Part shown: piece by piece, positions 1 to 64,000 of the stretch
How positions within the stretch are numbered: position 1 is the first letter of the stretch
How the letters are laid out: every line of letters begins with the position of its first letter
Assembly: GCA_020634975.1 (NCBI GenBank)
Contig: JACKAQ010000001.1
Location: 3,383,272-3,447,271 of the forward strand
DNA: 64,000 bases
Origin: Calditrichia bacterium
GTDB lineage: Bacteria > Calditrichota > Calditrichia > RBG-13-44-9 > J075
Direction: 5' to 3'
Notes under the pieces: generated by a model
Databases searched by the model: none
The model's input: the letters and a program-made list of their open reading frames with translations, nothing else
What the model was told of the DNA's origin: nothing
Translations under genes and position numbers: made by a program

Positions 1-1686
1 AACAACGCTCTGGACAATATTTTCGATGTATCGCTGATAGACCTCACCGATGTGGAGCGATTGGAAGTGATCAAAGGCAGCAACACGGCATTGTATGGTT
101 CCGAGGCGTTTTCCGGGGTGGTGAACGTGGTGCCGCGTGCCCGCCAGGATTATAAAATCCGCTTTCAACAACGGATCGGCTCATACAATTCCGGCGATTG
201 GGGGCTGTATCTCAACAATAAAATCGGCAAATTGTACGGCGGTTACAGTATTAAGCGCGGTAACGCGCAACGGGCTTTTGCCAACGAGGCAGAGGGCAAC
301 CAGTTGCTGGAAAACCGTTCGGAACACCACACTGCAAATTTGGCGTATCATTTTAAAGAAACGCCCGGTGGCAGACCCATTTCTTCGCTGAGTTTGATGT
401 ATGTGCGCTCCGAGCTGGATTTTGCCAACCAGCGCGATAGCGAAAATCTGCAAAATTTCAATCAGATGATCTCGGCGCGATTTGATGGCGATATCGGTAA
501 TGTTACCGGATTATCGCTTTCCGGCGCATACCAATGGCTGGATGAAAACCAGTTTCTGCTGTTCGCAGATGCCGAAAATTCATCCGGTTTTCTCACCCGC
601 GAAATCGAAAACCGGTCGTGGCATTTTAATGCCGACCGCACCATGCGCTACCGTAACTTGCGATTACTGATTGGTTATCAATATAAACAAACCTTGCTCG
701 ATTTCCGCGACAACCGCTTTGTGATCAACGATGAAGATAACGAACTGGCGTTAGCATCGCTGAAACGGGCGCAACATGGCTTTGTTTCTATCGCCAAATA
801 TCGCGTGCCGACACGCTCCACATTTTTTCCCAGCATCAATTTTGATGCGAGTTTCCGATACGATATTGTAAAAGACCGGGAAGCGGAATCGCATATTCAA
901 AACGATACCCCGGCGGATGATGCGCTGTGGCGGGAGCAAACCATCAAAATTTCGGCGCATACCAACGGCAGTAACGGCAAATTTGCGCTGAACGGATTTA
1001 TTAATCTCGGTTCCAACGTAAAATTTCCAACGCTGATGCAGCAAATTAGCTCGCGGGAAATTTTGGCGAGCGGCGATAATACGGTATTGCTGCGACCGGA
1101 AAAGAATCACAGTATCGAATTTGGTGCGGAAATCAGCCGGGAAGTCCGGCGGCCGCAACTTTTCGGTTGGCAGTTGGGTGTCAATTTATTCCACAATGAA
1201 TATCAAAATAAATTCCGCAGTTATTCCCTGCCGGGAACGCCGATTGCGTTTTTTGACAACGTGCCTTTCGCCAGCATTACCGGTGTGGAAGCGCAGCAGC
1301 GGCTGTTTCTGTTTAATAAAAAAGTGACGATGGAATTGGGTGCGTCCCGTTATTCGCTGTCTGATCTGGCAACTTTTCCATTCAAATATGATCGCAAATA
1401 TACATTTGATATCCGCATCGACGAAGGCGGCTATTCCTTCCGTGTGAACGCGTTTAAAGAGGGCGAACAGATTGCCCAGATCCGCAAAACCGACGGCACT
1501 TTTTCGGAAGTCAATATCGGTTCCGTCGGGAATATTGATGTATTTTTCAGCAAATCTTTCGAAATTAACCGCATCAAATGGTTTTTTAACGCGAGTTTTC
1601 GCAATGTATTAAATGATGATTATCAGTTGGAAGGGTTGACTTTGCGGGATCGCCGGTATTATTTTACACTCGGTATTCAATATTAA
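1..1686 (+). CDS. TonB-dependent outer membrane receptor, 5'-partial (frame is open to the window start)
   Basis: The plug/barrel junction motif 'DLTDVERLEVIKGSNTALYGSEAFSGVVNVV' is typical of TonB-dependent transporters. The long beta-barrel region ends in an aromatic residue ('...LGIQY'). The reading frame is open from nucleotide 1, so the N-terminus lies upstream of the window. Confidence 0.8.
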   Translation, partial: NNALDNIFDVSLIDLTDVERLEVIKGSNTALYGSEAFSGVVNVVPRARQDYKIRFQQRIGSYNSGDWGLYLNNKIGKLYGGYSIKRGNAQRAFANEAEGNQLLENRSEHHTANLAYHFKETPGGRPISSLSLMYVRSELDFANQRDSENLQNFNQMISARFDGDIGNVTGLSLSGAYQWLDENQFLLFADAENSSGFLTREIENRSWHFNADRTMRYRNLRLLIGYQYKQTLLDFRDNRFVINDEDNELALASLKRAQHGFVSIAKYRVPTRSTFFPSINFDASFRYDIVKDREAESHIQNDTPADDALWREQTIKISAHTNGSNGKFALNGFINLGSNVKFPTLMQQISSREILASGDNTVLLRPEKNHSIEFGAEISREVRRPQLFGWQLGVNLFHNEYQNKFRSYSLPGTPIAFFDNVPFASITGVEAQQRLFLFNKKVTMELGASRYSLSDLATFPFKYDRKYTFDIRIDEGGYSFRVNAFKEGEQIAQIRKTDGTFSEVNIGSVGNIDVFFSKSFEINRIKWFFNASFRNVLNDDYQLEGLTLRDRRYYFTLGIQY

Positions 1687-1698
1687 TTCCGGGGTAAA

Positions 1699-2574
1699 AT
1701 GATACTGTCTGCTGCACTAAATCCGGTTGTCCGCCGGGCAATATGTTGTATCGTCAGCTGGCTGATTGTCGGCTGCACAGAAAATCCGTTTACCAACACC
1801 GAAACATTCCAATCCCACAGCTCATTCAGCGGCCAAATTCAATTTAATCAATCAGATACGACCCAAATGCCCCGGGCATATATTTGGATGGAAGCGTTGG
1901 ATTTCGGCACGTTTTCCGAAATTGGTGGCGCATTTAAACTGTCGTTGCCATCGCCATCTAACCAGCCGGGCGGCGGTTTTACGGGTAGTTCAAATGTGTA
2001 TTTTTATCTGGCTAATTTTTCGCTGGACTCGATTCGGGTGGTTATGCATAAAGGCGAGCTTATTTTCGAACGCGGTTCGCTGAATAATGTGGGGCAGGTG
2101 GAAGAAGATATTGTTTTGAATCAGCTGTTTTCGGTGGATATTTCTGCAGAACCTGCATTTTTTACTTCGGGTTTTGAAGACACCCTCGATGTTTCCGTGA
2201 CTCTCAGCGCTTTTGCAGATTCTCAGGCGATTTGGACGATGGCAGCAACAACGGATGATATCTCCAGCGTGTTGCTTTGGCAGGTTGATTCCACATCGAA
2301 TGACGCCACATTTTTACGCAACCTCGACGCTACGGAGCAATTGCGAATTATCGGGGAAACGCCGGTAACCTGGCATGGACAGTTTGTTATCGCGCCGCAA
2401 TTAATTGATATCGGCGAATACCGTGTTTTACCCCATCTCTGGGTTGACGGGCATCGCCCGCCGGATGCGTTAATCCGAAAATTAGGAACCACTTTTCGGG
2501 CATATGATGAAAGTTTCCGGTTTTTGCCGTTTTTGCGGAATGGTGGCAAATTGACGATTCTTGAGCCCAAATAG
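1699..2574 (+). CDS. hypothetical lipoprotein encoded downstream of the TonB-dependent receptor
   Basis: A 291-aa ORF begins 13 bp after the receptor stop. The N-terminus ends in a lipobox-like 'LIVGC'. No recognisable catalytic motif was found. Confidence 0.45.
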   Translation: MILSAALNPVVRRAICCIVSWLIVGCTENPFTNTETFQSHSSFSGQIQFNQSDTTQMPRAYIWMEALDFGTFSEIGGAFKLSLPSPSNQPGGGFTGSSNVYFYLANFSLDSIRVVMHKGELIFERGSLNNVGQVEEDIVLNQLFSVDISAEPAFFTSGFEDTLDVSVTLSAFADSQAIWTMAATTDDISSVLLWQVDSTSNDATFLRNLDATEQLRIIGETPVTWHGQFVIAPQLIDIGEYRVLPHLWVDGHRPPDALIRKLGTTFRAYDESFRFLPFLRNGGKLTILEPK

Positions 2575-2604
2575 CCGTTTCGAATTCGAAATAAATCCCC
2601 AAAA

Positions 2605-5600
2605 TTATTGCGACAGCCAAACCCGGATCAGCGAAATGAGGTGTTCCTCGTCCACCGGTTTCGGGAGAAAATCGTTTGCGCCTGCGGAGAAACAGCTATC
2701 GCGGTCGCTTTGCATCACTTTGGCTGTCAGCGCGATAATCGGCGTATTTTTAAAAATTTCCTGGCTGCGAATTTGGCGCATCGCTTCAAAACCGTCCATT
2801 TCCGGCATCATGATATCCATTAAAATCAAATCCTGATGCGGATCGGATGCCAGCATTTTTAACGCCTGCACGCCGTTTTTGCCTGTGCTAACCTTCATCC
2901 CTCGGGATTCCAGAACTTGTGTCAGCGCAAACAGATTGCGCATGTCATCATCAACCAGCAGAATTTTCTTGCCTTCGATGATTTCTGCTTTTGCCGGCAG
3001 CGATTCAACCATCTGTTGTTGATTTTCCGGCATTCTTTCGGTCAGGCGATGCAAAAATAAATTCGTTTCATCCAACAGTTTTTCCGGCGGACAATGGCCT
3101 TTTTTGAGCACTCGCTGCGCCAGTAATTGCAATTGTCCCTGCTCATCCGGGGATAATTCTTTTCCGGTGTAAATAATTACGGCTGGCAAGGTGACATTCG
3201 GCTGAGACTGCAACGATTCCAGCAAATCAATTCCGGACATATCCTTCAACCCCAAATCCAGAAGAATACAGTCAAATTCATCTTTGTTCAAAACATCGAT
3301 AGCTTCCGTACCGTTGGCAAAAGTGGTGATTTGCAAATCTTCGCTGGCAAAAAAATCGGCTAAATTTTCGCGCAGGTTGTCGTCGTCCTCAACAATCAGC
3401 AGCTTTTTGGGATAGCGTTCCGCGATCCGTTCGATTTTCAGAAATGCCGATTGCAATTGCTCAACCGAAACCGGTTTGTGCATCACGCCGATTGCGCCGA
3501 GTTTTAAGGCATCGTCCAGCGCCGATTGCCCGGAAATAACGTGCACGGGAATATGGCGGGTGACTGAGTCATTTTTTAGTGTATCCAGCACATTCCAGCC
3601 GTTTCGCCCGGGTAAACCGAGATCGAGAATGATACCGTGCGGCATTAACTGTTGGGCAAATTGCAAACCGGTATCGCCATCGCCGGCAATAATGCCTTTG
3701 AAATTCCGATCGTGGACAAATGTTAGCAAAATATTGGCAAATTCCGGGTCATCTTCGATAATCAGAATTACGCGGTCACCGCTTTCCAGATTCGCACGAT
3801 CATCCTTTATCGCAATTGGCTCGGGTTTGGGCTCGGGAACAGACATGTTTTCCACCAAAAAATCGACGTTTTGGGGAGGCGTCAATATTGCATCGTGTTC
3901 GGCGGGAATAATCCCGGACGATTGGGCAGGTAAAATAATGCCAAAAGTGCTGCCGATGCCCGGCTCGCTTTCGAGATACATTTCGCCGCCCAAAATATTT
4001 ACCAACTCGCGGGAAATGGATAGCCCCAAACCGGTGCCGCCATATTTGCGGCTGGTTGTGCCATCTGCCTGCTGAAATGCTTCGAATATCAGCTGATGTT
4101 TTTCGGGGGCAATGCCAACGCCGGAATCGCGAACGCTGATAATCAGCGCCGGATTTTCTGCCAGCGACGCACGCTGCAATTTTCGCTTCCCGTTGAAGCT
4201 GCGAACATCGATTGTCACGCCACCGGATTCGGTAAATTTGAATGCGTTGGAAAGCAAGTTTTTCAGCACCTGGCTCAGCCGGAGCGAATCCGTATCGATC
4301 ATGCCCGGTGCATCTTTTTCATAATTGATGGCGAAATCCACACCCTTTTGCTCTGCGATATGTTGGAACTGTAACTCGATATCGGACAACAGGTTACGTA
4401 AATCAGTCGCACGGATATCAATTTGTAATTTACCGGATTCAACTTTCGAGAGATCCAGAATATCGTTAATCAGCGTGAGCAAATCCGTACCGGCGGAGTT
4501 GATAATTTGGGCATAGCGAATCTGCCCCTCGGTAAGATTTCCGGTTTTGTTTTCCGATAGCATTTTGGATAAAATGAGCAAACTGTTCAGCGGCGTGCGC
4601 AACTCATGCGACATATTCGCCAAAAACTCGGATTTGTATTTATTGGCAAGCTCCAGATCGCGTGCTTTTTCTTCAACCAGTTTTTGGGCGATTTTCAATT
4701 CTTCATTTTTGCGTTTTAACAACGTTTGCTGTTTTTCCAGCTCGTGGGTTTGCGCTTCCAGCTCTGTATTGGAGGTTTGGAGCGCCTGTTGTTGCAGTTG
4801 CAGTTGTTTTTCAGATTGTCGCAGCGCTGCGGTTTGTATTTCCAGCCGTTCATTTGCTTGACGCAATTCTTCCTGCTGAGTGCGTAATTCTTCAGCCTGT
4901 TTTTGAGTGGCTTCCAGCAAATCTTTCAGTTTTGTGCGCGATTCCGCCGTTTGAAAATTTATGGCGATATTGGGATTTACCTGCTCCAAAAATTGCAATT
5001 CATTTTCCGTAAATTCCCCAAATTTGCCAAGTTCGATAGCGCCGATAATGTTGCCTTCGTAAATAAATGGCGTAACCAGCACATTGGCAGGTGTTGATTC
5101 ACCTAATCCTGAACGGATACTCAAATAGCCATCCGGCACATTTTTCAGGAGTATGGTTTTTTTCGTGAGCGCAGTTTGGCCGACCAAACCTTCGCCGATT
5201 TCAAATGTTTTTTGGTCATCCTGCCGGATAGCCAGCGAGTAGCTCCCCACCATCTTCAGCCGGTGCTGATCCGGCAATAAATAAATGGCGCCAACCTGCG
5301 CATCCAAATATCCGCACAAAAACTGGATCACGTTTTGAGCCATTTTTTCAATGCCCAGCTCGCCGCTCATGTGCGTGTGCAGTTCGGTTTGTCCCGTTTT
5401 CAACCAGTTTTGCTGGGTGTTTTCCTGCGATATTTCGATGAGATTGCGCTTCATTTGTTCCAGCGCATTGCCCAAAACATCCGCTTTGCTGCGAACGCGA
5501 ACGGAATATGAATAATCGCCCTGCCCGATGGCATTGGCGGCGCGGGTTAGGTCTTTTGTCGCGTCGATCAGCGATACAAACGCTTTTGCCAAAAACCCGA

Positions 5601-6312
5601 ATTCATCCCTCGTTGTAACCTGCAAAGCCACATCAACTTTGCCCTGCGCCAAATTGTTTGCTGCATTTACAATTTCATTCAACGGTTTGTCGATTGACCG
5701 GATGATGTAATAACCGAGGATGCTGAACAGCACCATCACGATAAAAATAACCGAATTGGTGAGCAGCGTCGATGCTTCATAATTGGTTTTGGTAGACCGG
5801 AATGCCTCGGTCATTTTAACTTTATTTTCGCGGGTTTTGTCTGCCAGGGTGGTTTTGATGCTGTTATACTGCTCTTTCATCACTTCCAGCGCGGCAATGG
5901 TTTCCTCATTAAATTCACCCAAAATCATGCGTCGGACGTTTTTGTCTGCCAATCGATAATAAATTGCCAGATCTTTTTCCATCCGGTTCAAAATTTCTTC
6001 GGAAATGGTGGGATTCATTCTGCCGGTATTCAATTGCAGTAGAAAAACTTTATACAGAGAATCTGCAATAACCAACTCATCTTCATCGGCGGCGGCAACG
6101 GCATTTTGCATGGCATATTGCAGCGAAAGCAGCGTTTCTTCCAGATCGCGGCTAAGCTCCAACGCCGACACATAACCGGTTTCAATTTCCGATATCAGTT
6201 GCTCATTGTTATAGCGGAAAAAATAATTGCTCATTACAATAATCACAAAAATCAAAATGGAGATAATTACCATTAATGATATTTTGTCGCGGATTTTAAG
6301 TTGACTAAACAT
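2605..6312 (-). CDS. hybrid sensor histidine kinase/response regulator (TM, HAMP, GAF-like, coiled coil, HisKA, HATPase_c, three receiver domains)
   Basis: There is an N-terminal TM segment and a HAMP-like segment. A long QQ/EL-rich coiled coil follows. The H-box is 'MSHELRTPLNSL' and G-box motifs 'GGTGLGLSIS' are present. Three REC domains carry conserved 'DLGLPG', 'LLDLGL' and 'ILMDIMMPEMDG' aspartates. Confidence 0.85.
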   Translation of the reverse strand: MFSQLKIRDKISLMVIISILIFVIIVMSNYFFRYNNEQLISEIETGYVSALELSRDLEETLLSLQYAMQNAVAAADEDELVIADSLYKVFLLQLNTGRMNPTISEEILNRMEKDLAIYYRLADKNVRRMILGEFNEETIAALEVMKEQYNSIKTTLADKTRENKVKMTEAFRSTKTNYEASTLLTNSVIFIVMVLFSILGYYIIRSIDKPLNEIVNAANNLAQGKVDVALQVTTRDEFGFLAKAFVSLIDATKDLTRAANAIGQGDYSYSVRVRSKADVLGNALEQMKRNLIEISQENTQQNWLKTGQTELHTHMSGELGIEKMAQNVIQFLCGYLDAQVGAIYLLPDQHRLKMVGSYSLAIRQDDQKTFEIGEGLVGQTALTKKTILLKNVPDGYLSIRSGLGESTPANVLVTPFIYEGNIIGAIELGKFGEFTENELQFLEQVNPNIAINFQTAESRTKLKDLLEATQKQAEELRTQQEELRQANERLEIQTAALRQSEKQLQLQQQALQTSNTELEAQTHELEKQQTLLKRKNEELKIAQKLVEEKARDLELANKYKSEFLANMSHELRTPLNSLLILSKMLSENKTGNLTEGQIRYAQIINSAGTDLLTLINDILDLSKVESGKLQIDIRATDLRNLLSDIELQFQHIAEQKGVDFAINYEKDAPGMIDTDSLRLSQVLKNLLSNAFKFTESGGVTIDVRSFNGKRKLQRASLAENPALIISVRDSGVGIAPEKHQLIFEAFQQADGTTSRKYGGTGLGLSISRELVNILGGEMYLESEPGIGSTFGIILPAQSSGIIPAEHDAILTPPQNVDFLVENMSVPEPKPEPIAIKDDRANLESGDRVILIIEDDPEFANILLTFVHDRNFKGIIAGDGDTGLQFAQQLMPHGIILDLGLPGRNGWNVLDTLKNDSVTRHIPVHVISGQSALDDALKLGAIGVMHKPVSVEQLQSAFLKIERIAERYPKKLLIVEDDDNLRENLADFFASEDLQITTFANGTEAIDVLNKDEFDCILLDLGLKDMSGIDLLESLQSQPNVTLPAVIIYTGKELSPDEQGQLQLLAQRVLKKGHCPPEKLLDETNLFLHRLTERMPENQQQMVESLPAKAEIIEGKKILLVDDDMRNLFALTQVLESRGMKVSTGKNGVQALKMLASDPHQDLILMDIMMPEMDGFEAMRQIRSQEIFKNTPIIALTAKVMQSDRDSCFSAGANDFLPKPVDEEHLISLIRVWLSQ

Positions 6313-6390
6313 GGTAAACCAATTTAAAATAATAGTTTATGTGGTAGAGAAAATGTTGAAATCGATATACTTTTTGAGAAATAAACGGTA

Positions 6391-8121
6391 CTATCTAACG
6401 GTTTTTCCTGCTACAACTTGCGAAATCACATGCTTCAATTCGTCTATCCGCAACGGTTTCGCCACATATCCGTCCATTCCGGCCAACAAACATTCTTCTT
6501 TGTCGCCTTTGATCGCGTTTGCGGTTAGGGCAATAATGGGAATATGCTTGTTTTGATTTTTTTCCATTTCGCGGATGTTGCGGGTTGCGGTCAGCCCATC
6601 CATTTCCGGCATCATCACATCCATCAAAATCAAATCGAAGGCATCATTTTTGAACAAATCGAGTGCTATTTGGCCGTTTTCGGCAATTTCTATGGAATGC
6701 CCCATTTTTTCCAGCACACGATACGCGAGTTTTTGATTGACGTGATTATCTTCCGCCAGCAAAATATGCAGCGATTGGGTATTTTCCGGGTGATCCATGG
6801 TCGTTAAATCTGGCAAATGATCATCCGCAGATTCTGTTTCGTCAATCGCTTGTTTCAGCACAATTGTGAAAATGAAACTGCTGCCGGGTGTCTCTGGATT
6901 CTGTTTCAAAAAATCGGTCGGTTTTTCGCTTAATTTGCCTTCCTGAACGATAGTATATGTATTTTCAGTGTTATGATTTGCCGGACTCTCAACCCAAATT
7001 TTTCCGTTCATCAACACGACCAGTTGCGAAGAAATTGCCAGCCCCAAACCTGTTCCGCCAAATTTGCGGGAAATGGAATTGTCAACCTGGGTAAACGCAT
7101 CGAAAATGTTTTCCTGCTTTTCCGGCGGTATGCCGATTCCCGTATCGGTGATGTTTAATTTCAAACAAATTTGGTCGTCATTTTGCCATTCCGGTGTAAT
7201 GCTAACATAAACAAAACCGTTTTCCGTGAACTTGATGGAATTGCCAATCAGATTGATAAGTATTTGGCGCAGCCGGTCCGGATCACCGATTACCACTTGA
7301 GGAATCTCATCAGAAATGTGGTATAAAAGCGCAATGTTTTTCTCTAAAGCCCTGAAACTGAGTGCACGCAATGTTTCGTGAATCAATTTGCGGATTTCGA
7401 AAGGAAACGTGGTTAGCTCCAGTTTTTGGGCTTCTATTTTGGAAAAATCGAGAATATCGTTGATTATTTTGAGCAGCGAATCTGCGGAGTGGAGGATCAT
7501 TTCGCTGTATTCGAGCTGTTCCTTCGAAAGATGGGTTTCCAGAAGCAGGTTGCTCATCCCGATGATGCCGTTCATCGGTGTGCGAATTTCGTGGCTCATA
7601 TTCGCCAAAAAAACGCTTTTTGCGCGATTCGCCCGGATAGCATCGTCTTTTGCCTGCTGGAGCATATCCATTTGCATTTTAAGCTGGACGTTTTTGATTT
7701 TCAGCAGCTCTTTTTGGCGAAACAAATCAACAAAAATATCAACTTTGCTGATCAGGATTTGCGGATCAACGGGTTTAAAAATGTAATCGACCGCGCCGGC
7801 GGTATAGCCTTCAAAAATATGGCGCTCATCTTTGCTGATTGCCGTAACAAAAATAATGGGAATATGGCGGGTGCGCTCTGCTCCGCGCATCAGCTTTGCG
7901 GTTTCAAATCCATCCATTTCCGGCATTTGAACATCGAGCAACACCAATGCAAAGTCGTTTTCCAGCAGCAATTCCAGCGCTTTGTAACCGGAGTCAGCCA
8001 AAAATAATTGGCGATCGGGTGCAGCCAGTACGCTCTCCATCGCAGTCAAATTTTCCTGGCGATCATCGACAATTAAAATATTTACAGTTTGACTTTGAAA
8101 ATTATCCAATAGGTTCTTCAT
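6391..8121 (-). CDS. hybrid histidine kinase (REC-HisKA-HATPase_c-REC), probably cytoplasmic
   Basis: The N-terminal receiver carries '[11 protein letters not shown]...[11 protein letters not shown]'. The H-box is '[19 protein letters not shown]', with '[10 protein letters not shown]' further on. The C-terminal receiver carries '[11 protein letters not shown]...[12 protein letters not shown]'. No TM segment is visible. Confidence 0.85.
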
Positions 8122-8208
8122 TGATCAGACAAAACTTTTTCCGGTTATCGAATCAGGTTTATATATAATATTAACAGGGAACTATGACGTTGTTCGCGAT
8201 CGGAAATT

Positions 8209-8673
8209 TTACTCGATCGAAATGGCGACTACCGGGAAATCCGCGATGTTGGTTTTTGTCGATACATAGCCGATAGCATTCGGGTTTTCTTCGATATATT
8301 TCAAAATTTCCAAATCGTTTGCTTTTTCCGGTGGCGGAATCCCCCGGCCGGAAAAAATCTGTTTTTGCCAGTAGGCTTTAATTTTGGAAACCTTTTTTTC
8401 ATGAATTTTGGTTGAAAAAGTTATGCGAACCGGTGCGTCTTCTTTAAGTTCGATGGGCAAAATCATCTCGTTATTTTCCCAGACTTGAACCTTCTTCAGA
8501 AATATTTCAGATAACTTGTTTTTGTCTAATACTTTGATAGGGTTGGACTTATGGACAATTACAACAAAATCTGACGGTTCCCCTGCATTTAAATTAAACA
8601 GCATGCAAAGGCCAAAAATACCAACCCAGATGTTCATTTTTTTATAGTGCATTTCGTTAATCCGTTTTTTCAT
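8209..8673 (-). CDS. small secreted periplasmic-binding-protein-like domain protein (PstS/PhnD-like fold)
   Basis: It has a signal peptide. The C-terminal motif '...NAIGYVS...' is typical of phosphate/phosphonate-type substrate-binding domains. It lies immediately downstream (same strand) of the hybrid kinase gene. The domain assignment is tentative. Confidence 0.45.
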   Translation of the reverse strand: MKKRINEMHYKKMNIWVGIFGLCMLFNLNAGEPSDFVVIVHKSNPIKVLDKNKLSEIFLKKVQVWENNEMILPIELKEDAPVRITFSTKIHEKKVSKIKAYWQKQIFSGRGIPPPEKANDLEILKYIEENPNAIGYVSTKTNIADFPVVAISIE

Positions 8674-8691
8674 CGTCTGTTTAAGCTCTGC

Positions 8692-9840
8692 TTAGAAACT
8701 GCTGGCCAAGCTTAAAATTGCATATCTGGTTTTAAGTTGGGATTGGATATAGGGGTTTATGTATTGATCTTCGACCAAAAATCCTTCGGTAGTATGTGCT
8801 TCCACCTTTATTACCAAATTTGCGGAAAATGCATAATTTAGGGCAACGCCAAAATCCTGATGGAATTTTTTATCTATATAAGTGCCGCCGATCAGATTGC
8901 CCATATCGAATGGTACGTAGAATTGATGAAATTTTATGGTTTCGTATTGCAGGTTCATCGACAAATCGCCAACCAAACTCAAACCACCCTGTATGTAATA
9001 GCTGTTCATGTAAAACGGAGAGTTGACAACGGAAATGATGTTGTCTTCCGCACGGATGGTAAATCGCTCGAAATCGCCTTCGATGGAAGCTAGATAGCTG
9101 GTAATTGACGGCTCTTGCAGGTTCGCTAATTGAACAAAACTTAATCCCCGCGTCAGAATTCCGTAATAGCCGCTAAATCCGAATCGCAATCCGTCGATGG
9201 GTGTGAATAACCAGCCCTGATAGCCAAATGCACGTTCAATGTCTGCTTCGTCTACAACCAACGTAACTTCGTTGGTTAAGAGTGATTGCAACTTATACCA
9301 TTCCAGCCAGCTCCATTGCCCGGCAAAAACATCACTACGAACGCTCCAGTTTTTCCCCAGTTGATGGGTGTAGCTTAGCACAATCCCGTTCACCGCTTCG
9401 CTGGAAGCACGGGATTCTGAATAAACAGAAGTTGGCGCCCGGTAAAACGGGAGCAGTACACTTACGTCCCGCAATTCGTTCATGATGCCTAATGGCATTT
9501 GCACTTTCCCGAATTTGATGGAAAATGCTGGCGAAAAATGGTGCTCGAAAAATCCCCAGTCCAATTCGAGATCTTGATTAACCAACATGGTTGGGTTTTT
9601 GCCGAGCCGTTTGTGCGCCAGTTGTACCACAAAGTTATTGGTTTCGTTAACGTCAAACCGGAATTGGAGTGCCAGATTGCGATAATCACTGGTGCCATCC
9701 GTTGGGATACCAAAAATCTGGTGATCATCGCTGATGGCAAATCCCTGCGTCAGATGTCCGAAAACCCGCAATTTAGACTGTCCGGAAACACTCAAAGACA
9801 GTGCTATAAATGCAATAAAAATAGTTGTAATGCGTTTCAT
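8692..9840 (-). CDS. outer-membrane beta-barrel (porin-like) protein, paralog 1 of 3 in tandem
   Basis: It has a signal peptide and the conserved N-terminus 'QSKLRVFGHLTQGFAISD'. The alternating beta-strand pattern ends 'RYAILSLASSF', a terminal Phe as in outer-membrane beta-barrel signatures. It is roughly 60% identical to the two neighbours. Confidence 0.7.
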   Translation of the reverse strand: MKRITTIFIAFIALSLSVSGQSKLRVFGHLTQGFAISDDHQIFGIPTDGTSDYRNLALQFRFDVNETNNFVVQLAHKRLGKNPTMLVNQDLELDWGFFEHHFSPAFSIKFGKVQMPLGIMNELRDVSVLLPFYRAPTSVYSESRASSEAVNGIVLSYTHQLGKNWSVRSDVFAGQWSWLEWYKLQSLLTNEVTLVVDEADIERAFGYQGWLFTPIDGLRFGFSGYYGILTRGLSFVQLANLQEPSITSYLASIEGDFERFTIRAEDNIISVVNSPFYMNSYYIQGGLSLVGDLSMNLQYETIKFHQFYVPFDMGNLIGGTYIDKKFHQDFGVALNYAFSANLVIKVEAHTTEGFLVEDQYINPYIQSQLKTRYAILSLASSF

Positions 9841-9963
9841 ACTATCATAGCCCCGTTAAAAAATTCACGACTTGTTACTCATCTATTATCGTGATTTATT
9901 AATATTTCATAACCCACTGGGTCAGTTTTTTTATCGGTTCGATCACAATGCTCTCAACTGTTT

Positions 9964-11109
9964 TTAAAAACTCGTTGCCAGGCTTAAAATTGCATATCTG
10001 GTTCGTAAGGCATCCGGCAGATAGGGCGTGGTAAATTGGTCCTCGACAAAAAAACCGTTGGTTGAATGAACTTCTAACTTTATCACAATATTCGATGAAA
10101 ATGTGTAGTTCAACCCGACACCAAAATCTTCATGTATTTTGCGGCTAATTTTTTTACCAAGTGGCACAATTCCCAGATCATAAGTGACAATAAAATCTTT
10201 AAAATCAACAACTTCGTATTGGGCATTCAGAACAAAATTGCTCCAGATATTTACGCCGGATTGCACATAATAACTGTTCATGTAAAACGGGGAGTTGACG
10301 ACGGATATGATATTATCTTCCGCCCGAACCAGAAATCGATCAAAATCACCCTCCACAGAAAACAAATAACTTGTCAGTGATGGCGCTTTGATGCCGGATA
10401 GCAACTCGCTAAGCCCATTTTCCGTATCGCCGAAATAGCCGCTGAAGCCAAAACGCAACCCATCAATGGGTGTCATTAGCCACGCCTGACAGCCGAAAGC
10501 TTTTTCAATATCAACTGTTTCGAGCTTTACTGAAAGCTCGTTCGATAAAATGGGTGCAATCAAAAGCCACTCCAGCCAACTCCATTGCCCTGCAAATACA
10601 TCGCTGCGGAATCTCCAGCCTTTACCAAGTTTTGTAGAGTAGCCAAAAACAATGCCGTTTACATATTCTCCGGAAGCACGCGATTCTGAGTAAACCGACG
10701 ATGGCGCCCGGTAAAACGGCAGCAAAACGCTAACATCACGCAACTCGTTATAAATGCCCAACGGCATTTGAACTTTGCCAAATTTGAGAAAAATTTCCGG
10801 TGAAAAATGATGTTCGAAAAATCCCCAATCCAGTTCCACATCATCTGCTTCCGATTGTGCTGGGTGTTTACCGAGACGTTTGTGGGCGATTTGCACGATC
10901 AGGTTGTTTTTTGGATCGATGTCGTATCGAAATTGTAAAGCCAGATTGCGGTAATCGCTGGAACCGGATGTCGGAATTCCGAAAATCTGGTGCTCGTCGC
11001 TAATGGCAAATCCTTGCGTCAGATGTCCAAAAACGCGCAGCTTGGATTGACCGGATATGTTCGCCGAAAGTGCAATCAAAAGCGTTGAGATGGTTAACAA
11101 ATATTTCAT
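9964..11109 (-). CDS. outer-membrane beta-barrel (porin-like) protein, paralog 2 of 3
   Basis: It has the same architecture and conserved blocks as paralog 1, including 'ELDWGFFEHHFSP' and 'GKVQMPLGI.NELRDVSVLLPFYRAP'. The C-terminus is 'LSLATSF'. Confidence 0.7.
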   Translation of the reverse strand: MKYLLTISTLLIALSANISGQSKLRVFGHLTQGFAISDEHQIFGIPTSGSSDYRNLALQFRYDIDPKNNLIVQIAHKRLGKHPAQSEADDVELDWGFFEHHFSPEIFLKFGKVQMPLGIYNELRDVSVLLPFYRAPSSVYSESRASGEYVNGIVFGYSTKLGKGWRFRSDVFAGQWSWLEWLLIAPILSNELSVKLETVDIEKAFGCQAWLMTPIDGLRFGFSGYFGDTENGLSELLSGIKAPSLTSYLFSVEGDFDRFLVRAEDNIISVVNSPFYMNSYYVQSGVNIWSNFVLNAQYEVVDFKDFIVTYDLGIVPLGKKISRKIHEDFGVGLNYTFSSNIVIKLEVHSTNGFFVEDQFTTPYLPDALRTRYAILSLATSF

Positions 11110-11249
11110 TCCGCATAAACCCCATTCCGTTATTTTAAACCGCTTCTCATCTATTATCGAGACTTAAATGGTTTTCATGATCAAAAAAATCGACCGTTTT
11201 TTGTTATAAAAGTATCGGTGTAAATTATTGGTTTACCGGGTTTATTTGG

Positions 11250-12401
11250 TTAAAATCCGGTTGCCAGGCTTAAAATCACAAAATTAGTTTTTAACGGTTT
11301 ATCCAGATACGGGTTAACGAAAACGTCTTCGTACAACAATCCGCGGGTTGTGTGCGCTTCCAGTTTCATCACAAAACCAGCCGAAAAAATGTAATTCAGT
11401 CCGATGCTGTAATCCCTGTGCAGTTCGCTATCCACATGTCGTTTGGGTAGAATTTCCCGCAGGTAAAACGGTACGATTATGTTTTTTGAATCGATCGATT
11501 CAAATTGAGCATTCAACACAAAGTTGTTCCAAAGATTAAAGCTGCTTTGCAAATAATAATTTTGTAGGTAGAATGGTGAGCCGGATACCGCAATAATATT
11601 TCCTTCCGCACGAAAAACCGCAGCATCGAAATCATATTCAAAAGATGCCAGATAATTTCCCACAGTCGGATTTTCCACCCCGGAGAGCACATTCAGCCCA
11701 AAACCATTTTTTGTGACGCCGTAATAGCCGCTAATGCCGGTTCGCAAGCCTTCAAGTGGGGTGTTTAACCATAATTGGGTGCCCAAAACGGATTCAATAT
11801 CAACCCGTTGTACGTTGGTTTTAAAACCGTTTCCCAACGGATTTTCTATATTTGCCCATTCTCCCCACCGGAATTGCCCCGCAAAAAAGTCGCTGCGAAT
11901 GCTCCAGCCTTTTCCGATGGGAAATTGTATTCCGAAAACCACCCCTTCAATGGCTTCGCTGGAAATACGGGATTCGGTATAAACCGAGGAAGGCACGCGG
12001 TAAAAAGGGATGAGTACACCTACATCGCGAACCTCGTTGAAAATACCCAGCGGCAGTGATACTTTCCCGAATTTGATGTAGCTCGAAGGCGTGGGGCGGT
12101 GTTCAAAAAATCCCCAATCCAGCTCGATATCCCTCGTGATCTCCATCAGCGGGTTTAAACCGAGCCGTTTGTGGGTGAGCTGAACGATAAAATTGTTAGA
12201 TTCGTTGACATCAAAGCGAAATTGCAGTGCGATATTCTGATAATCAGATGTGCCTTTCGATGGAATACCATAAATCTGGTGGTGATCGCTGATTGCGAAT
12301 CCCTGAGTCATGTGTCCGAAAACCCGGAGTTTGGACTGGCTATACAGCGGATTACAAAGCAAAAGAGCGAGTAAAAGTTGTGAAATTCGTAATTTTATCA
12401 T
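11250..12401 (-). CDS. outer-membrane beta-barrel (porin-like) protein, paralog 3 of 3
   Basis: It has the same family blocks, for example 'QSKLRVFGHMTQGFAISD' and 'IELDWGFFEH'. The C-terminus is 'LSLATGF'. Confidence 0.7.
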   Translation of the reverse strand: MIKLRISQLLLALLLCNPLYSQSKLRVFGHMTQGFAISDHHQIYGIPSKGTSDYQNIALQFRFDVNESNNFIVQLTHKRLGLNPLMEITRDIELDWGFFEHRPTPSSYIKFGKVSLPLGIFNEVRDVGVLIPFYRVPSSVYTESRISSEAIEGVVFGIQFPIGKGWSIRSDFFAGQFRWGEWANIENPLGNGFKTNVQRVDIESVLGTQLWLNTPLEGLRTGISGYYGVTKNGFGLNVLSGVENPTVGNYLASFEYDFDAAVFRAEGNIIAVSGSPFYLQNYYLQSSFNLWNNFVLNAQFESIDSKNIIVPFYLREILPKRHVDSELHRDYSIGLNYIFSAGFVMKLEAHTTRGLLYEDVFVNPYLDKPLKTNFVILSLATGF

Positions 12402-12582
12402 GACTCAACCGGTACTTTATAAATTTTTCAAACATTTGTACCAATACATAATCGTGTCTTTCAATTGAAAATTAAGATTAGAATTCAGGTTTTTGCATTG
12501 TTCCATTTCCATTGATTCACCACCTGCGAAATCTTATATTGGCCACATATGACGCGACATATACGTTAAACAGGAGGTAATT

Positions 12583-13911
12583 ATGGACTTGACAAAACAG
12601 ATGCAACGGGTAGCGGTTGTCGGTGCTGGCGGAAAAATGGGCAGCGGTATTTCGTTGCTTTTGGCGCAGGAAATGACCCTGCAATCGCTGCAATCGGAGC
12701 ATGTTGGCACAAATTTTCAATTAGCATTAATGGATATCAGCGCAGATGCGTTAGATGGATTGCAACAATATCTCGCCAAACAGACGAACAAATTTGCACA
12801 GAAAAATAGCGAATTGCTGACGGAATACTTTCCCGGTGATGATGCGACATCAATTGCAGAAAAATTTGTTGCAAAAATGCAATCGCTGCTGCGCCCGGTA
12901 ACCGATTTATCGGAAATCAGCAATCAGCAAATAATTTTTGAAGCCGTATTGGAAAAACTGGATCTGAAAGTCAATATTTTCAATCAGTTAAAGCAATCCA
13001 ATCCGGATGCGTATTTCATGAGCAACACCTCCTCCATTCCCATTCACGAGCTGGATGCGATTGTCGGAATGGGTGGGCGGATCATCGGTTTCCATTTTTA
13101 CAACCCACCGGCAATCCAGAAGCTGGTGGAGCTGATTATCCCGGAAAAAGTGGATCCCAAACTGCCGGAGCTTTCCAAAGCGATCGGTAAAAAACTGCGC
13201 AAAATCATTGTGCCATCCAATGATATTGCCGGATTTATCGGGAATGGGCATTTCATGCGCGACGGGTTGCATGGCATTCATGAAGCCGAGCATCTAATGA
13301 AAGAAGGCATGAGTTTCCCGCAGGCAATTTATACCGTCAACCGCATCAGCCAGGATTTTTTGCTGCGCCCGATGGGCATTTTTCAACTGATTGATTATGT
13401 GGGTCTGGATATTTTCCAGAGCATTTTGAAAATTATGAACCCGCATTTTCCCAAAGAAACGCTCCACAGCCGGTTGATCGACGGGCTTGTGGCAGCCGGT
13501 GTAAAAGGCGGGCAATTTTCCGATGGCAGCCAAAAAGATGGTTTTCTGAAATACGAAGGCGGCAAAGTTGTGGGTGTTTACGACAATGCTCAACAAAAAT
13601 ATTTGTCGATACATGAGGGGCGCTGGCAGGAAGTTATCGATTCGCAGATTGGCGAACTGCCGGAAAGCCACGAACCGTGGAAAACTTTGCTCAAAGATGT
13701 AGATCGCGATGGGAAATTACAGCGTTATTTTAGCGATCTTTCCGAAAGCCGGACGCTGGGTGCCAAACTGGCGATCAATTATTTGAAACATTCCAAATCG
13801 ATTGGTGAACATCTCGTAAGCTGTGGCGTTGCCGACAGCGCGGATGATGTGAACAGCGTTCTGATGAACGGATTTTTCCATCTCTACGGACCGGTGAATT
13901 CGTTCGTTTAA
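12583..13911 (+). CDS. 3-hydroxyacyl-CoA dehydrogenase family protein (NAD-binding N-domain plus C-terminal extension)
   Basis: The Rossmann motif 'VAVVGAGGKMGSGI' near the N-terminus is present. The 'FHFYNPPAIQKLVELI' block is typical of 3-hydroxyacyl-CoA / 3-hydroxybutyryl-CoA dehydrogenases. A good SD (AGGAGG) lies 6 nt upstream of the ATG. Confidence 0.7.
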   Translation: MDLTKQMQRVAVVGAGGKMGSGISLLLAQEMTLQSLQSEHVGTNFQLALMDISADALDGLQQYLAKQTNKFAQKNSELLTEYFPGDDATSIAEKFVAKMQSLLRPVTDLSEISNQQIIFEAVLEKLDLKVNIFNQLKQSNPDAYFMSNTSSIPIHELDAIVGMGGRIIGFHFYNPPAIQKLVELIIPEKVDPKLPELSKAIGKKLRKIIVPSNDIAGFIGNGHFMRDGLHGIHEAEHLMKEGMSFPQAIYTVNRISQDFLLRPMGIFQLIDYVGLDIFQSILKIMNPHFPKETLHSRLIDGLVAAGVKGGQFSDGSQKDGFLKYEGGKVVGVYDNAQQKYLSIHEGRWQEVIDSQIGELPESHEPWKTLLKDVDRDGKLQRYFSDLSESRTLGAKLAINYLKHSKSIGEHLVSCGVADSADDVNSVLMNGFFHLYGPVNSFV

Positions 13912-13943
13912 TTCCAGAAGTTACAATTTTTTTACGTTCAGAA

Positions 13944-13976
13944 AAGGCAGGGCAAAACCCTGCCTTTTTTGTTTTT
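13944..13976 (+). terminator. rho-independent terminator (GGCAGGG-CAAAA-CCCTGCC followed by a T-run)
   Basis: A perfect 7-bp GC-rich stem with a 5-nt loop is followed by TTTTTTGTTTTT. It lies 33 nt after the dehydrogenase stop. Confidence 0.7.
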
Positions 13977-14042
13977 GAGAGTTTATGCGAATTTTGTAGA
14001 TTTACAGATTCACCAAAAACTCAACAAAAGGATACCGACCGG

Positions 14043-15770
14043 ATGAGTTGGTTTATTGGCGCATTTCCAAACGGAAACGGGATAATTTCCAAAGAATTCT
14101 TTTTGCAAAAAACAGCGTTTTTGCCCGAACACCGATTGAAAATTTGCACCAAACAACTTTGCCTGATTGCCGGTGGCATCGCAGAAACTTGCCAGTTTTC
14201 TGTTGCTGCGGATGAAACATCCGGCTGGTTGCGGCAGGTGTTGGCATTCATTTTGTCGATGGATTGCCAACATTGATGACCGGCGCAGATTGGTCAACTG
14301 TTTTTGCCGGAGCTGAGACGGATTTGTCATCGCTCAACGGGCATTTTGCCGCAATTGGCTGGCAAAACCGACGCATCCGTTTTTTCACTGATCCGCTGGG
14401 GTTGCGCAACATTTTTTCCGGGAAATTGATGGCGTCATGTGGTTTGCAAGTCGCATCGACTGGTTGGCAGGTATAAAAGCGGTTGCAAAATCGAATTGGA
14501 AACATTCAGTGCGCACTGGCTGTTGATTAATCAATTGTCGCAGGAAAGCGGTGTAACCGGTGTTCGGCGGCTTTGCCAGGGCGGTATCGCAACGGCTGAA
14601 CCGGGAAAGTTCACGCTGACAAACCACGAATGGTTGCCGGATAAATCGCAAAATTTTTCCGAAAAATCGATGCCGGATTTATTGCGCGATTTTACTGTTT
14701 ACGCTCGGCGGGGAAAAACGCTGTCGCTGGGGTTGTCCGGCGGGCTGGATTCGCGGGTGCTGCTGGCACAGTTGCTCAACCAACCGAAAAATGATTGGGC
14801 TGTACACCTTTAATGTTCCGGAGCACCCGGATCGAAAGATTGCCGGTAACATCGCTTCAGCATTGGCATCCCGCAAACGGTAATCCCCGCTTTTTCCCCG
14901 ATACCGAAAAGATTTTTGAAATACTAAAAAACTATGTTGGGCAAACTCGATTGTCATCGCCGGCATCTGGGTTTGTTAATGTTCAATTTACAGCTATTTA
15001 CACCACCTCGGAAAAATCGTTATCGATGGCGGTTCGGGCGAAATTGCCCGGCGACGCTATCTGAACATGCTGCTGCTGCGGGGTAAAACAGCGCTGCTGA
15101 ATGGCAATGTTTCGCAAATTTTGCCGTTTTTGCATGTGCATCGCGCCAATATTTTACTGCGAAGTTCAGTTACAACTGGAAAACAGCCTTGCTGGCGAAC
15201 TGGAAAATGTGTGGTCCCAGATGCCAGATATCCGGCATTTTGGTGTGGAAAACTGGCTGGATTTGTTCGCCATCCGCACCCGATTTCCCAATTTTGCAGC
15301 CTGGAGCAAAGCCGGTCAGATAGTGAACTGGTGAATTTCATGCCGTTTGTGCAACCGGCATTTCTCCAAAAATGTTCGAGACACCGGTTCGCGAACGGGA
15401 TAACGGGCGAATGTTCCGCAAAATTATCCGCGAAAATTATCCATCGCTGACCCGTTTTTCACTCGTGAAAGATGGCATCGTTTATCCGTATCCGTTTAAA
15501 ACCATTTCTGCATCGCTGTGGATGAAAGGAAAACGCAAATTTGGGAAAGTGTATGTCGAGCAAAATACAATTCATTTGCTAACTGCGATTGAGCCACAAA
15601 TTCGCGGTTTGCTGGATTCCGCAACGGTGCGACAGAGTAATTTTTATGATTATCAGATGTTGCAACAGATTGTTGATGGGTTTTACAGCGGCGATCAGCG
15701 CCATGCCAAAGCTTTGGATTGGTGGCTGGCTTTCGAGCTGTATCGGCAGCAAATTGAGCAAACAATGTAA
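14043..15770 (+). pseudogene. asparagine synthetase (AsnB) / lasso-peptide-cyclase-like gene disrupted by at least five frameshifts
   Basis: Consecutive ORF pieces in frames 0, 2, 0, 1, 2(?), 1 and 0 together read like one AsnB-family protein. The blocks in order are 'HFAAIGWQNRRIRFFTDPLGLRNIF' (GFA..W / DPLG), the PP-loop 'LSLGLSGGLDSRVLLAQL', 'LYTFNVPEHPDRKIAGNIASAL', 'IVIDGGSGEIARRRY' and a C-terminal region. No single frame is open for more than about 130 codons. Confidence 0.55.
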
Positions 15771-15981
15771 TGCATATTTTGCACTTTGGCGCAAAAAGGT
15801 AATTTTTACATCATTTTCCGCAACAAAATTTCGAATCAATTTTATTCTCATAAACATTTATTTATAAAGCAATTAGCGGCATGCTTTTTTGTGCCGGAAT
15901 GTTGTGGCATGTCAATTGTTTTAATTAGAGCATACTAATTTTTTTAACGGTAAAACTATTGCTAAATTTTCGGAGGCTCTT

Positions 15982-17202
15982 TTGAAACAATCTTTGACAG
16001 GAAACATTTTCCGGATGTTCAGTATTTTCTGCTGCATTTCTTTGCCGATGGTTGCCCAGGTTTGGACAATTCAAAACAGTGGCGTATCCGATCAGCTCAA
16101 AAGCGTTCACTTTGTCAGCAATTCTGAAGGCTGGGTTTGCGGCGATAACGGGGCATTGTTGCACACGGTAAACGCCGGTGAAACATGGTCCCGCGTTGCG
16201 GTTTTCAGCAGTGATCTGCACGAAGTTGCGTTTTTGGATGCGCAAACCGGCATCGTTTCCGGTGATGACGGGGCAATTTTGCGCACAACCGATGGCGGCG
16301 CAAACTGGAGCATTGTTAATAGCGGCACCAGTTCGCAATTGCGTGGCTGCGGTTGGGGTGCGGATGGCATTGCCTGGGCAGCAGGTCGTGATGGCGTGTT
16401 GCTAAAATCGACAGATTTTGGAGCAACCTGGACCCTTCAGCAAAGCGGCACAACCAACCGGATTCGCTCGATCGTGGGATACGGCAGCACTCACGCATGG
16501 GCAGTCGGCAACGATGGATTGATTCGCAGCACAGCAAATGGCAACAGTTGGGCAGCCCAAAACAGCCCGGTTTCGGACAATCTCGAAGATGTTCAATTTA
16601 TCAACACCAACGTGGGATTTGTTTCCGGCAGCGGCACAGTGCTGTTTACCGATAACGGCGGCGCAACCTGGGCAGTTCGTGGCAGTGGCGTCAGCGGCGA
16701 AACCAACGGATTGTATTTTACGGACGAATCCAACGGCTGGGTTGTGAATGAAATGGGGCAAATTTTCCACACAACCAACGGCGGCGTAACCTGGGCAACA
16801 GAAACAACCGGCACTTCCGGTATATTAAATGATGTGTTTGTTGCAGCCAACGGCGCTGGTTGGGCGGTTGGCGATAACGGCGTCATTTTGAAACATGCGC
16901 CACTCACCGGAATTGATGATGAGCCGGAAACCGCCGTTCGCGAAAATAAACTGGCTCAAAATTACCCGAATCCGTTCAATCCCGCGACAACAATTGCATT
17001 TAATTTGGCCAGTTATCAAAAGGTGCAATTAACCGTTTACAACATTGCCGGTCAACAGGTGGCGGAATTGATCAATCAACCGTTGATTGCGGGCGCGCAT
17101 TCGGTTACCTTTTCCGGGGAAAACTTGCCTTCCGGGGTTTATTTTTACGAACTTCGTGCCGGCAGTTTTAACGAAATTAAAAAAATGATGCTGGTGAAAT
17201 AA
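15982..17202 (+). CDS. secreted BNR/Ycf48-like beta-propeller protein with a C-terminal T9SS sorting domain
   Basis: It has a TTG start with an upstream GGAGG and a signal peptide. At least six 'G...T.DGG.TW' repeats of the BNR/Ycf48 type are present. The C-terminus 'NYPNPFNPATTIAF...VYNIAGQQVAEL...SGVYFYELRAG' is a classic type-IX secretion CTD. Confidence 0.75.
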   Translation: MKQSLTGNIFRMFSIFCCISLPMVAQVWTIQNSGVSDQLKSVHFVSNSEGWVCGDNGALLHTVNAGETWSRVAVFSSDLHEVAFLDAQTGIVSGDDGAILRTTDGGANWSIVNSGTSSQLRGCGWGADGIAWAAGRDGVLLKSTDFGATWTLQQSGTTNRIRSIVGYGSTHAWAVGNDGLIRSTANGNSWAAQNSPVSDNLEDVQFINTNVGFVSGSGTVLFTDNGGATWAVRGSGVSGETNGLYFTDESNGWVVNEMGQIFHTTNGGVTWATETTGTSGILNDVFVAANGAGWAVGDNGVILKHAPLTGIDDEPETAVRENKLAQNYPNPFNPATTIAFNLASYQKVQLTVYNIAGQQVAELINQPLIAGAHSVTFSGENLPSGVYFYELRAGSFNEIKKMMLVK

Positions 17203-17218
17203 ACCGGTCGATTATTTA

Positions 17219-17234
17219 TGGAACAATATTTGCA
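17219..17234 (+). promoter_or_regulatory. candidate sigma-54 (-24/-12) promoter TGGAAC-N5-TTGCA upstream of the cytochrome gene block
   Basis: The sequence is 'TGGAACAATATTTGCA', with GG and GC spaced by 10 nt as in the TGGCAC-N5-TTGCW consensus. There is one mismatch in the -24 hexamer. It lies about 75 nt upstream of the 17308 start. Confidence 0.4.
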
Positions 17235-17307
17235 AATCCAAACATGGTAACGTAATCCGGTGACACTTTGTATACCGGATTAACGGTTTTAATAACGATT
17301 AACAACA

Positions 17308-18219
17308 ATGATGCAGCCTGTGAAGAATACGCACACGAAAACCCAACGCGACTGGTTTAAAATTGGTTTGAAAATAGTTTATGTAATTTCGTTATCAATT
17401 TACGCATACTATTTGATAGACGGATTGGGATTTTACCAACTACCGTTTCAGGAACGTCCGCATCACGAGGCATACCGGAATTTGCGGTCCGCCGGATTGC
17501 GCGGGCACGGTTTTGGCATTATCGGTTCGCTGATGATGACGTTGATGCTCCTGTATTCTGTTCGGAAACGAACCAACTGGTTTGGCAAATGGGGCGCGAT
17601 CAGCCGTTGGTTGGATGTGCATATTTATCTCGGGATCATGGGACCACTACTGGTCATTTTGCATACTACCTTTAAGTTGAACGGCATTGTTGCGGTTAGC
17701 TTCTGGTCGATGATCGCGGTTTCCGGCAGCGGAATTTTGGGGAGATATTTGTATTTGCAAATTCCCCGGAACCGGCGCGGAGACGAACTCAGCCTGAAAG
17801 AAATTGAATCGCTCGATCAGGAATTTTCGGAAGAACTTTCCCGCGAACTGGGGCTGAAAAACGGTAAGCTTGCCCGGCTTCAGGAAATTGCCGGTGTGCA
17901 AAATGTAAACAAAGATGCCGGGTTGTTCAGTTTGCTGATGGGCATGCTCCGGTTCGACCTGTTCAGCTTTTTTCGTAAATACCGGCAGCAGCGGATGTTG
18001 CGGAAAGAATTCCAGCTGGACAGCCAGCAATTGAAAGCCGCAATCGAAATTTTGCATCGCAAACAATTGCTGGAACGCCGGATTTTACTGCTCAATCATG
18101 TTCAGCGGCTGTTCCATTATTGGCATGTGTTTCACAAGCCATTCGCGATTTTAATGTTTCTGATCATGATTTTACATATCGGCGTGGCAGTTTGGTTGGG
18201 TTACACATGGATTTTTTGA
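17308..18219 (+). CDS. polytopic membrane protein with conserved intramembrane histidines, possibly a b-type cytochrome / quinol-interacting subunit
   Basis: Several TM helices carry His pairs: 'WLDVHIYLGIMGPLLVILHTTF', 'LFHYWHVFHKPF' and 'MILHIGVAV'. The gene leads the multiheme cytochrome block. The functional call is an inference from the architecture only. Confidence 0.4.
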   Translation: MMQPVKNTHTKTQRDWFKIGLKIVYVISLSIYAYYLIDGLGFYQLPFQERPHHEAYRNLRSAGLRGHGFGIIGSLMMTLMLLYSVRKRTNWFGKWGAISRWLDVHIYLGIMGPLLVILHTTFKLNGIVAVSFWSMIAVSGSGILGRYLYLQIPRNRRGDELSLKEIESLDQEFSEELSRELGLKNGKLARLQEIAGVQNVNKDAGLFSLLMGMLRFDLFSFFRKYRQQRMLRKEFQLDSQQLKAAIEILHRKQLLERRILLLNHVQRLFHYWHVFHKPFAILMFLIMILHIGVAVWLGYTWIF

Positions 18220-18308
18220 CGCACTTCCGACAGCAGTGGACTCGGAGCGAACTCGAAGGGCAGATGCTAATTTTCATTTTCTTTATCAACGTTACGTAAA
18301 AAGGGAGT

Positions 18309-20027
18309 TTGACCATTCAATCAGCATGCATCTGGCAGCACATATTTTTTCGGTTTTGGCGAATCGTTTTTTTGTGGAATGTTTTTGCAGCAACCTTCGC
18401 AATTGCGCAGCTTTCGCCGGGCGATCTGCACCAGTCTCACGCCAAATTAGAGGGGTTGAGCAATTGCACCAAATGCCATTCCAGCGGCGCACAAATCGAT
18501 CTGGGAAAATGTCTCGATTGTCATAAATTGCTAAAACAGCGCATCGATTCGAACAAAGGGTTGCATGCCCGACCGGATTACAGTGATTGTGTCCACTGCC
18601 ACAACGACCATCACGGCAGAGATTTCGAAATGGTATTCTGGAAAGAGGGACAGGATAATTTTGACCATGATTTGACCGGTTACCGGCTGGAAGAAAAACA
18701 TGCCGAACTGAAATGCCGGGACTGCCATAAACCCGCCAATATCGCCGATCCGCAGCCGTTGCTCAATCAGGATAAAAATCTCGAACGCACATTCTTGGGA
18801 TTGCAGCAAGCCTGTTTAACCTGCCATGCGGATGAGCATCGCGGGCAATTGGCGGAAGATTGTCTGAAATGTCACACCTACAGCGGTTGGAAACCTGCCA
18901 ACCGTTTTGATCACGACAAAGCCAAATTCCGGCTGACCGGATTGCACCGGGATGTAAAATGTGTCGATTGCCACAAAGAAGAGCGTGATAATCGCACAGC
19001 GGACGACCCGACATTTGCCCGGTTTACGGGCATCGCATTTCAGAATTGCACAAACTGCCACGAAGATGTGCACCGGGGACAATTCGGACAAAATTGCCAA
19101 AAATGCCACAGCACTGCCGGCTGGAAAAAGCTGCTTGCCAATGCGGATTTCAATCATAATTTAACGCGATATCCATTGCGCGGCAAACACGCCACAGTTG
19201 CCTGCGAAAGCTGCCACAAACCCGGCATTCCGCGTCGCGGATTGGCATTTGCCAAATGCACCGATTGTCACACAGATTTTCACCTCGGGCAATTTGCGGC
19301 ACGTCCCGGCGGCATCGCCTGCGAAAATTGTCACACTGTCAAAGGGTTTTCTCCCGCGAACTTTACGTTCGACGATCACGCCAAAACGGATTATCCGTTG
19401 GAAGGCGCGCACCTTGCCATTCCCTGCATCGCCTGTCACGCGGGCACGCCAAACGGGCGTGGCAGTTCGCGATCAATGTTGCGGATCAACCGGTTTACCT
19501 TTGTGTCCACCAAATGCATCGATTGCCACAAAGACCCGCATTTCGGCGAAACCAAACGCTTTGTGGATATCAACGGCTGCGAAAGCTGCCATCGCGTGGA
19601 TAGCTGGCGGAGCATCGAATTCGATCACAGCCAAACCGATTTTGCACTGCTCGGCAAACATAACAGCACTGGCTGCATTCAATGCCACGTTCCGGCTGCG
19701 GAAACATCCGGCGGCAAAAGGATTCCGTTCCAGAATATGGCGCAGAATTGCCAACACTGTCACGCGGACAAACACAACGGTCAGTTTGTTACCACATTTG
19801 TTTCCGCCGGAAAAGAAATTCGAGGTACTGATTGCGCCCGGTGTCACGGCGAAGAAAATTGGCAACCGGTGAAATTTGATCATAATCGCGATTCCAAATT
19901 TTCGCTCGAAGGCGCACACGAAAAAGTTGCCTGCGAAGCATGTCACATGACTGTTGCGGAAGCGGACGTCACTTTCCGGCAATTTAAACCACTCGGCAGC
20001 GAGTGTTCGGATTGCCACGGCGGGTGA
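18309..20027 (+). CDS. multiheme c-type cytochrome, 20 CxxCH motifs, with an N-terminal hydrophobic anchor or signal
   Basis: The 20 counted CxxCH sites include CTKCH, CLDCH, CVHCH and CSDCH. Many are followed by a distal His. It has a TTG start with AAGGGAG immediately upstream. Confidence 0.85.
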   Translation: MTIQSACIWQHIFFRFWRIVFLWNVFAATFAIAQLSPGDLHQSHAKLEGLSNCTKCHSSGAQIDLGKCLDCHKLLKQRIDSNKGLHARPDYSDCVHCHNDHHGRDFEMVFWKEGQDNFDHDLTGYRLEEKHAELKCRDCHKPANIADPQPLLNQDKNLERTFLGLQQACLTCHADEHRGQLAEDCLKCHTYSGWKPANRFDHDKAKFRLTGLHRDVKCVDCHKEERDNRTADDPTFARFTGIAFQNCTNCHEDVHRGQFGQNCQKCHSTAGWKKLLANADFNHNLTRYPLRGKHATVACESCHKPGIPRRGLAFAKCTDCHTDFHLGQFAARPGGIACENCHTVKGFSPANFTFDDHAKTDYPLEGAHLAIPCIACHAGTPNGRGSSRSMLRINRFTFVSTKCIDCHKDPHFGETKRFVDINGCESCHRVDSWRSIEFDHSQTDFALLGKHNSTGCIQCHVPAAETSGGKRIPFQNMAQNCQHCHADKHNGQFVTTFVSAGKEIRGTDCARCHGEENWQPVKFDHNRDSKFSLEGAHEKVACEACHMTVAEADVTFRQFKPLGSECSDCHGG

Positions 20028-20202
20028 GAGTTGTGGACGCCGGGGACACCCGCATTCGCAGAGGCAGCAGTAAAGCTTTTTTGTCATTCCTGCGAATGCA
20101 GGAATCTCCCGGTTATTTCTTCGGGTATCATTTTATTTTTTTTCATAAGTTTTAATAAACTACTGTAAATAAACAAAATAGCACATAAAACAGAAGTGCC
20201 GA

Positions 20203-22152
20203 ATGAACAAATGGATTAACATCATCGCTGTGGTTTTGGGGTTGGCGCAAATGGTTTTTGGGCAAGAAAATGTGCAGAATCCGCAGAGCAATGTGCAGAA
20301 TCCGCACGGCAAAATAAAATGGGAATGTGTGGATTGCCACACTACCGAATCGTGGACGGAAATGAAAGACCCGATGGTTTTCCGCCACGAAGCAACCGGT
20401 TTTGCGCTGGTTGGCGCACACAAAATTACCCAATGCATGAGTTGCCACGAAAGCCCGAAATTTGCCGAAGTCGGTGCTGCCTGCGCCGATTGCCACACCG
20501 ATGTGCACCAGGGTGAATTTGGCATCAATTGCCAGAGCTGCCACACTGCGCAAACCTGGGAAAACCGGATCGACGTTCGGCAATTGCACGCGGCTCGCGG
20601 TTTTCCGCTATCCGGTGGACATGCAGTTGCGGATTGCCAAAGCTGCCACATCAGCGAACAGCGCAACGAATTTGCCGGTACCGCAAGCGCCTGTTTTTCC
20701 TGCCACATCGCGGAATTTAACGAAACGGTCGATCCAGATCACCAGCAAGCTGGATTTTCGCTGAACTGCGAAAATTGCCACCAACCCGCGGCAATCGCCT
20801 GGAATCAGAATGTGCGATTTGATCACTCGATTTTTGAATTACGCGGCGCCCACAAAACCACCGAATGCGCGGCATGTCACACCGAACAATTTACCGGAAC
20901 GCCACGCGAATGTTTCGCCTGTCACGAAGCGGATTTCCAGACAGCACAATTGCCCGATCACATTTCGCTCGGTTTCCCAACCGAATGCGCTGAATGCCAC
21001 AACGAAACGCGTTGGCAAGGCGCTGCATTCGATCATATTTCCGCCAGTGGATTTCCTCTGAACGGTGCGCACAGCACGATTTTCTGCGCCGAATGCCATG
21101 TGGACAATCAGATGACCGGATTGCCGCGTGATTGCTTCGGTTGCCACAACGATGATTATCAGGAAACCACCGATCCCAACCACGTTCTCGGAAATTTCCC
21201 GCAGGATTGTTTGGTTTGCCATAACGAATTAACCTTTGTTCCGGCAGATTTCGATCACAATTTGACCCAGTTTCCGCTTACCGGCGCACATGCGACGCTT
21301 CAGTGCGAAAGCTGCCACGAAACCGGCGATTTCACCGCGTTGCCAACGGAGTGCTATTCTTGCCATCAACCGGATTTTGAGGGCACAACCGATCCGGGGC
21401 ATGTGCAAAATAACTTCAGTTTCGATTGTACGCTTTGTCACAGCACTTCCGCATGGGAACCGGCGACGTTTGACCATAACGCCACCGATTTCCCGCTGAC
21501 CGGTGCGCACATCGGGCTGGATTGTTTGAGCTGCCACAGTTCCGGGTATGCCGGAACCCCAACCGCCTGCGTTTCCTGTCACGAAGATGATTTTCAGGCG
21601 ACGACGGATCCCAACCACATCGCTGCTGCATTTCCGCTGGAATGCGAAGTTTGCCACAGCACGGTAGCGTGGGAGCCCGCAATATTTGATCACGATAACA
21701 CAGATTTTCCGTTGACCGGTGCGCACACCGGTGTGGATTGCAACAGTTGTCACGCCAGCGGATACACCGGCACGCCGACAGCATGTGTCAGTTGCCATCA
21801 ATCCGATTTTGACAACACAACCGATCCCAACCACATTGCGGCAAACTTTCCGGTTCAGTGCGAAGTTTGCCATAGCACCACCGCATGGGAGCCGGCAAAC
21901 TGGAATCACGATCAGCTGTATTTCCCGATTTACTCCGGCGAGCACCGCAACGAGTGGGATACCTGCGCGGATTGTCACCTCGACCAGACCAATTTTGCCA
22001 CTTTCGAATGCATTTTCTGTCACGAGCACCGCCAATCGGAAATGGATGACGAGCACAACGACGTGAACAACTACGTTTACGAAAGCACCGCTTGCTACAA
22101 TTGCCACCCGGACGGCCGGGAATTGATGCAATTGGATCGGATGCGTAATTAG
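20203..22152 (+). CDS. multiheme c-type cytochrome, 25 CxxCH motifs, secreted, with a modular tri-heme repeat architecture
   Basis: It has a signal peptide. There are 25 CxxCH sites. A module of about 65 aa, 'FDH..TDFPLTGAH....C.SCH..GY.GTPT.C.SCH..DF..TTDPNH', recurs at least six times. The conserved C-terminus is 'CIFCHEHRQSEMDDEH...CYNCHPDGRE'. Confidence 0.9.
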   Translation: MNKWINIIAVVLGLAQMVFGQENVQNPQSNVQNPHGKIKWECVDCHTTESWTEMKDPMVFRHEATGFALVGAHKITQCMSCHESPKFAEVGAACADCHTDVHQGEFGINCQSCHTAQTWENRIDVRQLHAARGFPLSGGHAVADCQSCHISEQRNEFAGTASACFSCHIAEFNETVDPDHQQAGFSLNCENCHQPAAIAWNQNVRFDHSIFELRGAHKTTECAACHTEQFTGTPRECFACHEADFQTAQLPDHISLGFPTECAECHNETRWQGAAFDHISASGFPLNGAHSTIFCAECHVDNQMTGLPRDCFGCHNDDYQETTDPNHVLGNFPQDCLVCHNELTFVPADFDHNLTQFPLTGAHATLQCESCHETGDFTALPTECYSCHQPDFEGTTDPGHVQNNFSFDCTLCHSTSAWEPATFDHNATDFPLTGAHIGLDCLSCHSSGYAGTPTACVSCHEDDFQATTDPNHIAAAFPLECEVCHSTVAWEPAIFDHDNTDFPLTGAHTGVDCNSCHASGYTGTPTACVSCHQSDFDNTTDPNHIAANFPVQCEVCHSTTAWEPANWNHDQLYFPIYSGEHRNEWDTCADCHLDQTNFATFECIFCHEHRQSEMDDEHNDVNNYVYESTACYNCHPDGRELMQLDRMRN

Positions 22153-22334
22153 TTTTCAAAGCAAAAAACAAGTTGAAAGATATTCAAGAAATAACGCCAC
22201 GGAGACACAGAGTGCACAGAGCATTGAAAATAAATAACTTAAAAAGCCCTCTGTTTTCTCTGTGTCTGTGGTTTCGCAAAATTTTTTAACGTTTACTCAG
22301 AAATAAAATTTTTACCCAAAGCAAGGTTTGCAAA

Positions 22335-23957
22335 ATGAAACAGATGTTGAAAATCGCAATTGCGCTATGGCTCGCATTCACGTTGTTTGGCGTGTCGGCG
22401 CAGGAAAAAACCACCCGGTACGAGGTTCGCTATGTTTCTGCGGAAAATGTATATCTTGCGGCGGGCAGCCAGGTTGGGCTGGCGATTGGCGATACGCTGG
22501 AAATCCGCGATCGCGGTAAAATGATTGCCCGGGTGCTGGTCACTTACGTTGCGGAACAATCGTCGAGCTGTCAGATTTTGACCGCCACAGGCGAAATCCG
22601 TCCGGGAATGGGCGCGGTTTTGACTGGCGCAGCGCCGCAAACCGAACCCGGTTTACCCGGTGAAACGGAATCCGGCGACGTATCGAACGAAACAAAAAAG
22701 CGCACCGTCACTGTCCGGACAAAACAAAAATCCCAAAAATCCACCGATCTCAGCGGCAGCATTTCGCTGCGCTATTACACGCTGAACGATCTCACCGAAC
22801 GCAATCTCGATTTTAAACAGCCCACATTTCGGATCAATTTGCGGGCAAAACGGTTGTGGGGAAAAGATTACACACTGCGCATCCACACCCGCACCCGCCA
22901 CGATGAGCGCACCCGTGCCTATCGCGAAGACGTGCCCAAAAGCGAATGGCGCAACCGGATTTACCAGTTTGCACTCGGTTACGAAAACCGCGATGCCCGG
23001 GTAAATTTCCGGCTCGGGCGCATCACCACCAACCGGCTGAGCGGCGTTGGCTACATCGACGGATTGCAGTTGCAATTCAACCTTTCGCCATCGGTTGATG
23101 TGGGAATTTTGGGCGGCACGCAGCCGAACTGGCGCGATTCTGCACCGCAAACGAATGTTCAAAAAGCTGGTGCATTTCTTCATTTTCAAAACGGCGAGAT
23201 GCGCGGTCGCTTTTTCGAAACGACCGTTGCCGCCGCCGGCGCGTATGCGGATGGCGTGGTCAGCCGGGAGTTTTTGTACTGGCGTAGCAATTTTCGTTCG
23301 CCGGGCGGATTCAGCTTTTTCCACATGCTGGAAATGGACATGAATCGCAATTGGCGAAAAGAAAAAACCGGCAAAAGCGCGGTGCTCTCCAATCTTTATC
23401 TGTCCGCGCGGCAGCGTATTTCCGATGCGGTTACTGCCGGCGTTACTTTCGATAACCGGCAAAATTACTGGACTTACGAAATTCGCACATTGGCAGACAG
23501 TCTGTTCGACGATGCGCTCCGAACCGGATTTCGCGGCAATCTTTCCGTTAAATTGCCCGGCAGGATTTACGTTTTCGCCAACGGCGGTTTGCGCAAAATT
23601 GAACGGGATAATGTTACCACAACCTCGTACGCTATCGGCTTGAATCGCAGCGGATTGCCCGGCAACACATCGCTGCGGCTGAACGGCTCCGGTTTTTCGA
23701 ACAAGAATACCAACGGCACGAATATCGGCGGCGATATCGGCAAAAGCTTCTCCGCCGGTCACCGGATCGATATCGGTTATTCGCGCTACGCCTATTCGTT
23801 CGATTGGGACGGCATCAATCGCGTGACCGATACGTACAGCGCGCAAGCCTATTTGATGCTGCCGGCACGGCTGTTTTTCAGCGGGCTGTATCAATACGAT
23901 CTGGGCGATGATATCGAAGGTTTCCGAATGTATCTGGAATTCGGGTATCGTTTTTAA
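22335..23957 (+). CDS. outer-membrane beta-barrel protein encoded between the two 25-heme cytochrome paralogs (putative porin component of a porin-cytochrome complex)
   Basis: It has a signal peptide and about 540 aa. The alternating-hydrophobic strand pattern ends 'YLEFGYRF', a terminal Phe. The position is analogous to mtrB/ombB-type genes. Confidence 0.65.
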   Translation: MKQMLKIAIALWLAFTLFGVSAQEKTTRYEVRYVSAENVYLAAGSQVGLAIGDTLEIRDRGKMIARVLVTYVAEQSSSCQILTATGEIRPGMGAVLTGAAPQTEPGLPGETESGDVSNETKKRTVTVRTKQKSQKSTDLSGSISLRYYTLNDLTERNLDFKQPTFRINLRAKRLWGKDYTLRIHTRTRHDERTRAYREDVPKSEWRNRIYQFALGYENRDARVNFRLGRITTNRLSGVGYIDGLQLQFNLSPSVDVGILGGTQPNWRDSAPQTNVQKAGAFLHFQNGEMRGRFFETTVAAAGAYADGVVSREFLYWRSNFRSPGGFSFFHMLEMDMNRNWRKEKTGKSAVLSNLYLSARQRISDAVTAGVTFDNRQNYWTYEIRTLADSLFDDALRTGFRGNLSVKLPGRIYVFANGGLRKIERDNVTTTSYAIGLNRSGLPGNTSLRLNGSGFSNKNTNGTNIGGDIGKSFSAGHRIDIGYSRYAYSFDWDGINRVTDTYSAQAYLMLPARLFFSGLYQYDLGDDIEGFRMYLEFGYRF

Positions 23958-24105
23958 CCCGAATTTACGTAAATTGCTGAAAATTATGGAAACAGCATCT
24001 TCTCTACGAAGAACCGCATGAGGGGATATTTATTATAGATTTGATACTAATCGCGCAAAATGACGGCTCATAAATTTTGTGCAAAGGCGTGATGGGAAGA
24101 TAAAC

Positions 24106-26031
24106 ATGCGTTGGGCAGCGGTTATTCTGATTGTTGTCGTTTGGGTTAGCAATGGTTTTTCGCAAAATAATTCAAACAATCCCCACGGGAAAATCAAATG
24201 GGATTGCATCAATTGCCACACAACGGATTCGTGGACAACGTTGAAAAAGCAAATGGATTTTGATCACGATGACACCCGGTTTTCGCTGGAAGGAGTGCAT
24301 CAAACCACCGATTGTATGAGCTGCCACACCCTCAAATTTGCCGATGCAACCCGCGCTTGCCTCGATTGTCACACAGATGCACACGAAGGCAATTTGGGCA
24401 TGTATTGCCAGAATTGCCATACACCGCAAAGCTGGAACGATCCCCAAAATATGTTGCAAATTCACGCTGAACGGGGATTTCCGTTGTCCGGTGCACATGC
24501 GATTTCCGATTGTCAGTCCTGCCACACAACCGAGCTGTTCAACGAGTTTTCCGGCACCGCGAACAGCTGTTTCACCTGCCACATGGACGATTTTACCCAA
24601 ACCGAAAATCCAGATCACCAAAGCGCCGCATTTTCGATGCAGTGCGAAACCTGCCATCTTCCCGCTGCCATCAATTGGCAGCAGAGCGTGCGATACGAAC
24701 ATCCGCCGCAATTTGCTATCAACGGTGCGCACCGCTCGCTGGACTGCGCCGAATGCCACAGCGAAACCTTTGCCGGAACGCCGGATATGTGTTTCGATTG
24801 CCATTCAGAAGCGTTCCGCAGCGTAGAAATGCCTGACCACGCGGCGATGGGTTTCCCGACTGAATGCGCAGTTTGCCACTCGGAAAACGGTTGGCAGGGT
24901 GCCGCATTCGATCACGTTCAGGCCAGCGGATTTGAGTTGAACGGCGCACATGCGATTGCCCAATGTGTCGATTGCCACGCCGATAACCAATTGGCAGGAT
25001 TGCCGCGCGACTGTTTCGGCTGCCACGAAACGGAATTTCAGGAAGCGCTGGAACCAAATCACGTTGCCAATAATTTTCCGATGGAATGCCAAAATTGCCA
25101 TGTGGAAGTTGCCTGGCAGCCCGCCACATTTGATCACGATTTGACGGATTTCCCGCTTTCCGGGGCGCATGCGACAATCCAGTGCGCGGATTGCCACGAA
25201 AATGGCGAATTCATCGCGCTGCAAACCGACTGTTACGCCTGCCATCAGATTGATTTTGAAAACGCTAACGAACCTGATCATGTGGCAAATAACTTCAGTG
25301 TTGTGTGCACGGATTGCCACACAGATCTCGCGTGGGAACCGGCGACGTTTGATCACAACGCGACAGATTTCCCGCTGACCGGTGCGCATGTTTCGGTGAA
25401 CTGCATCGATTGCCACAGCGCTGGTTACACCGGTACGCCGACAGCATGTTTCGCCTGCCATGAAACCGATTTTCAAAACACAACCAATCCAAACCACGTT
25501 GCTGCGGGGTTTCCGCTGGAATGCGAGGTGTGCCACACTACAACAGAGTGGCAATCTGCAACATATGATCACGACCAAACAGGCTATCCGCTAACCGGGG
25601 CACATAATTTGCTAACCTGTAATGACTGTCATTCGGGCGGTTATTCCGGCACACCGACGGTTTGTGTGGGTTGCCATTTGGATGATTATCAGGGCACAAC
25701 CGATCCGGATCATGCGGCAGCCGGATTTCCCACAGAGTGCGAAACGTGCCACAATACCACAAGGTGGGATCAGACAAACTGGAATCATGATCAGTTGTAT
25801 TTTCCGATTTACTCCGGGGAGCATCGAAATGAGTGGAATACTTGCGCCGACTGCCATGTGGACCAGAATAATTTTGCGGTTTTCGAGTGCATTTTCTGCC
25901 ACGAACACCGTCAATCAAAGATGGATGATGAACACGATGGTGTAACCGGTTATGTTTACGAAAGCGGTGCCTGTTATGCCTGTCACCCGGATGGTCGCGA
26001 GCGAATGCGACTGGAGCGCATCAGGCAATAG
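24106..26031 (+). CDS. multiheme c-type cytochrome, 25 CxxCH motifs; paralog of 20203..22152
   Basis: The module order is the same and the termini are near-identical ('NPHGKIKW.C..CHTT.SWT', 'CIFCHEHRQSKMDDEH...CYACHPDGRE'). An AGGGAAG SD precedes the ATG at 24106. The ORF track's earlier ATG at 24079 is less likely. Confidence 0.9.
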   Translation: MRWAAVILIVVVWVSNGFSQNNSNNPHGKIKWDCINCHTTDSWTTLKKQMDFDHDDTRFSLEGVHQTTDCMSCHTLKFADATRACLDCHTDAHEGNLGMYCQNCHTPQSWNDPQNMLQIHAERGFPLSGAHAISDCQSCHTTELFNEFSGTANSCFTCHMDDFTQTENPDHQSAAFSMQCETCHLPAAINWQQSVRYEHPPQFAINGAHRSLDCAECHSETFAGTPDMCFDCHSEAFRSVEMPDHAAMGFPTECAVCHSENGWQGAAFDHVQASGFELNGAHAIAQCVDCHADNQLAGLPRDCFGCHETEFQEALEPNHVANNFPMECQNCHVEVAWQPATFDHDLTDFPLSGAHATIQCADCHENGEFIALQTDCYACHQIDFENANEPDHVANNFSVVCTDCHTDLAWEPATFDHNATDFPLTGAHVSVNCIDCHSAGYTGTPTACFACHETDFQNTTNPNHVAAGFPLECEVCHTTTEWQSATYDHDQTGYPLTGAHNLLTCNDCHSGGYSGTPTVCVGCHLDDYQGTTDPDHAAAGFPTECETCHNTTRWDQTNWNHDQLYFPIYSGEHRNEWNTCADCHVDQNNFAVFECIFCHEHRQSKMDDEHDGVTGYVYESGACYACHPDGRERMRLERIRQ

Positions 26032-26067
26032 TTCAATTGAGGATAAAAGGAGTTTAAATTTCAAACG

Positions 26068-27411
26068 ATGGAATCTATGATTATTTATTTAGCAACAGCG
26101 GCTTTGGCTGTTATCATTTTTATACCTTATTTTGTCAAATTTCGTAAAAAACAACATGAAAATTATGAGCGCCGGAAAGAGGCTGAAACGCTGGGTGTAA
26201 TTCGACCGCAGTCGCAATTTCCACTAATTGACCAGTCACTGTGCATCGGTTGCGGTTCCTGTGTACTGGCCTGTCCGGAAGGTGATGTTTTGGGTGTAGT
26301 GCACGGCAAAGCCATGATTATCAACGGTTTACGCTGTGTTGGTCACGGGCATTGCGAAACAGCTTGTCCTGTTGGTGCCATCAAAGTCGGGCTTGGCGAC
26401 ATCACCACCCGCGATGATATTCCGGTTCTGGACAGCGGTCACCAAAGCAATGTACCCGGATTATATGTTGTTGGAGAATTGGGTGGGTTATCGCTCATCC
26501 GGAACGCCATTGCCCAGGGGCAAAATGCCGTTCGGGAATTGGCCAAAACGTTGCCGGCCAATCGTGATCGTACCATTCGGGATTTGCTGATTGTAGGTGC
26601 AGGCCCGGCAGGATTGACCGCAGCACTCACCGCCAAAGAGCAGGGGTTGAATTATCTGTTGATTGATCAGCAGGAACCGGGCGGCACCATTTTGCAATAT
26701 CCCCGACGCAAATTGGTGATGACCCAGCCGATCAATATACCGCTTCACGGGCGGCTCGACAAAACAGAATACACCAAAGAAGATTTGCTGGAAATCTGGC
26801 AGCGAATTATCAACAAACATCAATTGAATATCCAAACCGGTGAGCGGCTGACCGGGATAAATCCGGTTGGTGATGAATTTGAATTGGTCACCCAAAACAA
26901 CTCTTTTTATGCCCGAAAAGTAGTGTTGGCGTTGGGCAGGCGCGGCACACCGCGAAAATTGGGCGTGCCCGGTGAGAAAATGTCCAAAGTCGCCTATCAG
27001 TTGATCGATGCGCAATCGTATCAAAATGCCCATATTTTGGTGGTTGGCGGCGGCGATAGCGCTGTCGAAGCTGCCATTGCCCTGGCTCGCCAAAAAGGAA
27101 ATATCGTTTCCATTTCCTATCGCAAAAATAAATTTTTCCGCATCAAAAAGAAAAACGAAGATCGCATTATGCGATTGATAAAAGAGAAAAAAGTGCTGCC
27201 GTTGTTCGAATCAACGGTATTGGAAATAGAGCCGGATCGCGTGATTTTGCAGCAAGATGTGGAAATGTTTGAGATCCCCAACAATTATGTTTTTATTTTT
27301 GCCGGCGGAATTCCGCCGTTCAAAATGTTGCAGGAAATGGGTATCCGTTTTGGCGGCGAAGCCAAAACATTTGCGCCACCGGTAGCTGTTCCGTCGGGTT
27401 TCAGCAACTAA
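26068..27411 (+). CDS. membrane-anchored 2x[4Fe-4S] ferredoxin domain fused to an FAD/NAD(P)-binding pyridine-nucleotide oxidoreductase (thioredoxin-reductase-like fold)
   Basis: It has an N-terminal TM helix. 'CIGCGSCVLACPEGD' and 'CVGHGHCETACPVGA' are ferredoxin-type clusters. 'LLIVGAGPAGLTAALTA' and 'HILVVGGGDSAVEAAIALA' are dinucleotide-binding motifs. Confidence 0.75.
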   Translation: MESMIIYLATAALAVIIFIPYFVKFRKKQHENYERRKEAETLGVIRPQSQFPLIDQSLCIGCGSCVLACPEGDVLGVVHGKAMIINGLRCVGHGHCETACPVGAIKVGLGDITTRDDIPVLDSGHQSNVPGLYVVGELGGLSLIRNAIAQGQNAVRELAKTLPANRDRTIRDLLIVGAGPAGLTAALTAKEQGLNYLLIDQQEPGGTILQYPRRKLVMTQPINIPLHGRLDKTEYTKEDLLEIWQRIINKHQLNIQTGERLTGINPVGDEFELVTQNNSFYARKVVLALGRRGTPRKLGVPGEKMSKVAYQLIDAQSYQNAHILVVGGGDSAVEAAIALARQKGNIVSISYRKNKFFRIKKKNEDRIMRLIKEKKVLPLFESTVLEIEPDRVILQQDVEMFEIPNNYVFIFAGGIPPFKMLQEMGIRFGGEAKTFAPPVAVPSGFSN

Positions 27412-27465
27412 TGCATCGCGGAGGAGAGAATACGCCGCAAGTTTTATGCTTCGACGGGGCGGCTT

Positions 27466-28503
27466 TCAATAACTCGCCTCATCCAACTTCACTTTTCCGC
27501 TGAACGTTTTGTAAACGAAAATGGTGTAGCCCGCAACCAGCGGCGCACCGATGGCCACAATGGTCATCATAATTTCCAGCGTTTTTTGGGAAGACGCCGC
27601 ATTGTACACATCAATATTGTACGCCGGATCGACCGTGGACAGCAGGATATTCGGATACAACTCGATGGCGGAAAGGATCAGCAAAAAACTGATGGTCAGC
27701 GATGAAAAAATGAATGCCTGCAAAAATTTGCGCTGCGATGCCAGTCGCGGCAAATTGGCGATGCTCAAAAACGCCAGTACCGGCAGTAAAAAAAGGATCT
27801 GGTTCGAGCGGAAATCGTCGGACAAATGCGGTATGTAAAGCAATGTATAAAGCGTTGTAATACTGAAAGTTACGATAAAAAATATCATCGCGTATTTTTG
27901 CAGTTCGAGCAACTGTTTGTAGAGTTTGCCCTCCGTTTTCAGCAGCAAATAAATCGCGCCATGCGACATAAACAGCGTCAGCGATGTCAGCCCGACCAGA
28001 ATCGAATACAAATTCAAAAATTCAAAAAAACCGGCGCCCTGATACACATAATCCGGGCCGATGGCGATACCCTGCAACACATTCCCCAACACAACGCCGA
28101 GCAAAAACGCGAGCATAATGCTGGAAATGGAATACGAAACGTCCCACATTTGCCGCCACCAGCGCATCGGTTCTTTGCTGCGAAATTCAATCGAAATTGC
28201 GCGAAAAATGATGAACAGGAGGAACAGCATAAACGGCACATACATCGCGGAAAATAATGTTGCGTACACCACCGGAAATCCCGCAAACAACGCGCCGCCG
28301 CCGATAACCAGCCACACTTCGTTGCCGTCCCAAACCGGTCCGACCGCGTTCAGCGCAATCCGCCGGCTTTCCTCTTTTTTGAAAAACAAATGAAATGCGC
28401 CGGCGCCAAAATCAAAACCGTCCAAAATGGCGTATCCGGAAAACAGCGCCCCGACCACCAAAAACCACCATGTGGGATAATCTATACCAAATAATGTTTC
28501 CAT
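27466..28503 (-). CDS. cydB: cytochrome bd ubiquinol oxidase subunit II
   Basis: The N-terminus 'WWFLVVGALFSGYAILDGFDFGAGA' is characteristic of CydB. The protein is polytopic. The gene sits 3 bp downstream of cydA. Confidence 0.9.
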   Translation of the reverse strand: METLFGIDYPTWWFLVVGALFSGYAILDGFDFGAGAFHLFFKKEESRRIALNAVGPVWDGNEVWLVIGGGALFAGFPVVYATLFSAMYVPFMLFLLFIIFRAISIEFRSKEPMRWWRQMWDVSYSISSIMLAFLLGVVLGNVLQGIAIGPDYVYQGAGFFEFLNLYSILVGLTSLTLFMSHGAIYLLLKTEGKLYKQLLELQKYAMIFFIVTFSITTLYTLLYIPHLSDDFRSNQILFLLPVLAFLSIANLPRLASQRKFLQAFIFSSLTISFLLILSAIELYPNILLSTVDPAYNIDVYNAASSQKTLEIMMTIVAIGAPLVAGYTIFVYKTFSGKVKLDEASY

Positions 28504-28506
28504 CGT

Positions 28507-29886
28507 TTATTTTCCAGTTAAAATGGTTGTTATTCCTTTAGTTAAAGGTCTGTCTTCAATTTCTGATTCATCGAACGGGCCGTGTTTGATTTTTTTATCG
28601 AGCAGATATAAAAATAGCGCAAACAATAACGCGTAAATCAGGAAAAACATGATCAGTGAAAACAGAACCTGGTTGGCGGTTACCGATGCCGAAAGTGCGT
28701 CCGATGTGCGCAGTAATCCGTAAACGACCCACGGTTGCCGACCCATTTCCGCGGTAAACCAACCGACCTGATTGGCAATCTGCGGCAGTAGCACCGCGAA
28801 TACGAATATTTTGAGTAACCATTTGTTTTCGAATAACTTACCGCGCCACAGCAGAAAGCTGGCCAGCAACGTTAGCCCGATCAGCGCCATCCCGATTGCC
28901 ACCATAATATGATAAAATTGGAACACCGCATTCACCTGCGACGGGCGATCTGTTTCGGGAAACGCGTTTAGTCCGGTCACCGGTGCGGTGACATCGAAAT
29001 TCAGCAAAAACGATAAACCGCCGGGAATTTTCAACCCGGTAACTTCCTGATTTTCAGCATCCACCCAGCCAAAAATATACAGGTCAGCCGGGGCGCTGGC
29101 ATCGAAATGTCCCTCCAGCGCCGCCAGTTTTGCGGGTTGGTTTACCGCAACGCCTTCCGCCGATTTGTGTCCGGTGAACAGTTGTCCCAGCGAAAAAATC
29201 GTGGCAACAACCAGCGCAATGCTGAACGCTTTTTTGGAAATTTCGACATATCGCCCTTTCAGCAAATAGTAGGCATGAACGCTCAGCACCAAAAATGCGC
29301 CGGCAAGAAATGCACCCAACCAAACGTGCAGCAGCCTGTCCACGCTGGACGGGTTGAACACCATTGCCCAAAAATCGGTGATTTCCGCGCGGGCGCGAAT
29401 GCCTTCACCAACGATGTGAAATCCCGCCGGCGTTTGCTGCCAGCTATTTGCCACGACAATCCAGACGGCGGAAAACATGGAGCCGAGAAATACGCCGATG
29501 GTCGAAATGAGGTGAACTTTCGGTGAAACGCGGTTCCAGCCGAACAGCAGCACCCCGAGAAATCCGCTTTCCAGCGCGAACGCAAAAATGCCTTCGGCCG
29601 CCAACGCGCTGCCGAACACATCGCCCACATATCTGGAATAGGTTGCCCAGTTGGTGCCGAATTCAAATTCCATTACAATTCCGGTAACTACACCAATGCC
29701 GAAAGTTAACGCGAAAATTTTCGTCCAGAAACGGGCGAGAATTTCGTATTTTTTATCTTTCGTCCGGACGTACTGGCTTTCGAAAATAACCATGAGCAAC
29801 CCCAAACCGATGCTCAACGGCGGGTAGATATAATGAAATGCCACAGTAAATGCAAACTGGATTCTGGCTAATATTTCTACATCCAT
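28507..29886 (-). CDS. cydA: cytochrome bd ubiquinol oxidase subunit I
   Basis: The N-terminus '[28 protein letters not shown]' is characteristic of CydA. The Q-loop region and multiple TM helices are present. Confidence 0.9.
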
Positions 29887-30130
29887 TTTATGTATCCGTG
29901 AAATGATGTTTAACTTTGGGAAATTAAGCGCTTCAAAATTACCCGGAAATCCGCTGAAAAAAGCGGTTGAAATTACAATTTTCAGCGATATGTATCCTGA
30001 TACGCAACAAATTAATGGCTGCCGCAGCCGCTATCAACGACTTTGTGAAAATAATCCTCAAATTGGTGCGAACTCATTGTCCAGCCAAAAAAATTGTAAC
30101 TATTCTAAATTTGAGGGATATTATCTGTGT

Positions 30131-30622
30131 ATGAACGATCGAATGGTTGGCTTTTCGGAATTATATCGCCGATATGCGGCGGATGTGTACCGGTTCGCAT
30201 TTTGGCTGAGCGGCGATGGCGATGTGGCAAACGACATTGTTTCGGAAACATTTGTGAAAGTTTGGCTATCGAAAAAAGATGTGCAATTGCAAACTGTGAA
30301 AGCTTTTTTGTTTACCATCGCACGGAATGAATTTTTGAAAAGCCTGCGCAGCAACAAACGGCGCAGCGAAATACCGGAAGCATTGCTGGATGCCGCGCTG
30401 ATTGCGGATGAACAATTTGCCCAAACCGAATCGCTTCTGCGCACATTGCGACACCTCCGGCAACTGCCGGAAATCGATCGTGCTGTGCTCATTTTGCATG
30501 CGATGGAAGGATTGCCGCAACAGGAAATCGCGACAATTTTAAACCTCAGCCTGTCGGCTGTGAAGGTGAAAATTTTTCGCTCCCGCCGTAAATTGCTGGA
30601 ATTAGCGCTAAATAGTGAGTGA
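30131..30622 (+). CDS. RNA polymerase ECF-type sigma-70 factor
   Basis: Region 2 reads 'LYRRYAADVYRFAFWLSGDGDVANDIVSETFVKVW' and region 4 reads 'LPQQEIATILNLSLSAVKVKIFRSRRKL'. The in-frame ATG at 30131 gives a typical size of about 163 aa. The ORF-track start at 29903 would add an unlikely 76-aa extension. Confidence 0.8.
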   Translation: MNDRMVGFSELYRRYAADVYRFAFWLSGDGDVANDIVSETFVKVWLSKKDVQLQTVKAFLFTIARNEFLKSLRSNKRRSEIPEALLDAALIADEQFAQTESLLRTLRHLRQLPEIDRAVLILHAMEGLPQQEIATILNLSLSAVKVKIFRSRRKLLELALNSE

Positions 30623-30661
30623 GGATAAAGACAATGTTTTCAATAATTTGGAGATAAAAAA

Positions 30662-31087
30662 ATGAACATAACGGAACAGGTGATTCTGGATTTACTGCCG
30701 GTTTATCAATCCGGCGACGCCAGCGAAGACACCGTGAAATTGGTGGAAACATATTTAGCCGAACATCCGGATTTTGCCAAAAAAATCGCAAAAGCTTTGC
30801 CGGAAATTCCGGTTGAAGAAATTGCCCAAAAACATCAATTTATAAAGGAGAACGAAATGACCGCACTAACGCAAACCCGATCGCTGTTGCGCTGGAAAGG
30901 CATTTGGATGGGTTTTGCAATATTCTTTTCAGTTGCCCCGCTTTCATGTTATTCAACCGAGGCTACAGGTTTTCATTGGGTGTTTGAAAATTCGCCGCTT
31001 TTGGCGCTGGGATATTTTGCTGTTGGAATTTGTTGCTGGATCGCATTTTTTGTTATTCGACATCGCCTGAAAAGCACCGATTTGTAA
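30662..31087 (+). CDS. putative membrane-bound anti-sigma factor
   Basis: It lies immediately downstream of the ECF sigma gene. It has a soluble N-domain and two C-terminal TM helices. The call rests on position and topology only. Confidence 0.45.
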   Translation: MNITEQVILDLLPVYQSGDASEDTVKLVETYLAEHPDFAKKIAKALPEIPVEEIAQKHQFIKENEMTALTQTRSLLRWKGIWMGFAIFFSVAPLSCYSTEATGFHWVFENSPLLALGYFAVGICCWIAFFVIRHRLKSTDL

Positions 31088-31320
31088 TCGGAAAAATGTA
31101 ACAAAAATGGCTCACCTCCCGTGGATTATCCGAAACTTGGCTGAAGTTGCACCATTTTTATTCTGTTGAAACACTCCGCTCAAACCTTTCGCAGCAATTG
31201 CATAGGGCTTTTCCCGAAGTAATCCTTTGTAGAAAAAGGGATTTTTGCTATATTTTTTAGCGACTTATCGAAAAAAAATGTGCAACTGCTTCAACTAACC
31301 GCATCCGAACGGAGAATCGT

Positions 31321-32754
31321 ATGATCAAACTTAAGCCATTCAATGTGCTGCATTGGGTGTATTTTTTACTCTCAACTGTAATCAGCTTGTATCTGTTCAG
31401 CCAGCCTGCGACAAATGTGATGGCGGATTGGCCCGGCGTTGTGCAGTTTGTGCGCTCTGCACTGTTGATGTTTGCATTGTATCTGATGTTCCAAAAATTA
31501 TTTGAGATGGAGCTACACACAAAAATAATTTTGGGGATGATTCTCGGTGGATTTGCGGGATTTATTTACGGTAACGAAATTGTGGAAGTAAAGCCGGTTG
31601 GAACGGCGTTTATTCGGTTGATCCAAATGATTGTTGTGCCGTTGGTGCTGGCATCGCTGATCAGCGGAACCGCCAGTCTCGGCGATATCAAAAAAATGAA
31701 GCGCATCGGCAGCAAAACGCTGGTGTATTACCTCTGCTCAACGGCAGTGGCGATCTCGATCGGGTTGATATTCGCCAATATTTTTCAGCCGGGCAGTGGC
31801 ATGTCTCCTGATGTGCAGGCAAAATTGCTGGAAAGTTACGGCGGTGCCGCCGGCGAAAAAGTGGCTGCGGCACAGGGCAGCGTATCGATTGTCGATACAT
31901 TTTTGAATATGATACCCAAAAATCCGGTGGAAGCGTTAGCTTCTGCCAGCATGTTGCAGGTGATCTTTTTTTCGATAATGACCGGTATCGCACTGACCAT
32001 TTTGCCGAAAGACAAAGCTCAGCCGGTGATCAATTTTTTTGACGGTTTGTTCGAAGCGATGATCAAAATTGTGGTGATCGTGATTGAAATTGCGCCGTAC
32101 GGCGTGTTCGCGCTCATCGCGGATGCTGTCGGTAGCTTCGGGCTGGAAATTCTGGCATCGCTGTTAAAATATACGCTGGTTACCGCAGTCGCATTGTTTG
32201 CAGTGCTGATGATTTATCCGTTTGTTGTCAAACTGTTCTCCGGAATGAGCCCCAGGATGTTTATGCGCGGTATTCGTCCGGCGCAGCTGGTGGCATTCAG
32301 CACCAGTTCCAGCGGCGCAACGCTGCCCGTTACGATGGAATGTTCGGAAGATAATCTTGGTGTTTCCAAAGAGGTTGCCAGCTTTATTTTGCCGCTCGGC
32401 GCAACTGTAAACATGGACGGAACGGCGTTGTACCAGGGTGTGGCAACCATTTTTATTGCACAGGTTTATGGCATTCCGCTGGATTTAGGCGCACAATTGA
32501 TGGTGGTGCTCACCGCTACGCTGGCATCCATCGGCACTGCTGCTGCGCCGGGAGTCGGCATTTTGATGCTGGTGATAGTGTTGCAGCAAGTTGGTGTTCC
32601 GCTGGAAGGCATTGCGCTGATTTTGGCGGTTGATCGATTACTCGATATGCTCCGGACAGTTGTGAACATCACCAGCGATGCAACTGCATCGGTAATTGTT
32701 GCCGCAACCGAAGGCCAACTGCATGAGCCGCCGAACGAAAGCAAGGGGGTATAA
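31321..32754 (+). CDS. dicarboxylate/amino acid:cation (Na+/H+) symporter, DAACS family
   Basis: The hallmark 'IQMIVVPLVLASLISGTASLGDIKKMKRIG' is present. Later blocks 'SSSGATLP' and 'MDGTALYQGVATIFIAQ' are also present. Confidence 0.85.
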   Translation: MIKLKPFNVLHWVYFLLSTVISLYLFSQPATNVMADWPGVVQFVRSALLMFALYLMFQKLFEMELHTKIILGMILGGFAGFIYGNEIVEVKPVGTAFIRLIQMIVVPLVLASLISGTASLGDIKKMKRIGSKTLVYYLCSTAVAISIGLIFANIFQPGSGMSPDVQAKLLESYGGAAGEKVAAAQGSVSIVDTFLNMIPKNPVEALASASMLQVIFFSIMTGIALTILPKDKAQPVINFFDGLFEAMIKIVVIVIEIAPYGVFALIADAVGSFGLEILASLLKYTLVTAVALFAVLMIYPFVVKLFSGMSPRMFMRGIRPAQLVAFSTSSSGATLPVTMECSEDNLGVSKEVASFILPLGATVNMDGTALYQGVATIFIAQVYGIPLDLGAQLMVVLTATLASIGTAAAPGVGILMLVIVLQQVGVPLEGIALILAVDRLLDMLRTVVNITSDATASVIVAATEGQLHEPPNESKGV

Positions 32755-32802
32755 ACCCAAACAAAACAGCAAGTTGTGATTTTTTTAAAAGGAGTTGGAA
32801 TA

Positions 32803-34167
32803 ATGACAGATAAAAATAAGGATCAGCCCCAGGTTAATAAAGCGCCAAGCTATTCATCGGATAAAAGTAACGGGAAACGCAATCAATCTCCGCAAATTTA
32901 CCTGAACCTGAATGTTCGGGGATTGCCGCAATCCGCCACGCTGACCATCAATGAATTGAGCGCTTCGCTGATCAAAAACGGTAAAAAAGTATATAAATTG
33001 GGATTGGGACAATCGCCTTTTCCGGTACCGGAGGAAGTCGTTGCTGCGCTGCAAACGCACGCTCACGAAAAAGATTATTTGCCGGTGAAGGGATTGCCGG
33101 AGCTCCGGGCCGCAGTTGCCGGGTTCCATCGCCGCAAAGAAGGTATCAATTTTAAAGCTGAAAATGTACTGATTGGCCCGGGTTCCAAAGAATTGATGTT
33201 TATTGTTCAGCTCGTGTATTACGGTGATTTGGTGATACCGACGCCCAGTTGGGTATCGTACGCACCGCAGGCGCAGATTATCGGGCGGCACATTCGTTGG
33301 GTGCCCACCCGGTTGACCAATAGCCTGAACCTCATGCCGGAAGATTTGGAAAAATTGTGCGAACCCGATCCCGATCGCCCGAGAATTGTTATCCTCAATT
33401 ACCCCAATAATCCCAGTGGCAGCACTTACACGACGGATGAACTGAAAGCAATTGCCAAAGTTGCCCGCAAATATCGTATCATTTTAATTTCCGATGAGAT
33501 TTATGGCGAGATGCACCACAAAGGGCAGCATGTTTCCATCGCGCGATTTTATCCGGAAGGCACAATTATCAGCAGTGGATTGAGCAAATGGTGTGGTGCC
33601 GGCGGCTGGCGATTGGGCACTTTTACGTTCCCGGAATCCTTGAATTGGTTGCGCGATGCCATGTCTGTGGTCGCCAGCGAAACCTTTACGGCAACATCTG
33701 CGCCGATTCAATATGCCGCCGTGCAGGCGTTCAATGGCAGCGAAAAAATTGAGAAGTATCTGGCGCGATCCCGGAAATTGCTCAGTGCGTTAGGACGCTA
33801 TCTCGCCCGGCGGCTTCAAAAAGCCGGCGTTGCGTTACCGGAGCCAAAAGGCGGATTTTATTTATACGCCAATTTTAACTCATTTCGCGAAGCACTGAAT
33901 CGCCGGGGAATTTATACCAGCGATGAACTTTGCCATCAATTGCTCAACGATACCGGCGTTGCCATTTTGCCGGGCAGCGTATTTGGCAGCCAGCCGGAAA
34001 CGTTGACCGCCCGGTTGGCTTATGTGGATTTTGATGGCGAAAAAGCCTTGGCAGGTGTTGCGACATTGCCACCTGCCAAAGTTATCGATGTAGAATTTTT
34101 GCGGGAATATTGCCCGAATGTTGTTACCGCTGTGGACCTGATTTGCGATTGGCTGGCTACAAAATAA
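32803..34167 (+). CDS. pyridoxal-phosphate-dependent aminotransferase, class I/II (aspartate/aromatic aminotransferase-like)
   Basis: Family blocks 'NYPNNPSGSTYT' and 'ISDEIYGEM' are present. The PLP-lysine block is 'SSGLSKWCGAGGWRLG'. An AAGGAG SD precedes the ATG at 32803. Confidence 0.8.
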   Translation: MTDKNKDQPQVNKAPSYSSDKSNGKRNQSPQIYLNLNVRGLPQSATLTINELSASLIKNGKKVYKLGLGQSPFPVPEEVVAALQTHAHEKDYLPVKGLPELRAAVAGFHRRKEGINFKAENVLIGPGSKELMFIVQLVYYGDLVIPTPSWVSYAPQAQIIGRHIRWVPTRLTNSLNLMPEDLEKLCEPDPDRPRIVILNYPNNPSGSTYTTDELKAIAKVARKYRIILISDEIYGEMHHKGQHVSIARFYPEGTIISSGLSKWCGAGGWRLGTFTFPESLNWLRDAMSVVASETFTATSAPIQYAAVQAFNGSEKIEKYLARSRKLLSALGRYLARRLQKAGVALPEPKGGFYLYANFNSFREALNRRGIYTSDELCHQLLNDTGVAILPGSVFGSQPETLTARLAYVDFDGEKALAGVATLPPAKVIDVEFLREYCPNVVTAVDLICDWLATK

Positions 34168-34800
34168 TCACTTTTGATCACGAAACGGGCGTTGGGCGCG
34201 ACGTTCGTTTCGTTGCGCCTCATTCAGCTTTTTGAATGTTGCCTGCTGGTCAGCTGTGAGATGTTTGGCGATGGCGGCATCTTGCTCGATCATCAGTGCT
34301 CTCATTTTTTCCCGGTCATCCCGGCTCGGGCGTTGTCCCGGCTGACGCATCGAGCGTATTTTCTCACCATATTCTGCCATAACCGGTTGAATTTTGGCGA
34401 CTTGCTCCTCGGTCAATGCCAGCTCTTTTTTGAGCATCTCCAGCCGTTGTTCGCCAAATCCGCCGCGCGGTGCACTTCGCCCAAGTTGCTGTTTTTCCAT
34501 CACTTCTGCGAATATTTTTTTTTGCTCGTCCGAAAGAATATTTTGGATTTGCTGCTGTTCCTGAACCCGCAAATCTGCCTCGGCTTTTTGCAGCGCATCT
34601 GGATTATTTTTATTTTCTTCCCGTAATTGATTCATTTGCTGCCGGCTGTTTTCCAAAATTTTTTGAATGGATTCGGTCTGCGTCTCACTCAAATTGAGCT
34701 GTTTTTTCAACATTTCGATTCTGCCCGATGGCGATTGCGCTGAAATTTGTGATACCGTAAGCAGCAGAATTGCTGCCACCATAACTAAAAAATACCGCAT
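34168..34800 (-). CDS. periplasmic LTXXQ-motif protein (Spy/CpxP-like chaperone family)
   Basis: It has a signal peptide. Repeated 'LSETQTESIQ', 'LTEEQVAKIQ' and 'LTADQQATFKKL' motifs occur in a coiled-coil-rich protein of about 210 aa. Confidence 0.6.
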   Translation of the reverse strand: MRYFLVMVAAILLLTVSQISAQSPSGRIEMLKKQLNLSETQTESIQKILENSRQQMNQLREENKNNPDALQKAEADLRVQEQQQIQNILSDEQKKIFAEVMEKQQLGRSAPRGGFGEQRLEMLKKELALTEEQVAKIQPVMAEYGEKIRSMRQPGQRPSRDDREKMRALMIEQDAAIAKHLTADQQATFKKLNEAQRNERRAQRPFRDQK

Positions 34801-34921
34801 AATTTTTTCTCCGAAAAATGGGTTGTTTTACAAATTGAATCATCCACAAGCTGTCCTCTTTTCAGGTGCTTCGAATATTAGACACGGTATTTTCTGTAAT
34901 CTTTCAAAAATTTTGGTAGAA

Positions 34922-34953
34922 ATAAAAAAGGGAACGTTGACCGTTCCCTTTTG
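34922..34953 (-). terminator. rho-independent terminator downstream of the phosphohexomutase gene (GGGAACG-loop-CGTTCCC)
   Basis: A perfect 7-bp stem is flanked by A-run and T-run, so it could work in either direction. It lies 26 nt after the minus-strand stop at 34979. Confidence 0.65.
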
Positions 34954-34978
34954 CGAACATCTGATTTTGAAATGTTGA

Positions 34979-36337
34979 TCAGTGCGGTTTCAGTGCGCTG
35001 ATTTCTTCCTTTATTTCCTGCAAAATGCTCCATGCGATGTCCGGTGTGCGGGCTTCAACAATAGCGCGCATAATCGGTTCGGTGTTCGATTTCCGCAGGT
35101 GAATCCAGCAATCCGGGCGGTCGATGCGCAATCCGTCCATAAAATTGAGCGTGTCCGAACTGTATTTGCTGCTGAAATGTTCGATCACATGATCGGGATT
35201 GACATCACCCAGCGGTGTTTTGTCTTTCAGAATGTAATATTGGGGCAGCGTTTGCTTCAGATCCGTGACGGATTTCCCCCATTCGGCAAGGTGCTGCAGG
35301 GTTAGTGCAACGGCAACCGGTGCGTCTCTGCCCAAATGGATATCCGGCAAAATGATGCCGCCGTTACCTTCGCCGCCGATGACGGCGTCCACATCGCGCA
35401 TTTTATCGGCAACGTTAATTTCGCCAACTTTGGTTTTGGTGAGCTGGCAATTGTAATATTGGGCAATGTCATCCACTGCGCGGGAGGTGGAAAGGTTGAT
35501 GACCACATGTCCGAGTTTTTTGCTCAAAATAAATTTCACTGCCATCGCCAGGGTGTATTCTTCGCCCATCGGGTGACCGTCGTTGCCGATGAGTGCGCAA
35601 CGATCCACATCCGGATCGACGGCAACACCCAAATCTGCGCCGCTGTCTTTTACGGCCTGGCATAAATCGCCCAAATTTTGGGGAACGGGTTCCGGTGTGT
35701 GGGCAAAAACGCCGGTTGGTTCCAGATTTAGCCCAACGATTTCGCAACCGAGATCTTCCAGCAATTTTGGAATAATCGCACCGCCCGCACCGTTGACGCA
35801 ATCCAGCGCCACTTTGAATTTGCGACTGCGGATCAAATCGATGTCAATATATGGCAGGTTGTAAATTTTACGCAGGTGGTCGTTGATGGCATCGGGATAG
35901 CTTTCTTCGTGACCCAGCACGTTCCAGCTAACGTATTCTGTTACGCCCCTGTCTGCCCGTTCGAACAATTCCTTGATCTGGTTTTCGGGGAGAAACAGCC
36001 CGTCTTCACCGATGAATTTCAACCCGTTCCATTGAATAGGGTTGTGGCTTGCGGTGATGGCAATGCCGCCGGCAGCTTTGAGGTGCTCAACTGCAATTTG
36101 TACGGTGGGCGTTGGTGTAATACCGATATCGATCACCTGGCAACCGCTGGCCATCAAAACAGATTTTACGATCGGGCGAACAAATGCCTGGCTAACGCGC
36201 GGGTCTCCACCCACGACTACTTTTTTATCGCTCAACATTTGGGCGAACGCATGCACATATTTGGTAATAATTTCTGGCGTCAGGCTGTCTCCCACAATGC
36301 CACGAACGCCGGAAACACTGGTCATCAAACTTTTCAA
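34979..36337 (-). CDS. phosphoglucomutase/phosphomannomutase (alpha-D-phosphohexomutase) family protein
   Basis: The N-terminus reads 'SVSGVRGIVGD'. The active-site serine loop 'ITASHNPIQWNGLKF' is present. A metal-binding 'DPDVDR' motif is present. Confidence 0.85.
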   Translation of the reverse strand: MKSLMTSVSGVRGIVGDSLTPEIITKYVHAFAQMLSDKKVVVGGDPRVSQAFVRPIVKSVLMASGCQVIDIGITPTPTVQIAVEHLKAAGGIAITASHNPIQWNGLKFIGEDGLFLPENQIKELFERADRGVTEYVSWNVLGHEESYPDAINDHLRKIYNLPYIDIDLIRSRKFKVALDCVNGAGGAIIPKLLEDLGCEIVGLNLEPTGVFAHTPEPVPQNLGDLCQAVKDSGADLGVAVDPDVDRCALIGNDGHPMGEEYTLAMAVKFILSKKLGHVVINLSTSRAVDDIAQYYNCQLTKTKVGEINVADKMRDVDAVIGGEGNGGIILPDIHLGRDAPVAVALTLQHLAEWGKSVTDLKQTLPQYYILKDKTPLGDVNPDHVIEHFSSKYSSDTLNFMDGLRIDRPDCWIHLRKSNTEPIMRAIVEARTPDIAWSILQEIKEEISALKPH

Positions 36338-36481
36338 CCTAAAATACCTCCGGGGCTAAAAGGGTTATCATTTTATTATCATAAAAATATAATATGCATA
36401 TTATCGGCAACAAAGCATGGACTTAATTCACAAATTCGGATTTTACGGTTGTAAACGATTGGCGAGGGCAGGGGAGTGGAT

Positions 36482-36513
36482 AAAAAAAGGGAACGCGTTT
36501 GCGTCCCCTTTTG
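36482..36513 (-). terminator. rho-independent terminator downstream of the sigma-70 gene (GGGGACGC-AAAC-GCGTTCCC on the minus strand)
   Basis: An 8-bp stem (one G.U pair) is followed on the minus strand by a TTTTTTT run. It lies about 25 nt after the stop at 36539. Confidence 0.6.
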
Positions 36514-36538
36514 AGAAAGCGGTTATCAAATTTCCGTA

Positions 36539-37393
36539 TTAGAGGAACAGCCGCAAATTTTGGGAGCGGGACTGATGCCGCAACCGAATCAATGCACGTT
36601 CCTTAATTTGGCGAACCCGTTCACGGGTTAATTTGAGGCGTTCGCCAATTTCTTCGAGCGTGTACGGACGCTCATAATCGACACCAAAATACATTTTGAT
36701 GATTTTCTCTTCCCTGGATGTGAGTGACTTCAGCACTCTGCGAATTTCCTGTCGCAGCGAATCGGTAATCAAATCGCCATCCGGCGTTTTGCTATCCGGG
36801 TTCCGGATAATCTCCTTCATCGTTCCTTCCTCTGAACGATTGATCGGCTGATCCAGCGATACGTGAAACGCGCTGCTGGTCATCGCTTCGGAGATATCGG
36901 GGACTGATATGTCTAATTCCTGGGAGATTTCTTCGTAGGAGGGATCCCGGTTGAACTCCTGTTCAAGGGTTCGAACCAGTTGATTCACTTTGCTGATCAA
37001 ACCAACCCGGTTAAGGGGGAGTCGAACGACTCTGGAATGCTCAGCTAACGCTTTCAAAATGGATTGTCGAATCCACCAGACTGCGTACGAAATAAATTTG
37101 AATCCGCGTGTTTCATCAAACCGTTTTGCAGCTTTGATCAATCCGAGGTTGCCCTCATTGATCAGATCAGTTAGCGGTAAACCCTGGTTTTGATACTCTT
37201 TAGCAACTTTCACGACAAACCGGAGGTTTGCGCGGATGAGATGATGCAGTGCTTCCTGATCGCCTTGTTTAATACGCTGAGTGAGTTCGATCTCTTCAGC
37301 GGGGACGAGCAGTGGTATCTGACTGATCTCATCTAAATATTTTTCCAGGGAAAAACGGGGGTTGGAACGAATGCCACGTAGCTCCAGACTCAT
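36539..37393 (-). CDS. RNA polymerase sigma-70 family factor (RpoD/SigA-like, regions 2-4)
   Basis: Region 2 reads 'ANLRFVVKVAKEYQNQGLPLTDLINEGNLGLIKAAKRFDETRGFKFISYAVWWIRQSI'. Region 4 is 'YTLEEIGERLKLTRERVRQIKERALIRLR'. The start is chosen at the ATG preceded by GGAGAGG. Confidence 0.8.
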   Translation of the reverse strand: MSLELRGIRSNPRFSLEKYLDEISQIPLLVPAEEIELTQRIKQGDQEALHHLIRANLRFVVKVAKEYQNQGLPLTDLINEGNLGLIKAAKRFDETRGFKFISYAVWWIRQSILKALAEHSRVVRLPLNRVGLISKVNQLVRTLEQEFNRDPSYEEISQELDISVPDISEAMTSSAFHVSLDQPINRSEEGTMKEIIRNPDSKTPDGDLITDSLRQEIRRVLKSLTSREEKIIKMYFGVDYERPYTLEEIGERLKLTRERVRQIKERALIRLRHQSRSQNLRLFL

Positions 37394-37655
37394 GCAAGGC
37401 CTCTCCACGTTTTGGGTTAAACTTAGAAAAAGCAATATCATAGATCAAGCGGTGGGAAGAAATATAATACACGTATTTGCACTTGTCAAAGAAAAAATCG
37501 GCAGTGTGTAAAAAAATTTCACACTTCTGTTCTAAACGCAATATTTAACGGATTAGGCAGATTGTCGATAATAAATCACCTGCGGAAAGAAATATTAAAT
37601 AAACATTTGATTTACAGTTCAGCGAAAACTAAATTTATAAGCTAAAAATAACCAC

Positions 37656-37728
37656 GCCCCCGTAGCTCAGTGGATAGAGCACTGGCCTCCGGAGCCAGGT
37701 GCGTAAGTTCGATTCTTACCGGGGGTAC
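37656..37728 (+). tRNA. tRNA-Arg (anticodon CCG)
   Basis: A manual cloverleaf was built. The acceptor is GCCCCCG/CGGGGGU. The D-arm is GCTC-AGTGGATA-GAGC. The anticodon stem CTGGC/GCCAG has loop CT-CCG-GA. The T-arm is GTAAG-TTCGATT-CTTAC. Confidence 0.8.
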
Positions 37729-37734
37729 AAAATG

Positions 37735-37775
37735 CAGGCTGTTTGAAATTTAAAATTCAAACAGCCTTTTTTATT
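37735..37775 (+). terminator. rho-independent terminator after the tRNA (AGGCTGTTTGAA...TTCAAACAGCCT followed by TTTTTT)
   Basis: A 12-bp perfect stem with an 8-nt loop is followed by a T-run. On the opposite strand it could also serve the sigma-54 activator gene. Confidence 0.75.
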
Positions 37776-37838
37776 GATTGCAAATGTTGTTTTTTGGGAA
37801 TGAGAAGTGATAAAACAAATGCTGATAGTTTCTAAAAA

Positions 37839-38840
37839 TTAACTGTCTATGCCATGTTTTTTTAGCTTATACCGAAATTTTTCTCTGGTGATGTGGAGTA
37901 ATTTTGCTGCTTTTGCTTTGTTGCCTTCGGCTGTTTCCAGTGCTTTTTCGAGCACTGCTTTTTCCAATTCGTCCAGGGGAATGCCCTGTGGCGGAAAGTT
38001 GATCTCGATTTTTTGGCTACCGCGAATATTGACCGGATAATTTTTAACGATGTGCCCCTCACCCAGTTTTAAATCATCATAAGAAATAAGCTCAGATGAA
38101 CTGAGTAACACAACGCGCTCAATAGTGTTTTTCAATTCGCGAACATTGCCCGGCCATGGGTAACTGAGCAGCAAATCTTTTGCTGCGTTTGAAAATCCGC
38201 GAATTTTCCGGTGATGCTCTGCCGCAAACTGGAATAAATAATATTCTGCCAGCAACAAAATATCCTGACTGCGTTCCCGCAAAGGCGGCACCCGGATGGA
38301 AATCACGTTTAACCGATAATACAAGTCCTCCCGAAATTTGCCTTTCTGAACCAAATTTACCAGATCGCGGTTGGTTGCGGCAATTATCCGCATTTTGAGG
38401 TCAATATTGCGGATGCCGCCCACCCGCCGGAAGGCTTTTTCATCCAACACTTTGAGCAATTTCGATTGCAACCCGATATTCATATCCCCAATTTCATCGA
38501 GAAAAAACGTTCCGCCGTCTGCCAGTTCCAGCAACCCTTTTTTAGTTTTTCGTGCATCAGTAAATGCGCCGGCTTCGTAGCCGAACAATTCTGTTTCCAG
38601 CAGCGATTCCGGCAGCGCCGTGCAGTTAATTTCCACAAAAGGCTTTGTAGCCTGCTGGCTGGCATTGTGGATTGCCCTGGCGATCAGCTCCTTGCCGGTT
38701 CCGCTTTCACCCAAGATCAGCACGGTAACGGTGGAGCTGTGCACAACTCTTTTGATGTCCTCATACAACTTTTTCATTTGGGGACTTTTGCCAATGAGGT
38801 TGTAAAAATTGATGATCTGATCGCCGGGGGAAATGCTCAT
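37839..38840 (-). CDS. sigma-54-dependent transcriptional activator lacking an N-terminal sensor/receiver domain (AAA+ plus Fis-type HTH only)
   Basis: Walker A is 'ILGESGTGKELIARAIH'. The sigma-54 contact motif is in its 'GAFTDA' variant. The C-terminal HTH is 'AKAAKLLHITREKFRYKLKKHGI'. Only about 20 residues precede the AAA+ core. Confidence 0.85.
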   Translation of the reverse strand: MSISPGDQIINFYNLIGKSPQMKKLYEDIKRVVHSSTVTVLILGESGTGKELIARAIHNASQQATKPFVEINCTALPESLLETELFGYEAGAFTDARKTKKGLLELADGGTFFLDEIGDMNIGLQSKLLKVLDEKAFRRVGGIRNIDLKMRIIAATNRDLVNLVQKGKFREDLYYRLNVISIRVPPLRERSQDILLLAEYYLFQFAAEHHRKIRGFSNAAKDLLLSYPWPGNVRELKNTIERVVLLSSSELISYDDLKLGEGHIVKNYPVNIRGSQKIEINFPPQGIPLDELEKAVLEKALETAEGNKAKAAKLLHITREKFRYKLKKHGIDS

Positions 38841-38974
38841 TTTTTGTTAACCTGATTTCTGTTCATTCAAGTTCAATGGTTCCCATTTATTATCGGATTC
38901 CCCGCGATTTTCTTGAAGTGGACATCGATCTCAGGTTGTTTTATATCAATGATTTCCCGGCTCTGATTTCCAGA

Positions 38975-39811
38975 TTATTCGATGAAAATTGCCACGCAAC
39001 CCTCATTTCCGGCTGCTGCCGGCAATGACACAGGTGATACATCTTTTTCGGAAAACAGTGCCCGTAGTCGATCAAAAAAATTTGCTGCCAACGGATGCTG
39101 TGATTGCATCGAAACTCGACCGGATGTCGAATACAAATTACGCAATAGTGCAATTTCCTGGATATATTTTTCGACGTTGCGCGATAAGCTGCTGCCCCGG
39201 CTATCGAACAGCTCGCTGTTGGCAATGCGAATTTGTGTGCCGCTGCTGTCCGCAAAAAACGCTGCAACAATGGTGAAGGTTTGCCCTGGAAATGTTTTTT
39301 TATTTCCGGCGCGATCTACCGCCGTAAAGCTGAATGAATAGTTGTGTCCCGGAACCAGCATCTCGCCGCTGTTGCCAATGCCATCCCACGGTATATCAGC
39401 AGGTGGATTGCCATCGCCGCTAACGGTATAAAATACATCGCCGTTGCTCCGGAAAATGTGCATTTCCCAATACTTCAGATCGCTGAAATTGGCATGAAAC
39501 ACCTTTACCGGCTGCGGTTGGATGTTCGCGAAAGCGGGCGAAATCAGTTTGAAAGTGAACGAATCCCATTTATTTTCACCGACCGATTGCCCGGACACAC
39601 CCACCGCCGCCCAGGAAATTTTTTCGGGAATCTGGATGAGATCTGAAAAATCCATTGGCATCATAACCGGCAATTTTTCTTCTTTCATTTCTGCGGAATA
39701 AGTGGCTTTTACCACAACTTCGTCTAGCGAACCGGATTTTTCTTCAGAATTCTGTCCGAACACGCCCGATGTTGCGAACAAGATGACGGAAACAATCATT
39801 AATAATTTCAT
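38975..39811 (-). CDS. hypothetical secreted protein (Ig-like middle domain; possible degenerate OmpA/Pal-like C-terminal segment)
   Basis: It has a signal peptide. The 'WDGIGNSGEMLVPGHNYSFSFTAVDRAGN' block resembles FlgD/Ig-like folds. It is the last gene of the Exb/TonB block. The function is unknown. Confidence 0.4.
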   Translation of the reverse strand: MKLLMIVSVILFATSGVFGQNSEEKSGSLDEVVVKATYSAEMKEEKLPVMMPMDFSDLIQIPEKISWAAVGVSGQSVGENKWDSFTFKLISPAFANIQPQPVKVFHANFSDLKYWEMHIFRSNGDVFYTVSGDGNPPADIPWDGIGNSGEMLVPGHNYSFSFTAVDRAGNKKTFPGQTFTIVAAFFADSSGTQIRIANSELFDSRGSSLSRNVEKYIQEIALLRNLYSTSGRVSMQSQHPLAANFFDRLRALFSEKDVSPVSLPAAAGNEGCVAIFIE

Positions 39812-39833
39812 TGGTTTTCCTTTTCTTTTATCG

Positions 39834-40832
39834 TCAAATGACGAATTGGAACGTTATTACACCGGATTGATCGAGGCGAATGCCGCTGTTTTCGAGCGCG
39901 GCAAATTGCCACTGTTTTAGCGCTTCGATCACCAGACGATCCCACTCACCCGATCCGCTGGTGCGAACCACCACCACATTTTCCCGCACGACACCATTTT
40001 CCATCACCGTAAAGCGGAGCGCGACAGTTGCGCTAACGCCCTGACGTTTTGCCCATTCCGGGAACGGCGGGATAATTTTACGGATGATTTTCCGGTTGGC
40101 CAGCGCACCCGTGATAACCGTGCCCGGCTGATCCGGTTTCAACGCATCGGGATTCAAATCTTTTTGTTTCGGCTTACTATCGATTTTAATGCTTCCGCTG
40201 TTTGTGGCGTTCGATTTTCCGGTGCCCGCGCCAAGTTGAATTTGCGGAGTTTTGGGCCCGTCAACCGCGATGCCCGCTGTTACCGGAGCAGTTGAGGCGA
40301 GCAAGTTCTGGCTGTCTCCCAGACTGATCGGCGTGGGACGGGCAATTTTTTCGTCATCGCGGATGCCTTTTGCCGGGGAAATCTTGATCAGATCCGCCGG
40401 TTTTACGATGTTGTTTGCCACCGCTTGCACTTTTTCGATATTGATTGGCGCCTGCTTCCGCTTCCGGTCAAGAAAAATTTTATCCGAACCGGCAGCCGCA
40501 ATAGATGCGCCGGTTTCCGGCTGCGGCAGCTCGTTGGTTTCCGGCAAAACGGCTGCAGCCTGCACGATTTTCTTTACCGGTTTCGGTTGGATTTCCGGGG
40601 TTTCTGCCGGCAATTCTTCGGTCATATCGATAAATGTGATTTCCCGGATCGGCGGCGTTTCAGCCACGTTCATATCTGCCAAACCGAAATACAGCGCGAA
40701 CATGATGATGTGAATCGTCACAGAAAAACCCATCGCACCGGCAGAGCGGAAGGTGTCATTCCGAAAAAAAATCGCGGAAAACCGGGTCACCAACTGTCTG
40801 TAAATGATGGTTTTAAGGTTGTTGTTTTTCAT
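39834..40832 (-). CDS. energy transducer TonB family protein
   Basis: It has an N-terminal TM anchor and a proline/charged linker. The C-terminal TonB domain reads 'IPPFPEWAKRQGVSATVALRFTVMENGVV...VITFQFVI'. The start is chosen at the ATG preceded by GAGGGGGAA. Confidence 0.8.
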   Translation of the reverse strand: MKNNNLKTIIYRQLVTRFSAIFFRNDTFRSAGAMGFSVTIHIIMFALYFGLADMNVAETPPIREITFIDMTEELPAETPEIQPKPVKKIVQAAAVLPETNELPQPETGASIAAAGSDKIFLDRKRKQAPINIEKVQAVANNIVKPADLIKISPAKGIRDDEKIARPTPISLGDSQNLLASTAPVTAGIAVDGPKTPQIQLGAGTGKSNATNSGSIKIDSKPKQKDLNPDALKPDQPGTVITGALANRKIIRKIIPPFPEWAKRQGVSATVALRFTVMENGVVRENVVVVRTSGSGEWDRLVIEALKQWQFAALENSGIRLDQSGVITFQFVI

Positions 40833-40842
40833 AAATTCCCCC

Positions 40843-41247
40843 TCAAACCTGATCCCGGTTGCGTTGCAGCGTTGCGATGGCAATCCGGGTTGCGCCGGCT
40901 TTTTTTGCGGTGCCGAGCAATTCCAGCACGATGTTATGGGTCACATTTTTGTCTGCACGGATGACCACCAACCGGTCCGGATGTTCCGCCACTCGCTTTT
41001 TCAGTTGAGCGGCGAGCGCCGGAAACGAGGCAATGGCGTCTTCGTTCAACGCCAGTTTTCCGTCATTCGAATACGAAATTGTGATGTTCGATTCGGATTT
41101 TGCTTCCACGGTTTTGGCGCGCGGAAGGTTGATTTCCATATCGACAGGCGTCATCATCAACGGCGATGTGACCATAAAAACGATCACCAAAATGAGGGCT
41201 ACGCCCACCAACGGGGTTATATCTACTTTGCTGATTGGCTCTTCCAT
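40843..41247 (-). CDS. biopolymer transport protein ExbD/TolR
   Basis: It has the single-TM ExbD architecture 'ITPLVGVALILVIVFMV'. The C-terminal blocks are 'LVVIRADKNVTHNIVLELLGTAKKAG'. The start is chosen at the ATG preceded by GGGAG. Confidence 0.8.
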   Translation of the reverse strand: MEEPISKVDITPLVGVALILVIVFMVTSPLMMTPVDMEINLPRAKTVEAKSESNITISYSNDGKLALNEDAIASFPALAAQLKKRVAEHPDRLVVIRADKNVTHNIVLELLGTAKKAGATRIAIATLQRNRDQV

Positions 41248-41263
41248 GGCATCTCCCGGGGAG

Positions 41264-41677
41264 TTATTTTTGTTTGATAATGGATAGTTGCACCGCGCCG
41301 CTTTGTTTGGCGATATCGAGCACTGCAACCACGCGATCGTGCAGCACGCTGCTGTCCGCGCTGATGAGCACCATTTTTTCCGCGCTGGCATCGAGAATTG
41401 ATTTTAGCGAATCGGGCAACGTTGCCGGATCGATAGCGGTGCCGTTCAATTCCACGATGTCATTTTCCCGGATGCTGATCTGCGCTTTCAACGGCGTTTC
41501 CTCAATTTGTGTTTGCGCTTTGCCCAGCGACGGCGTGGCAACGTTGATTCCTGATTGCATCACCAGCGGATAGGACACCATAAAAATGATCACCAGCGTC
41601 AGCGAAACATCCACCAGCGATGTCAGATTGACCTCCGTGACGCCGCCGTTTTTCCGGATTTGTTTGTTCATTTTCAT
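41264..41677 (-). CDS. biopolymer transport protein ExbD/TolR (second copy)
   Basis: 'NLTSLVDVSLTLVIIFMV' and 'MVLISADSSVLHDRVVAVLDIAKQSG' are typical ExbD blocks. Confidence 0.8.
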   Translation of the reverse strand: MKMNKQIRKNGGVTEVNLTSLVDVSLTLVIIFMVSYPLVMQSGINVATPSLGKAQTQIEETPLKAQISIRENDIVELNGTAIDPATLPDSLKSILDASAEKMVLISADSSVLHDRVVAVLDIAKQSGAVQLSIIKQK

Positions 41678-41714
41678 TGCTGAATTTTCTCCTGATTTTC
41701 GGAACGATGGCTGT

Positions 41715-42335
41715 TCACGCGTTGTCCGGGATTCCCAATATGATCAACACTTTTTTGCTGACCGATTCGATTTCCAGCATGGTTGTGTTCACTTTTCGCA
41801 AAAAATAATTGTAAAACACCACCGCGGGAACGGCGACAACCAGCCCGCCGGCAGTGGTAATCAGCGCCTCGGCGATGCCTGCAGAAATCACCGACGGTCC
41901 GGCGGAACCGGAAACGGACAGCGAGTGGAACGCCTGGATGATCCCGACCACCGTGCCGAACAGCCCGATCAGCGGCGCAATGTTGCCCAGCGTTCCCAAA
42001 ATATTTAGGTTTTTTTCCAGCTTGGTGCGTTGTTCCAATGCGATGGCGTCCATCATATCCACGGCTGCGCCGGGATTTTTATTTGCCTCTTCCAGCCCGC
42101 TTTTGACCACCCGCGCCAGCGGTGAAAACGAGTTGCTGCAAATGTTTATTGCTGCTTCAACGTCATTTTGTTTGAGCGCATTTTTGATGCTCGTAAAAAA
42201 TGAATCCGCATTCACCGTTGTGTGTTTAAAAAACAGCCAACGCTCCAAAATAAAGGTAACGGCAACCACCGAACAGCCCAATAAAATGAGCATCGTGATA
42301 CTGGATTTTATGGTTTCAACAACGTTCAAGTCCAT
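41715..42335 (-). CDS. MotA/TolQ/ExbB proton-channel family protein
   Basis: The three-TM topology is present. The conserved 'LGTLGNIAPLIGLFGTVVGII' and 'ALITTAGGLVVAVPAVVFYNYF' blocks are present. Confidence 0.85.
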   Translation of the reverse strand: MDLNVVETIKSSITMLILLGCSVVAVTFILERWLFFKHTTVNADSFFTSIKNALKQNDVEAAINICSNSFSPLARVVKSGLEEANKNPGAAVDMMDAIALEQRTKLEKNLNILGTLGNIAPLIGLFGTVVGIIQAFHSLSVSGSAGPSVISAGIAEALITTAGGLVVAVPAVVFYNYFLRKVNTTMLEIESVSKKVLIILGIPDNA

Positions 42336-42437
42336 TTTTTATCTCCTGTTGATGTTTGTTTTTAACTGCAGATTTCACTTTAAAATGATCTGTTCTCATT
42401 TTCCTCTGCGCGCTTTGCGCCCTCAGCGGTATAATTT

Positions 42438-45400
42438 TCATTTCGCCGCTTTCAGATCTGTCAGCGCTTGAATGCGTTCTTCTGCCGCAACTACCCAGCG
42501 TTCTTCCGATGTGCTGTTCACCAGCAATTGATACGCCGATACCGCTTTCGAGTCTTTCCCGATATTTTCATAAATTGCGGCGAGCTGGGCGAGCGAACTG
42601 AGCCGGTAATAGTCTGCGGATTCGCCAACGCCGATCGATTGACTGAAAATGGATTCGGCTTCATCTACCTGATTTTGTTGAAGATACAACATCCCCAAAT
42701 GATAAATGGCTTCGCTGGCAATTGCTCCGTCGGGTGTCCGGATCAATGTGGTGTAAAGCTCAATTGCATCGGGATGCTGGTTTAATTGCATATGCTCATT
42801 CGCCATTTGCAACCGGATTTTCGGTGCATCCTCTGCCGAAGGATATGCCGTCAAATACTGCCGGAAATATTCCAGCGCCTGCGCATGATCGTTCAGCCGT
42901 CCGGCGGTCCAACCGGCATTTTGCAACGCGTGCGCCGCAAATCCGGATTCCGGGAAACCCGCAATCACCGCATCAAAACAATCGATGGCAGACAGGTAGC
43001 TTTCCATATTAAAATAGCAAACACCCAACAGAAAATTTGCTTCCGGCAACTGGTTGCTCGCCGGAAAATATTGGATAAACTGGCTGAACTCCCGTGCGGC
43101 ATCCGGATATTTTTCCTGTGCCATAAACGCTTTCGCCAGCGAAAACTGGGCATCCGGCGCGTAAGACGAACTCGGAAACGCAGTCAAAATTTCCTTGAAT
43201 TCCGTTGCTGCGGCTTCGTACGAACCTTCGGCGAGATAATTGGTTGCCATCCGGTAACGCGCATCGACCGCCAGCTCCGCATTGGCGGATTGCTCCGCAA
43301 CTTTTCGGAATGTTTCCGCCGCCTGATCGGTTTGCCCAAGCTGGTAATAGCTGTACTGGATGCCTTCCAACGCCACAGTGTTTTTTTCGTGATCGGGAAA
43401 TTTATCTAAAAATTGCTGATAGCGTTTGATCGCTAAATCATAATTTTCTGCGTTATACGCCGACTGGGCGAGTCGCAAATGGCTTTCCACTGCAACCGGG
43501 CTTCCGGGATATTTCCGGATAATTTTGGTCAGCACAGAATCCGCATCTTCAAAATAATTAGCCCGAAAATAGAGATCCGCCGCCTGAAACAGCGCATCCG
43601 GTGCTAATGGCGATTGCGGGAAATCGATGGCCATCCGTTCCCACGTATCGATGGCTTCGGCATATTGCTGCAATCGGTAATAGCATTCAGCAACGTGAAA
43701 TGCGGATCGCGAAATCAGCGCGGCATTTTCCGGCAGACGCTGGTCATCCGGCTGCACCGGATATTCCTGCAACGCCGCCGCATATTTTTCCTGATGAAAC
43801 AGCGCCGTGGCATAACCGTATCGCGCCGCGGATTTGTTCGGGTTGCTCAGCGTGTTTTTCAATTCGCGAAACTCGTCGATTGCGGCATCGACACCCTGTT
43901 CGTAAAACGCAATCCACGTCAATCCCAATTGCGCTTTTTCGGACAAATCGTCCGGTTGCTCGCTGAGCACGCGGTTGTAATTTTCTTTGGCGAGATCGTA
44001 ATGTTTCAGAAAATAGGCGGATTCTGCCATCAGCAAATAATTTGCCCGTTCCCAAAAGCTCAATTCCGCATCACCCGCGTCGCTTTTCAGATAGCTGTTT
44101 CGGTTGATAACCTGTTGATATTGTTGTCTTTGAAAATCCTCATTCTGCAGGGCAAAAAATGCGGCTTCGGGAATGCTACCCGTGCCGCGCGACTGGATAA
44201 TTCTGTCAAAATATTTGTTGGCATTCGATGCCTCTTCGTTCATCGCCAGCATAAAATTGACTGCCGGAACGATTTCGTTTTTCGGATACATCGATAAAAA
44301 TTGCCGCATGCTGATGACCGCACTAAGGCTGTCGCCTTTTTCCAACTCGGTCATTGCTGCTTTTATTTTGGCGAGCGGCGCGATGGGCGAATTGGCGTTC
44401 AGCGATGCAATGGTGTGAAATCGCCGAATCGCATCCTGATATTTTGCGGGATCGATTTTGCCCATCATCCGGAAACACTCCGCCTGCATGTATTGAAAAC
44501 AGGCGCTGTTGGCAGATTCTGATTCGCGGCTAAATTCAGATAATGCATCGTCTGTCTGATTCAAATTGAGATACACCCAACCCAGCCGGAAAGTAACCGC
44601 ATCACGAAAACGGCTGTCCGGAAAATATTGCCGGAAGCGTTTCAGTTCGGATTGTGCCGCCAGCCAGTCCTGCCCGCGCATGAACACATCCGCAGCCTGC
44701 AGCATGGCTTTTGCCGCAGCCGGCGAACCGGGAAACTGGTCGTTGATTTTTTTGTAGATGCTGACCGCCAAAATGCGGTTTTCCACCATTTCGTACGCAT
44801 TGGCGAGGAGGGAAAGGCTGAGCGGGTCGCGTTCGTTTTTCAGTAAATCAATGGCGTGTTGCGGCTCGTTTTCCGCGATGGACAGCCGCGCCTGCAGCGA
44901 GCTCAGCCGTGAATCGCTCGCGGCAGCCGGATTTTCGCTGACAATTTCATCGATCAGCGAACGGCACTGCGTCCAATTTTCCCGGTTGGCAGATTGCCAC
45001 GCCAGCGCCAGCGATGCTTCCAGTTTGATGAACGGGATTGCGCTCCGGTCGTGCAGCGATTGGAACACCTGCACCGCGAGATTCTCTTTCCCGCTTTTCA
45101 GAAAAATGATGCCGCGCCGCAGTTCCGTTTCCTCACGGATCGAATCGGGCAGTTTTCCGTCGCGGTTGCCAATCTGTTCCAGCGCTTTCAACGCGCCGTC
45201 GTATTTTTGGGCGTTGAGCAACGCTTCGGATTGCAAAAAGGATATCCGTGAAAACAGCACGGCATCCCGGGTTTCCTTTTTGGCTTGTTCGCAAAGCGTA
45301 ACAATGGTATTGATATCGCCGCCCTCCGAAAAGCTGTTGGCAGCCGTCTGGAAATGTTGCCAGGCAATATATTCATCGCCGAACGCCAACCCGGTCAACA

Positions 45401-45461
45401 GGGCAACCCAAACGGCGATTGCGATATGAAATTTCCGGTGTTTTGTTCTATTGTTGTTCAT
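42438..45461 (-). CDS. large tetratricopeptide-repeat protein (signal-anchored, about 1007 aa)
   Basis: Dozens of TPR-like 34-residue units occur, for example 'AEAIDTWERMAIDFPQSPLAPDALFQAADLYFRANYFEDA'. The start is chosen at 'MNNNRTKHRKFHIAIAVW' with an upstream GGAGAAAA. Confidence 0.75.
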   Translation of the reverse strand: MNNNRTKHRKFHIAIAVWVALLTGLAFGDEYIAWQHFQTAANSFSEGGDINTIVTLCEQAKKETRDAVLFSRISFLQSEALLNAQKYDGALKALEQIGNRDGKLPDSIREETELRRGIIFLKSGKENLAVQVFQSLHDRSAIPFIKLEASLALAWQSANRENWTQCRSLIDEIVSENPAAASDSRLSSLQARLSIAENEPQHAIDLLKNERDPLSLSLLANAYEMVENRILAVSIYKKINDQFPGSPAAAKAMLQAADVFMRGQDWLAAQSELKRFRQYFPDSRFRDAVTFRLGWVYLNLNQTDDALSEFSRESESANSACFQYMQAECFRMMGKIDPAKYQDAIRRFHTIASLNANSPIAPLAKIKAAMTELEKGDSLSAVISMRQFLSMYPKNEIVPAVNFMLAMNEEASNANKYFDRIIQSRGTGSIPEAAFFALQNEDFQRQQYQQVINRNSYLKSDAGDAELSFWERANYLLMAESAYFLKHYDLAKENYNRVLSEQPDDLSEKAQLGLTWIAFYEQGVDAAIDEFRELKNTLSNPNKSAARYGYATALFHQEKYAAALQEYPVQPDDQRLPENAALISRSAFHVAECYYRLQQYAEAIDTWERMAIDFPQSPLAPDALFQAADLYFRANYFEDADSVLTKIIRKYPGSPVAVESHLRLAQSAYNAENYDLAIKRYQQFLDKFPDHEKNTVALEGIQYSYYQLGQTDQAAETFRKVAEQSANAELAVDARYRMATNYLAEGSYEAAATEFKEILTAFPSSSYAPDAQFSLAKAFMAQEKYPDAAREFSQFIQYFPASNQLPEANFLLGVCYFNMESYLSAIDCFDAVIAGFPESGFAAHALQNAGWTAGRLNDHAQALEYFRQYLTAYPSAEDAPKIRLQMANEHMQLNQHPDAIELYTTLIRTPDGAIASEAIYHLGMLYLQQNQVDEAESIFSQSIGVGESADYYRLSSLAQLAAIYENIGKDSKAVSAYQLLVNSTSEERWVVAAEERIQALTDLKAAK

Positions 45462-46731
45462 TTTTGTTTTCTCCGGGGTTGTTGATTCGTTCGTCAAATC
45501 CCAGTGATCCGGAAGGACCGGCCGTGTTGATGGAAACCAGCGTGCCATCGGAATGGTGCGTTTCCCCCGCAACAGTGCTCACCGCAAACCGGTAGAAAAA
45601 CTTGCCGTCGTGAACGAGTTGTCCGGCATCGTTGCGACCGTCCCAAACGATTTCTTCGGGCAATTCCGTTGCCTGCGCGAAGTTGCGCACGATGTTGCCT
45701 TCGGCATCCACGATCTCAAAATTCCAGCGATTGATGTCGCTGCGGCAATTCACTTTCAACTTGATTTTTGAAACATTCTGCTCGCCTGCCGGGGAGAAAA
45801 CGTTCGGATAGGCGGTTGCGGCAACGCCAAATCCGCCAAATGAATAATTGAGCGCGAACACCTGATTGGTGCCGAGTTCCGATGTGTTTTTGTTGCTGTA
45901 ATCCATCCCGAACTGGTTGAGCGATAATCCCAATCCCATGGTGATCTGGCTGTTGTTGACACCGCCGCGCAACGCAATCATCGGCATTACCTGATATTCC
46001 ACACCGATGTTGAGCGCGGTTTTATCCCATCCCAGAATTTTGGAGATTTCCGTGCTCACCGACATTTTGTCTTCGAACAGTTTGGCGACCGCGCCAACGC
46101 GAAGCTGGCGGGCAAAACTTTGCGATTCTTCCGCCAGCGTCATCGACGGAGCGAGTGCGTTCACCAGCATCAAACCGGTGGTCAGCCACGGCGACAGTTG
46201 CTTCCGCAAACCGATGTCAAACCCGTGACCCATTCCCGAGTAATCGAGCATTTTTTGGGTAACCAGTTTGTAATTGATCCCGATGGCGATATCCTGAAAT
46301 GCTACCGTTGACCACGACGCGAGGAACGCCATATCGCTGAGATTGAAGTTGCCGATTTCCTCGTTCAGCTCGTTGCGCTGATCAAATTCCCCGGAGTTGA
46401 GGGCGATCAGACCGAGCCCGAAATTGCCGTAGCTGCGGGTGGGGGCGGTTGCCGCAACATAATCCAAACTGGTGTTCATAAACAATTTAGAGTGCATAAA
46501 ATAGATCTGGAACGGGTTCTGGTTGGCTAAACCTGCCGGATTCCAGAACAACGCCGAGCCGTCCTGTGCCATTGCGGTGTAGGCATTTCCCAATGCCTGC
46601 CCGCGTGCGCCTATCCCCATGTGGAGATAGGCGCCGGGCATTCCGGCTGCACCTTCCTGCGCAAATAACGCAGGGAAACTGAGCATCGCGATCGCTGCGA
46701 TTAATCCGATGAAACGTCTATTTTTTTTCAT
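45448..46731 (-). CDS. outer-membrane beta-barrel protein of PorP/SprF/PorV-like type with a C-terminal FlgD/Ig-like domain (putative T9SS cargo-partner)
   Basis: It has a signal peptide (start 'MKKNRRFIG...'). The N-terminal motif is 'GSALFWNPAGLA'. A beta-rich core is present. The C-terminal block is 'IVWDGRNDAGQLVHDGKFFYRF'. Its frame region overlaps the stop of the giant T9SS cargo gene by 4 nt. Confidence 0.5.
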   Translation of the reverse strand: MKKNRRFIGLIAAIAMLSFPALFAQEGAAGMPGAYLHMGIGARGQALGNAYTAMAQDGSALFWNPAGLANQNPFQIYFMHSKLFMNTSLDYVAATAPTRSYGNFGLGLIALNSGEFDQRNELNEEIGNFNLSDMAFLASWSTVAFQDIAIGINYKLVTQKMLDYSGMGHGFDIGLRKQLSPWLTTGLMLVNALAPSMTLAEESQSFARQLRVGAVAKLFEDKMSVSTEISKILGWDKTALNIGVEYQVMPMIALRGGVNNSQITMGLGLSLNQFGMDYSNKNTSELGTNQVFALNYSFGGFGVAATAYPNVFSPAGEQNVSKIKLKVNCRSDINRWNFEIVDAEGNIVRNFAQATELPEEIVWDGRNDAGQLVHDGKFFYRFAVSTVAGETHHSDGTLVSINTAGPSGSLGFDERINNPGENKNEQQ

Positions 46732-46784
46732 TTTTTGGCTCCCAAATGGTTGAATAACGGTCATTGCTTCAATTGATTGTGCCA

Positions 46785-49700
46785 TCATCGCAACACCGCG
46801 ATTTTGCGCATGGCGTTCATGACAACCTTGCCGTTGGCGGTGGCTTTGGCAACGAGGATGTAGCCGCCGTTACCCACTTTTTGTCCGCGATCGTTCACAC
46901 CATTCCATATGACAGAGTTGGGATGGCTGCTGTTTTCGCGACCTTTTCCGCCCGGCTCACCGGCGCTGATTTTTTGTGTCCACACCAGATTCCCGAACAG
47001 ATCGAAAATCTGCAGTTTCACATCTGCATCTACCGGCAGGTAGTAATCAATTCGTGTCATATCGGATTCCAGACCAAATGGATTCGGGTAGTTGACAGGT
47101 TGACCGTCGGGCATGTCCGAAGTGGTCAGGTTGACGACGATTTCGAAATCCGTCGCAACGGTGTCCACGAGTGCCCGGACGATGTTGGTTTCGGTCACAC
47201 GACCTGCTGTAAACGTGACGCTGGCGACGCCTTCGCCGTTGGAAACGGCGTTGCCCTGTTTGAGCTGCCCGCTGCCCTGAACCAGTTCAAAGCTGACATC
47301 ATGGTTGATTACCGGGTTTCCGGCCTGATCGAATAATTTTGCCAGCAACACCAGTTCTTCCAGACCGCGCAGCTCGGTTTTCGGTGCGTTGACCGAAATC
47401 GATGCGACGTTTCCGGCAAAAATTTCCAGCGGATCGGAATAGCCCGGATCGGTGCCGATGCCGTCCGCAACTTTAATCCGGATAACGCCCACAAAATCGC
47501 CGCTTTGCTGCACGGTGCGCTGTCCGCCCTGCAGGTTGAATGACGCATTTTCGAATGTGCCGACAACCTCGTCAATATCTTGCGCGTCAACCGCGCTCAG
47601 GTTTACCACATGGTTTGCGCTCGGCACGATTTCGCCGATGCCGTTTTTGAAAAATACGGTCATCGCGAACGATTCGCCGGCCGCAAAGCGAGTTGTATCT
47701 AATGAAATTTCATAATGTAATCCGCCGACGAGCACTTCCAGCAGCGCATCGAGCGAGGTGCGGATACTCGAACGGCTGTCGTTGATTGCCCGGATAATCT
47801 GGTTGCCGCCCTGGTTCAGCGTCACCGAAAATCCGGCTTTGCCGTTCACCAAAACGGAGTCATTTTTGATAATTGTGGCGCTATTGTCGGTGGTGAATAA
47901 GTGCACGTTATCCGCAGGTGCGTTGGTGATGGCGTTCCAATAATCATCCACCGCCCAAACTTCAACCGAAAACGGCAGTCCGGAGGTTTGACGCTGTGCG
48001 CTGTTGGCGCGTCCCGGGGTTTTCAGCGGATCGTTTTCGGTATCGCCGGGCAGCAGCGATTCGCCGGGGAGCAACACCAGCAGTTGCGAAAAAGCGTTCG
48101 GCTCGACAATCAGGCTGTCGGCAATTGCCGCCGGAAATCCGGTTGTGAAAGTGAATTGCGCCTGAATGTTGTGCGTTCCTGCTGCGCGAACGGTCACCGG
48201 AATTTCGGATCGCCCGTTCGCCAATTGAATGTCGGCGGGAATTTGGGCAAATGTATCGCTGACGCTGATGCTCAGCGAATCAGCATTTTCGGCAATGATA
48301 TTCCAGAATGCATCCACCGCGCGAACCGTAATGTTGAATGCGTTTCCGGCGGTTTGGGTGAGTGCGTTGCCTTTTTTGCCGGGGTTGACGCCGGGTGTCA
48401 CCGTTTCGCCGGGGAGCAACACTTGCAATCCCGCGAGTTCAGCAGGAACGACCGTAAACGTGTTGCTGTAGCCGGTGTGGGTGTTCGGCGCGGGCACGTA
48501 ATCCGCGGCGTACAGCACAACCGCGGAATCGGCGCGGGTGACGGCCAGTTCGCCCTGCCAGTTGCCGTTTGCCAGCGTGACGCCGGTTTGGGTAATTGTG
48601 CCGTTTCCGGTTGAGGCGGAGAGGATGATATCGCCGTCATAATCGGTAATCGGATTGTCGTAAATATTCATCGCCTGAATGTGCAGGCTGAAGGACTGAC
48701 CGGCAATTTGCCCGCTGTCGATCACGGAAAATGCGAAGTGATGCACAGCGCCGGACTGCACGGAAAACTGGCTGGAGGTGTCGGCAAACGCCGGATTCGA
48801 CGCACCTGCGACCCGCAATTTCTGGTTGCCCGGTGTCAGCATCGTGAAATCAATGTTGCTGATTCCGGCGGTCAGCATCGTTTCCGATGGCAGCACAGCC
48901 TGCGGATCGGTTGCGCTGAAATTGACTGCGAAGCTGTCCGGCGCGGTCACGTTCCACCATGCGTCGGTTGTGCGTAGCTTGATTTGGAAGGGCACACCGC
49001 TGATCTGCGGTTGCGGATTGCCGGATTTTCCCGGTGCCAAACCGGGTGTTTCCAGTTCGCCCGGCATCAGGAGTTGCAGTTTGCTGAATGCGCCCGGAAC
49101 CACCGTGAACGGGTTGCTGTTTCCGCGAACGATGTCCGCGAAATCGTGCGCGTTCAGATGAACGCTCTGCGCTGCTTTGGTGATCGTCACCGGTCCGCTC
49201 CATGTGCCATCGACAAACTGGACATTGCCAACGATGATCGTTCCCGGTCCCGTCGATGACGTCAGGCTGACCATTTCGTTGTAATTGGTGACGGTTGAGC
49301 CGCTGCCGTTTACCGCGTGAATGGTTACGTTGATGGCATTGCCGGCGCTCTGCGGACTGCTGATCGGTTCGAACAAAAAGCTGGCTACCGAACCGCTCAC
49401 TACGTGAATCAACGGCGATGTATCGGAAGAAATTTGCGGATCGTGGCGATAATGCGCGGTCAGCGTCCAGAATCCCGGCGTGTTCAATCGCGTATTCGCG
49501 AAAGTGATGGTGCCGGATTGCAGTTGCGCATCCAGCGGTAAATTCGCGGATGGATCGGTAGCGGAAAGCCCCACGGTTCCTGTGTCGGTCGTGACCGCGT
49601 TCCACCATTCGTCCACGGCGTTGATCGTTACCGGGATCGCGTCGCCGGCAACCAGTGGGTCAACATCGCCGGTTTTTCCGGGAGCGATCCCCGGTGTTGC

Positions 49701-52700
49701 TGTCTCGCCGGGCAGCAAAATTTGCATCCGGGTAAATTCGCCCGGGGTGATGTTGAATAAATTGCTCTGCCCGCTGTGCGGATTTGCCGCAAAGTCGAGG
49801 CAGGTTAATTGCACGTTGGCTGTTGCTTTTGTGATGGTGATGTTGCCGCTCCAAACGCCGTCCACAAAATCGACTTCGGATGGCGAAATGGTGGCTGCGC
49901 CGCTGCTCGATTCCAGACGGGCGTGCCCGTTGTAACCGGACACCGGATTTCCGGCAACGTCCGTTGCAGTTATCGTTACGCCAAATGCGTTTCCGGCGGT
50001 CTGGTTGGCGATGGTCGCAAATTCAAAATGATCCAGATTGCCGGGGAAAATATTGATGGCGCTGCTGACCGATCCCAAAATCGACGGACTGGAAATATCC
50101 GCCGCAGAAACGGTGTGAATGCCCGCCGTGCCCATGATGAAAGACTGGCTTGCCGCACCGTTGATCAACTTGCCCGTTTCCGAGAAAATGGCGCTCGTAT
50201 CGGTGGAGCTCAGCCTGATGCTGTCGCCGGCAGCGGTGATCAGGTTCCAGTGGTTGTCCACCGCGCGAACGGAAACGTTGAATTCTTCGCCGGTTTGCTG
50301 ATCCAGCGGCGTGCCGGTTTTTCCCGGCGCAACGCCCGGATTGGCCTGTTCGCCGGGCAGCAACACCTGCAATTTGCTGAACGATCCCGGCACGACCGTG
50401 AATGCGTTACTCGTGCCGGTGTGGTTCGGTGTGCCGTTGTCATTCGCGGTCAGCGTAACAGAACCGGCGGCTTTGGTGAGTGTAATTTCGCCGGAAAAAA
50501 CGCCGTTTTGGAACGGCCCGACGGTCACCGGTGTGATCGTTCCCGTGCCGGTCGATGCGCTCAATTCAACTGTTCCGTTGAATCCGAACACCGTTTGGTT
50601 GTCAGCGGTTTGCGCTTCGATGGCCACTGAAAACGGTGTTCCGGCAGTGACCGGACTGCTGATAGTACTAAATTCAAAATGATCCAGATTTTGCGGTAAC
50701 ACCGAAATTTGCGGCGTTTGCCCGTTTTGGATCGTCGGGTTGTTCAAATGAAATGCGGATACCGTATGCGCACCGTCGCTGTTCAGCGTGATGCTCACAT
50801 TTTTCGCGCCGTTGATCAGTCGCGCCGGTTCCGGCAGCGATGCGAACGCATCCGTGGAAGATACGCCGAAAGAATCGCTGGCGGTGGTCACTACGTTCCA
50901 GTATTCATCCACACCGTTCACAACGATGGGGAAGGGGTGACCGGCATTTTGCGATTGCGGCGTGCCGGTGTGTCCCGGTTCAACGCCTGGCGTTGCGGTC
51001 ATGCCCGGAACGAGCACCTGGAATTTGGTGAGCGCACCGGGTTGGACTTCGAACTGGTTGCTGGTGCCGGTGTGCGGCGGTGTTGCGCCGTCTTTTGCGG
51101 TCAGGTAAACGCCGCCGGAGGCAACTTTCAGCGTCACGTTGCCCGTCCACGTGCCGTTGTTGAAATTGGCGGTGATGGGAATCATCGTGTTATCGCCGGT
51201 GCTGGCTGCGAGGAAAACCACCCCGGAATAATCCGTCACGGGATTGCCCTGCGGATCAGCAGCGGTGATGGTAATCGAAAATGGTGTTCCGGCGAATTTC
51301 GGTCCGACAATCGTGGTAAATTCAAAGTGGTCCATATTGCCCGGATTCACCCGGATCTGGCTGCCGGTGCCCTGCGCAACCACCGGATTGGTCACATCCG
51401 ATGCGGAAACCGTTTGCAATCCGTTGGTGTTCAGCGTTACCAAAAATTGTTTGGTGCCGCCGCTCAGCGCTGCGTCGTTCGGGAGCGAAGCTGCAGCGTC
51501 GGAGCTGCTCAAATGTACCAAATCCGCGTTGCTGTTGATGACATTCCACCACTGGTCAACCGCATTTACGCGAATGTAAAAACTGCTGCCGGCCAAAACT
51601 TCGGCTGCCGTGCCGGTTTTTCCCGGCGCGATGCCCGGCGTTGCGGTTTCGCCCGGAACCAGCACCTGCAGTTTTGCCGCTGTTCCGGCGACCACGTTAA
51701 ATTGGTTGCTGTTTCCGGTGTGCGGCGGATTGGCTGCGTCCGTAACCGCCAGATTTACGAGGGTTGCGGCTTTGGTGAGCATCACCGAACCCGACCATGT
51801 GCCGTTAATCATGGTAATTTCGGACGGAAAAACGGTCTGCTCGCCGGTGGTTGAACTGATCGTCAGCACACCCTGAAAATTGGTTGCCGGAACGCCGAGA
51901 TCGTTCACCGCGGTAATCGTAACGTTGAACGGTTGACCGGCAACCTGCGTTGCGCTGATGTTGCTGAACACAAAATGATCGATGCCTTCCACCACCCGCA
52001 CTTCCGACGAAGTGTCCGGCAAAACGGATGCGTTGGACACGTCCCGTGCGGAAACAGTTTGCATTCCGGCGCTGTTCAGCGTCACGTTCATGCTCACGCT
52101 GCCGTTGTTCATCGTAGCGTTGAAGGGCAGATTTGCCGCAGCATCGCTGGATGTCAGTGCAACAACATCGGTATTGGGAATTTTATTCCAGAAATTATCC
52201 GTGCCGTAAACGTTCACCCAGAAATCGTTTCCGGCGGGTTGATCGTTTGGCAAACCGGTTTTCCCGATCCTGCTGCCCGGCGCGAAAGATTCACCCGGCA
52301 AAATCGTCAGCAGTTGGCTGAACGAACCCGGCAATGCGCAAAAACGGTTGCTTTCGCCGTCATGCGGCGTGAACGCCGGCGCCGGCGGCACCGAATTTAC
52401 GGTAACGGTTGTCCGGAAATACGTTTCATCCGCATTTCCCCAGATCCAATGCGCCGGGCTACCTGCAGGAAACCCGGCAACATTGGTTCCCCAGGGCGGG
52501 ATGCCATATGCCCCTAAATCGGTCGACTGGCTCCAGTTTTGATCATTAAAATCAAAACTTTGCCAGCCGTTTTCAAACGTTGATGTTTGCAACCAGGTGT
52601 TGCCGGAAACTTTCACAATCTGGCCGTTCACACGAATTTCAGCGAGCAACCCTTTGCTGGAACTCTGGTTTGTGCCGTGAATGGCCACAACATTTTTGCC

Positions 52701-53582
52701 GTCACGATATGGCAAAATATAGGTTTGCGCGGTTGTCGGCTGTGCGTTTCCACCGATAAAATTGCCGTTCACATACAATTCGTATGCGTCATCCGCGGTG
52801 ATGATGATTTCCATTTTATCCGATGCAGGTGTGCCGTCGCTGGCTTTTAGCCACACATCGCCGGTAACGCCCCATGCCGCTTCTTTTTCTCCCGCCCGAT
52901 ATATTTTTAGATCGCCGATCCATTTTCCCGAGCTGAGTTGAACGGCTTCCGGCTCAATTCTGCCTTCGCCGTAATCGGTTAATTCGGATAAATAAACCCG
53001 GCCGTTGTATTTGTTAACCAGATTCCCGTTTTGGTCGCGGGCGCTAATTTCTACGCTGGGAATCGTTTCACCCACACTCACCTGACCGGGAACGCCGCCG
53101 ACCGGATTGCCAATCGGGGTAATCATGAAATAATCGATTTTCACGATTCGCACCGGCGGAGACGATGCGGAATTGACCGATGGTTTCGAATCGTCGTGTG
53201 CGGTTATGGAATACAATCCGTTGGAATTCAGAATAACGGACAGCGTTGTGCTGCCGTTCACCAGATTCACCGGTAGCGGCAGTTCCGCCAATTGATCGGA
53301 TGATGTCAGCGACACCTGATCGTTGACCGGAACGATATTCCAATTGTTGTCTACTGCGTTCACAATTACGTCAAACGGAACGCCGCTGGTCTGGTCGATC
53401 GGTGAGCCGTTGTATCCGTTGCCCGTGTTTGGGGCTGGCGTCATCCCGGGTAGCAGAATCTGCAGCTTCTTTGCTACCTGGGCTTCCGCCGCAGAGAAAA
53501 ATAAAAACAGCAGCGCGATACAAATGCCAAAAATTCGGCTGTGACTACTGGCGCTGGCTTTACGCCATCCTGGGGATTTCAT
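46785..53582 (-). CDS. giant (2265 aa) secreted cell-surface repeat protein with a C-terminal T9SS sorting domain (adhesin-like)
   Basis: AAGGAGGTG sits 6 nt before the ATG and a signal peptide is present. Two domain types alternate about seven or more times. The A-type is 'LQVLLPGE.A.PG.APGKTG......G..F...V.AVD..WN.V'. The B-type is 'DHFEF..I......AG.PF.V.I.A.D..GN.VT.Y.G.V.L.SSTG'. The C-terminal 'NYPNPF...LQIFDLFGNLVW...VIWNGVNDRGQKVGNGGYILV' is a T9SS CTD. Confidence 0.85.
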   Translation of the reverse strand: MKSPGWRKASASSHSRIFGICIALLFLFFSAAEAQVAKKLQILLPGMTPAPNTGNGYNGSPIDQTSGVPFDVIVNAVDNNWNIVPVNDQVSLTSSDQLAELPLPVNLVNGSTTLSVILNSNGLYSITAHDDSKPSVNSASSPPVRIVKIDYFMITPIGNPVGGVPGQVSVGETIPSVEISARDQNGNLVNKYNGRVYLSELTDYGEGRIEPEAVQLSSGKWIGDLKIYRAGEKEAAWGVTGDVWLKASDGTPASDKMEIIITADDAYELYVNGNFIGGNAQPTTAQTYILPYRDGKNVVAIHGTNQSSSKGLLAEIRVNGQIVKVSGNTWLQTSTFENGWQSFDFNDQNWSQSTDLGAYGIPPWGTNVAGFPAGSPAHWIWGNADETYFRTTVTVNSVPPAPAFTPHDGESNRFCALPGSFSQLLTILPGESFAPGSRIGKTGLPNDQPAGNDFWVNVYGTDNFWNKIPNTDVVALTSSDAAANLPFNATMNNGSVSMNVTLNSAGMQTVSARDVSNASVLPDTSSEVRVVEGIDHFVFSNISATQVAGQPFNVTITAVNDLGVPATNFQGVLTISSTTGEQTVFPSEITMINGTWSGSVMLTKAATLVNLAVTDAANPPHTGNSNQFNVVAGTAAKLQVLVPGETATPGIAPGKTGTAAEVLAGSSFYIRVNAVDQWWNVINSNADLVHLSSSDAAASLPNDAALSGGTKQFLVTLNTNGLQTVSASDVTNPVVAQGTGSQIRVNPGNMDHFEFTTIVGPKFAGTPFSITITAADPQGNPVTDYSGVVFLAASTGDNTMIPITANFNNGTWTGNVTLKVASGGVYLTAKDGATPPHTGTSNQFEVQPGALTKFQVLVPGMTATPGVEPGHTGTPQSQNAGHPFPIVVNGVDEYWNVVTTASDSFGVSSTDAFASLPEPARLINGAKNVSITLNSDGAHTVSAFHLNNPTIQNGQTPQISVLPQNLDHFEFSTISSPVTAGTPFSVAIEAQTADNQTVFGFNGTVELSASTGTGTITPVTVGPFQNGVFSGEITLTKAAGSVTLTANDNGTPNHTGTSNAFTVVPGSFSKLQVLLPGEQANPGVAPGKTGTPLDQQTGEEFNVSVRAVDNHWNLITAAGDSIRLSSTDTSAIFSETGKLINGAASQSFIMGTAGIHTVSAADISSPSILGSVSSAINIFPGNLDHFEFATIANQTAGNAFGVTITATDVAGNPVSGYNGHARLESSSGAATISPSEVDFVDGVWSGNITITKATANVQLTCLDFAANPHSGQSNLFNITPGEFTRMQILLPGETATPGIAPGKTGDVDPLVAGDAIPVTINAVDEWWNAVTTDTGTVGLSATDPSANLPLDAQLQSGTITFANTRLNTPGFWTLTAHYRHDPQISSDTSPLIHVVSGSVASFLFEPISSPQSAGNAINVTIHAVNGSGSTVTNYNEMVSLTSSTGPGTIIVGNVQFVDGTWSGPVTITKAAQSVHLNAHDFADIVRGNSNPFTVVPGAFSKLQLLMPGELETPGLAPGKSGNPQPQISGVPFQIKLRTTDAWWNVTAPDSFAVNFSATDPQAVLPSETMLTAGISNIDFTMLTPGNQKLRVAGASNPAFADTSSQFSVQSGAVHHFAFSVIDSGQIAGQSFSLHIQAMNIYDNPITDYDGDIILSASTGNGTITQTGVTLANGNWQGELAVTRADSAVVLYAADYVPAPNTHTGYSNTFTVVPAELAGLQVLLPGETVTPGVNPGKKGNALTQTAGNAFNITVRAVDAFWNIIAENADSLSISVSDTFAQIPADIQLANGRSEIPVTVRAAGTHNIQAQFTFTTGFPAAIADSLIVEPNAFSQLLVLLPGESLLPGDTENDPLKTPGRANSAQRQTSGLPFSVEVWAVDDYWNAITNAPADNVHLFTTDNSATIIKNDSVLVNGKAGFSVTLNQGGNQIIRAINDSRSSIRTSLDALLEVLVGGLHYEISLDTTRFAAGESFAMTVFFKNGIGEIVPSANHVVNLSAVDAQDIDEVVGTFENASFNLQGGQRTVQQSGDFVGVIRIKVADGIGTDPGYSDPLEIFAGNVASISVNAPKTELRGLEELVLLAKLFDQAGNPVINHDVSFELVQGSGQLKQGNAVSNGEGVASVTFTAGRVTETNIVRALVDTVATDFEIVVNLTTSDMPDGQPVNYPNPFGLESDMTRIDYYLPVDADVKLQIFDLFGNLVWTQKISAGEPGGKGRENSSHPNSVIWNGVNDRGQKVGNGGYILVAKATANGKVVMNAMRKIAVLR
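47700..52400 (-). repeat. intragenic tandem array of alternating ~100-aa A/B domain repeats within the giant surface protein gene
   Basis: The boundaries are approximate. The repeat units are 35-60% identical at the protein level. Block starts such as 'LQVLVPGETATPG.APGKTG' recur at roughly 200-aa intervals. Confidence 0.6.
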
Positions 53583-53628
53583 TTACACACCTCCTTGTGG
53601 TTAAATAAAGTAAAAACAACTATTTCAG

Positions 53629-54051
53629 TTAATCGTTTGTATTATCTTTTGGCACAGTTTGCCGGGTGTTTTGTTCGTCCAGATTTTCCATCAGCATATT
53701 AATTTTATCGCCGATTTCGTGCAGGTAATCTGTCGATCGCATTTGAATCCGGTATGTGTAATTGCCTTTAATGGCTTGCTGCAATGCTCGCTTTATCTGG
53801 ATAACAGGACCCGCAACGCGGTGCGAAATGCGGGTACCCAGCCAAAAATTAAAGGCGCTCAGCAAAATGGTGATCAGGAAAATGGTGGAAAACAGCCAGT
53901 AAATCCGCAAATCCAGCGGCAGGTGGGCAGTGGATTTTTCGAAAATATAGAAAACGATGCCGCAAACCATAATCTCTACGGCCGTCAGAAATGTGTAAAG
54001 CATGGTGAAGGCAAACTGTATTCCCGGGCGAATGTAATAGTACCGACGCAT
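53629..54051 (-). CDS. small membrane protein with two TM helices and a HAMP-like domain
   Basis: Two TM segments are followed by 'ISHRVAGPVIQIKRALQQAIKGNYTYRIQMRSTDYLHEIGDKIN'. This is the HAMP amphipathic pattern with the conserved 'G..' and a second helix. The gene lies directly upstream of the giant adhesin gene and is co-oriented with it. Confidence 0.5.
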   Translation of the reverse strand: MRRYYYIRPGIQFAFTMLYTFLTAVEIMVCGIVFYIFEKSTAHLPLDLRIYWLFSTIFLITILLSAFNFWLGTRISHRVAGPVIQIKRALQQAIKGNYTYRIQMRSTDYLHEIGDKINMLMENLDEQNTRQTVPKDNTND

Positions 54052-54267
54052 ATAACCTTTCCTCTGTTTTACACAGGTAAAGGCAACATAAGTGCCAAAA
54101 AGAAAATTGGGAAATTTGTGAATGTCGGGTGAAAGGATAAGTAACAGAATTTAAAGAGTTGAGTTGAAAAATCGTTGAAAATCTGCGAAAAATTGATCTG
54201 CACATAAATTGTTTTTTACCGGTTGATATTTACCGATCGGTAAATATCAACCGGTAGGAATATGGGC

Positions 54268-55089
54268 TCAATCGCACTTGTAACCGGCGGCAACCACAAA
54301 TTCACCGGGAATCCGGTAGCTGTTGCCGTTGTGATATTCCGCGATGGAATCCAGATATTCCCGGTGAACATCCGCTTTGGTGGATTCATCGAAGCGCGCG
54401 TAAGCCAGCGCCACCGGACCACCGACAAAAGCTGCGGAACATGCCCGTTCATCTGTGGGGAAATGCAGTTCGGACGAGAGTCGATGGTTTTGAATTTCAC
54501 TGAAACCGGCATTTTCGAGTTGCAGTTGCAGCATGTCGCCGGTGCCAAGTTGGAAAAACATTGGACAAACTTCGGATTTCACCCGCGCATCGACAATCGG
54601 GAAAACTTCTGACCAGCCGCATTTGTCGCGATGCCCCCACACGGCAATCACTGCCCGTCCGCCGGGTTTCAGCACCCGGAAAATCTCGCGGAGTGATTGC
54701 AGCGGATTCGGGAAATACAGCAATCCCAACGCACACAGTACCGCATCGAACGATTGTTTCGGGAAACGCAAATCCTCCCCGTCCATTTGCCGGAACTGAA
54801 CATTGTGGATTTCGTTTTTCCGGGCGAAATCATCCGCCAGCCGGATCATTTCATCGGAAATATCCGTGCCGATTACCTCGCCATGCATCCCGACCGCCGA
54901 AGCTGCGGGAAACGTAACCAGTCCAGTGCCGCAGGCGATATCCAGCACTCGTTCGCCGGGTCGCAGGTTTGCCATTTCCAGCAGGCGGTTTTGCGCGGGT
55001 GCCAGCGGTTCCAACCAGCTTTTTTCGTAAATATGAGCGGCTTTATCCCAGCCGTATCGCTGGATTCGCCGTTGCAGTTTTGCTTCCAT
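54268..55089 (-). CDS. class I SAM-dependent methyltransferase
   Basis: Motif I is 'VLDIACGTGLVTFPAA'. A post-I acidic residue is in 'VIGTDISDEMI'. Motif II is 'FDAVLCALGLLYFPNP'. Confidence 0.85.
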   Translation of the reverse strand: MEAKLQRRIQRYGWDKAAHIYEKSWLEPLAPAQNRLLEMANLRPGERVLDIACGTGLVTFPAASAVGMHGEVIGTDISDEMIRLADDFARKNEIHNVQFRQMDGEDLRFPKQSFDAVLCALGLLYFPNPLQSLREIFRVLKPGGRAVIAVWGHRDKCGWSEVFPIVDARVKSEVCPMFFQLGTGDMLQLQLENAGFSEIQNHRLSSELHFPTDERACSAAFVGGPVALAYARFDESTKADVHREYLDSIAEYHNGNSYRIPGEFVVAAGYKCD

Positions 55090-55610
55090 TATTTGACCTC
55101 CGTTTCTAAAATTTTCACTTCCCGGCGGAGGGGCATCGCTTTGCTAAAAATGATAAAATATGAGCTGTGTGCTTCTGCTGTGTTCAATACACATAAAATG
55201 TCTTCCTCCGGTGCCGGGCTTTCCAGCGTCACGGTAAAACGAACTTCTGAATATGTGACCGGAACCGGCGCAACGGCGTATTCGCCACGAGCATCGTAAT
55301 CCGCCTGAACTTCCACTTCCAAAATGCGCATTGGCACATTCAATCGTGCAGCCCACATTGTATAACAAATCGCCAGACAACTTGCCAAAGCCCCACGCCC
55401 GAGCACACCGGGATTGGGTCCGGCATTTTCGCCACCGTGTTTTTCGTGCATATCAGCTGTAAATTGCCACTGTCCTTCCACAATTTCGCAGGTCATTCCG
55501 TCGGTAACCCTGGCTGTGGTAACCGCCGTTCCTCGGGCAATGTTGGGGCGAAGGGTCATTGCCTTTACATTCCGGGCGATTGCGTTTTTTATTTTCTGAT
55601 TAATTTCCAT
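55089..55610 (-). CDS. OsmC/Ohr family protein
   Basis: 'GGENAGPNPGVLGRGALASCLAICYTMWAA' carries the conserved Cys. The OsmC-like pattern is present. The stop overlaps the start of the methyltransferase gene by 1 nt. Confidence 0.75.
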   Translation of the reverse strand: MEINQKIKNAIARNVKAMTLRPNIARGTAVTTARVTDGMTCEIVEGQWQFTADMHEKHGGENAGPNPGVLGRGALASCLAICYTMWAARLNVPMRILEVEVQADYDARGEYAVAPVPVTYSEVRFTVTLESPAPEEDILCVLNTAEAHSSYFIIFSKAMPLRREVKILETEVK

Positions 55611-55647
55611 GAGTGTTTTCCAAATTTTTGATGATTGATGATGACAA

Positions 55648-55866
55648 TTAACTGGCTTTAGCGTATAAGGTAAAGGTATCCAATTCCGGTTCCTGCCGGC
55701 GAATTGCTTTGTTGTTGATTTCGGTCATGGTTCGGCTCAACACTTCCGGGTCTGTTTCCATGAAATCTTTCTGTCGATCCGCCAGATGCTGGTAGCCATA
55801 CGAGCAAACGGAAAAGCAGATATTTTTTCTTTTCAAAATTTCAGATGCGATGATTGCTGCGAACAT
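55648..55866 (-). CDS. small hypothetical protein (72 aa)
   Basis: This is only an ORF in a gap between annotated genes. No motif was recognised. Confidence 0.25.
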   Translation of the reverse strand: MFAAIIASEILKRKNICFSVCSYGYQHLADRQKDFMETDPEVLSRTMTEINNKAIRRQEPELDTFTLYAKAS

Positions 55867-55899
55867 TTTTATTTCCTTTTAATAATTTTATTTTGATTG

Positions 55900-56127
55900 T
55901 TAGAGTAAACCTTTGGCGATACACAGCGGGATGATGATGTATAAAATTGTATCGCGAATCAGATAATAGCCAAAAATGATAAACAAAAATTTCGTGCCGC
56001 GTTTGCGGATCAGTGCTTTCCAGCCTTCATTTTTCAGAATAATAACACTATCAAAAATGTAATGTTTATATAATCGCAGTAGCGGATTTTGGCGGAAAAC
56101 GGTTGCGACCTGGTTTGATAAATTCAT
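55900..56127 (-). CDS. small hypothetical membrane protein (75 aa)
   Basis: The ORF has a predicted C-terminal TM helix ('FLFIIFGYYLIRDTILYIIIPLCIA'). No motif was recognised. Confidence 0.3.
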   Translation of the reverse strand: MNLSNQVATVFRQNPLLRLYKHYIFDSVIILKNEGWKALIRKRGTKFLFIIFGYYLIRDTILYIIIPLCIAKGLL

Positions 56128-56233
56128 GTTAAATCTCCGGTTATCGTATTATTTTTTTTGCAGATTTGTATGGCTAAGCTGTTGTTAATTTACCGCTTAG
56201 CCATACAATATTTAATTGGTTGGTTGAGGTTGA

Positions 56234-56995
56234 TTACAATGCATCAACCGAAACTTGTTCTTTTGTTTTCGCTTTCAGCGAGGGAATTATTTTGGGAACA
56301 GTTTCTTGATAATTGATATAATCATCTCCAAATGTTTTCACCAGATCACGTTCCTCATAATAAACGCCAACCAGGATATACGCTGTCATTCCGAGTGCGA
56401 ACAGCAGGTGACCTACGGTCATATGCGGCGTAGCCCAAACTGCCAGAAAAATGCCGATCATCATCGGGTGACGCACATTTTTGTAGAATAAGGGTGTTAC
56501 GAAGCGTGGTTTTCCCGCAACTTTTTTCAGTAGTTGGAAAAACACCTGCTGCAATCCGAACAGCTCAAAATGATTGATCAGAAATGTTGAGAGCAGCAAA
56601 ATAAACCATCCGGCAGCAAACACAGCGTAAATTACCTGAGCAGCCATTGCATTGGTTATATTCCAAACAGTAGCCGGAATTGGCTGCCACTGCCACAACA
56701 TAAAGTAGAACAATACACTGGATACCAACACATAAGTGCTGCGTTCCATCGATTCCGGGATGTAGCGGGTAAGCCAGTTTTTAAATTTCCCACGGGCCAT
56801 TAAGGAATGTTGAAGTCCAAACAGAAGCACCAGCGAGATGTTGACCAAAACAGCGAGACCAATCGACGTCGTTTCTCCGGAGTTGATGGTTTTGGGCACG
56901 TAAAAATCGCCCACAAATGCGATGATATACAAAAACCAGCTGAAAAAAATGGAATAACTGATAACACCATATAAAAAAATCATTGCGCGTTTCAT
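56234..56995 (-). CDS. isoprenylcysteine carboxyl methyltransferase (ICMT)/NnrU-like membrane methyltransferase family protein
   Basis: It is polytopic. The C-terminal 'VRHPMMIGIFLAVWATP...GVYYEERDL' matches the ICMT/phospholipid-methyltransferase 'RHPxY...EE' signature. Confidence 0.65.
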   Translation of the reverse strand: MKRAMIFLYGVISYSIFFSWFLYIIAFVGDFYVPKTINSGETTSIGLAVLVNISLVLLFGLQHSLMARGKFKNWLTRYIPESMERSTYVLVSSVLFYFMLWQWQPIPATVWNITNAMAAQVIYAVFAAGWFILLLSTFLINHFELFGLQQVFFQLLKKVAGKPRFVTPLFYKNVRHPMMIGIFLAVWATPHMTVGHLLFALGMTAYILVGVYYEERDLVKTFGDDYINYQETVPKIIPSLKAKTKEQVSVDAL

Positions 56996-57405
56996 TCTAT
57001 TCTCCTTTGTTTGTTGAGTTTTTCACACGCTTAATATTTGTCTATCGTTTTGTTTTTTGCTGTTGTAACGATGACGTGAAAAAGGTATGAAAAAGTGCAG
57101 GAGAAATCTTTCAACTATGTCGCCGGTTTTTGCACAATTGTCGCAAATTTTTGGTGTGTTTGTGGTGGGGAAACAGTATTCCGTGGTTTAACGGGAGCGA
57201 TTTTGCACATATGTCGCATTTTTTTGAACAAATGTTGCAAACGGGGATTTTTGGGGGGAGAGGTGTTTTGAGGAAAATGCATTCCAGGCAGGAGCCTGGA
57301 ACGAGAGTCATCCGAAGCAGGAGCTTGGAACGAGTGACAAACGAGTGACAAGTGAGTGACAAATTTGGCGGTAGGGAACGCAGATCTGCGTTCCACAGAA
57401 GCAAT

Positions 57406-60400
57406 TTATTGAATTGATTTTTTAAAATCGCGCGGCGAGCAGCCAAATTGTTCCTGAAAACAGCGAGTGAAATACGCCTGGCTGTTGAATCCGACCATGT
57501 AGGCGATTTCCGCGATGTTTCCGGCATCCTGTTTGATCAGCTCAGCGGCGCGTTGCAGCCGGAACGAGCGGATAAATTCACTCGGCGACTGGTTAGCGAT
57601 TGCCCGCAATTTGCGGTGCAGCTGCGCCCGGCTCATCCCGATTTCGTCCGAGAACGCTTCCACGCTGAAATTTTCATCGTCCAGATGTTCTTCGATGATC
57701 GCTATTAATCGCGAGAGAAATTCCTGATGAATCGACGGCACGGTAACATCCGCCGGTTTGAGCAGCATTTCGCTGCTGAATTTCTGGCGCATTTGCTCGC
57801 GGATGCGAATCAGGTTGCGCACCCGGATCACCAGTTCCTGCGAATCGAACGGCTTCACCAAATAATCATCCGCGCCGGTTTCCAGCCCCTCAATTTTATC
57901 GCCCGTTGCCGCTTTTGCGGTCAGCAAAATTACTGGGATGTGGTTGGTTTTCTCGCCGGATTTTAGCGCGTCGCAAAGCTGGTAGCCGTCCATTTCCGGC
58001 ATCATTACATCGCTGATGATCAAATCGGGAATTTGCGCTTCGGCAATTTCCAGCCCGATTCGCCCGTTTTCCGCTTCGATCACCTGAAATTCCGGTCGAA
58101 GTTGCTCGCAGATGAACGCCCGCAAATCGCGGTGATCTTCCACAACCAGCACGATGCAATCATCGCCGGTGTTTTTTGAAACTGGCGATGCGGCATCCGG
58201 TTGAAAAACCGAACCGCCCGAATCGATATCGACCGGTTTCACCGGAATTTGCCGGACGATGGGCACTACTTGTTCTTCCGTTGCTTCCGATTTTTCGACA
58301 ATTTCTTCCGGTCGCAAATGTTTGGCGCCAAACGGCAGCCGCACCGAAAACGTGGTTTCTCGATCCACTTCGCTTTCCACAAAAACACTGCCGCGATGCA
58401 ACTCCACCAACTCTTTCACCAGCGCCAAACCGATGCCGGTTCCCTCAAACTGGCGGGTGGTGCCGGCTTCCACCTGATAAAACCGGTCAAAAATATTTTC
58501 CAGCTTGTCAGGCGGAATGCCCGGTCCGGTGTTGGTGATGCGGATTTCCACAACCGGCTGCTCATCGCCACCGCCGGCGATGCCGGTAACAATGCTCACA
58601 TCAATTTCCCCGTTTGCCGGAGTAAATTTGAAGGCGTTCGAGAGCAAATTGTTGAACACTTTTTCCAATTTTTCCGCATCAAAATAGATAAAAATAGCTG
58701 CCTGCCCCGATGTTTCCGTCAACGGTACATGATTAAACCGGAGTTCAATTTTCTTTTCCGGCGCGAAGGATGCGAACGATGCAAAAATTCGCCGGAGAAA
58801 CTGAACGATGTCGCTTTTTGCGGCTCGCAGCTCCATCCGCCCCGCTTCCAGTTTGGATAAATCCAGCAATTCATTTATCAAATTGAGCAATCGTGCGGCG
58901 TTCTGACGCATCATTCCCAAGTCTGAGTGGGCATCCGCAGTGGGTATGTTTCGCCGCAATTTGTCCAGCAATCCCATTATCAGCGTGAGCGGTGTTCGAA
59001 ATTCATGGGAAATATTCGCAAAAAACCGCGATTTCAGTTCGTCCATTTCTTTCAGCTTTTCCGATTGCTGCTCCAATTGGTTGCGCTGTTCGACCACCTG
59101 CGCGGTGCGCATTGTGATAATTTTTTCCAACTCCTCCTGCTGTTGTTTCAACTGCCGTACCCGAATTTGCACGATTCCGGCAATCGCAATGCCGCCCAAA
59201 ACAAAATACAGCAAAAATGCCCACCACGTGCGAAACCACGGCGGTAAAATGTCGAACGCGAAGCTGGTTTCACCAATTTCCGAGCGATACATATTTCTGG
59301 ATTGAACGCGGAAAACGTAATCGCCTTCCGGCAGGTTGGTGTAATCTTTTTTTGCCGTTGCCGACCAGCCAGACCATCCATGATCGAAACCGTCGAGCAT
59401 AAAGCGGAACTGGTTTTCGAACTCATTTTCAAAAGAGGGGAGGGCGAATTCGAAACGAAGCGCATTATCGTGATACTGCAACACCGGTGTTTCTGCCCGG
59501 TCGATGACGGTGCCGTTGAACAACAGCGAATGCCGGTTATTTTTGGGGATGGAAACATGGCGGATTAACGGTGGAAATTGCGGTTTCATTTGATAATCAA
59601 TTGCCGGATCGAAACGGATAATTCCCGGTTTGCAGCCGAACCAGATCACACCGTCTGCATCTGTGAAACAGGCATCCAGTGCCCCAAAAATCGATATTTC
59701 CCGGAAACGGCTTTTGTTGAGTTTGTAGCTGCCATCCGGCTGTTTTTCCGCCAGCCAGCAATGCCCGGTTTTGTTGCTGCCAAGCCGGAAAATGACGTTG
59801 CCATCGCCGGTTTCAAAAAGCCAGTAAATTTCAACGGTGGAATCCGCAAGTGCTGCGCCGTAAACCGAGTCTGGTTGCAATGTTTGGGTCGCTTCGTCAA
59901 AATACCGCAGACCTTTTAATGTTGCGAAAGAAACATGATTGTTAATCGCGCTAATTTGCCCGGTCGATAACGGCATGTCCATCTCAAAATGCGCGACTGT
60001 CGCGATGGGAATTTCCCGGTCGAGATGGTCGAGTTGGATTCGCATCACCCCTTTTTGCATCGTTCCCAACCACAACGAGCCATCGGGATTTTCCACAATG
60101 CTGCGGATTTCTTCGCTGATTCCATCGATTTTGCCGACATATCGCCAGCTTCCGTTTTCGTACCGCAAAACGCCGAGACCTAACAAATGTCCGGCAAAAA
60201 TCAGGTTTGGATTTTGTTGATAGCGATGCAAAAAAAACACCGTTTCATCATTCGTTGAAATTGGTTTAACCTGCTGATTTTCCAAAAGATAAACGCCGTT
60301 ATTTGTGCCGGCCAGCAGATCTTTTCCGGTGGAAAGCAAATGGAACGATTGGTGCTGAAAATTGCCATATTGGCGAAATGGTTTTTCCGATTGGGGATCG

Positions 60401-61500
60401 AGTAAATAAATGCCCTGCCCGGTCGCAACAAACAATTGTCCGCGATGCCGGATGATGTTTTCGACATTTCCTTCCAGCCCATTGATGCCCGTAAAATAGC
60501 TGAACTGGGACGGTAACGCGATTTTCGCGATGCCAAAATTCATGCCCAACCACAGCGAACCCATGCCATCGTGATACAAATGTTTGATATCGTCATCCGG
60601 CAAACTGCCGGATTTGTCCAGCCGCATTTGCAAATTTCCCTGCAGATCGATAATAATTGCGCCGGCATTGTAGCTGCCCAATACTATCCGTCCATCCGGT
60701 AATAGCGCAGCAGAGGAAAGCTGGTTGGACGAAATAAATTTTGTTGCCGCATCTGAAAAACGGGTAAATTTCTGATTTTTATGAAGATACAACCCAGCTT
60801 TGCCAACGCAGAATAATCGAGTTTCTGCGTCAATCGACAAAATTTCGAAAACACCATTTCCGGCGATCATTTCGCTTCCCGGAATTAATTGTAACGAATC
60901 GCCTGCCAGTTTGAAAATGCCAACGTTGCGTTGCTGGATAAATAGCGTGTCGTTCACCAGATGCGAGAGGAAAAACAGCGGATCGGTTTTCCAGATTTTT
61001 ATTTTCCCGTTGGACCAGCGAAACAATTTGCTGAATGTCTGGAAATAAACTGCGCCATCGCTGGTGCAGTGGGTTCGCCAAACTTCCGAAAAATCCCGTT
61101 CGTTTTCCGGAACGTTGTTCAGCAACGAAACAAAGCGCATTTCGCCAATGGAATCCGGCACGAGATAGCCAAAATCTGCCGACGCACCGACATAAATCGT
61201 CCCATCCGCGCCTTTGGCAAACGAACGCGCTCGCGCACTGTTGCGAGTTTCGATGAGCCGCCAGGTGGCGCCGTCATATTCGAGAACGCCGTTGCCATTT
61301 GCCGAGTAAACCACCCCGCGATTATCGCGGATGATGCACCAGTTTTGGGTGTGCTCGCCGTATGTTTTGGGGTCGTAAAATGTGATGTTTGGGCTGCCGG
61401 TTTCGTAGGCGGATGGCTGCTCACCGGCTGCCGATAAAGCAAAAAACCATCCCAGATGTATCGCAAATAAAATGATGGGTGTCAACAAAAACTGACGCAT
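57406..61500 (-). CDS. hybrid two-component system protein (periplasmic Y_Y_Y beta-propeller sensor, TM, HisKA-HATPase_c, REC, AraC-type HTH)
   Basis: The large N-terminal region has a repeated propeller pattern. The H-box is 'ISHEFRTPLTLI'. 'GTGIGLALVKEL' is present. The receiver is 'VVEDHRDLRAF...[11 protein letters not shown]'. The C-terminal AraC HTH is 'IAYMVGFNSQAYFTRCFQEQFG'. The start is chosen at 'MRQFLLTPI' (signal/TM). Confidence 0.85.
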   Translation of the reverse strand: MRQFLLTPIILFAIHLGWFFALSAAGEQPSAYETGSPNITFYDPKTYGEHTQNWCIIRDNRGVVYSANGNGVLEYDGATWRLIETRNSARARSFAKGADGTIYVGASADFGYLVPDSIGEMRFVSLLNNVPENERDFSEVWRTHCTSDGAVYFQTFSKLFRWSNGKIKIWKTDPLFFLSHLVNDTLFIQQRNVGIFKLAGDSLQLIPGSEMIAGNGVFEILSIDAETRLFCVGKAGLYLHKNQKFTRFSDAATKFISSNQLSSAALLPDGRIVLGSYNAGAIIIDLQGNLQMRLDKSGSLPDDDIKHLYHDGMGSLWLGMNFGIAKIALPSQFSYFTGINGLEGNVENIIRHRGQLFVATGQGIYLLDPQSEKPFRQYGNFQHQSFHLLSTGKDLLAGTNNGVYLLENQQVKPISTNDETVFFLHRYQQNPNLIFAGHLLGLGVLRYENGSWRYVGKIDGISEEIRSIVENPDGSLWLGTMQKGVMRIQLDHLDREIPIATVAHFEMDMPLSTGQISAINNHVSFATLKGLRYFDEATQTLQPDSVYGAALADSTVEIYWLFETGDGNVIFRLGSNKTGHCWLAEKQPDGSYKLNKSRFREISIFGALDACFTDADGVIWFGCKPGIIRFDPAIDYQMKPQFPPLIRHVSIPKNNRHSLLFNGTVIDRAETPVLQYHDNALRFEFALPSFENEFENQFRFMLDGFDHGWSGWSATAKKDYTNLPEGDYVFRVQSRNMYRSEIGETSFAFDILPPWFRTWWAFLLYFVLGGIAIAGIVQIRVRQLKQQQEELEKIITMRTAQVVEQRNQLEQQSEKLKEMDELKSRFFANISHEFRTPLTLIMGLLDKLRRNIPTADAHSDLGMMRQNAARLLNLINELLDLSKLEAGRMELRAAKSDIVQFLRRIFASFASFAPEKKIELRFNHVPLTETSGQAAIFIYFDAEKLEKVFNNLLSNAFKFTPANGEIDVSIVTGIAGGGDEQPVVEIRITNTGPGIPPDKLENIFDRFYQVEAGTTRQFEGTGIGLALVKELVELHRGSVFVESEVDRETTFSVRLPFGAKHLRPEEIVEKSEATEEQVVPIVRQIPVKPVDIDSGGSVFQPDAASPVSKNTGDDCIVLVVEDHRDLRAFICEQLRPEFQVIEAENGRIGLEIAEAQIPDLIISDVMMPEMDGYQLCDALKSGEKTNHIPVILLTAKAATGDKIEGLETGADDYLVKPFDSQELVIRVRNLIRIREQMRQKFSSEMLLKPADVTVPSIHQEFLSRLIAIIEEHLDDENFSVEAFSDEIGMSRAQLHRKLRAIANQSPSEFIRSFRLQRAAELIKQDAGNIAEIAYMVGFNSQAYFTRCFQEQFGCSPRDFKKSIQ

Positions 61501-61733
61501 ATCCAAACCTGCTTTGATGGAAATTGCTTTTTTTAGTACTGATTGGAAGTCGGAACAGGAAGCGCTGCTGCCGGTTACGGCAAGCCGGATTCTAATTGAG
61601 TGAACCACTGTTGCAAGACAAGATACCACAATCCGCGATACTTTTCAACGATGGTTTCCGAGAAGACTAAAATTATTTAATTGTGGGGTAATTTTGTGAA
61701 AAAACGGCGGAGACGAAATATCTGTTTTTTTCG

Positions 61734-63683
<1,950 letters not shown>

Positions 63684-63720
63684 GGAGAGGCTTCCTCTGC
63701 TTACAGTCGAAAAATAAGAT

Positions 63721-64000
63721 TTATAAAACGGTCGCGAGCTTCAATAAGTTTGAGCTGAAATTGCTGCCCTCTGCTTTGGCAGATTTTAGATTTATCAAAA
63801 TTTCCGGTTTATTTCCTTTTTGGCCGATACCAACTGAAAGCCCGGATTTGATATATTCTGGAACACCGGAAAGGGTAAGAATCTGTTTTTCTGTGCAAAA
63901 ATCTGCGATTTCTTTCAGAGGGGGAACACGCAATGGTGCGACATACAAAATATTTACATCGGCATCTGCGATTTTTTCAGTAATATCTTTGCTATCACCA
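63721..64000 (-). CDS. periplasmic substrate-binding-protein-like domain protein, N-terminally truncated by the window edge (PhnD/PBP-like)
   Basis: The frame is open to the window end. The visible C-terminal part '...[31 protein letters not shown]...' resembles the binding-protein domain of the 8209..8673 product. The gene is co-oriented with, and upstream of, the hybrid kinase at 61734. Confidence 0.4.

Follow-up and report, generated by a model that had tools for sequence, protein, structure and literature searches.

Organization of the barrel gene cluster

The window analyzed here is a stretch of 64,000 nucleotides from a Calditrichia bacterium (contig JACKAQ010000001.1), and all coordinates refer to it. 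Three consecutive barrel genes on its minus strand, whose positions are borne out by the open reading frames and their translations, head a co-oriented cluster, which is probably an operon. The PBP-like protein and the two hybrid kinases downstream of the barrels are also real. The cluster comprises the following features:

11250..12401, minus strand: barrel copy A, 383 aa, the first in the array, with signal peptide, 16-strand porin-fold barrel and C-terminal Phe
9964..11109, minus strand: barrel copy B, 381 aa, the copy used for the AlphaFold model
8692..9840, minus strand: barrel copy C, 382 aa, at the end of the array, with the mini-PBP gene following 18 bp downstream
8209..8673, minus strand: mini-PBP, 154 aa, a secreted single-lobe derivative of the PstS family (Pfam PBP_like_2)
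6391..8121, minus strand: soluble hybrid kinase REC-HisKA-HATPase-REC, 576 aa (Pfam; position kept in the relative)
2605..6312, minus strand: membrane receptor kinase, 1235 aa (Pfam and TM prediction)
5758..6225, minus strand: periplasmic sensor domain of the receptor kinase (BLAST homology and alignment)
11146..11166, minus strand: TAAGTCTCGATAATAGATGAG, a conserved box of the A-B spacer located 37 nt ahead of the B start codon (ATG)
9878..9898, minus strand: TAAATCACGATAATAGATGAG, the second copy of this box, within the B-C spacer and 38 nt ahead of the C start codon (ATG)
12402..12582, no strand: divergent intergenic region between copy A and a 3-hydroxyacyl-CoA dehydrogenase gene (sequence reading)

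The barrel copies show amino acid identities of 54.5% (A-B), 53.0% (A-C) and 65.6% (B-C), which makes an earlier estimate of about 60% a fair one. They match one another and 120 database homologs with E-values down to 1e-251, and the similarity is therefore far beyond chance. It spans the full length of the proteins instead of being limited to the signal peptide, which is the least conserved part among the paralogs (15-50% identity). The three barrel genes represent a true tandem triplication, as had been proposed.

The A-B spacer comprises 140 bp (11110-11249) and the B-C spacer 123 bp (9841-9963), matching the predicted 120 to 140 bp. It had been suggested that each copy possesses its own promoter, and conserved upstream boxes speak in favor of this. 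The boxes upstream of B and C follow the consensus TC[T/A]CGATAATAGATGAG, and a related box, CACGATTATG (CGATTAT), lies in the divergent intergenic region 39 nt before the ATG of A; a sequenced Calditrichia relative (L001) has TTCGATAATC at the equivalent place. The box of the A-B spacer is identical in this relative, and that of the B-C spacer is kept there despite divergence in the upstream part of this spacer. The box belongs to a repeat family (D6), of which an exact 14-mer occurs twice in the window compared to 0.2 expected occurrences. The box before B is a candidate for either a promoter -10 element (GATAAT) or a regulator site. However, promoter scans performed no better than shuffled controls, and no terminators were found between the barrel copies; separate promoters for A, B and C are thus plausible from the boxes, whereas the scans lend them no support. 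The suggestion of phase-like switching found no support: there are no simple-sequence or invertible repeats and homopolymers are restricted to seven or fewer nucleotides.

Fold and family assignment of the barrels

The predicted nature of the three proteins as outer-membrane beta-barrels is corroborated by a structural model with a porin fold. The AlphaFold2 model of copy B (pLDDT 93.4, pTM 0.88) consists of 16 antiparallel strands as assigned by DSSP, with a 34-residue L3-like loop containing short helices after strand 5 (residues 115-148). Its best Foldseek matches are OmpC, OmpF, OmpK36, PhoE, OmpU and PorB (probability 1.0, TM 0.55-0.67), and the best 50 matches in the PDB are all 16-strand porins. 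The translations of all three copies contain a Sec signal peptide and a C-terminal Phe beta-signal; the terminal Phe signature is real, as each copy terminates in ...SF or ...GF and, across 102 family members, conservation of F381 reaches at least 90%. By analogy with porins, the L3-like loop is assumed to fold into an open pore, and the conservation of strands b1-b5 is compatible with a possible homotrimer interface.

Profile searches failed to assign the barrels to known porin, OprO/P or alginate-export families. Copies A, B and C matched no Pfam family at E<=0.01 and no NCBIfam entry, and the profile of the barrel family had no match at E<=10 among all PDB chains, OprP and OprO included. 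Membership in Pfam Porin_1 or Porin_4 was rejected, because none of the copies matches the profiles; the same applies to OprO/OprP (PF07396), for which profile similarity to PDB structures is absent as well. The AlgE alginate export family was rejected due to the presence of 16 instead of 18 strands and the lack of a match to Pfam Alginate_exp. Weak matches are confined to a few of the 102 relatives, namely 10 for Porin_4 (best E 1.4e-05) and 8 for Porin_O_P (best E 7.6e-04; max_evalue 0.1 in both cases). Counted as clusters at 50% identity, the family has 4614, 2515 and 695 representatives at E <= 1e-3, 1e-10 and 1e-30, respectively, and was seen only in uncultured Calditrichota, KSB1, Acidobacteriota and Gemmatimonadota.

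Evolution of the three copies

The triplication is lineage-specific and, according to a phylogeny of the copies and their orthologs, older than the split from the one sequenced Calditrichia relative. A, B and C form a six-member clade with A', B' and C' of the relative, which excludes all other loci with a bootstrap of 100, and the positional pairs A-A', B-B' and C-C' are recovered with bootstraps of 100, 80 and 100, respectively. Copies A and C are each 92% identical to their orthologs, with dN/dS values of 0.12 and 0.07, whereas copy B and B' form a mosaic pair, in which the N-terminal half is 92% identical and the C-terminal half 57%, with saturated synonymous sites. Overall, dN/dS ranges from 0.07 to 0.22, and every copy is under purifying selection. 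Recent gene conversion was not seen: the paralogs share no more than 76% nucleotide identity, with saturated dS. In the relative, one barrel copy carries a frameshift and another a replaced C-terminal half, and tandem barrel duplications arose independently and repeatedly in many lineages.

It is mainly in the surface loops and in the C-terminal half that the paralogs differ. Conservation peaks in the L3-like loop (74-91% identity), and divergence in the other surface loops (39-49%), a distribution that does not favor the idea that the copies handle distinct substrates. The periplasmic turns are 2 to 5 residues long and 48-60% conserved.

A half-sized relative of PstS

The mini-PBP matches PBP_like_2 (PF12849) with 27.7 bits, just above the cutoff of 27, and its profile retrieves PstS from the PDB with an E-value of 1.4e-06, covering only PstS residues ~100-220. 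Its AlphaFold model (pLDDT 87.6) aligns in Foldseek to 124 of 262 PstS residues with an rmsd of 2.4 and a target TM of 0.37. A two-lobe Venus-flytrap fold as in PstS proteins (260-350 aa) was rejected, because the mature part has only ~125 residues and no more than about half of PstS is aligned. The protein is further characterized by the invariant motif YWQKQIFSGRGxPPxE and, based on the sequences, by an SPI-type signal peptide without a lipobox; in one case, the mini-PBP is fused to a TonB_C domain. In the alignment with 1twy, the SSGT segment of the structure, which we take to be the lobe-II anion-binding motif of PstS, is located opposite 'essa' of the mini-PBP, followed by the invariant R83, and the mini-PBP of the window reads KEDAPVR at this place. 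The S-G-T segment of PstS is thus unmatched in the aligned region of 1twy, and with a single lobe, classical ligand clamping by the mini-PBP seems unlikely.

Receptors and conserved gene linkage

The receptor kinase of 1235 aa is composed of TM1, a periplasmic helical domain of ~156 aa, TM2, HAMP, GAF, HisKA, HATPase and three REC domains. Its sensor domain has no Pfam match, and a profile search of the PDB gave no significant match either. Homologs of it are found, however, as the periplasmic domains of both kinases and chemoreceptors flanking barrel/mini-PBP pairs in other phyla, as illustrated by BLAST matches to MCPs of the loci L070 (37% identity, E 2e-31) and L024 (41%, E 3e-30). The partner receptors are either histidine kinases or chemoreceptors (MCPs), many of which have this sensor domain of ~150 aa in common. 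CHASE8-HAMP is present in 8 of 35 partner receptors; Pfam gave no CHASE8 match in the 1235 aa kinase of the window.

Gene neighborhoods were compared in loci that all derive from MAGs or metagenomes, using our own ORF calling and HMMs. When the scan started from the barrel, a mini-PBP adjoined it in 41 of 72 species-representative loci, and ~40% of the family barrels were orphans without a mini-PBP. A HAMP-containing, kinase or MCP receptor adjoins in 31/34 of the mini-PBP-bearing loci, but in only 1/31 of the barrel loci lacking the mini-PBP. In the scan that started from the mini-PBP, a family barrel adjoined in 24 of 31 metagenome loci and coupling to a receptor was found in 21 of 41, with the sensor domain being present in all 21 receptors found. 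As read from the listing of this reciprocal scan, seven loci combine barrel, PBP and receptor, eight have barrel and PBP only, and five PBP and receptor only. The trio is not obligate, and in one locus, a TonB-dependent receptor takes the position of the barrel. In the module-bearing loci L001-L006 and L009, none of the called genes encodes an inner-membrane transporter. The original prediction that the PBP-like protein and the kinases are functionally connected with the barrels is strongly supported by this gene order, which is kept across phyla: the adjacency of barrels to mini-PBP and receptors is found in at least four of them.

A putative trans-envelope sensory module

The best explanation for this arrangement, to which we assign a probability of about 0.5, is an outer-membrane entry channel that feeds a periplasmic co-receptor and a sensor. 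Such a module would have three layers: an outer-membrane channel encoded by one to three barrel copies, the secreted single-lobe mini-PBP derived from PstS, and an inner-membrane histidine kinase or chemoreceptor with a periplasmic helical domain of ~150 aa. The barrel would let a solute pass the outer membrane, with the conserved L3-like loop and strands b1-b5 possibly forming a fixed eyelet; in the periplasm, the solute would then be recognized by the mini-PBP, or cause a shift in its state. The mini-PBP is proposed to serve the 1235 aa kinase as a co-receptor by acting on its sensor domain, and the kinase would signal via HAMP into a phosphorelay including the 576 aa REC-kinase-REC protein. 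The triplication may preserve the channel core and allow the barrel to diversify on its cell-surface side and in its C-terminal half, with each copy retaining the duplicated upstream box. As the partners include MCPs, which have no role in the regulation of transcription, the module appears to provide input and not to be a target of regulation. The TonB-dependent receptor in the position of the barrel and the TonB_C fusion fit passage across the outer membrane followed by sensing in the periplasm. Signaling from a substrate-binding protein (SBP) to a receptor has a precedent in PstS-CtpL (PMC8050422).

Conversely, the barrels could be substrate-specific uptake porins and therefore targets of the two-component system; the kinases would sense a nutrient in another way and induce the porins together with the binding protein, comparable to the action of PhoBR on OprP/PhoE and PstS or of ChiS on the chitoporin. 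The porin fold, the neighboring PstS-family relative and the weak Porin_O_P matches of a few family members agree with this, tandem amplification would increase the uptake capacity, and ChiS, CBP and chitoporin provide a precedent in which kinase, binding protein and dedicated porin all serve one substrate (10.1101/2020.01.10.902320, PMC3558487). What makes this scenario unlikely is that neither an ABC permease or ATPase nor another inner-membrane transporter is found among the genes called in the listed module-bearing loci, and that chemoreceptors, which play no part in transcriptional control, are frequent among the partners. Moreover, a dedicated periplasmic receptor domain travels with the barrel/mini-PBP pair across output types, and the mini-PBP is half a PBP in which the S-G-T segment of PstS is unmatched. 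The latter feature, together with the single lobe and an invariant, family-specific surface motif resembling a protein-protein interface, would suit a sensor of the envelope state that relies on partner switching, as YfiBNR or RcsF/OMP do: the barrel would conduct no ligand, but dock or sequester the mini-PBP, and perturbation of the outer membrane or peptidoglycan would release or capture it, thereby altering an inhibitory or activating contact with the receptor. The three-compartment layout is shared with YfiB, YfiR and YfiN (CHASE8-HAMP) (PMC8085984), porin-type barrels serve as sensory scaffolds in RcsF/OMP complexes (PMC4942254, PMC9907809), and the CHASE8-HAMP receptors as well as the TonB_C fusion point in the same direction. 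However, the short and poorly conserved periplasmic turns would provide a poor docking surface, conservation peaks in the L3-like loop and not at the periplasmic rim, and the mini-PBP has an SPI-type signal peptide without a lipobox. The TonB-dependent transporter in the barrel position and the common MCP partners suit chemical sensing better, and sensing of the envelope state is accordingly regarded as improbable.

Finally, the copies might be redundant general-diffusion porins, which were amplified and diversified under surface pressure by phages, predators or bacteriocins and are unrelated to the downstream genes. The focus of divergence on extracellular loops (39-49% identity) and the independent tandem duplications in many lineages speak for this, and the frameshifted copy and replaced C-terminal half of the relative are expected of surface proteins with a fast turnover. 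A chance neighborhood is no explanation for an adjacency that is tightly conditional (31/34 versus 1/31; reciprocal 24/31) and kept in four or more phyla, so that this reading is highly improbable as a full account; since surface-driven diversification can coexist with a sensory role, it is more of an add-on than an alternative.

Taking the entry-channel reading further, it is possible, though tentative, that barrel, mini-PBP and sensor domain constitute a three-compartment sensory device widespread in Calditrichota, KSB1, Acidobacteriota and Gemmatimonadota, with a channel that has a porin fold and is occasionally TonB-dependent, and that amplification of the barrel diversifies the outward input while core and adaptor stay fixed. 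No description of such a device was found in the literature searched. A tandem triplication of porins is by itself ordinary; out of the ordinary are a large porin-fold family without a curated model (at least 695 clusters) travelling with a half-sized PstS-like protein, and a periplasmic domain common to receptor partners that spans kinases and chemoreceptors. A functional link would show how poorly studied, uncultured phyla couple outer-membrane passage directly to signal transduction, provide three new domain families for annotation (barrel, mini-PBP and sensor domain), and offer a tractable case, with its three paralogs and single adaptor and receptor, in which to study how sensing is tuned by amplifying outer-membrane genes.

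Comparison with known systems

With the general trimeric porins, including OmpF, OmpC, PhoE, OmpK36, OmpU and PorB, the barrels share 16 antiparallel strands, short periplasmic turns and long external loops, of which the third follows strand 5, as well as the signal peptide and the C-terminal Phe. Unlike these porins, to which sequence identity is ~12%, they match neither Porin_1 or Porin_4 nor any PDB chain by profile, have an L3-like motif of their own (PLGIYNE[LI]RDVxxLLPFYRxP), are encoded within a signaling cluster instead of standing alone, and occur in Calditrichota, KSB1, Acidobacteriota and Gemmatimonadota. Conceptually, the barrels resemble OprO/OprP, the porins selective for phosphate and pyrophosphate, together with PstS of the Pho regulon, in that a 16-strand porin is paired with a periplasmic member of the PstS family plus a two-component system; however, the barrels have no match to PF07396, the PstS relative has a single lobe and there is no PstCAB transporter.

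In RcsF/OMP complexes, a porin-type barrel likewise takes part in trans-envelope signaling to a phosphorelay with hybrid kinases. RcsF, however, is a lipoprotein that has no homology to the mini-PBP and is threaded through housekeeping OMPs, which are encoded elsewhere and not by a dedicated barrel gene in an operon. YfiBNR (TpbB) is similar in that the genes for an outer-membrane part, a small periplasmic protein and an inner-membrane receptor with HAMP occur together, and the CHASE8 domain of YfiN is carried by a subset of the partner receptors. YfiB, on the other hand, is an OmpA/Pal-like lipoprotein, YfiR does not have a PBP fold and the output is a GGDEF domain instead of a kinase or MCP. 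Membership in the YfiBNR type was rejected because of the porin-fold barrel, the PBP-fold periplasmic part, the kinase outputs and the absence of CHASE8 from the receptor of the window.

As in MBP-Tar, PstS-CtpL (PMC8050422) and CBP-ChiS, a periplasmic partner with a binding-protein fold is encoded alongside a transmembrane kinase or chemoreceptor or acts upon it, and in the ChiS system, a dedicated porin lets the signal in, as is proposed for the barrel. Genetic coupling to a kinase or MCP, a criterion for SBP-dependent receptors, was found in 31/34 loci and in 21/41 in the reciprocal scan. The system differs from the SBP-dependent receptors in that its sensor domain has no Pfam or PDB match and no transporter uses the same binding protein, which is half-sized, and in that the channel gene is physically part of the module.

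The barrel genes and their family

The tandem triplication was confirmed as originally described, with the open reading frames, the minus strand, the spacers (140 and 123 bp) and the C-terminal phenylalanine of all three barrels being accurate. The three copies are:

11250-12401, minus strand: barrel copy A, open reading frame of 383 aa
9964-11109, minus strand: barrel copy B, open reading frame of 381 aa
8692-9840, minus strand: barrel copy C, open reading frame of 382 aa

Pairwise identities amount to 54.5% (A-B), 53.0% (A-C) and 65.6% (B-C), and the similarity spans the whole length of the proteins rather than just the signal peptide, which is their least conserved segment. The family assignment among porin, OprO/P and alginate-export proteins, as considered in the original prediction, could not be made by profiles: none of the copies matched a Pfam or NCBIfam model, and a profile built from A, B and C yielded zero matches to PDB chains even at E<=10. 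Membership in the OprO/P or AlgE families was rejected. Of the 122 proteins obtained in a homologue search, almost all are 'hypothetical proteins' that lack annotation and come from MAGs of Calditrichia, KSB1, Thermoanaerobaculia and similar groups. When 102 relatives were scanned singly with a maximal E-value of 0.1, only 10 matched Porin_4 (best E 1.4e-05) and 8 matched Porin_O_P (best E 7.6e-04); these sparse and weak matches place the family on a distant branch of the porin superfamily for which no model exists. The family is large: when 1.84 billion cluster representatives were searched exhaustively with a profile, 4614 relatives emerged with a threshold of E<=1e-3 and 695 with the stricter E<=1e-30.

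The AlphaFold2 model of copy B, calculated from a 102-sequence alignment, is confident (mean pLDDT 93.4, pTM 0.88) and shows 16 beta-strands joined by short periplasmic turns (2-5 residues) and by external loops that are longer; strand 5 is followed by a loop of 34 residues, hereafter the L3-like loop. Using Foldseek against the PDB, the model matched 16-stranded trimeric porins such as OmpC, OmpF, OmpK36, PhoE, OmpU, PorB and OmpM1 with a probability of 1.0, TM-scores of 0.55-0.67 and around 12% identity.

Origin and divergence of the copies

Syntenic loci are present in a Calditrichia MAG (locus L001, the relative; its copies are A', B' and C') and in a complete Calditrichia chromosome (L010). 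A neighbour-joining tree was built from 102 barrels of the family. In it, A, B and C each group with the orthologue at the corresponding position (bootstrap 100 for A, 80 for B and 100 for C), and these six barrels make up a clade with a bootstrap of 100 that leaves every other locus outside. The pairing and the exclusive clade date the triplication to an ancestor shared by the organism of the window and the Calditrichia relative, before their split; judging from the tree, it is not shared by the other sampled Calditrichota. Arrays in seven further loci (L007, L012, L015, L016, L026, L054 and L060) consist of copies that are mostly each other's nearest neighbours, which indicates independent duplications. 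Since 8 of 10 Calditrichota loci are also multi-copy, amplification is a recurrent habit of this barrel family. Taken alone, the triplication is nothing out of the ordinary.

Diversifying selection, which had been considered for the copies, left no signal in the whole-gene dN/dS values of the orthologues (A 0.12, B 0.22, C 0.07; neighbouring genes 0.08-0.13), these being Nei-Gojobori estimates, which saturate. Gene conversion was also looked for, and recent events between the paralogs were rejected; these do not exceed 76% nucleotide identity and their dS is saturated, so that concerted evolution is not ongoing. An older candidate conversion tract covers residues 240-285, where B resembles C, with a nucleotide identity of only 70%. 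Copy B is a mosaic in comparison to B': residues 21-180 are 92% identical (dS 0.34), but identity falls to 57% over residues 181-381, where synonymous sites are saturated, a divergence at paralog level (approximately 9964-10570 in the window, 10540-11146 in L001). A search of about 220 sequences of the family gave no external donor for this C-terminal half. Copy A' is interrupted by a +1 frameshift at L001 ~9219-9228, corresponding to 11876-11891 in copy A, where a run of T is one longer (T7) than in the window (T6). Removal of one T restores a full open reading frame of 383 aa with 92% identity to copy A. The frameshift, which could reflect a pseudogene, slippage or an assembly error, is present in both assemblies (ENA and Logan), but these may go back to one set of reads.

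Identity between the paralogs was mapped onto the predicted topology of the barrel.

Paralog identity by region of the predicted barrel
L3-like loop: 74-91%
Strands: 58-69%
Periplasmic turns: 48-60%
Other external loops: 39-49%
N-terminal half (b1-b7 plus L3): 64-78%
C-terminal half: 43-57%

On the model, a common core is retained by the three copies and the differences lie mainly on the predicted cell-surface face. The original prediction raised the idea of related but distinct substrates; the conservation of the L3-like loop speaks against a separate substrate for each copy. Most plausibly, the triplication diversifies the surface-exposed face while the channel core is kept, possibly in response to phage or predator pressure or for different expression conditions.

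Upstream regions

It had been proposed that each copy has its own promoter, and the evidence on this point is divided. A box of the sequence TC[T/A]CGATAATAGATGAG is common to the A-B and B-C spacers, 37-38 nt before the start codons, and is exact in the relative even with the remaining B-C spacer diverged; a related box, CGATTAT or CGATAAT, lies 39 nt before copy A. The boxes would fit a promoter -10 element or a regulator site that was duplicated with each gene. However, promoter scans were not above shuffled controls: the counts of intrinsic terminators and sigma-70 promoters in 2400-12800 equal the shuffled expectation, no terminator was found between the copies, and the spacers contain on the gene strand no terminator or sigma-70 promoter except for weak 9/12 matches. 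Rfam gave no match in 8000-12700, and RNA folding of the three upstream regions was not significant (z = -1.75, -1.56 and +0.85). Phase-like switching, offered as another mode of control, was not borne out, as no simple-sequence or invertible repeats able to drive it were found.

A conserved neighbourhood of barrel, mini-PBP and receptor

Downstream of copy C, a small secreted protein (mini-PBP) and two kinases are encoded:

8209-8673, minus strand: mini-PBP, secreted PBP_like_2 protein of 154 aa, 18 bp past copy C
6391-8121, minus strand: kinase with REC-HisKA-HATPase-REC architecture
2605-6312, minus strand: membrane kinase of 1235 aa with TM1, a periplasmic domain of ~156 aa, TM2, HAMP, GAF, kinase core and three REC domains
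5758-6225, minus strand: sensor domain of the membrane kinase, also present at 17 other loci from several phyla (alignment A6)

The mini-PBP corresponds to only one of the lobes of the PstS fold: profile matches are limited to PstS residues ~100-220, and the AlphaFold model (pLDDT 87.6) superposes on 124 of 262 PstS residues with an rmsd of 2.4 A. When aligned to a PstS-type structure, the mini-PBP has no counterpart to the S-G-T segment, the anion-binding part of PstS; it possesses an invariant YWQKQIFSGRGxPPxE motif instead. The G+C content of its gene is 37.8%, compared to 43-46% for the surrounding barrel and kinase genes.

The same order, one or several barrels followed by the mini-PBP and a HAMP receptor, is found around family members in other phyla. 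A reciprocal test was started from the mini-PBP motif because a profile search with the sensor domain gave five fragments from contigs ending inside the gene. The comparative data are MAGs and metagenomes throughout, with home-made ORF calling and HMMs.

Neighbourhood counts
Mini-PBP adjoining a barrel: 41/72 assessable species-representative loci
HAMP, kinase or MCP receptor next: 31/34 mini-PBP loci with room
Receptor nearby without mini-PBP: 1/31 loci
Relatives from the mini-PBP motif scan: 475 stretches in metagenome contigs
Family barrel adjoining the mini-PBP: 24/31 reciprocal-scan loci with enough upstream DNA
Receptor downstream of the mini-PBP: 21/41 reciprocal-scan loci with at least 700 bp downstream, all carrying the periplasmic domain of the window kinase

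The trio is not obligate; in the reciprocal scan, barrel, PBP and receptor occurred together in 7 cases, barrel and PBP only in 8, and PBP and receptor only in 5, and about 40% of the family barrels are orphans with no mini-PBP. The receptors comprise HisKA kinases, HisKA_3 kinases with GerE regulators, MASE1 hybrid kinases and methyl-accepting chemotaxis proteins (MCPs). A periplasmic domain of ~150 aa is common to 18 of them, 11 kinases including that of the window and 7 MCPs, and the window domain shares 37% (E 2e-31) and 41% identity (E 3e-30) with those of two MCPs. It is helical, contains the motif LQDAVAAxD...NP...YxxLA, has no significant Pfam or PDB match and could merit its own domain family. 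A second receptor group uses CHASE8, which was looked for in the window kinase and not found; homology of the sensor domain to CHASE8 was rejected (hhalign probability 0.2%).

Variants of the arrangement were also observed. In one locus (L137, 655-4063), the mini-PBP is followed by a TonB-dependent receptor (Plug plus barrel), in place of the porin-fold barrel, and by a receptor with the same sensor domain; in the protein P0136, from elsewhere, a mini-PBP is joined to a TonB C-terminal domain. In L007 (1-5607), L111 (7405-8517), L118 (7627-8478) and L168 (2642-3679), there is no adjacent receptor, and the barrel, with or without mini-PBP, adjoins a Bat-like operon of MoxR-type AAA_3 ATPase, DUF58 and VWA genes. 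An open reading frame of ~1105-1108 aa lies downstream in L111, L163 and L164; Pfam scans of those from L111 and L163 identified BTAD/AAA_16/TPR STAND-type regulators.

Two further groups of genes were noted in the window:

52-2574, plus strand: C-terminal part of a SusC-like TonB-dependent receptor cut by the window start, then a 291 aa protein
15982-17202, plus strand: BNR/YCF48-like protein with a type IX secretion C-terminal sorting domain
17308-18219, plus strand: DUF4405-like membrane protein
18309-20027, plus strand: very large multihaem c-type cytochrome with 20 CxxCH motifs
20203-22152, plus strand: very large multihaem c-type cytochrome with 25 CxxCH motifs

The first pair is convergent with the kinase operon and is kept in the relative, where the receptor has CarbopepD_reg_2 and Plug domains; the N-terminus of the 291 aa protein is of lipoprotein type (LIVGC), and the protein matches no family. 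Both cytochromes contain MtrC/MtrF-like and cytochrome c7/c3 domains, and the gene order from 15982 to 22152, a candidate extracellular electron-transfer cluster, is the same in L001.

Proposed role and alternatives

As a whole, the earlier interpretation is supported in part. The triplication stands out by its membership in a large porin-fold family that lacks a curated model, and by the conserved association of its genes with a single-lobe PBP and with a sensor domain that is shared between receptors and has no match. A porin, PBP and HAMP receptor module was not found described in the literature searched, which is not proof of absence, and the locus is a worthwhile lead for a specialist in signal transduction or outer membranes.

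The preferred reading of the barrel and the mini-PBP is that they serve membrane receptors as an input device and are not an uptake operon controlled by kinases. Chemoreceptors do not regulate transcription, and no inner-membrane transporter gene was present among the called genes of the listed module-bearing loci; the MCPs and the lack of a transporter sharing the mini-PBP argue for an input device. They also speak against nutrient porins that are merely regulated by kinases, an unlikely explanation, for which ChiS, CBP and chitoporin would be the system to compare. It is doubtful that the module is a partner-switch sensor of envelope state, a comparison with YfiBNR or RcsF that draws on published work (PMC8085984, PMC4942254, PMC9907809). 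That the copies are unrelated, redundant porins is very improbable in view of the conserved coupling.

For the input device, the following sequence of events is proposed, to which as a whole a probability of about 0.5 is assigned. A solute would pass through the putative conserved eyelet of the barrel and would be recognised by the single-lobe PstS derivative, or the derivative would change its state. As a co-receptor, the mini-PBP would then act on the helical domain in the periplasm, thereby leading to HAMP-mediated signalling and a phosphorelay. In this scheme, the channel, ligand and contact roles of barrel, mini-PBP and receptor are proposed ones. In the known systems, a binding protein acts on a receptor, MBP on Tar and PstS on CtpL (PMC8050422), and the mini-PBP may act likewise.

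Follow-up and report, generated by a model that had tools for sequence, protein, structure and literature searches.

The closest published concept to the locus described here is that of the predicted PCC3 and PCC4 systems of iron-oxidising Proteobacteria, for which an analogous conduit model has been proposed (PMC5566968, PMC10734462). In these systems a porin gene lies next to genes for very large, repeat-built and heme-dense cytochromes. One periplasmic cytochrome is roughly constant in size (21-27 hemes) and a second is highly variable (10-85 hemes). An inner-membrane protein of about 300 residues, with five transmembrane (TM) helices, carries SGxxG on TM4 and WxxxHx13H on both TM3 and TM5 (PMC5566968), and PCC4 has extra Fe-S redox genes beside it. 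The PCC3 and PCC4 membrane proteins share no significant sequence similarity with each other, according to He et al. (PMC5566968). In the MtrCAB, MtoAB and PioAB systems of Shewanella, Sideroxydans and Rhodopseudomonas, a multiheme cytochrome with 10 hemes, insulated by a 26-strand barrel and fed by CymA, moves electrons across the outer membrane. The Geobacter Pcc (OmbB-OmaB-OmcB) and Ext systems are likewise porin-cytochrome clusters with c7/c3-type heme packing, Pcc combining an 8-heme periplasmic cytochrome with a 12-heme lipoprotein cytochrome. In phyla related to the present host, a Pcc cluster has been described in Ignavibacterium album and 'pcc-like' systems in Caldithrix (PMC4245776, PMC6137239).

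The window analysed here is a stretch of 64,000 nucleotides from a Calditrichia bacterium. An initial annotation had singled out six consecutive plus-strand genes with 70 c-heme sites, and six such genes indeed occupy positions 17308-27411 (Table 1). The start given for the block, 17219, was misplaced: it is intergenic and out of frame, and the first start codon past the upstream stop is at 17308. CXXCH motifs number exactly 20 in g2 and 25 in each of g3 and g5, which reproduces the heme total. None occurs in the seven other translated proteins (g1, g4, g6 and four neighbours), so that the heme count is far above chance. The motifs CXXCK, CX3CH and CX4CH are all absent from g2, g3 and g5, whereas the Ignavibacterium album cluster has atypical heme motifs and a 14-heme periplasmic cytochrome. 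The FCB background proposed for the host is confirmed by an upstream neighbour carrying a T9SS sorting domain and by the nearest public genome, a Calditrichia MAG chromosome (OZ245730.1, about 92% nucleotide identity). Immediately downstream of the block, in convergent orientation, lie the cydAB genes for a cytochrome bd oxidase (27466-29886).

Table 1. Genes of the electron-transfer block and their products.
Gene	Position	Strand	Length	Product
g1	17308-18219	+	303 aa	Inner-membrane protein (IMP), predicted di-heme b transmembrane electron carrier
g2	18309-20027	+	572 aa	20-heme c-type cytochrome
g3	20203-22152	+	649 aa	25-heme c-type cytochrome, variable-length (3n+1 heme) member of the cassette
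g4	22335-23957	+	540 aa	Outer-membrane 22-strand beta-barrel
g5	24079-26031	+	650 aa	Second 25-heme cytochrome, g3 paralogue
g6	26068-27411	+	447 aa	Membrane-anchored Fe-S/FAD/NAD(P)H flavoprotein (FLV)

The genes belong to a cassette composed, in this order, of the IMP, the 20-heme cytochrome (c20), one or more variable cytochromes of 3n+1 hemes, the barrel and the FLV. It is complete in 60 loci, which come from Calditrichota, Zixibacteria, Ignavibacteria and one Polyangiaceae genome. The IMP and the FLV are co-conserved with the barrel in 60 of the 64 barrel-containing loci, in keeping with the earlier proposal that both are part of the system, and all IMP loci without a barrel but one are truncated by the contig end. 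The membrane-protein pattern was found in 271 species-level genomes from at least four phylum-level groups, and a search with the barrel profile matched more than 3000 protein clusters. The cassette is widespread and unnamed in three little-studied sediment phyla. The system, earlier described as unusual, is not unique, and PCC3/PCC4 anticipated it in concept (PMC5566968); the underlying idea of a trans-envelope conduit nevertheless remains the best explanation. An association with nitrite- or sulfite-type reductases, an outcome that the initial annotation had set against its own reading, is seen in none of the 60 full-set clusters, and the window cytochromes contain no CXXCK; a catalytic reductase is encoded in none of these clusters.

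Porin-cytochrome adjacency, a feature of PCC3/PCC4, recurs in the 64 related loci, and in the window g4 lies between g3 and g5. The cytochrome/barrel/cytochrome order had been taken as the hallmark of MtrCAB and Pcc clusters; it is a hallmark of neither, nor is it the norm in its own family. Among the cassette loci, a cytochrome gene after the barrel gene is present only in the window and in its closest relative (L010), and g5 is an additional copy, confined to this lineage, that follows the barrel gene. The L010 orthologue of g5 has 49 hemes in 1226 aa. This difference, 25 against 49 hemes between genomes that are 92% identical, may exemplify a gain and loss of triheme modules.

The cytochrome g2 has a Sec signal peptide and no lipobox. 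It contains 25 His besides its 20 CXXCH motifs, and matches the Cytochrome_C7, Cytochrom_CIII and Cytochrom_c3_2 profiles. It is the constant-length member of the cassette: in 52 of the 58 complete cassettes, the first cytochrome encoded after the IMP carries precisely 20 hemes. In g3 the 25 motifs follow a periodic spacing of 32-35/15-16/25 and are accompanied by 26 further His; the Cytochrome_C7 model matches in 8 stretches. The protein is built from tandem triheme c7-like modules and a conserved C-terminal three-heme module. The further His of the window cytochromes suffice for bis-His ligation of every heme. As had been noticed, g3 and g5 are paralogous (61% identity over the full length), and g5 carries the same C-terminal module, which, at about 85 aa, ends nearly every non-c20 cytochrome of the family. 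These non-c20 cytochromes contain 10-70 hemes, the full-length ones (those with the C-terminal module) forming a 3n+1 series, and the longest reach 46-70 hemes in 1136-1725 aa. The density is 26 aa per heme in g3 and about 26 in the variable cytochromes of the family; the MtrA-type wires discussed in PMC5566968 are less heme-dense.

A constant 20-heme protein beside a partner of 10-70 hemes resembles the pair of cytochromes in PCC3/PCC4, although the strict 3n+1 rule and the shared C-terminal module set the present family apart. The DmsE/MtrA model (TIGR03508) scores only 58, 36 and 40 bits for g2, g3 and g5 (cut-off 192), and hemes are arranged here in c7-type triheme units, 20 and 25 per protein, rather than in the 10-heme format of the Mtr systems. 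HmcA matches are also low (27-53 bits, cut-off 400), and a PF22113 domain II/IV match of 44-48 bits is due to similar heme packing alone. Geobacter is known for long c7-repeat 'nanowire' cytochromes, and a weak TIGR04257 match was obtained here; unlike Pcc, the cassette has no lipoprotein cytochrome, its 20-heme and 3n+1-heme proteins taking the place of the 8- and 12-heme pair, and it comes with dedicated inner-membrane and cytoplasmic components.

The product of g4 consists of a signal peptide, an N-terminal periplasmic beta domain of docking type (residues 29-98), a disordered linker (102-131) and a C-terminal region ending in GYRF. Its identification as a beta-barrel, on which the initial annotation had staked its reading, is upheld by AlphaFold2, which gives a confident 22-strand outer-membrane barrel. 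No match was found in Pfam or NCBIfam, and g4 shows neither sequence nor close fold homology to the 26-strand porins of the MtrB/PioB family; it is not demonstrably an MtrB homologue. Its strand number also differs from that of PCC3, for which up to 42 strands are predicted. Among solved folds, substrate porins and TonB-dependent receptors come closest.

These folds would fit a barrel that is an ordinary substrate porin. The cytochromes would then be confined to the periplasm, either storing electrons in the manner of a capacitor or reducing a soluble substrate admitted through the barrel, with no protein-borne crossing of the outer membrane. The cytochromes moreover bear no lipoprotein or secretion-to-surface signal: a lipobox is missing from g2, g3 and g5 and from 146 of the 149 family cytochromes, no T9SS tail was found on family cytochromes, and no extracellular decaheme lipoprotein of the MtrC/OmcA type exists among g2, g3 and g5. 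No recognised signal would therefore account for the transfer of any part to the surface, which counts against a surface conduit. An extracellular lipoprotein cytochrome is also lacking from MtoAB and PioAB, whereas its absence distinguishes the cassette from PCC3/PCC4. He et al. consider IMP-associated multiheme cytochromes without porins unlikely to act extracellularly (PMC5566968). We nevertheless judge a purely periplasmic role very improbable. Across phyla, strict linkage ties the barrel gene to cytochrome genes, and the barrel family has no other known context. The 46-70-heme cytochromes, as linear c7 repeats with a heme spacing of about 1 nm, would far exceed the width of the periplasm. 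Finally, a catalytic heme motif is absent, and g4 possesses its own periplasmic docking-type domain.

The membrane protein g1 is predicted to have five TM helices and contains 12 His, with a cytoplasmic helical insert of about 115 aa between TM4 and TM5 (AlphaFold2 model, pLDDT 86). It carries W101xxxH105x13H119 on TM3, S141GILG on TM4 and W272xxxH276x13H290 on TM5, and thus all the features described for the PCC3/PCC4 membrane proteins. The six W/H positions are invariant in 65 homologues. H105/H119 and H276/H290 form two His pairs, each 13 residues apart, on two TM helices, as in the ferric-reductase-domain/DUF4405 clan. The match of g1 itself to DUF4405 stays below the Pfam cut-off (19.6 against 26.7 bits), which counts against the conduit reading. 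Across the family, matches to DUF4405, Ferric_reduct and cytochrome b561 families are weak yet consistent: of 65 members, 36 match DUF4405 (best E-value 6.9e-7), 8 Ferric_reduct and 4 Ni_hydr_CYTB at E<=0.01. No significant structural match to any solved ferric-reductase-domain protein (NOX, STEAP, MsrQ, cytochrome b561) was obtained. Heme b binding has been shown experimentally for a DUF4405 protein of an Oscillospiraceae bacterium (PMC11334425). From its sequence signature, g1 is predicted to be a di-heme b transmembrane electron carrier.

The flavoprotein g6 starts with a TM helix (predicted N-out/C-in), after which comes a stretch rich in K/R. It also contains a two-cluster ferredoxin domain and an FAD and NAD(P)H domain of TrxR/YpdA type. 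It has the two-Rossmann fold of thioredoxin-reductase/YpdA flavoproteins, including the NAD(P)H Rossmann motif, and scores 146 bits with Pyr_redox_3 and 95 bits with Pyr_redox_2, besides matching several Fer4 families. It remains below equivalog level (TIGR04018, 168 bits against a cut-off of 340; TIGR01292, 89 against 343). The nearest solved structures are YpdA/Bdr (7a7b, E 7e-25), thioredoxin reductases and TrxR-type ferredoxin-NADP reductases. A redox-active CxxC is absent from the flavin domain, all 7 Cys lying in Fe-S motifs. The earlier description as a membrane-anchored flavoprotein is thus correct, while that of a 2x[4Fe-4S] protein holds only if a conserved His ligates the second cluster, the motifs being CxxCxxCxxxCP and CxGHGxCxxxCP. 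Of 59 homologues, 58 retain this residue, His93, and 57 the TM helix.

Taken together, g1 and g6 recall the NOX/FRE/STEAP enzymes, in which a cytoplasmic NAD(P)H flavoenzyme sends electrons across the membrane to an outside acceptor. The two bis-His b-heme sites predicted for g1, formed by two TM helices whose paired His are 13 residues apart, recur in these enzymes and in DUF4405/MsrQ/PepSY-type proteins. Here, however, the machinery is split into two polypeptides, the dehydrogenase is of TrxR/YpdA type with an inserted two-cluster ferredoxin domain instead of plant-FNR type, and g1 has its 115-aa cytoplasmic helical insert. Type-B succinate:quinone and quinol:fumarate oxidoreductases, such as Wolinella FrdABC, also combine a flavoprotein and Fe-S clusters with a 5-TM di-heme b anchor for electron transfer across the membrane, as g6 and g1 are predicted to do. 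The Hmc and Tmc complexes of sulfate reducers couple cytoplasmic Fe-S proteins to periplasmic multiheme cytochromes. No sequence relationship of the window proteins to either group was detected; the substrate is succinate in the former as against NAD(P)H here, and no CCG-domain protein is present here. PCC3 lacks a membrane-anchored Fe-S/FAD/NAD(P)H flavoprotein, which is a core component of the cassette.

The initial annotation had cast g1 as a dedicated quinol-side module, for which we found no evidence. A quinol-fed conduit would give it the function of CymA, CbcL or ImcH, that of a quinol:cytochrome c oxidoreductase drawing on the menaquinol pool, as He et al. proposed for the PCC3/PCC4 membrane protein, with the flavoprotein as an accessory (for instance an NAD(P)H:quinone or a repair/maturation reductase) and the outer steps unchanged. 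Di-heme b proteins of the DUF4405/ferric-reductase clan often have quinone sites, which speaks for this alternative. So do a periplasmic loop conserved among IMP homologues, ERPHHExYRxLRPAG, and one Calditrichaceae species, represented by three assemblies (L001-L003), that has the IMP, cytochromes and barrel with no flavoprotein beside the barrel; this species also counts against an NAD(P)H-fed conduit. Moreover, He et al. treat the same WxxxHx13H signature as that of a quinone-active cytochrome b (PMC5566968). We consider this alternative rather unlikely. The flavoprotein is present in 60/64 loci with a barrel, and in all three loci with a rearranged gene order (L006, where the genes overlap by 13 nt, L079 and L083) it lies directly beside the IMP. 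Its own TM anchor and His-ligated, exit-type cluster are hard to reconcile with an unrelated accessory, and no quinone-binding motif was identified on g1. It is more likely that g1, with its di-heme b carrier signature, partners the cytoplasmic NAD(P)H flavoprotein than that it acts as a quinol module.

The gene products with their cofactor motifs, the barrel fold and the tight co-conservation of five components across phyla are directly established; as to function, we infer, at about an even chance, that the products of the six genes together form a complete conduit of about 70 hemes through which electrons leave the cytoplasm for the cell surface. In such a conduit g6, held on the cytoplasmic face by its single TM helix, would oxidise NAD(P)H at FAD and pass electrons through two Fe-S clusters, the second with a conserved His ligand like the exit clusters of hydrogenases. 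The inner membrane would be crossed in g1 on two stacked b hemes, with H105/H276 towards the cytoplasm and H119/H290 towards the periplasm. The five TM helices of g1 and the one of g6 would together reproduce, on two chains and with a different dehydrogenase, the arrangement of NOX/FRE/STEAP-type transmembrane reductases, in which six TM helices starting N-in precede the dehydrogenase. The quinone pool would be dispensable for such a route. The 20-heme g2, constant across the family, may serve as the wire spanning the periplasm. The C-terminal three-heme modules of g3 and g5 would dock at or inside the g4 barrel, allowing electrons to cross the outer membrane, and the variable triheme-repeat part could form a short exposed wire. 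The final electron acceptors are probably large or insoluble, for example oxides of Fe(III) or Mn(IV), humics or partner cells. It should be noted that PCC3/PCC4 and the present cassette are both purely predicted, and are likened here by their described features.

The same hardware could run in reverse: electrons donated outside the cell by Fe(II), by a cathode-like mineral or by a syntrophic partner would reach g1 by way of the barrel and cytochromes, and continue to oxygen (cytochrome bd oxidase) or to NAD(P)+ (g6). The adjacent cydAB genes would suit the first of these ends; they are, however, a conserved neighbour in none of the other loci with listed flanking genes. Reduction of NAD(P)+ (about -320 mV) by Fe(II) is strongly uphill, and the membrane potential opposes inward electrons. 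PCC3/PCC4 were defined in genomes of Fe(II) oxidisers and modelled as inward conduits (PMC5566968, PMC10734462), and Mtr/Mto-type conduits are reversible (PMC10734462). The PCC3/PCC4 hosts are neutrophilic Fe(II)-oxidising Proteobacteria, whereas the present hosts belong to FCB-group phyla and are described mostly as heterotrophs or fermenters (PMC5317091, PMC9769843). Electron uptake therefore appears improbable. Outward flow is preferred, since NAD(P)H forms the low-potential end of the chain and electron export is favoured by the membrane potential. Since export of this kind dissipates the membrane potential, its physiological benefit is unproven, and this is counted against it. The likely role of an outward conduit would be the disposal of reducing equivalents in anoxic sediment, not proton-motive respiration itself.

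A more far-reaching version of the outward conduit, possible but tentative, sees in the cassette an NAD(P)H:extracellular-acceptor oxidoreductase that is NOX-like but split, and that works independently of quinones. The g6 TM helix would complete a six-helix di-heme b bundle with g1, and an unbroken chain of FAD, two Fe-S clusters, two b hemes, 20 c hemes and 3n+1 c hemes would lead through the 22-strand barrel to the surface, with the length of the outer wire tuned by triheme gain and loss. It would add a fourth, distinct type to the extracellular electron-transfer pathways of diderms, common in the Calditrichota, Zixibacteria and Ignavibacteria of anoxic sediments.

Marine and freshwater sediments, as well as bioelectrode biofilms, harbour these three phyla in abundance, and neither the barrel nor the membrane protein of the cassette is represented by a model in current annotation tools. 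A five-gene marker cassette would permit the capacity to be mapped in metagenomes. The 3n+1 heme rule, together with the constant 20-heme wire, offers a natural experiment on how the length of a heme wire is set. If the NAD(P)H-driven, quinone-independent input is real, it would give diderm bacteria a novel means of discharging reducing power onto minerals, and would provide a compact, self-contained module for engineering electroactive cells.

The gene calls, taken from the ORF list and the translations, bear out the proposed run of six consecutive plus-strand genes, which encode an inner-membrane protein (g1), a 20-heme cytochrome (g2, or c20), two 25-heme cytochromes (g3 and g5), an outer-membrane barrel (g4) and a flavoprotein (g6). 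The initial annotation placed the start of this block at 17219, but that position is intergenic and g1 begins at 17308. Its count of 70 c-heme sites agrees with the translations, where CXXCH occurs 20 times in g2 and 25 times in each of g3 and g5; the motif does not occur in seven other translated proteins (g1, g4, g6 and four neighbours). The promoter and terminator scan returned counts at chance level and was uninformative on operon boundaries. An Rfam scan of the window detected one tRNA only, with no riboswitch near the cluster.

Features of the gene block and of its surroundings, in window numbering
Feature	Position	Strand	Description
Histidine kinase/response-regulator hybrids	2605-8121, 57406-63683	-	four large proteins; GAF, HAMP, CHASE8, Y_Y_Y and AraC domains
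Three tandem genes	8692-9840, 9964-11109, 11250-12401	-	382, 381 and 383 aa; no Pfam match
Short ORFs	~14250-15800	+	~2 kb without a long ORF; several short ORFs in different frames
BNR/Ycf48-like protein	15982-17202	+	beta-propeller with T9SS C-terminal sorting domain; directly upstream of g1
g1	17308-18219	+	303 aa
g1 loop	~17452-17496		residues 49-63
g2	18309-20027	+	572 aa
g3	20203-22152	+	649 aa
g4	22335-23957	+	540 aa
g5	24079-26031	+	650 aa
g5 repeated region	25252-25572		repeated in the L010 orthologue
g6	26068-27411	+	447 aa
cydB, cydA	27466-29886	-	cytochrome bd oxidase subunits II and I; convergent, 55 nt past g6
Sigma-54 activator	37839-38840
Long ORF	46785-53582	-	2265 aa

All three cytochromes match c7/c3 families, and each contains 25-26 further His, so that bis-His ligation is possible for every heme. 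The g3 and g5 products are 61% identical over their full length. Eight separate stretches of g3 match Cytochrome_C7, and the CXXCH motifs of both proteins follow a periodic spacing of 32-35/15-16/25. These two cytochromes are strings of triheme c7-like modules, with about 26 residues per heme, closed by a distinct C-terminal module of ~85 residues carrying three CXXCH motifs. A sequence search of g3 against the PDB gave no match. The g5 orthologue of the related locus L010 (16628-20308) has 49 hemes in 1226 aa, compared to 25 hemes for g5 in the window, and its extra stretch is a repeat of a region of the window gene. Either triheme modules have truly been gained or lost at a rapid pace, or repeats have collapsed in one of the assemblies.

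The motifs CXXCK, CX3CH and CX4CH are absent from g2, g3 and g5, as judged by a motif count on the translations. Linkage to periplasmic nitrite/sulfite-type reductase chemistry, which the initial annotation had named as an alternative, was rejected: the cytochromes have no catalytic heme motif, their NrfH, HmcA and Qrc scores fall well short of the cut-offs, and none of 60 related cassettes includes a reductase gene. Neither a lipobox nor a T9SS tail is found in g2, g3 or g5, and the same holds for 146 of 149 cytochromes from related loci. A system confined to the periplasm, whose cytochromes would store electrons or reduce a soluble substrate while g4 acted as an ordinary porin, is in our view very improbable.

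The prediction that g4 encodes a beta-barrel is upheld by its AlphaFold2 model (mean pLDDT 89, 70-sequence alignment). In this model, a signal peptide is followed by a small beta domain (residues 29-98), a disordered linker (102-131) and 22 antiparallel strands running from residue 138 to the C-terminal ...GYRF; on this structure the product is a barrel. The longest structural alignments are with 22-strand TonB-dependent receptors (341 residues for FhuA and 370 for FusA). Family and fold searches do not support homology with MtrB, and g4 is not demonstrably a relative of it. No match to g4 was obtained in Pfam or NCBIfam. Among 70 homologues, 10 show a weak match of the N-terminal domain to FlgT_C. 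Full-length homologues number more than 120, nearly all in Calditrichota MAGs and every one labelled hypothetical. The family is large and unnamed, since its profile, searched against 1.84 billion representative proteins, recovered 3281 clusters (50% identity) at E<=0.001 and 1165 at E<=1e-30.

The g1 model (pLDDT 86) consists of five transmembrane helices and a 115-residue cytoplasmic helical insert. The motifs W101xxxH105x13H119 on TM3 and W272xxxH276x13H290 on TM5, whose W and H residues are invariant across 65 homologues, are accompanied by SGILG on TM4. This exact signature was given by He et al. for the 'conserved inner membrane protein' of PCC3 and PCC4, two porin-cytochrome clusters predicted in iron-oxidising Proteobacteria, and was likened by them to a ferric-reductase domain and cytochrome b (PMC5566968). 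The DUF4405 score of g1 (19.6 bits) lies below the 26.7 threshold; among 65 family members, 36 match DUF4405, 8 Ferric_reduct and 4 Ni_hydr_CYTB. Heme b binding has been demonstrated for a DUF4405 protein (PMC11334425). Neither a sequence search against the PDB nor fold searches with the model gave a convincing match among solved structures, the former giving none at all. A predicted periplasmic loop, ERPHHExYRxLRPAG, is almost invariant in the 65 homologues (R50, Y56 and G63 invariant) and could serve either to dock the 20-heme cytochrome or to bind quinone.

The flavoprotein g6 begins with a transmembrane helix followed by a K/R-rich stretch, which places the remainder of the protein, presumably, in the cytoplasm. 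It combines a ferredoxin-like domain (CxxCxxCxxxCP and CxGHGxCxxxCP) with a TrxR/YpdA-type FAD/NAD(P)H domain devoid of any CxxC. The lack of this motif, together with scores under the equivalog cut-offs, rejects a thioredoxin or bacillithiol-disulfide reductase. The Fe-S His is kept in 58 of 59 homologues and the transmembrane helix in 57. In hydrogenases, a His-ligated cluster is the exit cluster.

A degenerate pattern derived from the g1 alignment, run on one genome per GTDB species, retrieved 271 loci. The best 80 of these belong to Calditrichota, Zixibacteria, Ignavibacteria and one Polyangiaceae MAG; the top match, L010, lies on the 6.28-Mb chromosome of a Calditrichia MAG (OZ245730.1) with ~92% nucleotide identity to the window. 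ORFs were called in 89 loci and labelled with HMMs of the barrel and the membrane protein, with g6 as a phmmer query, and by the number of CXXCH motifs. The order is strikingly uniform: membrane protein, c20, a cytochrome of variable length, an optional cytochrome of 9-13 hemes, barrel and flavoprotein. Membrane protein, barrel and flavoprotein occur together in 60 loci. All but one (L050) of the 24 membrane-protein loci lacking a barrel end at a contig edge 0-5.5 kb downstream of the membrane-protein gene, and in related loci (L012-L089) the break usually falls within a multiheme cytochrome gene. Short-read assemblies seem to fail at these repeat-built cytochromes, and MAG heme counts and cassette completeness are therefore probably too low. 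An adjacent flavoprotein is missing only in one Calditrichaceae species (L001-L003). In three rearranged loci (L006, L079 and L083) its gene adjoins the membrane-protein gene, with a 13-nt overlap in L006.

Of 58 complete cassettes, 52 open with a cytochrome of exactly 20 hemes; the other cytochromes carry between 10 and 70. Their recurrent counts (10, 13, 16, 19, 22, 25, 28, 31, 37, 46, 49, 52, 55, 58 and 70) all obey a 3n+1 rule, and nearly all of these other cytochromes end in a common C-terminal module. In L034, from a MAG labelled Caldithrix abyssi, the membrane protein is accompanied by a c17 cytochrome. The cytochrome/barrel/cytochrome order described initially is present in the window, but a cytochrome gene after the barrel is found only there and in L010.

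The genes flanking the cassette vary between loci. Neither cydAB nor the T9SS BNR protein is retained as a part of the system, being conserved beside the cassette in none of the other loci with flanking genes listed; the T9SS domain confirms a secretion background of the FCB type, in line with the apparent FCB superphylum assigned at the outset. Loci L007-L009 have further proteins with a T9SS tail (Kelch, ASH) close to the cassette, with no consistent partner. One of the short ORFs upstream carries the PP-loop motif LSGGLDSRVLL, and the region has the appearance of an asparagine-synthase-like gene broken by frameshifts, whether as a pseudogene or through sequencing errors. The first two tandem genes are 65% identical, with signal peptides and ...SF ends, which suggests a family of uncharacterised outer-membrane barrel proteins encoded in tandem. 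GC content in the window is highest where the 2265-aa ORF lies (0.57, compared to ~0.47 elsewhere); after this ORF come genes for a FlgD_ig-containing protein of 446 aa and a TPR protein of 1044 aa. Just ahead of the cassette, L008 and L009 carry a GAF/sigma-54 activator and a Ser/Thr kinase, hinting at a possible regulatory link.

The initial observation is confirmed. The core of its interpretation is right, and several of its details are wrong. As had been proposed, the system would work like known porin-cytochrome conduits, a concept that is not new; it does not belong to the Mtr type, from which it departs in porin family, decaheme MtrA and lipoprotein MtrC, nor to Geobacter Pcc, from which it differs in heme numbers and lipoprotein. 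By description, it resembles PCC3/PCC4 in having a porin next to the cytochromes, the same signature in the membrane protein, and repeat-built cytochromes dense in hemes, of which one is constant and the other variable. What sets it apart from these two is its host phyla, the size of its barrel, the 3n+1 rule, the flavoprotein as a core component and the fact that no extracellular lipoprotein cytochrome is predicted; the supplement of He et al. yielded nothing on the domains of the PCC4 redox genes. For these phyla, the literature offers only passing mentions, of a Caldithrix MAG with a 'pcc-like' system (PMC6137239), of 'mtrAB' in Zixibacteria (PMC4411801) and of OmbB-like clusters in Ignavibacteria (PMC7399161, PMC4245776). 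No description of the five-gene cassette in them was found.

The analysis shows the motifs for the cofactors, the fold of the barrel and the co-conservation of the components; from these we infer a conduit of the porin-cytochrome kind, set apart by its input module in the cytoplasm and inner membrane. Some form of electron conduit across the outer membrane is likely; the full model, in which NAD(P)H feeds the chain and electrons leave the cell, could equally well hold or fail. Electrons from NAD(P)H would be exported across the membrane through g6 and then the putative di-heme b protein g1. This is suggested by the fact that a presumably cytoplasmic NAD(P)H/FAD/Fe-S protein, with a transmembrane anchor and a putative His-ligated cluster of the hydrogenase exit type, is consistently paired with a putative di-heme b membrane protein. 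Five helices of g1, N-terminus inside, followed by the single N-out/C-in helix and dehydrogenase of g6, would reproduce the NOX/FRE layout in two chains. A quinol-fed input, with g1 as a quinol dehydrogenase, is rather unlikely. Multiheme cytochromes extend roughly 1 nm per heme, and the 20 hemes of g2 would thus cross the periplasm. The same argument has been made for a 21-27-heme PCC3 cytochrome (PMC10734462). The constant C-terminal module and variable length of the 3n+1 cytochromes would fit an arrangement in which one end, always the same, docks at the barrel and the other is exposed and tunable in length. Inward uptake of electrons, as proposed for PCC3/PCC4, is quite improbable here, the NAD(P)H potential and the membrane potential both favouring outward flow. 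The cassette is clean, abundant, widespread and unannotated, and with it the question of mineral respiration or electron disposal by these phyla can be put to a direct test.

Follow-up and report, generated by a model that had tools for sequence, protein, structure and literature searches.

A predicted diheme b-type membrane protein heads a porin-cytochrome cassette with a candidate NAD(P)H flavoprotein partner in a Calditrichia bacterium

To our knowledge, a quinol dehydrogenase (CymA, ImcH, CbcL or CbcBA) is the point of entry to the periplasm in every extracellular electron-transfer pathway characterised in Gram-negative bacteria. How much energy the pathway yields is decided at this step. 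The proteins involved have c-type hemes, in some cases together with a fused or separate b cytochrome of the HydC/FdnI type, and we know of no NAD(P)H flavoprotein that is encoded in their operons to serve them. Another inner-membrane component, termed IMP, was described for the PCC3 and PCC4 gene clusters by He, Barco, Emerson and Roden in 2017 as a protein of about 300 residues with five transmembrane (TM) helices, an SGXXG motif on TM4 and a WX3HX13H motif on both TM3 and TM5 (PMC5566968). The ferric-reductase domain and cytochrome b served as analogies for the prediction that it binds two b hemes, and PCC3, found in Fe(II) oxidisers, was modelled as a quinone-linked uptake route (PMC5566968). 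The published accounts of proteobacterial PCC3 clusters give them four genes and no flavoprotein (PMC5566968), so that this type of IMP may work without an adjacent dehydrogenase. The PCC3 porin of Leptothrix cholodnii has 22 TM strands, and the PCC3 periplasmic cytochrome has about 21 hemes.

The gene studied here lies at positions 17308-18219 on the plus strand of the window, the 64,000-nucleotide stretch of DNA from a Calditrichia bacterium that was analysed. Its reading frame is real according to the list of open reading frames and the translation: it opens with ATG and encodes 303 residues, none of which is a cysteine. Hydropathy and AlphaFold2 place TM helices at approximately residues 17-43, 64-88, 98-120, 126-150 and 268-296, and the AlphaFold2 model (pLDDT 83.7) displays five long TM helices. 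The loop at residues 86-99 carries, as family averages, 5.6 K+R against 0.2 D+E. TM4 and TM5 are separated by a helical insert of about 110 residues (residues ~155-265; 17770-18102, plus strand), which is modelled with helices at residues 163-181, 185-195, 206-218, 220-235 and from 239 onward. The insert is K/R-rich (family mean of 20 K+R), variable in sequence and poorly conserved. Under the positive-inside rule, both the loop and the insert are thus expected to be cytoplasmic, leaving one histidine pair near each face of the membrane. We regard the insert as a candidate docking platform for FerFAD, the flavoprotein encoded in the same cassette.

Beyond size and topology, the protein shares the PCC3/PCC4 sequence motifs. 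TM3 bears W101-x3-H105-x13-H119 (17608-17664, plus strand), with H105 close to the cytoplasmic side of the membrane and H119 close to the periplasmic side, TM4 bears S141-G142-I-L-G145 (S-G-x-x-G; 17728-17742, plus strand), and TM5 bears W272-x3-H276-x13-H290 (18121-18177, plus strand). The spacing within both histidine pairs is exactly 13 residues. Conservation was calculated from 113 sequences, made up of cluster representatives at ≤50% identity and three distant plasmid homologs. H105 and H119 are conserved in 100% of this set and H276 and H290 in 96%, far above chance. All four are retained in homologs from Legionella, Rhizorhabdus and Sphingobium, at 22-27% identity. The other motif positions are similarly constrained (S141 96%, G142 100%, G145 100%, W272 97%); W101 is invariant among close homologs and replaced by Leu in those of Legionella and Rhizorhabdus. 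The remaining histidines are more weakly conserved in the same 113 sequences (H273 87%, H67 61%, H270 47%, H52/H53 24-49%) or, in the case of H9, H250 and H264, not conserved.

A preliminary description of this DNA had pointed to a polytopic protein with histidines inside its TM helices, naming the motifs VHIYLG (H105), VILHTT (H119), FHYWHVFHKPF (H270, H273 and H276) and MILHIGV (H290). All of these are present, and the intramembrane placement holds for H105, H119, H276 and H290, whereas the accessory H270 and H273 are found at the cytoplasmic entrance of TM5, not deep in the bilayer. The arrangement also agrees with the bis-His heme b ligation that had been suggested, as the two conserved pairs are suited to two b hemes across the membrane. 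On the strength of these sequence features, IMP is very probably a two-heme membrane protein binding two b-type hemes through its conserved bis-His pairs. The predicted ligands would be H105 and H276 on the cytoplasmic side and H119 and H290 on the periplasmic side.

We then compared IMP with families of known or suspected heme proteins. The best Pfam match of the IMP family was DUF4405 (PF14358). The protein from the window reached 19.6 bits (E = 1.3e-3), below the gathering threshold of 26.7, and 17 of 32 relatives matched at E < 0.01 (best 3.1e-6). Ferric_reduct was matched by six of the 32, with a best E of 6e-4, below threshold, and Ni_hydr_CYTB by two (E ~1e-3). A DUF4405 protein has been purified and binds heme b (Huang et al. 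2024, PMC11334425), and DUF4405 has been proposed, together with MsrQ-like, PepSY-like and FezC relatives, to transfer electrons across the cytoplasmic membrane to extracytosolic partners (PMC11334425). Like IMP, with its four conserved TM histidines, the DUF4405 group consists of small polytopic proteins of the membrane in which four central histidines are conserved. However, DUF4405 has six TM helices, whereas IMP has five and the cytoplasmic insert, and IMP is partnered by multiheme cytochromes and an Fe-S flavoprotein, the DUF4405 group by ApbE-flavinylated proteins.

With H-x13-H on TM3 and TM5, IMP also displays the feature of the ferric reductase domain superfamily (PF01794). Alignment by hhalign to E. 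coli MsrQ (probability 0.1%) and YodB (0.5%), each used as a single-sequence template, was not significant. A Foldseek search of the IMP model against the PDB retrieved nothing at E ≤ 0.001. Its top rows were unrelated helical proteins, and the non-significant rows included STEAP1 (E ~3) and a few ABC-transporter chains (E ~1-5). The MsrQ, YodB and Foldseek results mean that membership in the superfamily rests on the motifs and the weak Pfam matches. A PDB sequence profile search with the IMP family alignment likewise gave nothing above noise, so that neither of the two PDB searches returned any significant match, whether to a transporter fold, the alternative that the preliminary description had raised, or to another protein.

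These results bear on the reading that IMP is not a cytochrome at all but a transporter or sensor whose histidines coordinate a metal ion or lie along a transport path. It would be in keeping with the sub-threshold scores of the protein from the window for every heme-protein family in Pfam and with the lack of a significant structural match in the PDB. We nevertheless consider it extremely unlikely, as H-x13-H pairs on two helices are the exact bis-heme signature, the weak Pfam matches are confined to the diheme-cytochrome families DUF4405, Ferric_reduct and Ni_hydr_CYTB, and redox proteins surround IMP in every locus examined.

In its presumed position in the pathway, the inner-membrane entry to a multiheme chain, IMP resembles CymA (NapC/NirT), ImcH, CbcL and CbcBA. 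Unlike these, it contains no CxxCH and no cysteine of any kind, and it shows no significant similarity to the b561 family. With Pfam matches that remain below threshold, this places IMP outside the CymA, CbcL and ImcH families, as had been tentatively supposed from the sequence at the outset.

Five further genes follow on the plus strand. MHC1 (18309-20027) encodes a 572-residue cytochrome c with a signal peptide and 20 CxxCH motifs, presumably the periplasm-spanning acceptor of IMP. MHC2 (20203-22152; 649 residues) and its paralog MHC3 (24079-26031; 650 residues, 61% identity) each carry 25 CxxCH motifs, and MHC2 is presumed to be an outer or extracellular cytochrome. Thus, the gene does lead a block of one 20-heme and two 25-heme cytochromes, as described in the preliminary account. 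Between the 25-heme cytochromes lies p540 (22335-23957), the presumed porin sheath. It has a signal peptide and is modelled (AlphaFold2, pLDDT 87.9) with a small N-terminal β domain, a disordered linker and 22 strands starting at residue 138 and ending in GYRF. Its Foldseek matches in the PDB are usher pores and porins (probability 1.00, E down to 7e-10), and on this model it is predicted to be an outer-membrane barrel. The last gene, FerFAD (26068-27411), encodes 447 residues with an N-terminal TM anchor, a 2x[4Fe-4S] domain and a FAD and NAD(P)H domain. A scan for promoters and terminators in the cassette performed no better than on shuffled sequence, and NCBIfam contained no model matching IMP or p540. 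Cytochrome bd is encoded next to the cassette, and the organism has quinol-dependent respiration.

We surveyed 58 related loci, 53 of which had at least 9.9 kb of downstream DNA. IMP, multiheme cytochromes, the barrel and FerFAD occurred together in all 53. The first cytochrome 3' of IMP has 20 hemes in 54 of the 58 loci, while the position of MHC2 is occupied by cytochromes with 8-58 hemes. The gap between the barrel and FerFAD has a median of 30 nt, and reciprocal look-up starting from FerFAD recovered the same cassette in both of two cases. The neighbourhood therefore has the PCC3 constituents, namely a 20-heme cytochrome, 25-heme cytochromes and a 22-strand barrel. The likeness covers the porin (22 strands in both), the periplasmic cytochrome (about 21 hemes in PCC3, 20 in the window) and an extracellular cytochrome that is very large and variable. 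Judged by its sequence and likened to the type clusters (Slit_0867-0870 and Slit_1446-1449 of Sideroxydans ES-1, and those of Leptothrix SP-6) through their published description, the protein appears to match the PCC3/PCC4 IMP, which is itself still uncharacterised. The PCC3 clusters, in contrast, belong to Proteobacteria and have four genes, whereas the cassettes found here belong to other phyla and have FerFAD as an invariable fifth gene. In the literature on the HX13H motif, on PCC3 and on multiheme clusters of Calditrichota, Ignavibacteria and Zixibacteria, we found neither a description of a FerFAD partner nor one of the IMP cassette outside Proteobacteria; a 2026 preprint on peat describes other architectures.

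FerFAD is the most conserved gene of the cassette, above IMP, with 50-67% identity across loci, and its membrane anchor is found in 54 of 58 homologs. In Pfam it matches Fer4 families and Pyr_redox_3 (1.8e-42), its flavin domain being of the same fold class as NDH-2 (Pyr_redox_2), and in the PDB it comes closest to YpdA, TrxR and ferredoxin-NADP reductase. The protein has only seven cysteines, all within the Fer4 domain, where the second cluster motif, C-x2-H-x2-C-x3-CP, is conserved; the flavin domain contains no redox CxxC. In Emticicia the genes for IMP and FerFAD are 5 nt apart, and the IMP gene directly follows ccsA.

Distant IMP homologs were found beside two further NAD(P)H-flavin-FeS architectures, each of them followed by a multiheme cytochrome. 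In Sphingobium herbicidovorans, a gene for a Pyr_redox_3, cNMP and Fer4 protein overlaps the start of IMP, which matches the family profile with an hhalign probability of 96.8% and has the same motifs. The upstream gene contains Fer4_11 (PF13247), as in PCC4 subgroup II. On plasmids of Legionella, sphingomonads, Variovorax and Alteromonas, the gene upstream of IMP encodes a protein with FAD_binding_6, NAD_binding_1 and Fer2 domains, one or two hydrophobic N-terminal segments and weak matches to NAD_binding_6 of ferric reductases; these modules consist of the flavoprotein, then IMP and a 7-heme cytochrome. The stop and start codons of the flavo-FeS and IMP genes often overlap. Together with FerFAD, three non-identical NAD(P)H-flavin-FeS architectures therefore adjoin a single membrane family. 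The invariant FerFAD and the two other pairings point to direct electron input from the cytoplasm. Two long fusion representatives were set aside as Rosetta-stone evidence, P0258 (the N-terminal half of IMP with the C-terminal half of Pyr_redox_3) and P0248 (the N-terminal half of IMP with a multiheme cytochrome), because IMP is truncated in both and they may be deletions or artefacts of assembly or gene calling.

In our preferred model, to which we give an even chance, IMP is the inner-membrane subunit of a PCC3-type conduit that is fed by NAD(P)H through FerFAD. The membrane-anchored FerFAD would oxidise NAD(P)H at its FAD and pass electrons through its two Fe-S clusters, which lie just after the membrane anchor, to the inner heme of IMP. 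IMP would then move them across the membrane to the outer heme, from where the 20-heme periplasmic cytochrome (MHC1) would be reduced. Finally, the electrons would leave the cell by way of the 25-heme cytochromes, which would either run through the 22-strand barrel or dock on it. The whole would amount to a "split NOX / ferric reductase" coupled to a wire of porin and cytochromes, a quinone-independent outlet that would spend membrane potential and could serve redox balancing or extracellular metal reduction. The model builds on the observed motif conservation, topology, cassette synteny and domain content of the partner, to which it adds, as presumed elements, heme binding, contact between FerFAD and IMP, NAD(P)H as the donor and the outward direction. 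Synteny of FerFAD and IMP is not proof of physical contact, and we see the case for a direct flavoprotein donor to IMP as finely balanced. It is also an unusual investment to build some 70 hemes for an outward flow of NAD(P)H electrons that dissipates membrane potential.

FerFAD could instead reduce quinone, with IMP then oxidising quinol. A diheme b architecture such as that predicted for IMP is typical of quinone-active subunits, for example FdnI, NarI, HyaC and cytochrome b, and the majority of prokaryotic diheme b membrane subunits characterised so far act on quinones. In this rather unlikely alternative, IMP would be a quinone-active diheme cytochrome b: electrons taken from menaquinol would go to the 20-heme cytochrome, and FerFAD would be a dedicated NAD(P)H:quinone reductase, comparable to Listeria Ndh2, or an unrelated accessory. 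Besides the architecture, the role proposed by He et al. 2017 (PMC5566968), the four-gene proteobacterial clusters that do without a flavoprotein, the NDH-2 fold class of the FerFAD flavin domain and the quinol-based respiration of the organism all speak for it, as does E. coli MsrQ, for which a ubiquinone cofactor was recently reported (PMC12525009). Against it, FerFAD has a 2x[4Fe-4S] domain between anchor and flavin that is absent from NDH-2 enzymes, the three flavo-FeS architectures recurring beside IMP homologs carry their Fe-S domain at either end, and FerFAD is better conserved than IMP itself. Quinol oxidation by IMP, for which the protein had been proposed as a candidate in the preliminary description, is now the weaker option; no evidence of a quinone site was found in IMP in our data.

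The direction of flow assumed in the preferred, NAD(P)H-fed model could also be reversed: Fe(II), minerals or partner cells outside would supply electrons, and IMP would hand them to the quinone pool or, via FerFAD, to NAD(P)+. We know of no iron oxidisers among the carriers seen here (Calditrichota, Zixibacteria, Ignavibacteria, Acidobacteriota and, in Bacteroidota, Emticicia), and inward flow would be energetically unfavourable, as it would have to overcome the membrane potential and climb to the level of NAD(P)+. Expression data from iron oxidisers are divided: a PCC3 IMP gene is upregulated in iron-oxidising cells of Sideroxydans CL21, but both PCC3 clusters of S. lithotrophicus ES-1 are downregulated on Fe(II). 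We consider uptake improbable here, even though Fe(II) oxidisers are where PCC3 was discovered and its published model runs in that direction (PMC5566968).

The TM histidines of IMP might alternatively handle heme, as in CcsA and CcmF, with FerFAD keeping heme or apocytochrome reduced while the c-hemes are attached. The thioredoxin-reductase-like flavin domain of FerFAD and the ccsA gene preceding IMP in Emticicia would suit such a maturation helper. Yet IMP has no WWD motif and, like the flavin domain of FerFAD with its missing CxxC, no cysteines for such a task, the other cassettes examined lack ccsA, and the three-gene modules with a single 7-heme cytochrome resemble electron-transfer chains. 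We consider this role very improbable.

Returning to the NAD(P)H-fed model, its nearest functional parallels would be the NOX and FRE systems. SpNOX is able to use cytochrome c as an acceptor, and in MsrQ-Fre a NOX-type system is divided over two components. Distant IMP homologs pair with the FAD_binding_6/NAD_binding_1 proteins and their weak NAD_binding_6 matches. There are also differences: NOX, FRE and MsrQ have six TM helices against five in IMP, and the dehydrogenase here is separate, membrane-anchored, equipped with added Fe-S clusters and of TrxR-like fold, compared with the FNR fold in NOX/FRE. The acceptor would be a multiheme cytochrome c here, and is O2, an Fe(III) chelate or MsrP in NOX/FRE/MsrQ.

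If the model is true, the entry step of such a conduit, with NAD(P)H directly feeding a NOX-like diheme b protein, would conserve no energy, and the conduit would suit fermentative redox balancing or the making of extracellular reductant. More broadly, we suggest, with a little less than even confidence, that a widespread class of extracellular electron transfer starts at NAD(P)H and not at the quinone pool, and that IMP has been joined on at least three occasions to different flavo-Fe-S dehydrogenases, in one case on mobile plasmids. Metagenomic clusters of multiheme cytochromes would then have to be read differently. The so far unexplained IMP of PCC3 gains in FerFAD a concrete, testable partner.

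The IMP family is large, with 2699 homologs found and 3858 clusters at 50% identity, and it is common in the sediment phyla Calditrichota, Zixibacteria, Ignavibacteria and Acidobacteriota. In current annotations, IMP appears as a "hypothetical protein", and FerFAD is mislabelled "thioredoxin reductase" or "YpdA". A cultured carrier was identified in Emticicia oligotrophica DSM 17448, where the genes, EMTOL_RS21090 for IMP and EMTOL_RS21095 for FerFAD, are borne on plasmid pEMTOL02, making the system genetically testable. As for the plasmid modules of the distant homologs, metal-resistance genes adjoin them in the inspected loci of Rhizorhabdus, Variovorax and Legionella.

The IMP is encoded by an intact ORF with an ATG start at window positions 17308-18219 on the forward strand. 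The 303-aa protein, with 12 histidines and no cysteine, has five long TM helices (residues ~17-43, 64-88, 98-120, 126-150 and 268-296), as delineated by hydropathy and an AlphaFold2 model computed from 32 homologs (mean pLDDT 83.7, pTM 0.76), with a ~110-aa helical segment between TM4 and TM5. We set its topology by charge counts in the window protein and 113 homologs. Across these homologs, the TM2-TM3 loop carries on average 5.6 K+R and 0.2 D+E and the TM4-TM5 insert 20 K+R, which places both in the cytoplasm; the C-terminus is outside. This topology brings H105 and H276 close to the cytoplasmic side of the membrane, and H119 and H290 close to its periplasmic side.

A search of 90% clusters returned 2699 homologs at E <= 1e-3, and at 50% identity the family, a large one, counts 3858 clusters; all are labelled 'hypothetical'. 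Aligning 32 sequences (46-67% identity) gives six invariant histidines. When the set is widened to 113 sequences with mutual identity of 50% or less, three plasmid homologs of 26-34% identity among them, only four stay near-fixed (H105 and H119, 100%; H276 and H290, 96%), making up two H-x13-H pairs, while H273 (87%), H67 (61%) and H270 (47%) fall off. The paired TM histidines pointed out in the preliminary description are thus borne out and are not a chance feature. W272, four residues ahead of the TM5 pair, is 97% conserved; W101, which precedes the TM3 pair, does not vary within the 32-sequence set, but Legionella and Rhizorhabdus homologs have Leu at this position. The S-G-x-x-G motif on TM4 is 96-100% conserved.

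The sole Pfam match of the window IMP, to DUF4405, is sub-threshold (19.6 bits vs 26.7). Among the 32 relatives only three matches recur, namely DUF4405 (17/32, best 3.1e-6), Ferric_reduct (6/32) and Ni_hydr_CYTB (2/32), each a diheme or heme-b membrane family. Huang et al. (2024, PMC11334425) purified a DUF4405 protein, showed that it binds heme b and described it as kin to MsrQ-like and PepSY-like cytochromes. The PCC3/PCC4 porin-cytochrome clusters contain a conserved IMP of ~300 aa with five TM helices, SGXXG on TM4 and WX3HX13H on TM3 and TM5, for which two b hemes were predicted by likeness to the ferric-reductase domain or cytochrome b (He et al. 2017, PMC5566968). Set against this description, the window IMP has every published feature. 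The family profile also matched the alphaproteobacterial IMP of Sphingobium herbicidovorans (probability 96.8%, E 3e-10, 224 columns) with all motifs in register, and this locus shares a PCC4-like trait, a PF13247-containing gene upstream. The diheme-b prediction for IMPs of this kind is already published, so the core idea of the preliminary description rediscovers the PCC3 'IMP'; the window protein is of a known but uncharacterised kind.

Downstream of the IMP, on the same strand, follow a 20-heme cytochrome c (MHC1, 18309-20027), a 25-heme cytochrome c (MHC2, 20203-22152), the 540-aa p540 (22335-23957), a second 25-heme cytochrome c (MHC3, 24079-26031, 61% identical to MHC2) and the 447-aa Fe-S flavoprotein FerFAD (26068-27411). 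The p540 protein has no Pfam match, a signal peptide and a C-terminal ...GYRF, and its AF2 model (pLDDT 87.9) shows a 22-strand β-barrel after a small N-terminal domain, resembling usher pores and porins in the PDB (probability 1.00). The Leptothrix PCC3 porin is likewise predicted to have 22 strands (He et al. 2017, PMC5566968). MHC2 and MHC3 stand on either side of the barrel gene. A cytochrome between barrel and FerFAD is present in the window and in the 97%-identical MAG locus L006 and absent from most related loci, which identifies the MHC2/MHC3 pair as a lineage-specific duplication.

Four metagenome homologs displayed one gene order (IMP, MHC, one or more further MHCs, ~540-aa protein, FerFAD) within unrelated flanks. 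Scanning a single genome for each GTDB species yielded 80 IMP loci, carried by Calditrichota, Zixibacteria, Ignavibacteria, Acidobacteriota, a Polyangiaceae MAG and others; the Calditrichia MAG chromosome OZ245730.1 is 97% identical to the window. By tblastn, barrel and FerFAD were both present in all 53 non-redundant loci for which 9.9 kb or more of downstream sequence was available, separated by a median of 30 nt. In 54 of 58 loci the first cytochrome is a 20-heme protein, and the second varies from 8 to 58 hemes. FerFAD is the most conserved member (50-67% identity); the IMP shows 42-62% and the barrel 27-47%. Reverse searches from FerFAD homologs led back to the same cassette in both look-ups, with IMP motifs verified. 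A non-heme role of the IMP is disfavoured by the redox-protein context at every locus examined. Against a role in cytochrome maturation stand the lack of cysteines and of heme-handling motifs and the fact that ccsA is missing from most cassettes.

A secreted β-propeller gene lies just 5' of the cassette in the window (15982-17202; BNR/Ycf48-like with a T9SS sorting tail) and in the related loci L001 (7945-9189) and L003 (5845-7110), where it is Kelch-type, with a T9SS tail recorded for L003. L001 and L003 also encode, near the cassette, a GAF/sigma-54 activator and a PEGA-domain Ser/Thr kinase, and these surroundings may constitute an accessory or regulatory neighbourhood that is conserved. 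Directly upstream of the cassette in L094 (611-1700), and ~9 kb upstream of it in L001 (1-754), lie genes for ferritin and Fur, or for Fur and an iron-dependent repressor, which hints at iron-responsive control. Two database proteins combine an N-terminal IMP half with either a C-terminal Pyr_redox_3 half (P0258, 418 aa) or a multiheme cytochrome (P0248, 886 aa), perhaps as internal cassette deletions or calling artefacts rather than genuine fusions.

FerFAD begins with a TM anchor followed by K/R residues. The first motif of its 2x[4Fe-4S] ferredoxin domain is CxxCxxCxxxCP, whereas the second, C-x2-H-x2-C-x3-CP (residues 90-101, window 26335-26370), has a His, at least 90% conserved among 58 homologs, in place of the usual second cysteine. 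The motif points to a His-ligated [4Fe-4S] or a [3Fe-4S] cluster, which may be the exit toward the IMP. The flavin domain comprises two dinucleotide-binding parts and is nearest to YpdA, thioredoxin reductase and TrxR-type ferredoxin-NADP reductases; it lacks the redox CxxC, all seven cysteines being located within the Fe-S domain.

Using tblastn on plasmids, we found distant IMP homologs in cultured bacteria. Plasmid pEMTOL02 of Emticicia oligotrophica DSM 17448 (Bacteroidota) encodes ccsA, an IMP (34% identity), FerFAD 5 nt downstream, 23-heme and 40-heme MHCs and a 538-aa protein. In S. herbicidovorans, an 825-aa protein with Pyr_redox_3, two cNMP-binding and Fer4 domains overlaps the IMP start codon, and a 10-heme cytochrome follows. 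Plasmids of Rhizorhabdus, Sphingobium, Legionella, Variovorax and Alteromonas carry a compact module of a 630-690-aa flavo-Fe-S protein, a 240-250-aa IMP and a 7-heme cytochrome (L087 4980-8337; L088 5082-8553; L091 4824-8498; L092 3959-7442), with stop and start codons that overlap or nearly abut. The 630-690-aa protein has one or two hydrophobic N-terminal segments and FAD_binding_6, NAD_binding_1 and 2Fe-2S domains, with weak matches to the ferric-reductase NAD_binding_6 model. Many of these plasmids are conjugative. Copper or heavy-metal resistance or multicopper-oxidase genes adjoin the module in the Rhizorhabdus, Variovorax and Legionella loci, and hydrogenase genes in Alteromonas; for one Legionella fallonii copy the annotation reads 'iron reductase'.

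The IMP family thus recurs beside NAD(P)H-flavin-FeS dehydrogenases of three non-identical kinds, with a multiheme cytochrome c after it every time, and this recurrence makes NAD(P)H, in place of quinol, the favoured donor. In the best-supported route, NAD(P)H would be oxidised at the FAD of FerFAD, and the two Fe-S clusters, kept at the membrane surface by the anchor, would relay electrons to an inner heme (H105/H276) and thence to an outer heme (H119/H290). The 20-heme periplasmic cytochrome would take them up, and the 25-heme cytochromes and barrel would lead to the cell exterior. NOX/FRE enzymes and the split MsrQ-Fre pair follow the same logic, here coupled to a porin-cytochrome wire. Motifs, topology, domain content and synteny are observations, and heme binding, the contact of FerFAD with the IMP, the donor and the direction of flow are inferences. 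A quinol dehydrogenase, as proposed by He et al. and in the preliminary description, seems to us a less likely though viable reading: quinone activity is usual for diheme b subunits, proteobacterial PCC3 clusters were reported with four genes and without a flavoprotein, and FerFAD could act as an NDH-2-like quinone reductase, but each partner architecture includes an Fe-S domain and the genes are tightly coupled. Energetics speak against inward electron uptake through the conduit, as does the finding that ES-1 downregulates PCC3 on Fe(II). Electrons flowing outward from NAD(P)H would use up membrane potential, suggesting a redox-balancing or extracellular-reductant role rather than an energy-conserving one. 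In the searchable literature, the abundance of the family in Calditrichota, Zixibacteria, Ignavibacteria, Acidobacteriota and Bacteroidota, FerFAD as an invariable fifth gene and the recurring alternative flavo-Fe-S partners appear to be new.

Convergent with the cassette end are genes for cytochrome bd quinol oxidase subunits II and I (27466-29886, reverse strand), indicating that the organism has quinol-dependent respiration too; an ECF-type sigma factor (29903-30622) comes after them.

Elsewhere in the window, ~14000-15900 contains no long ORF and shows overlapping ORF fragments in all three forward frames, one of which (14439-14813) carries LGLSGGLDSRVLLA, a PP-loop motif typical of asparagine-synthetase-like amidotransferases. 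The reading frames of this region suggest a pseudogene with frameshifts or errors in the assembly. On the reverse strand, 46785-53582 encodes a 2265-aa ORF with only weak C-terminal Big_1 and FlgD_ig matches, then a 446-aa FlgD_ig protein and a 1044-aa TPR protein, a predicted large uncharacterised surface-protein locus. Three tandem ~382-aa proteins (8692-9840, 9964-11109 and 11250-12401, reverse strand) have no Pfam or NCBIfam match; a signal peptide and a C-terminal ...ATGF were seen in the one that was inspected, so the trio are probably paralogous outer-membrane β-barrels.
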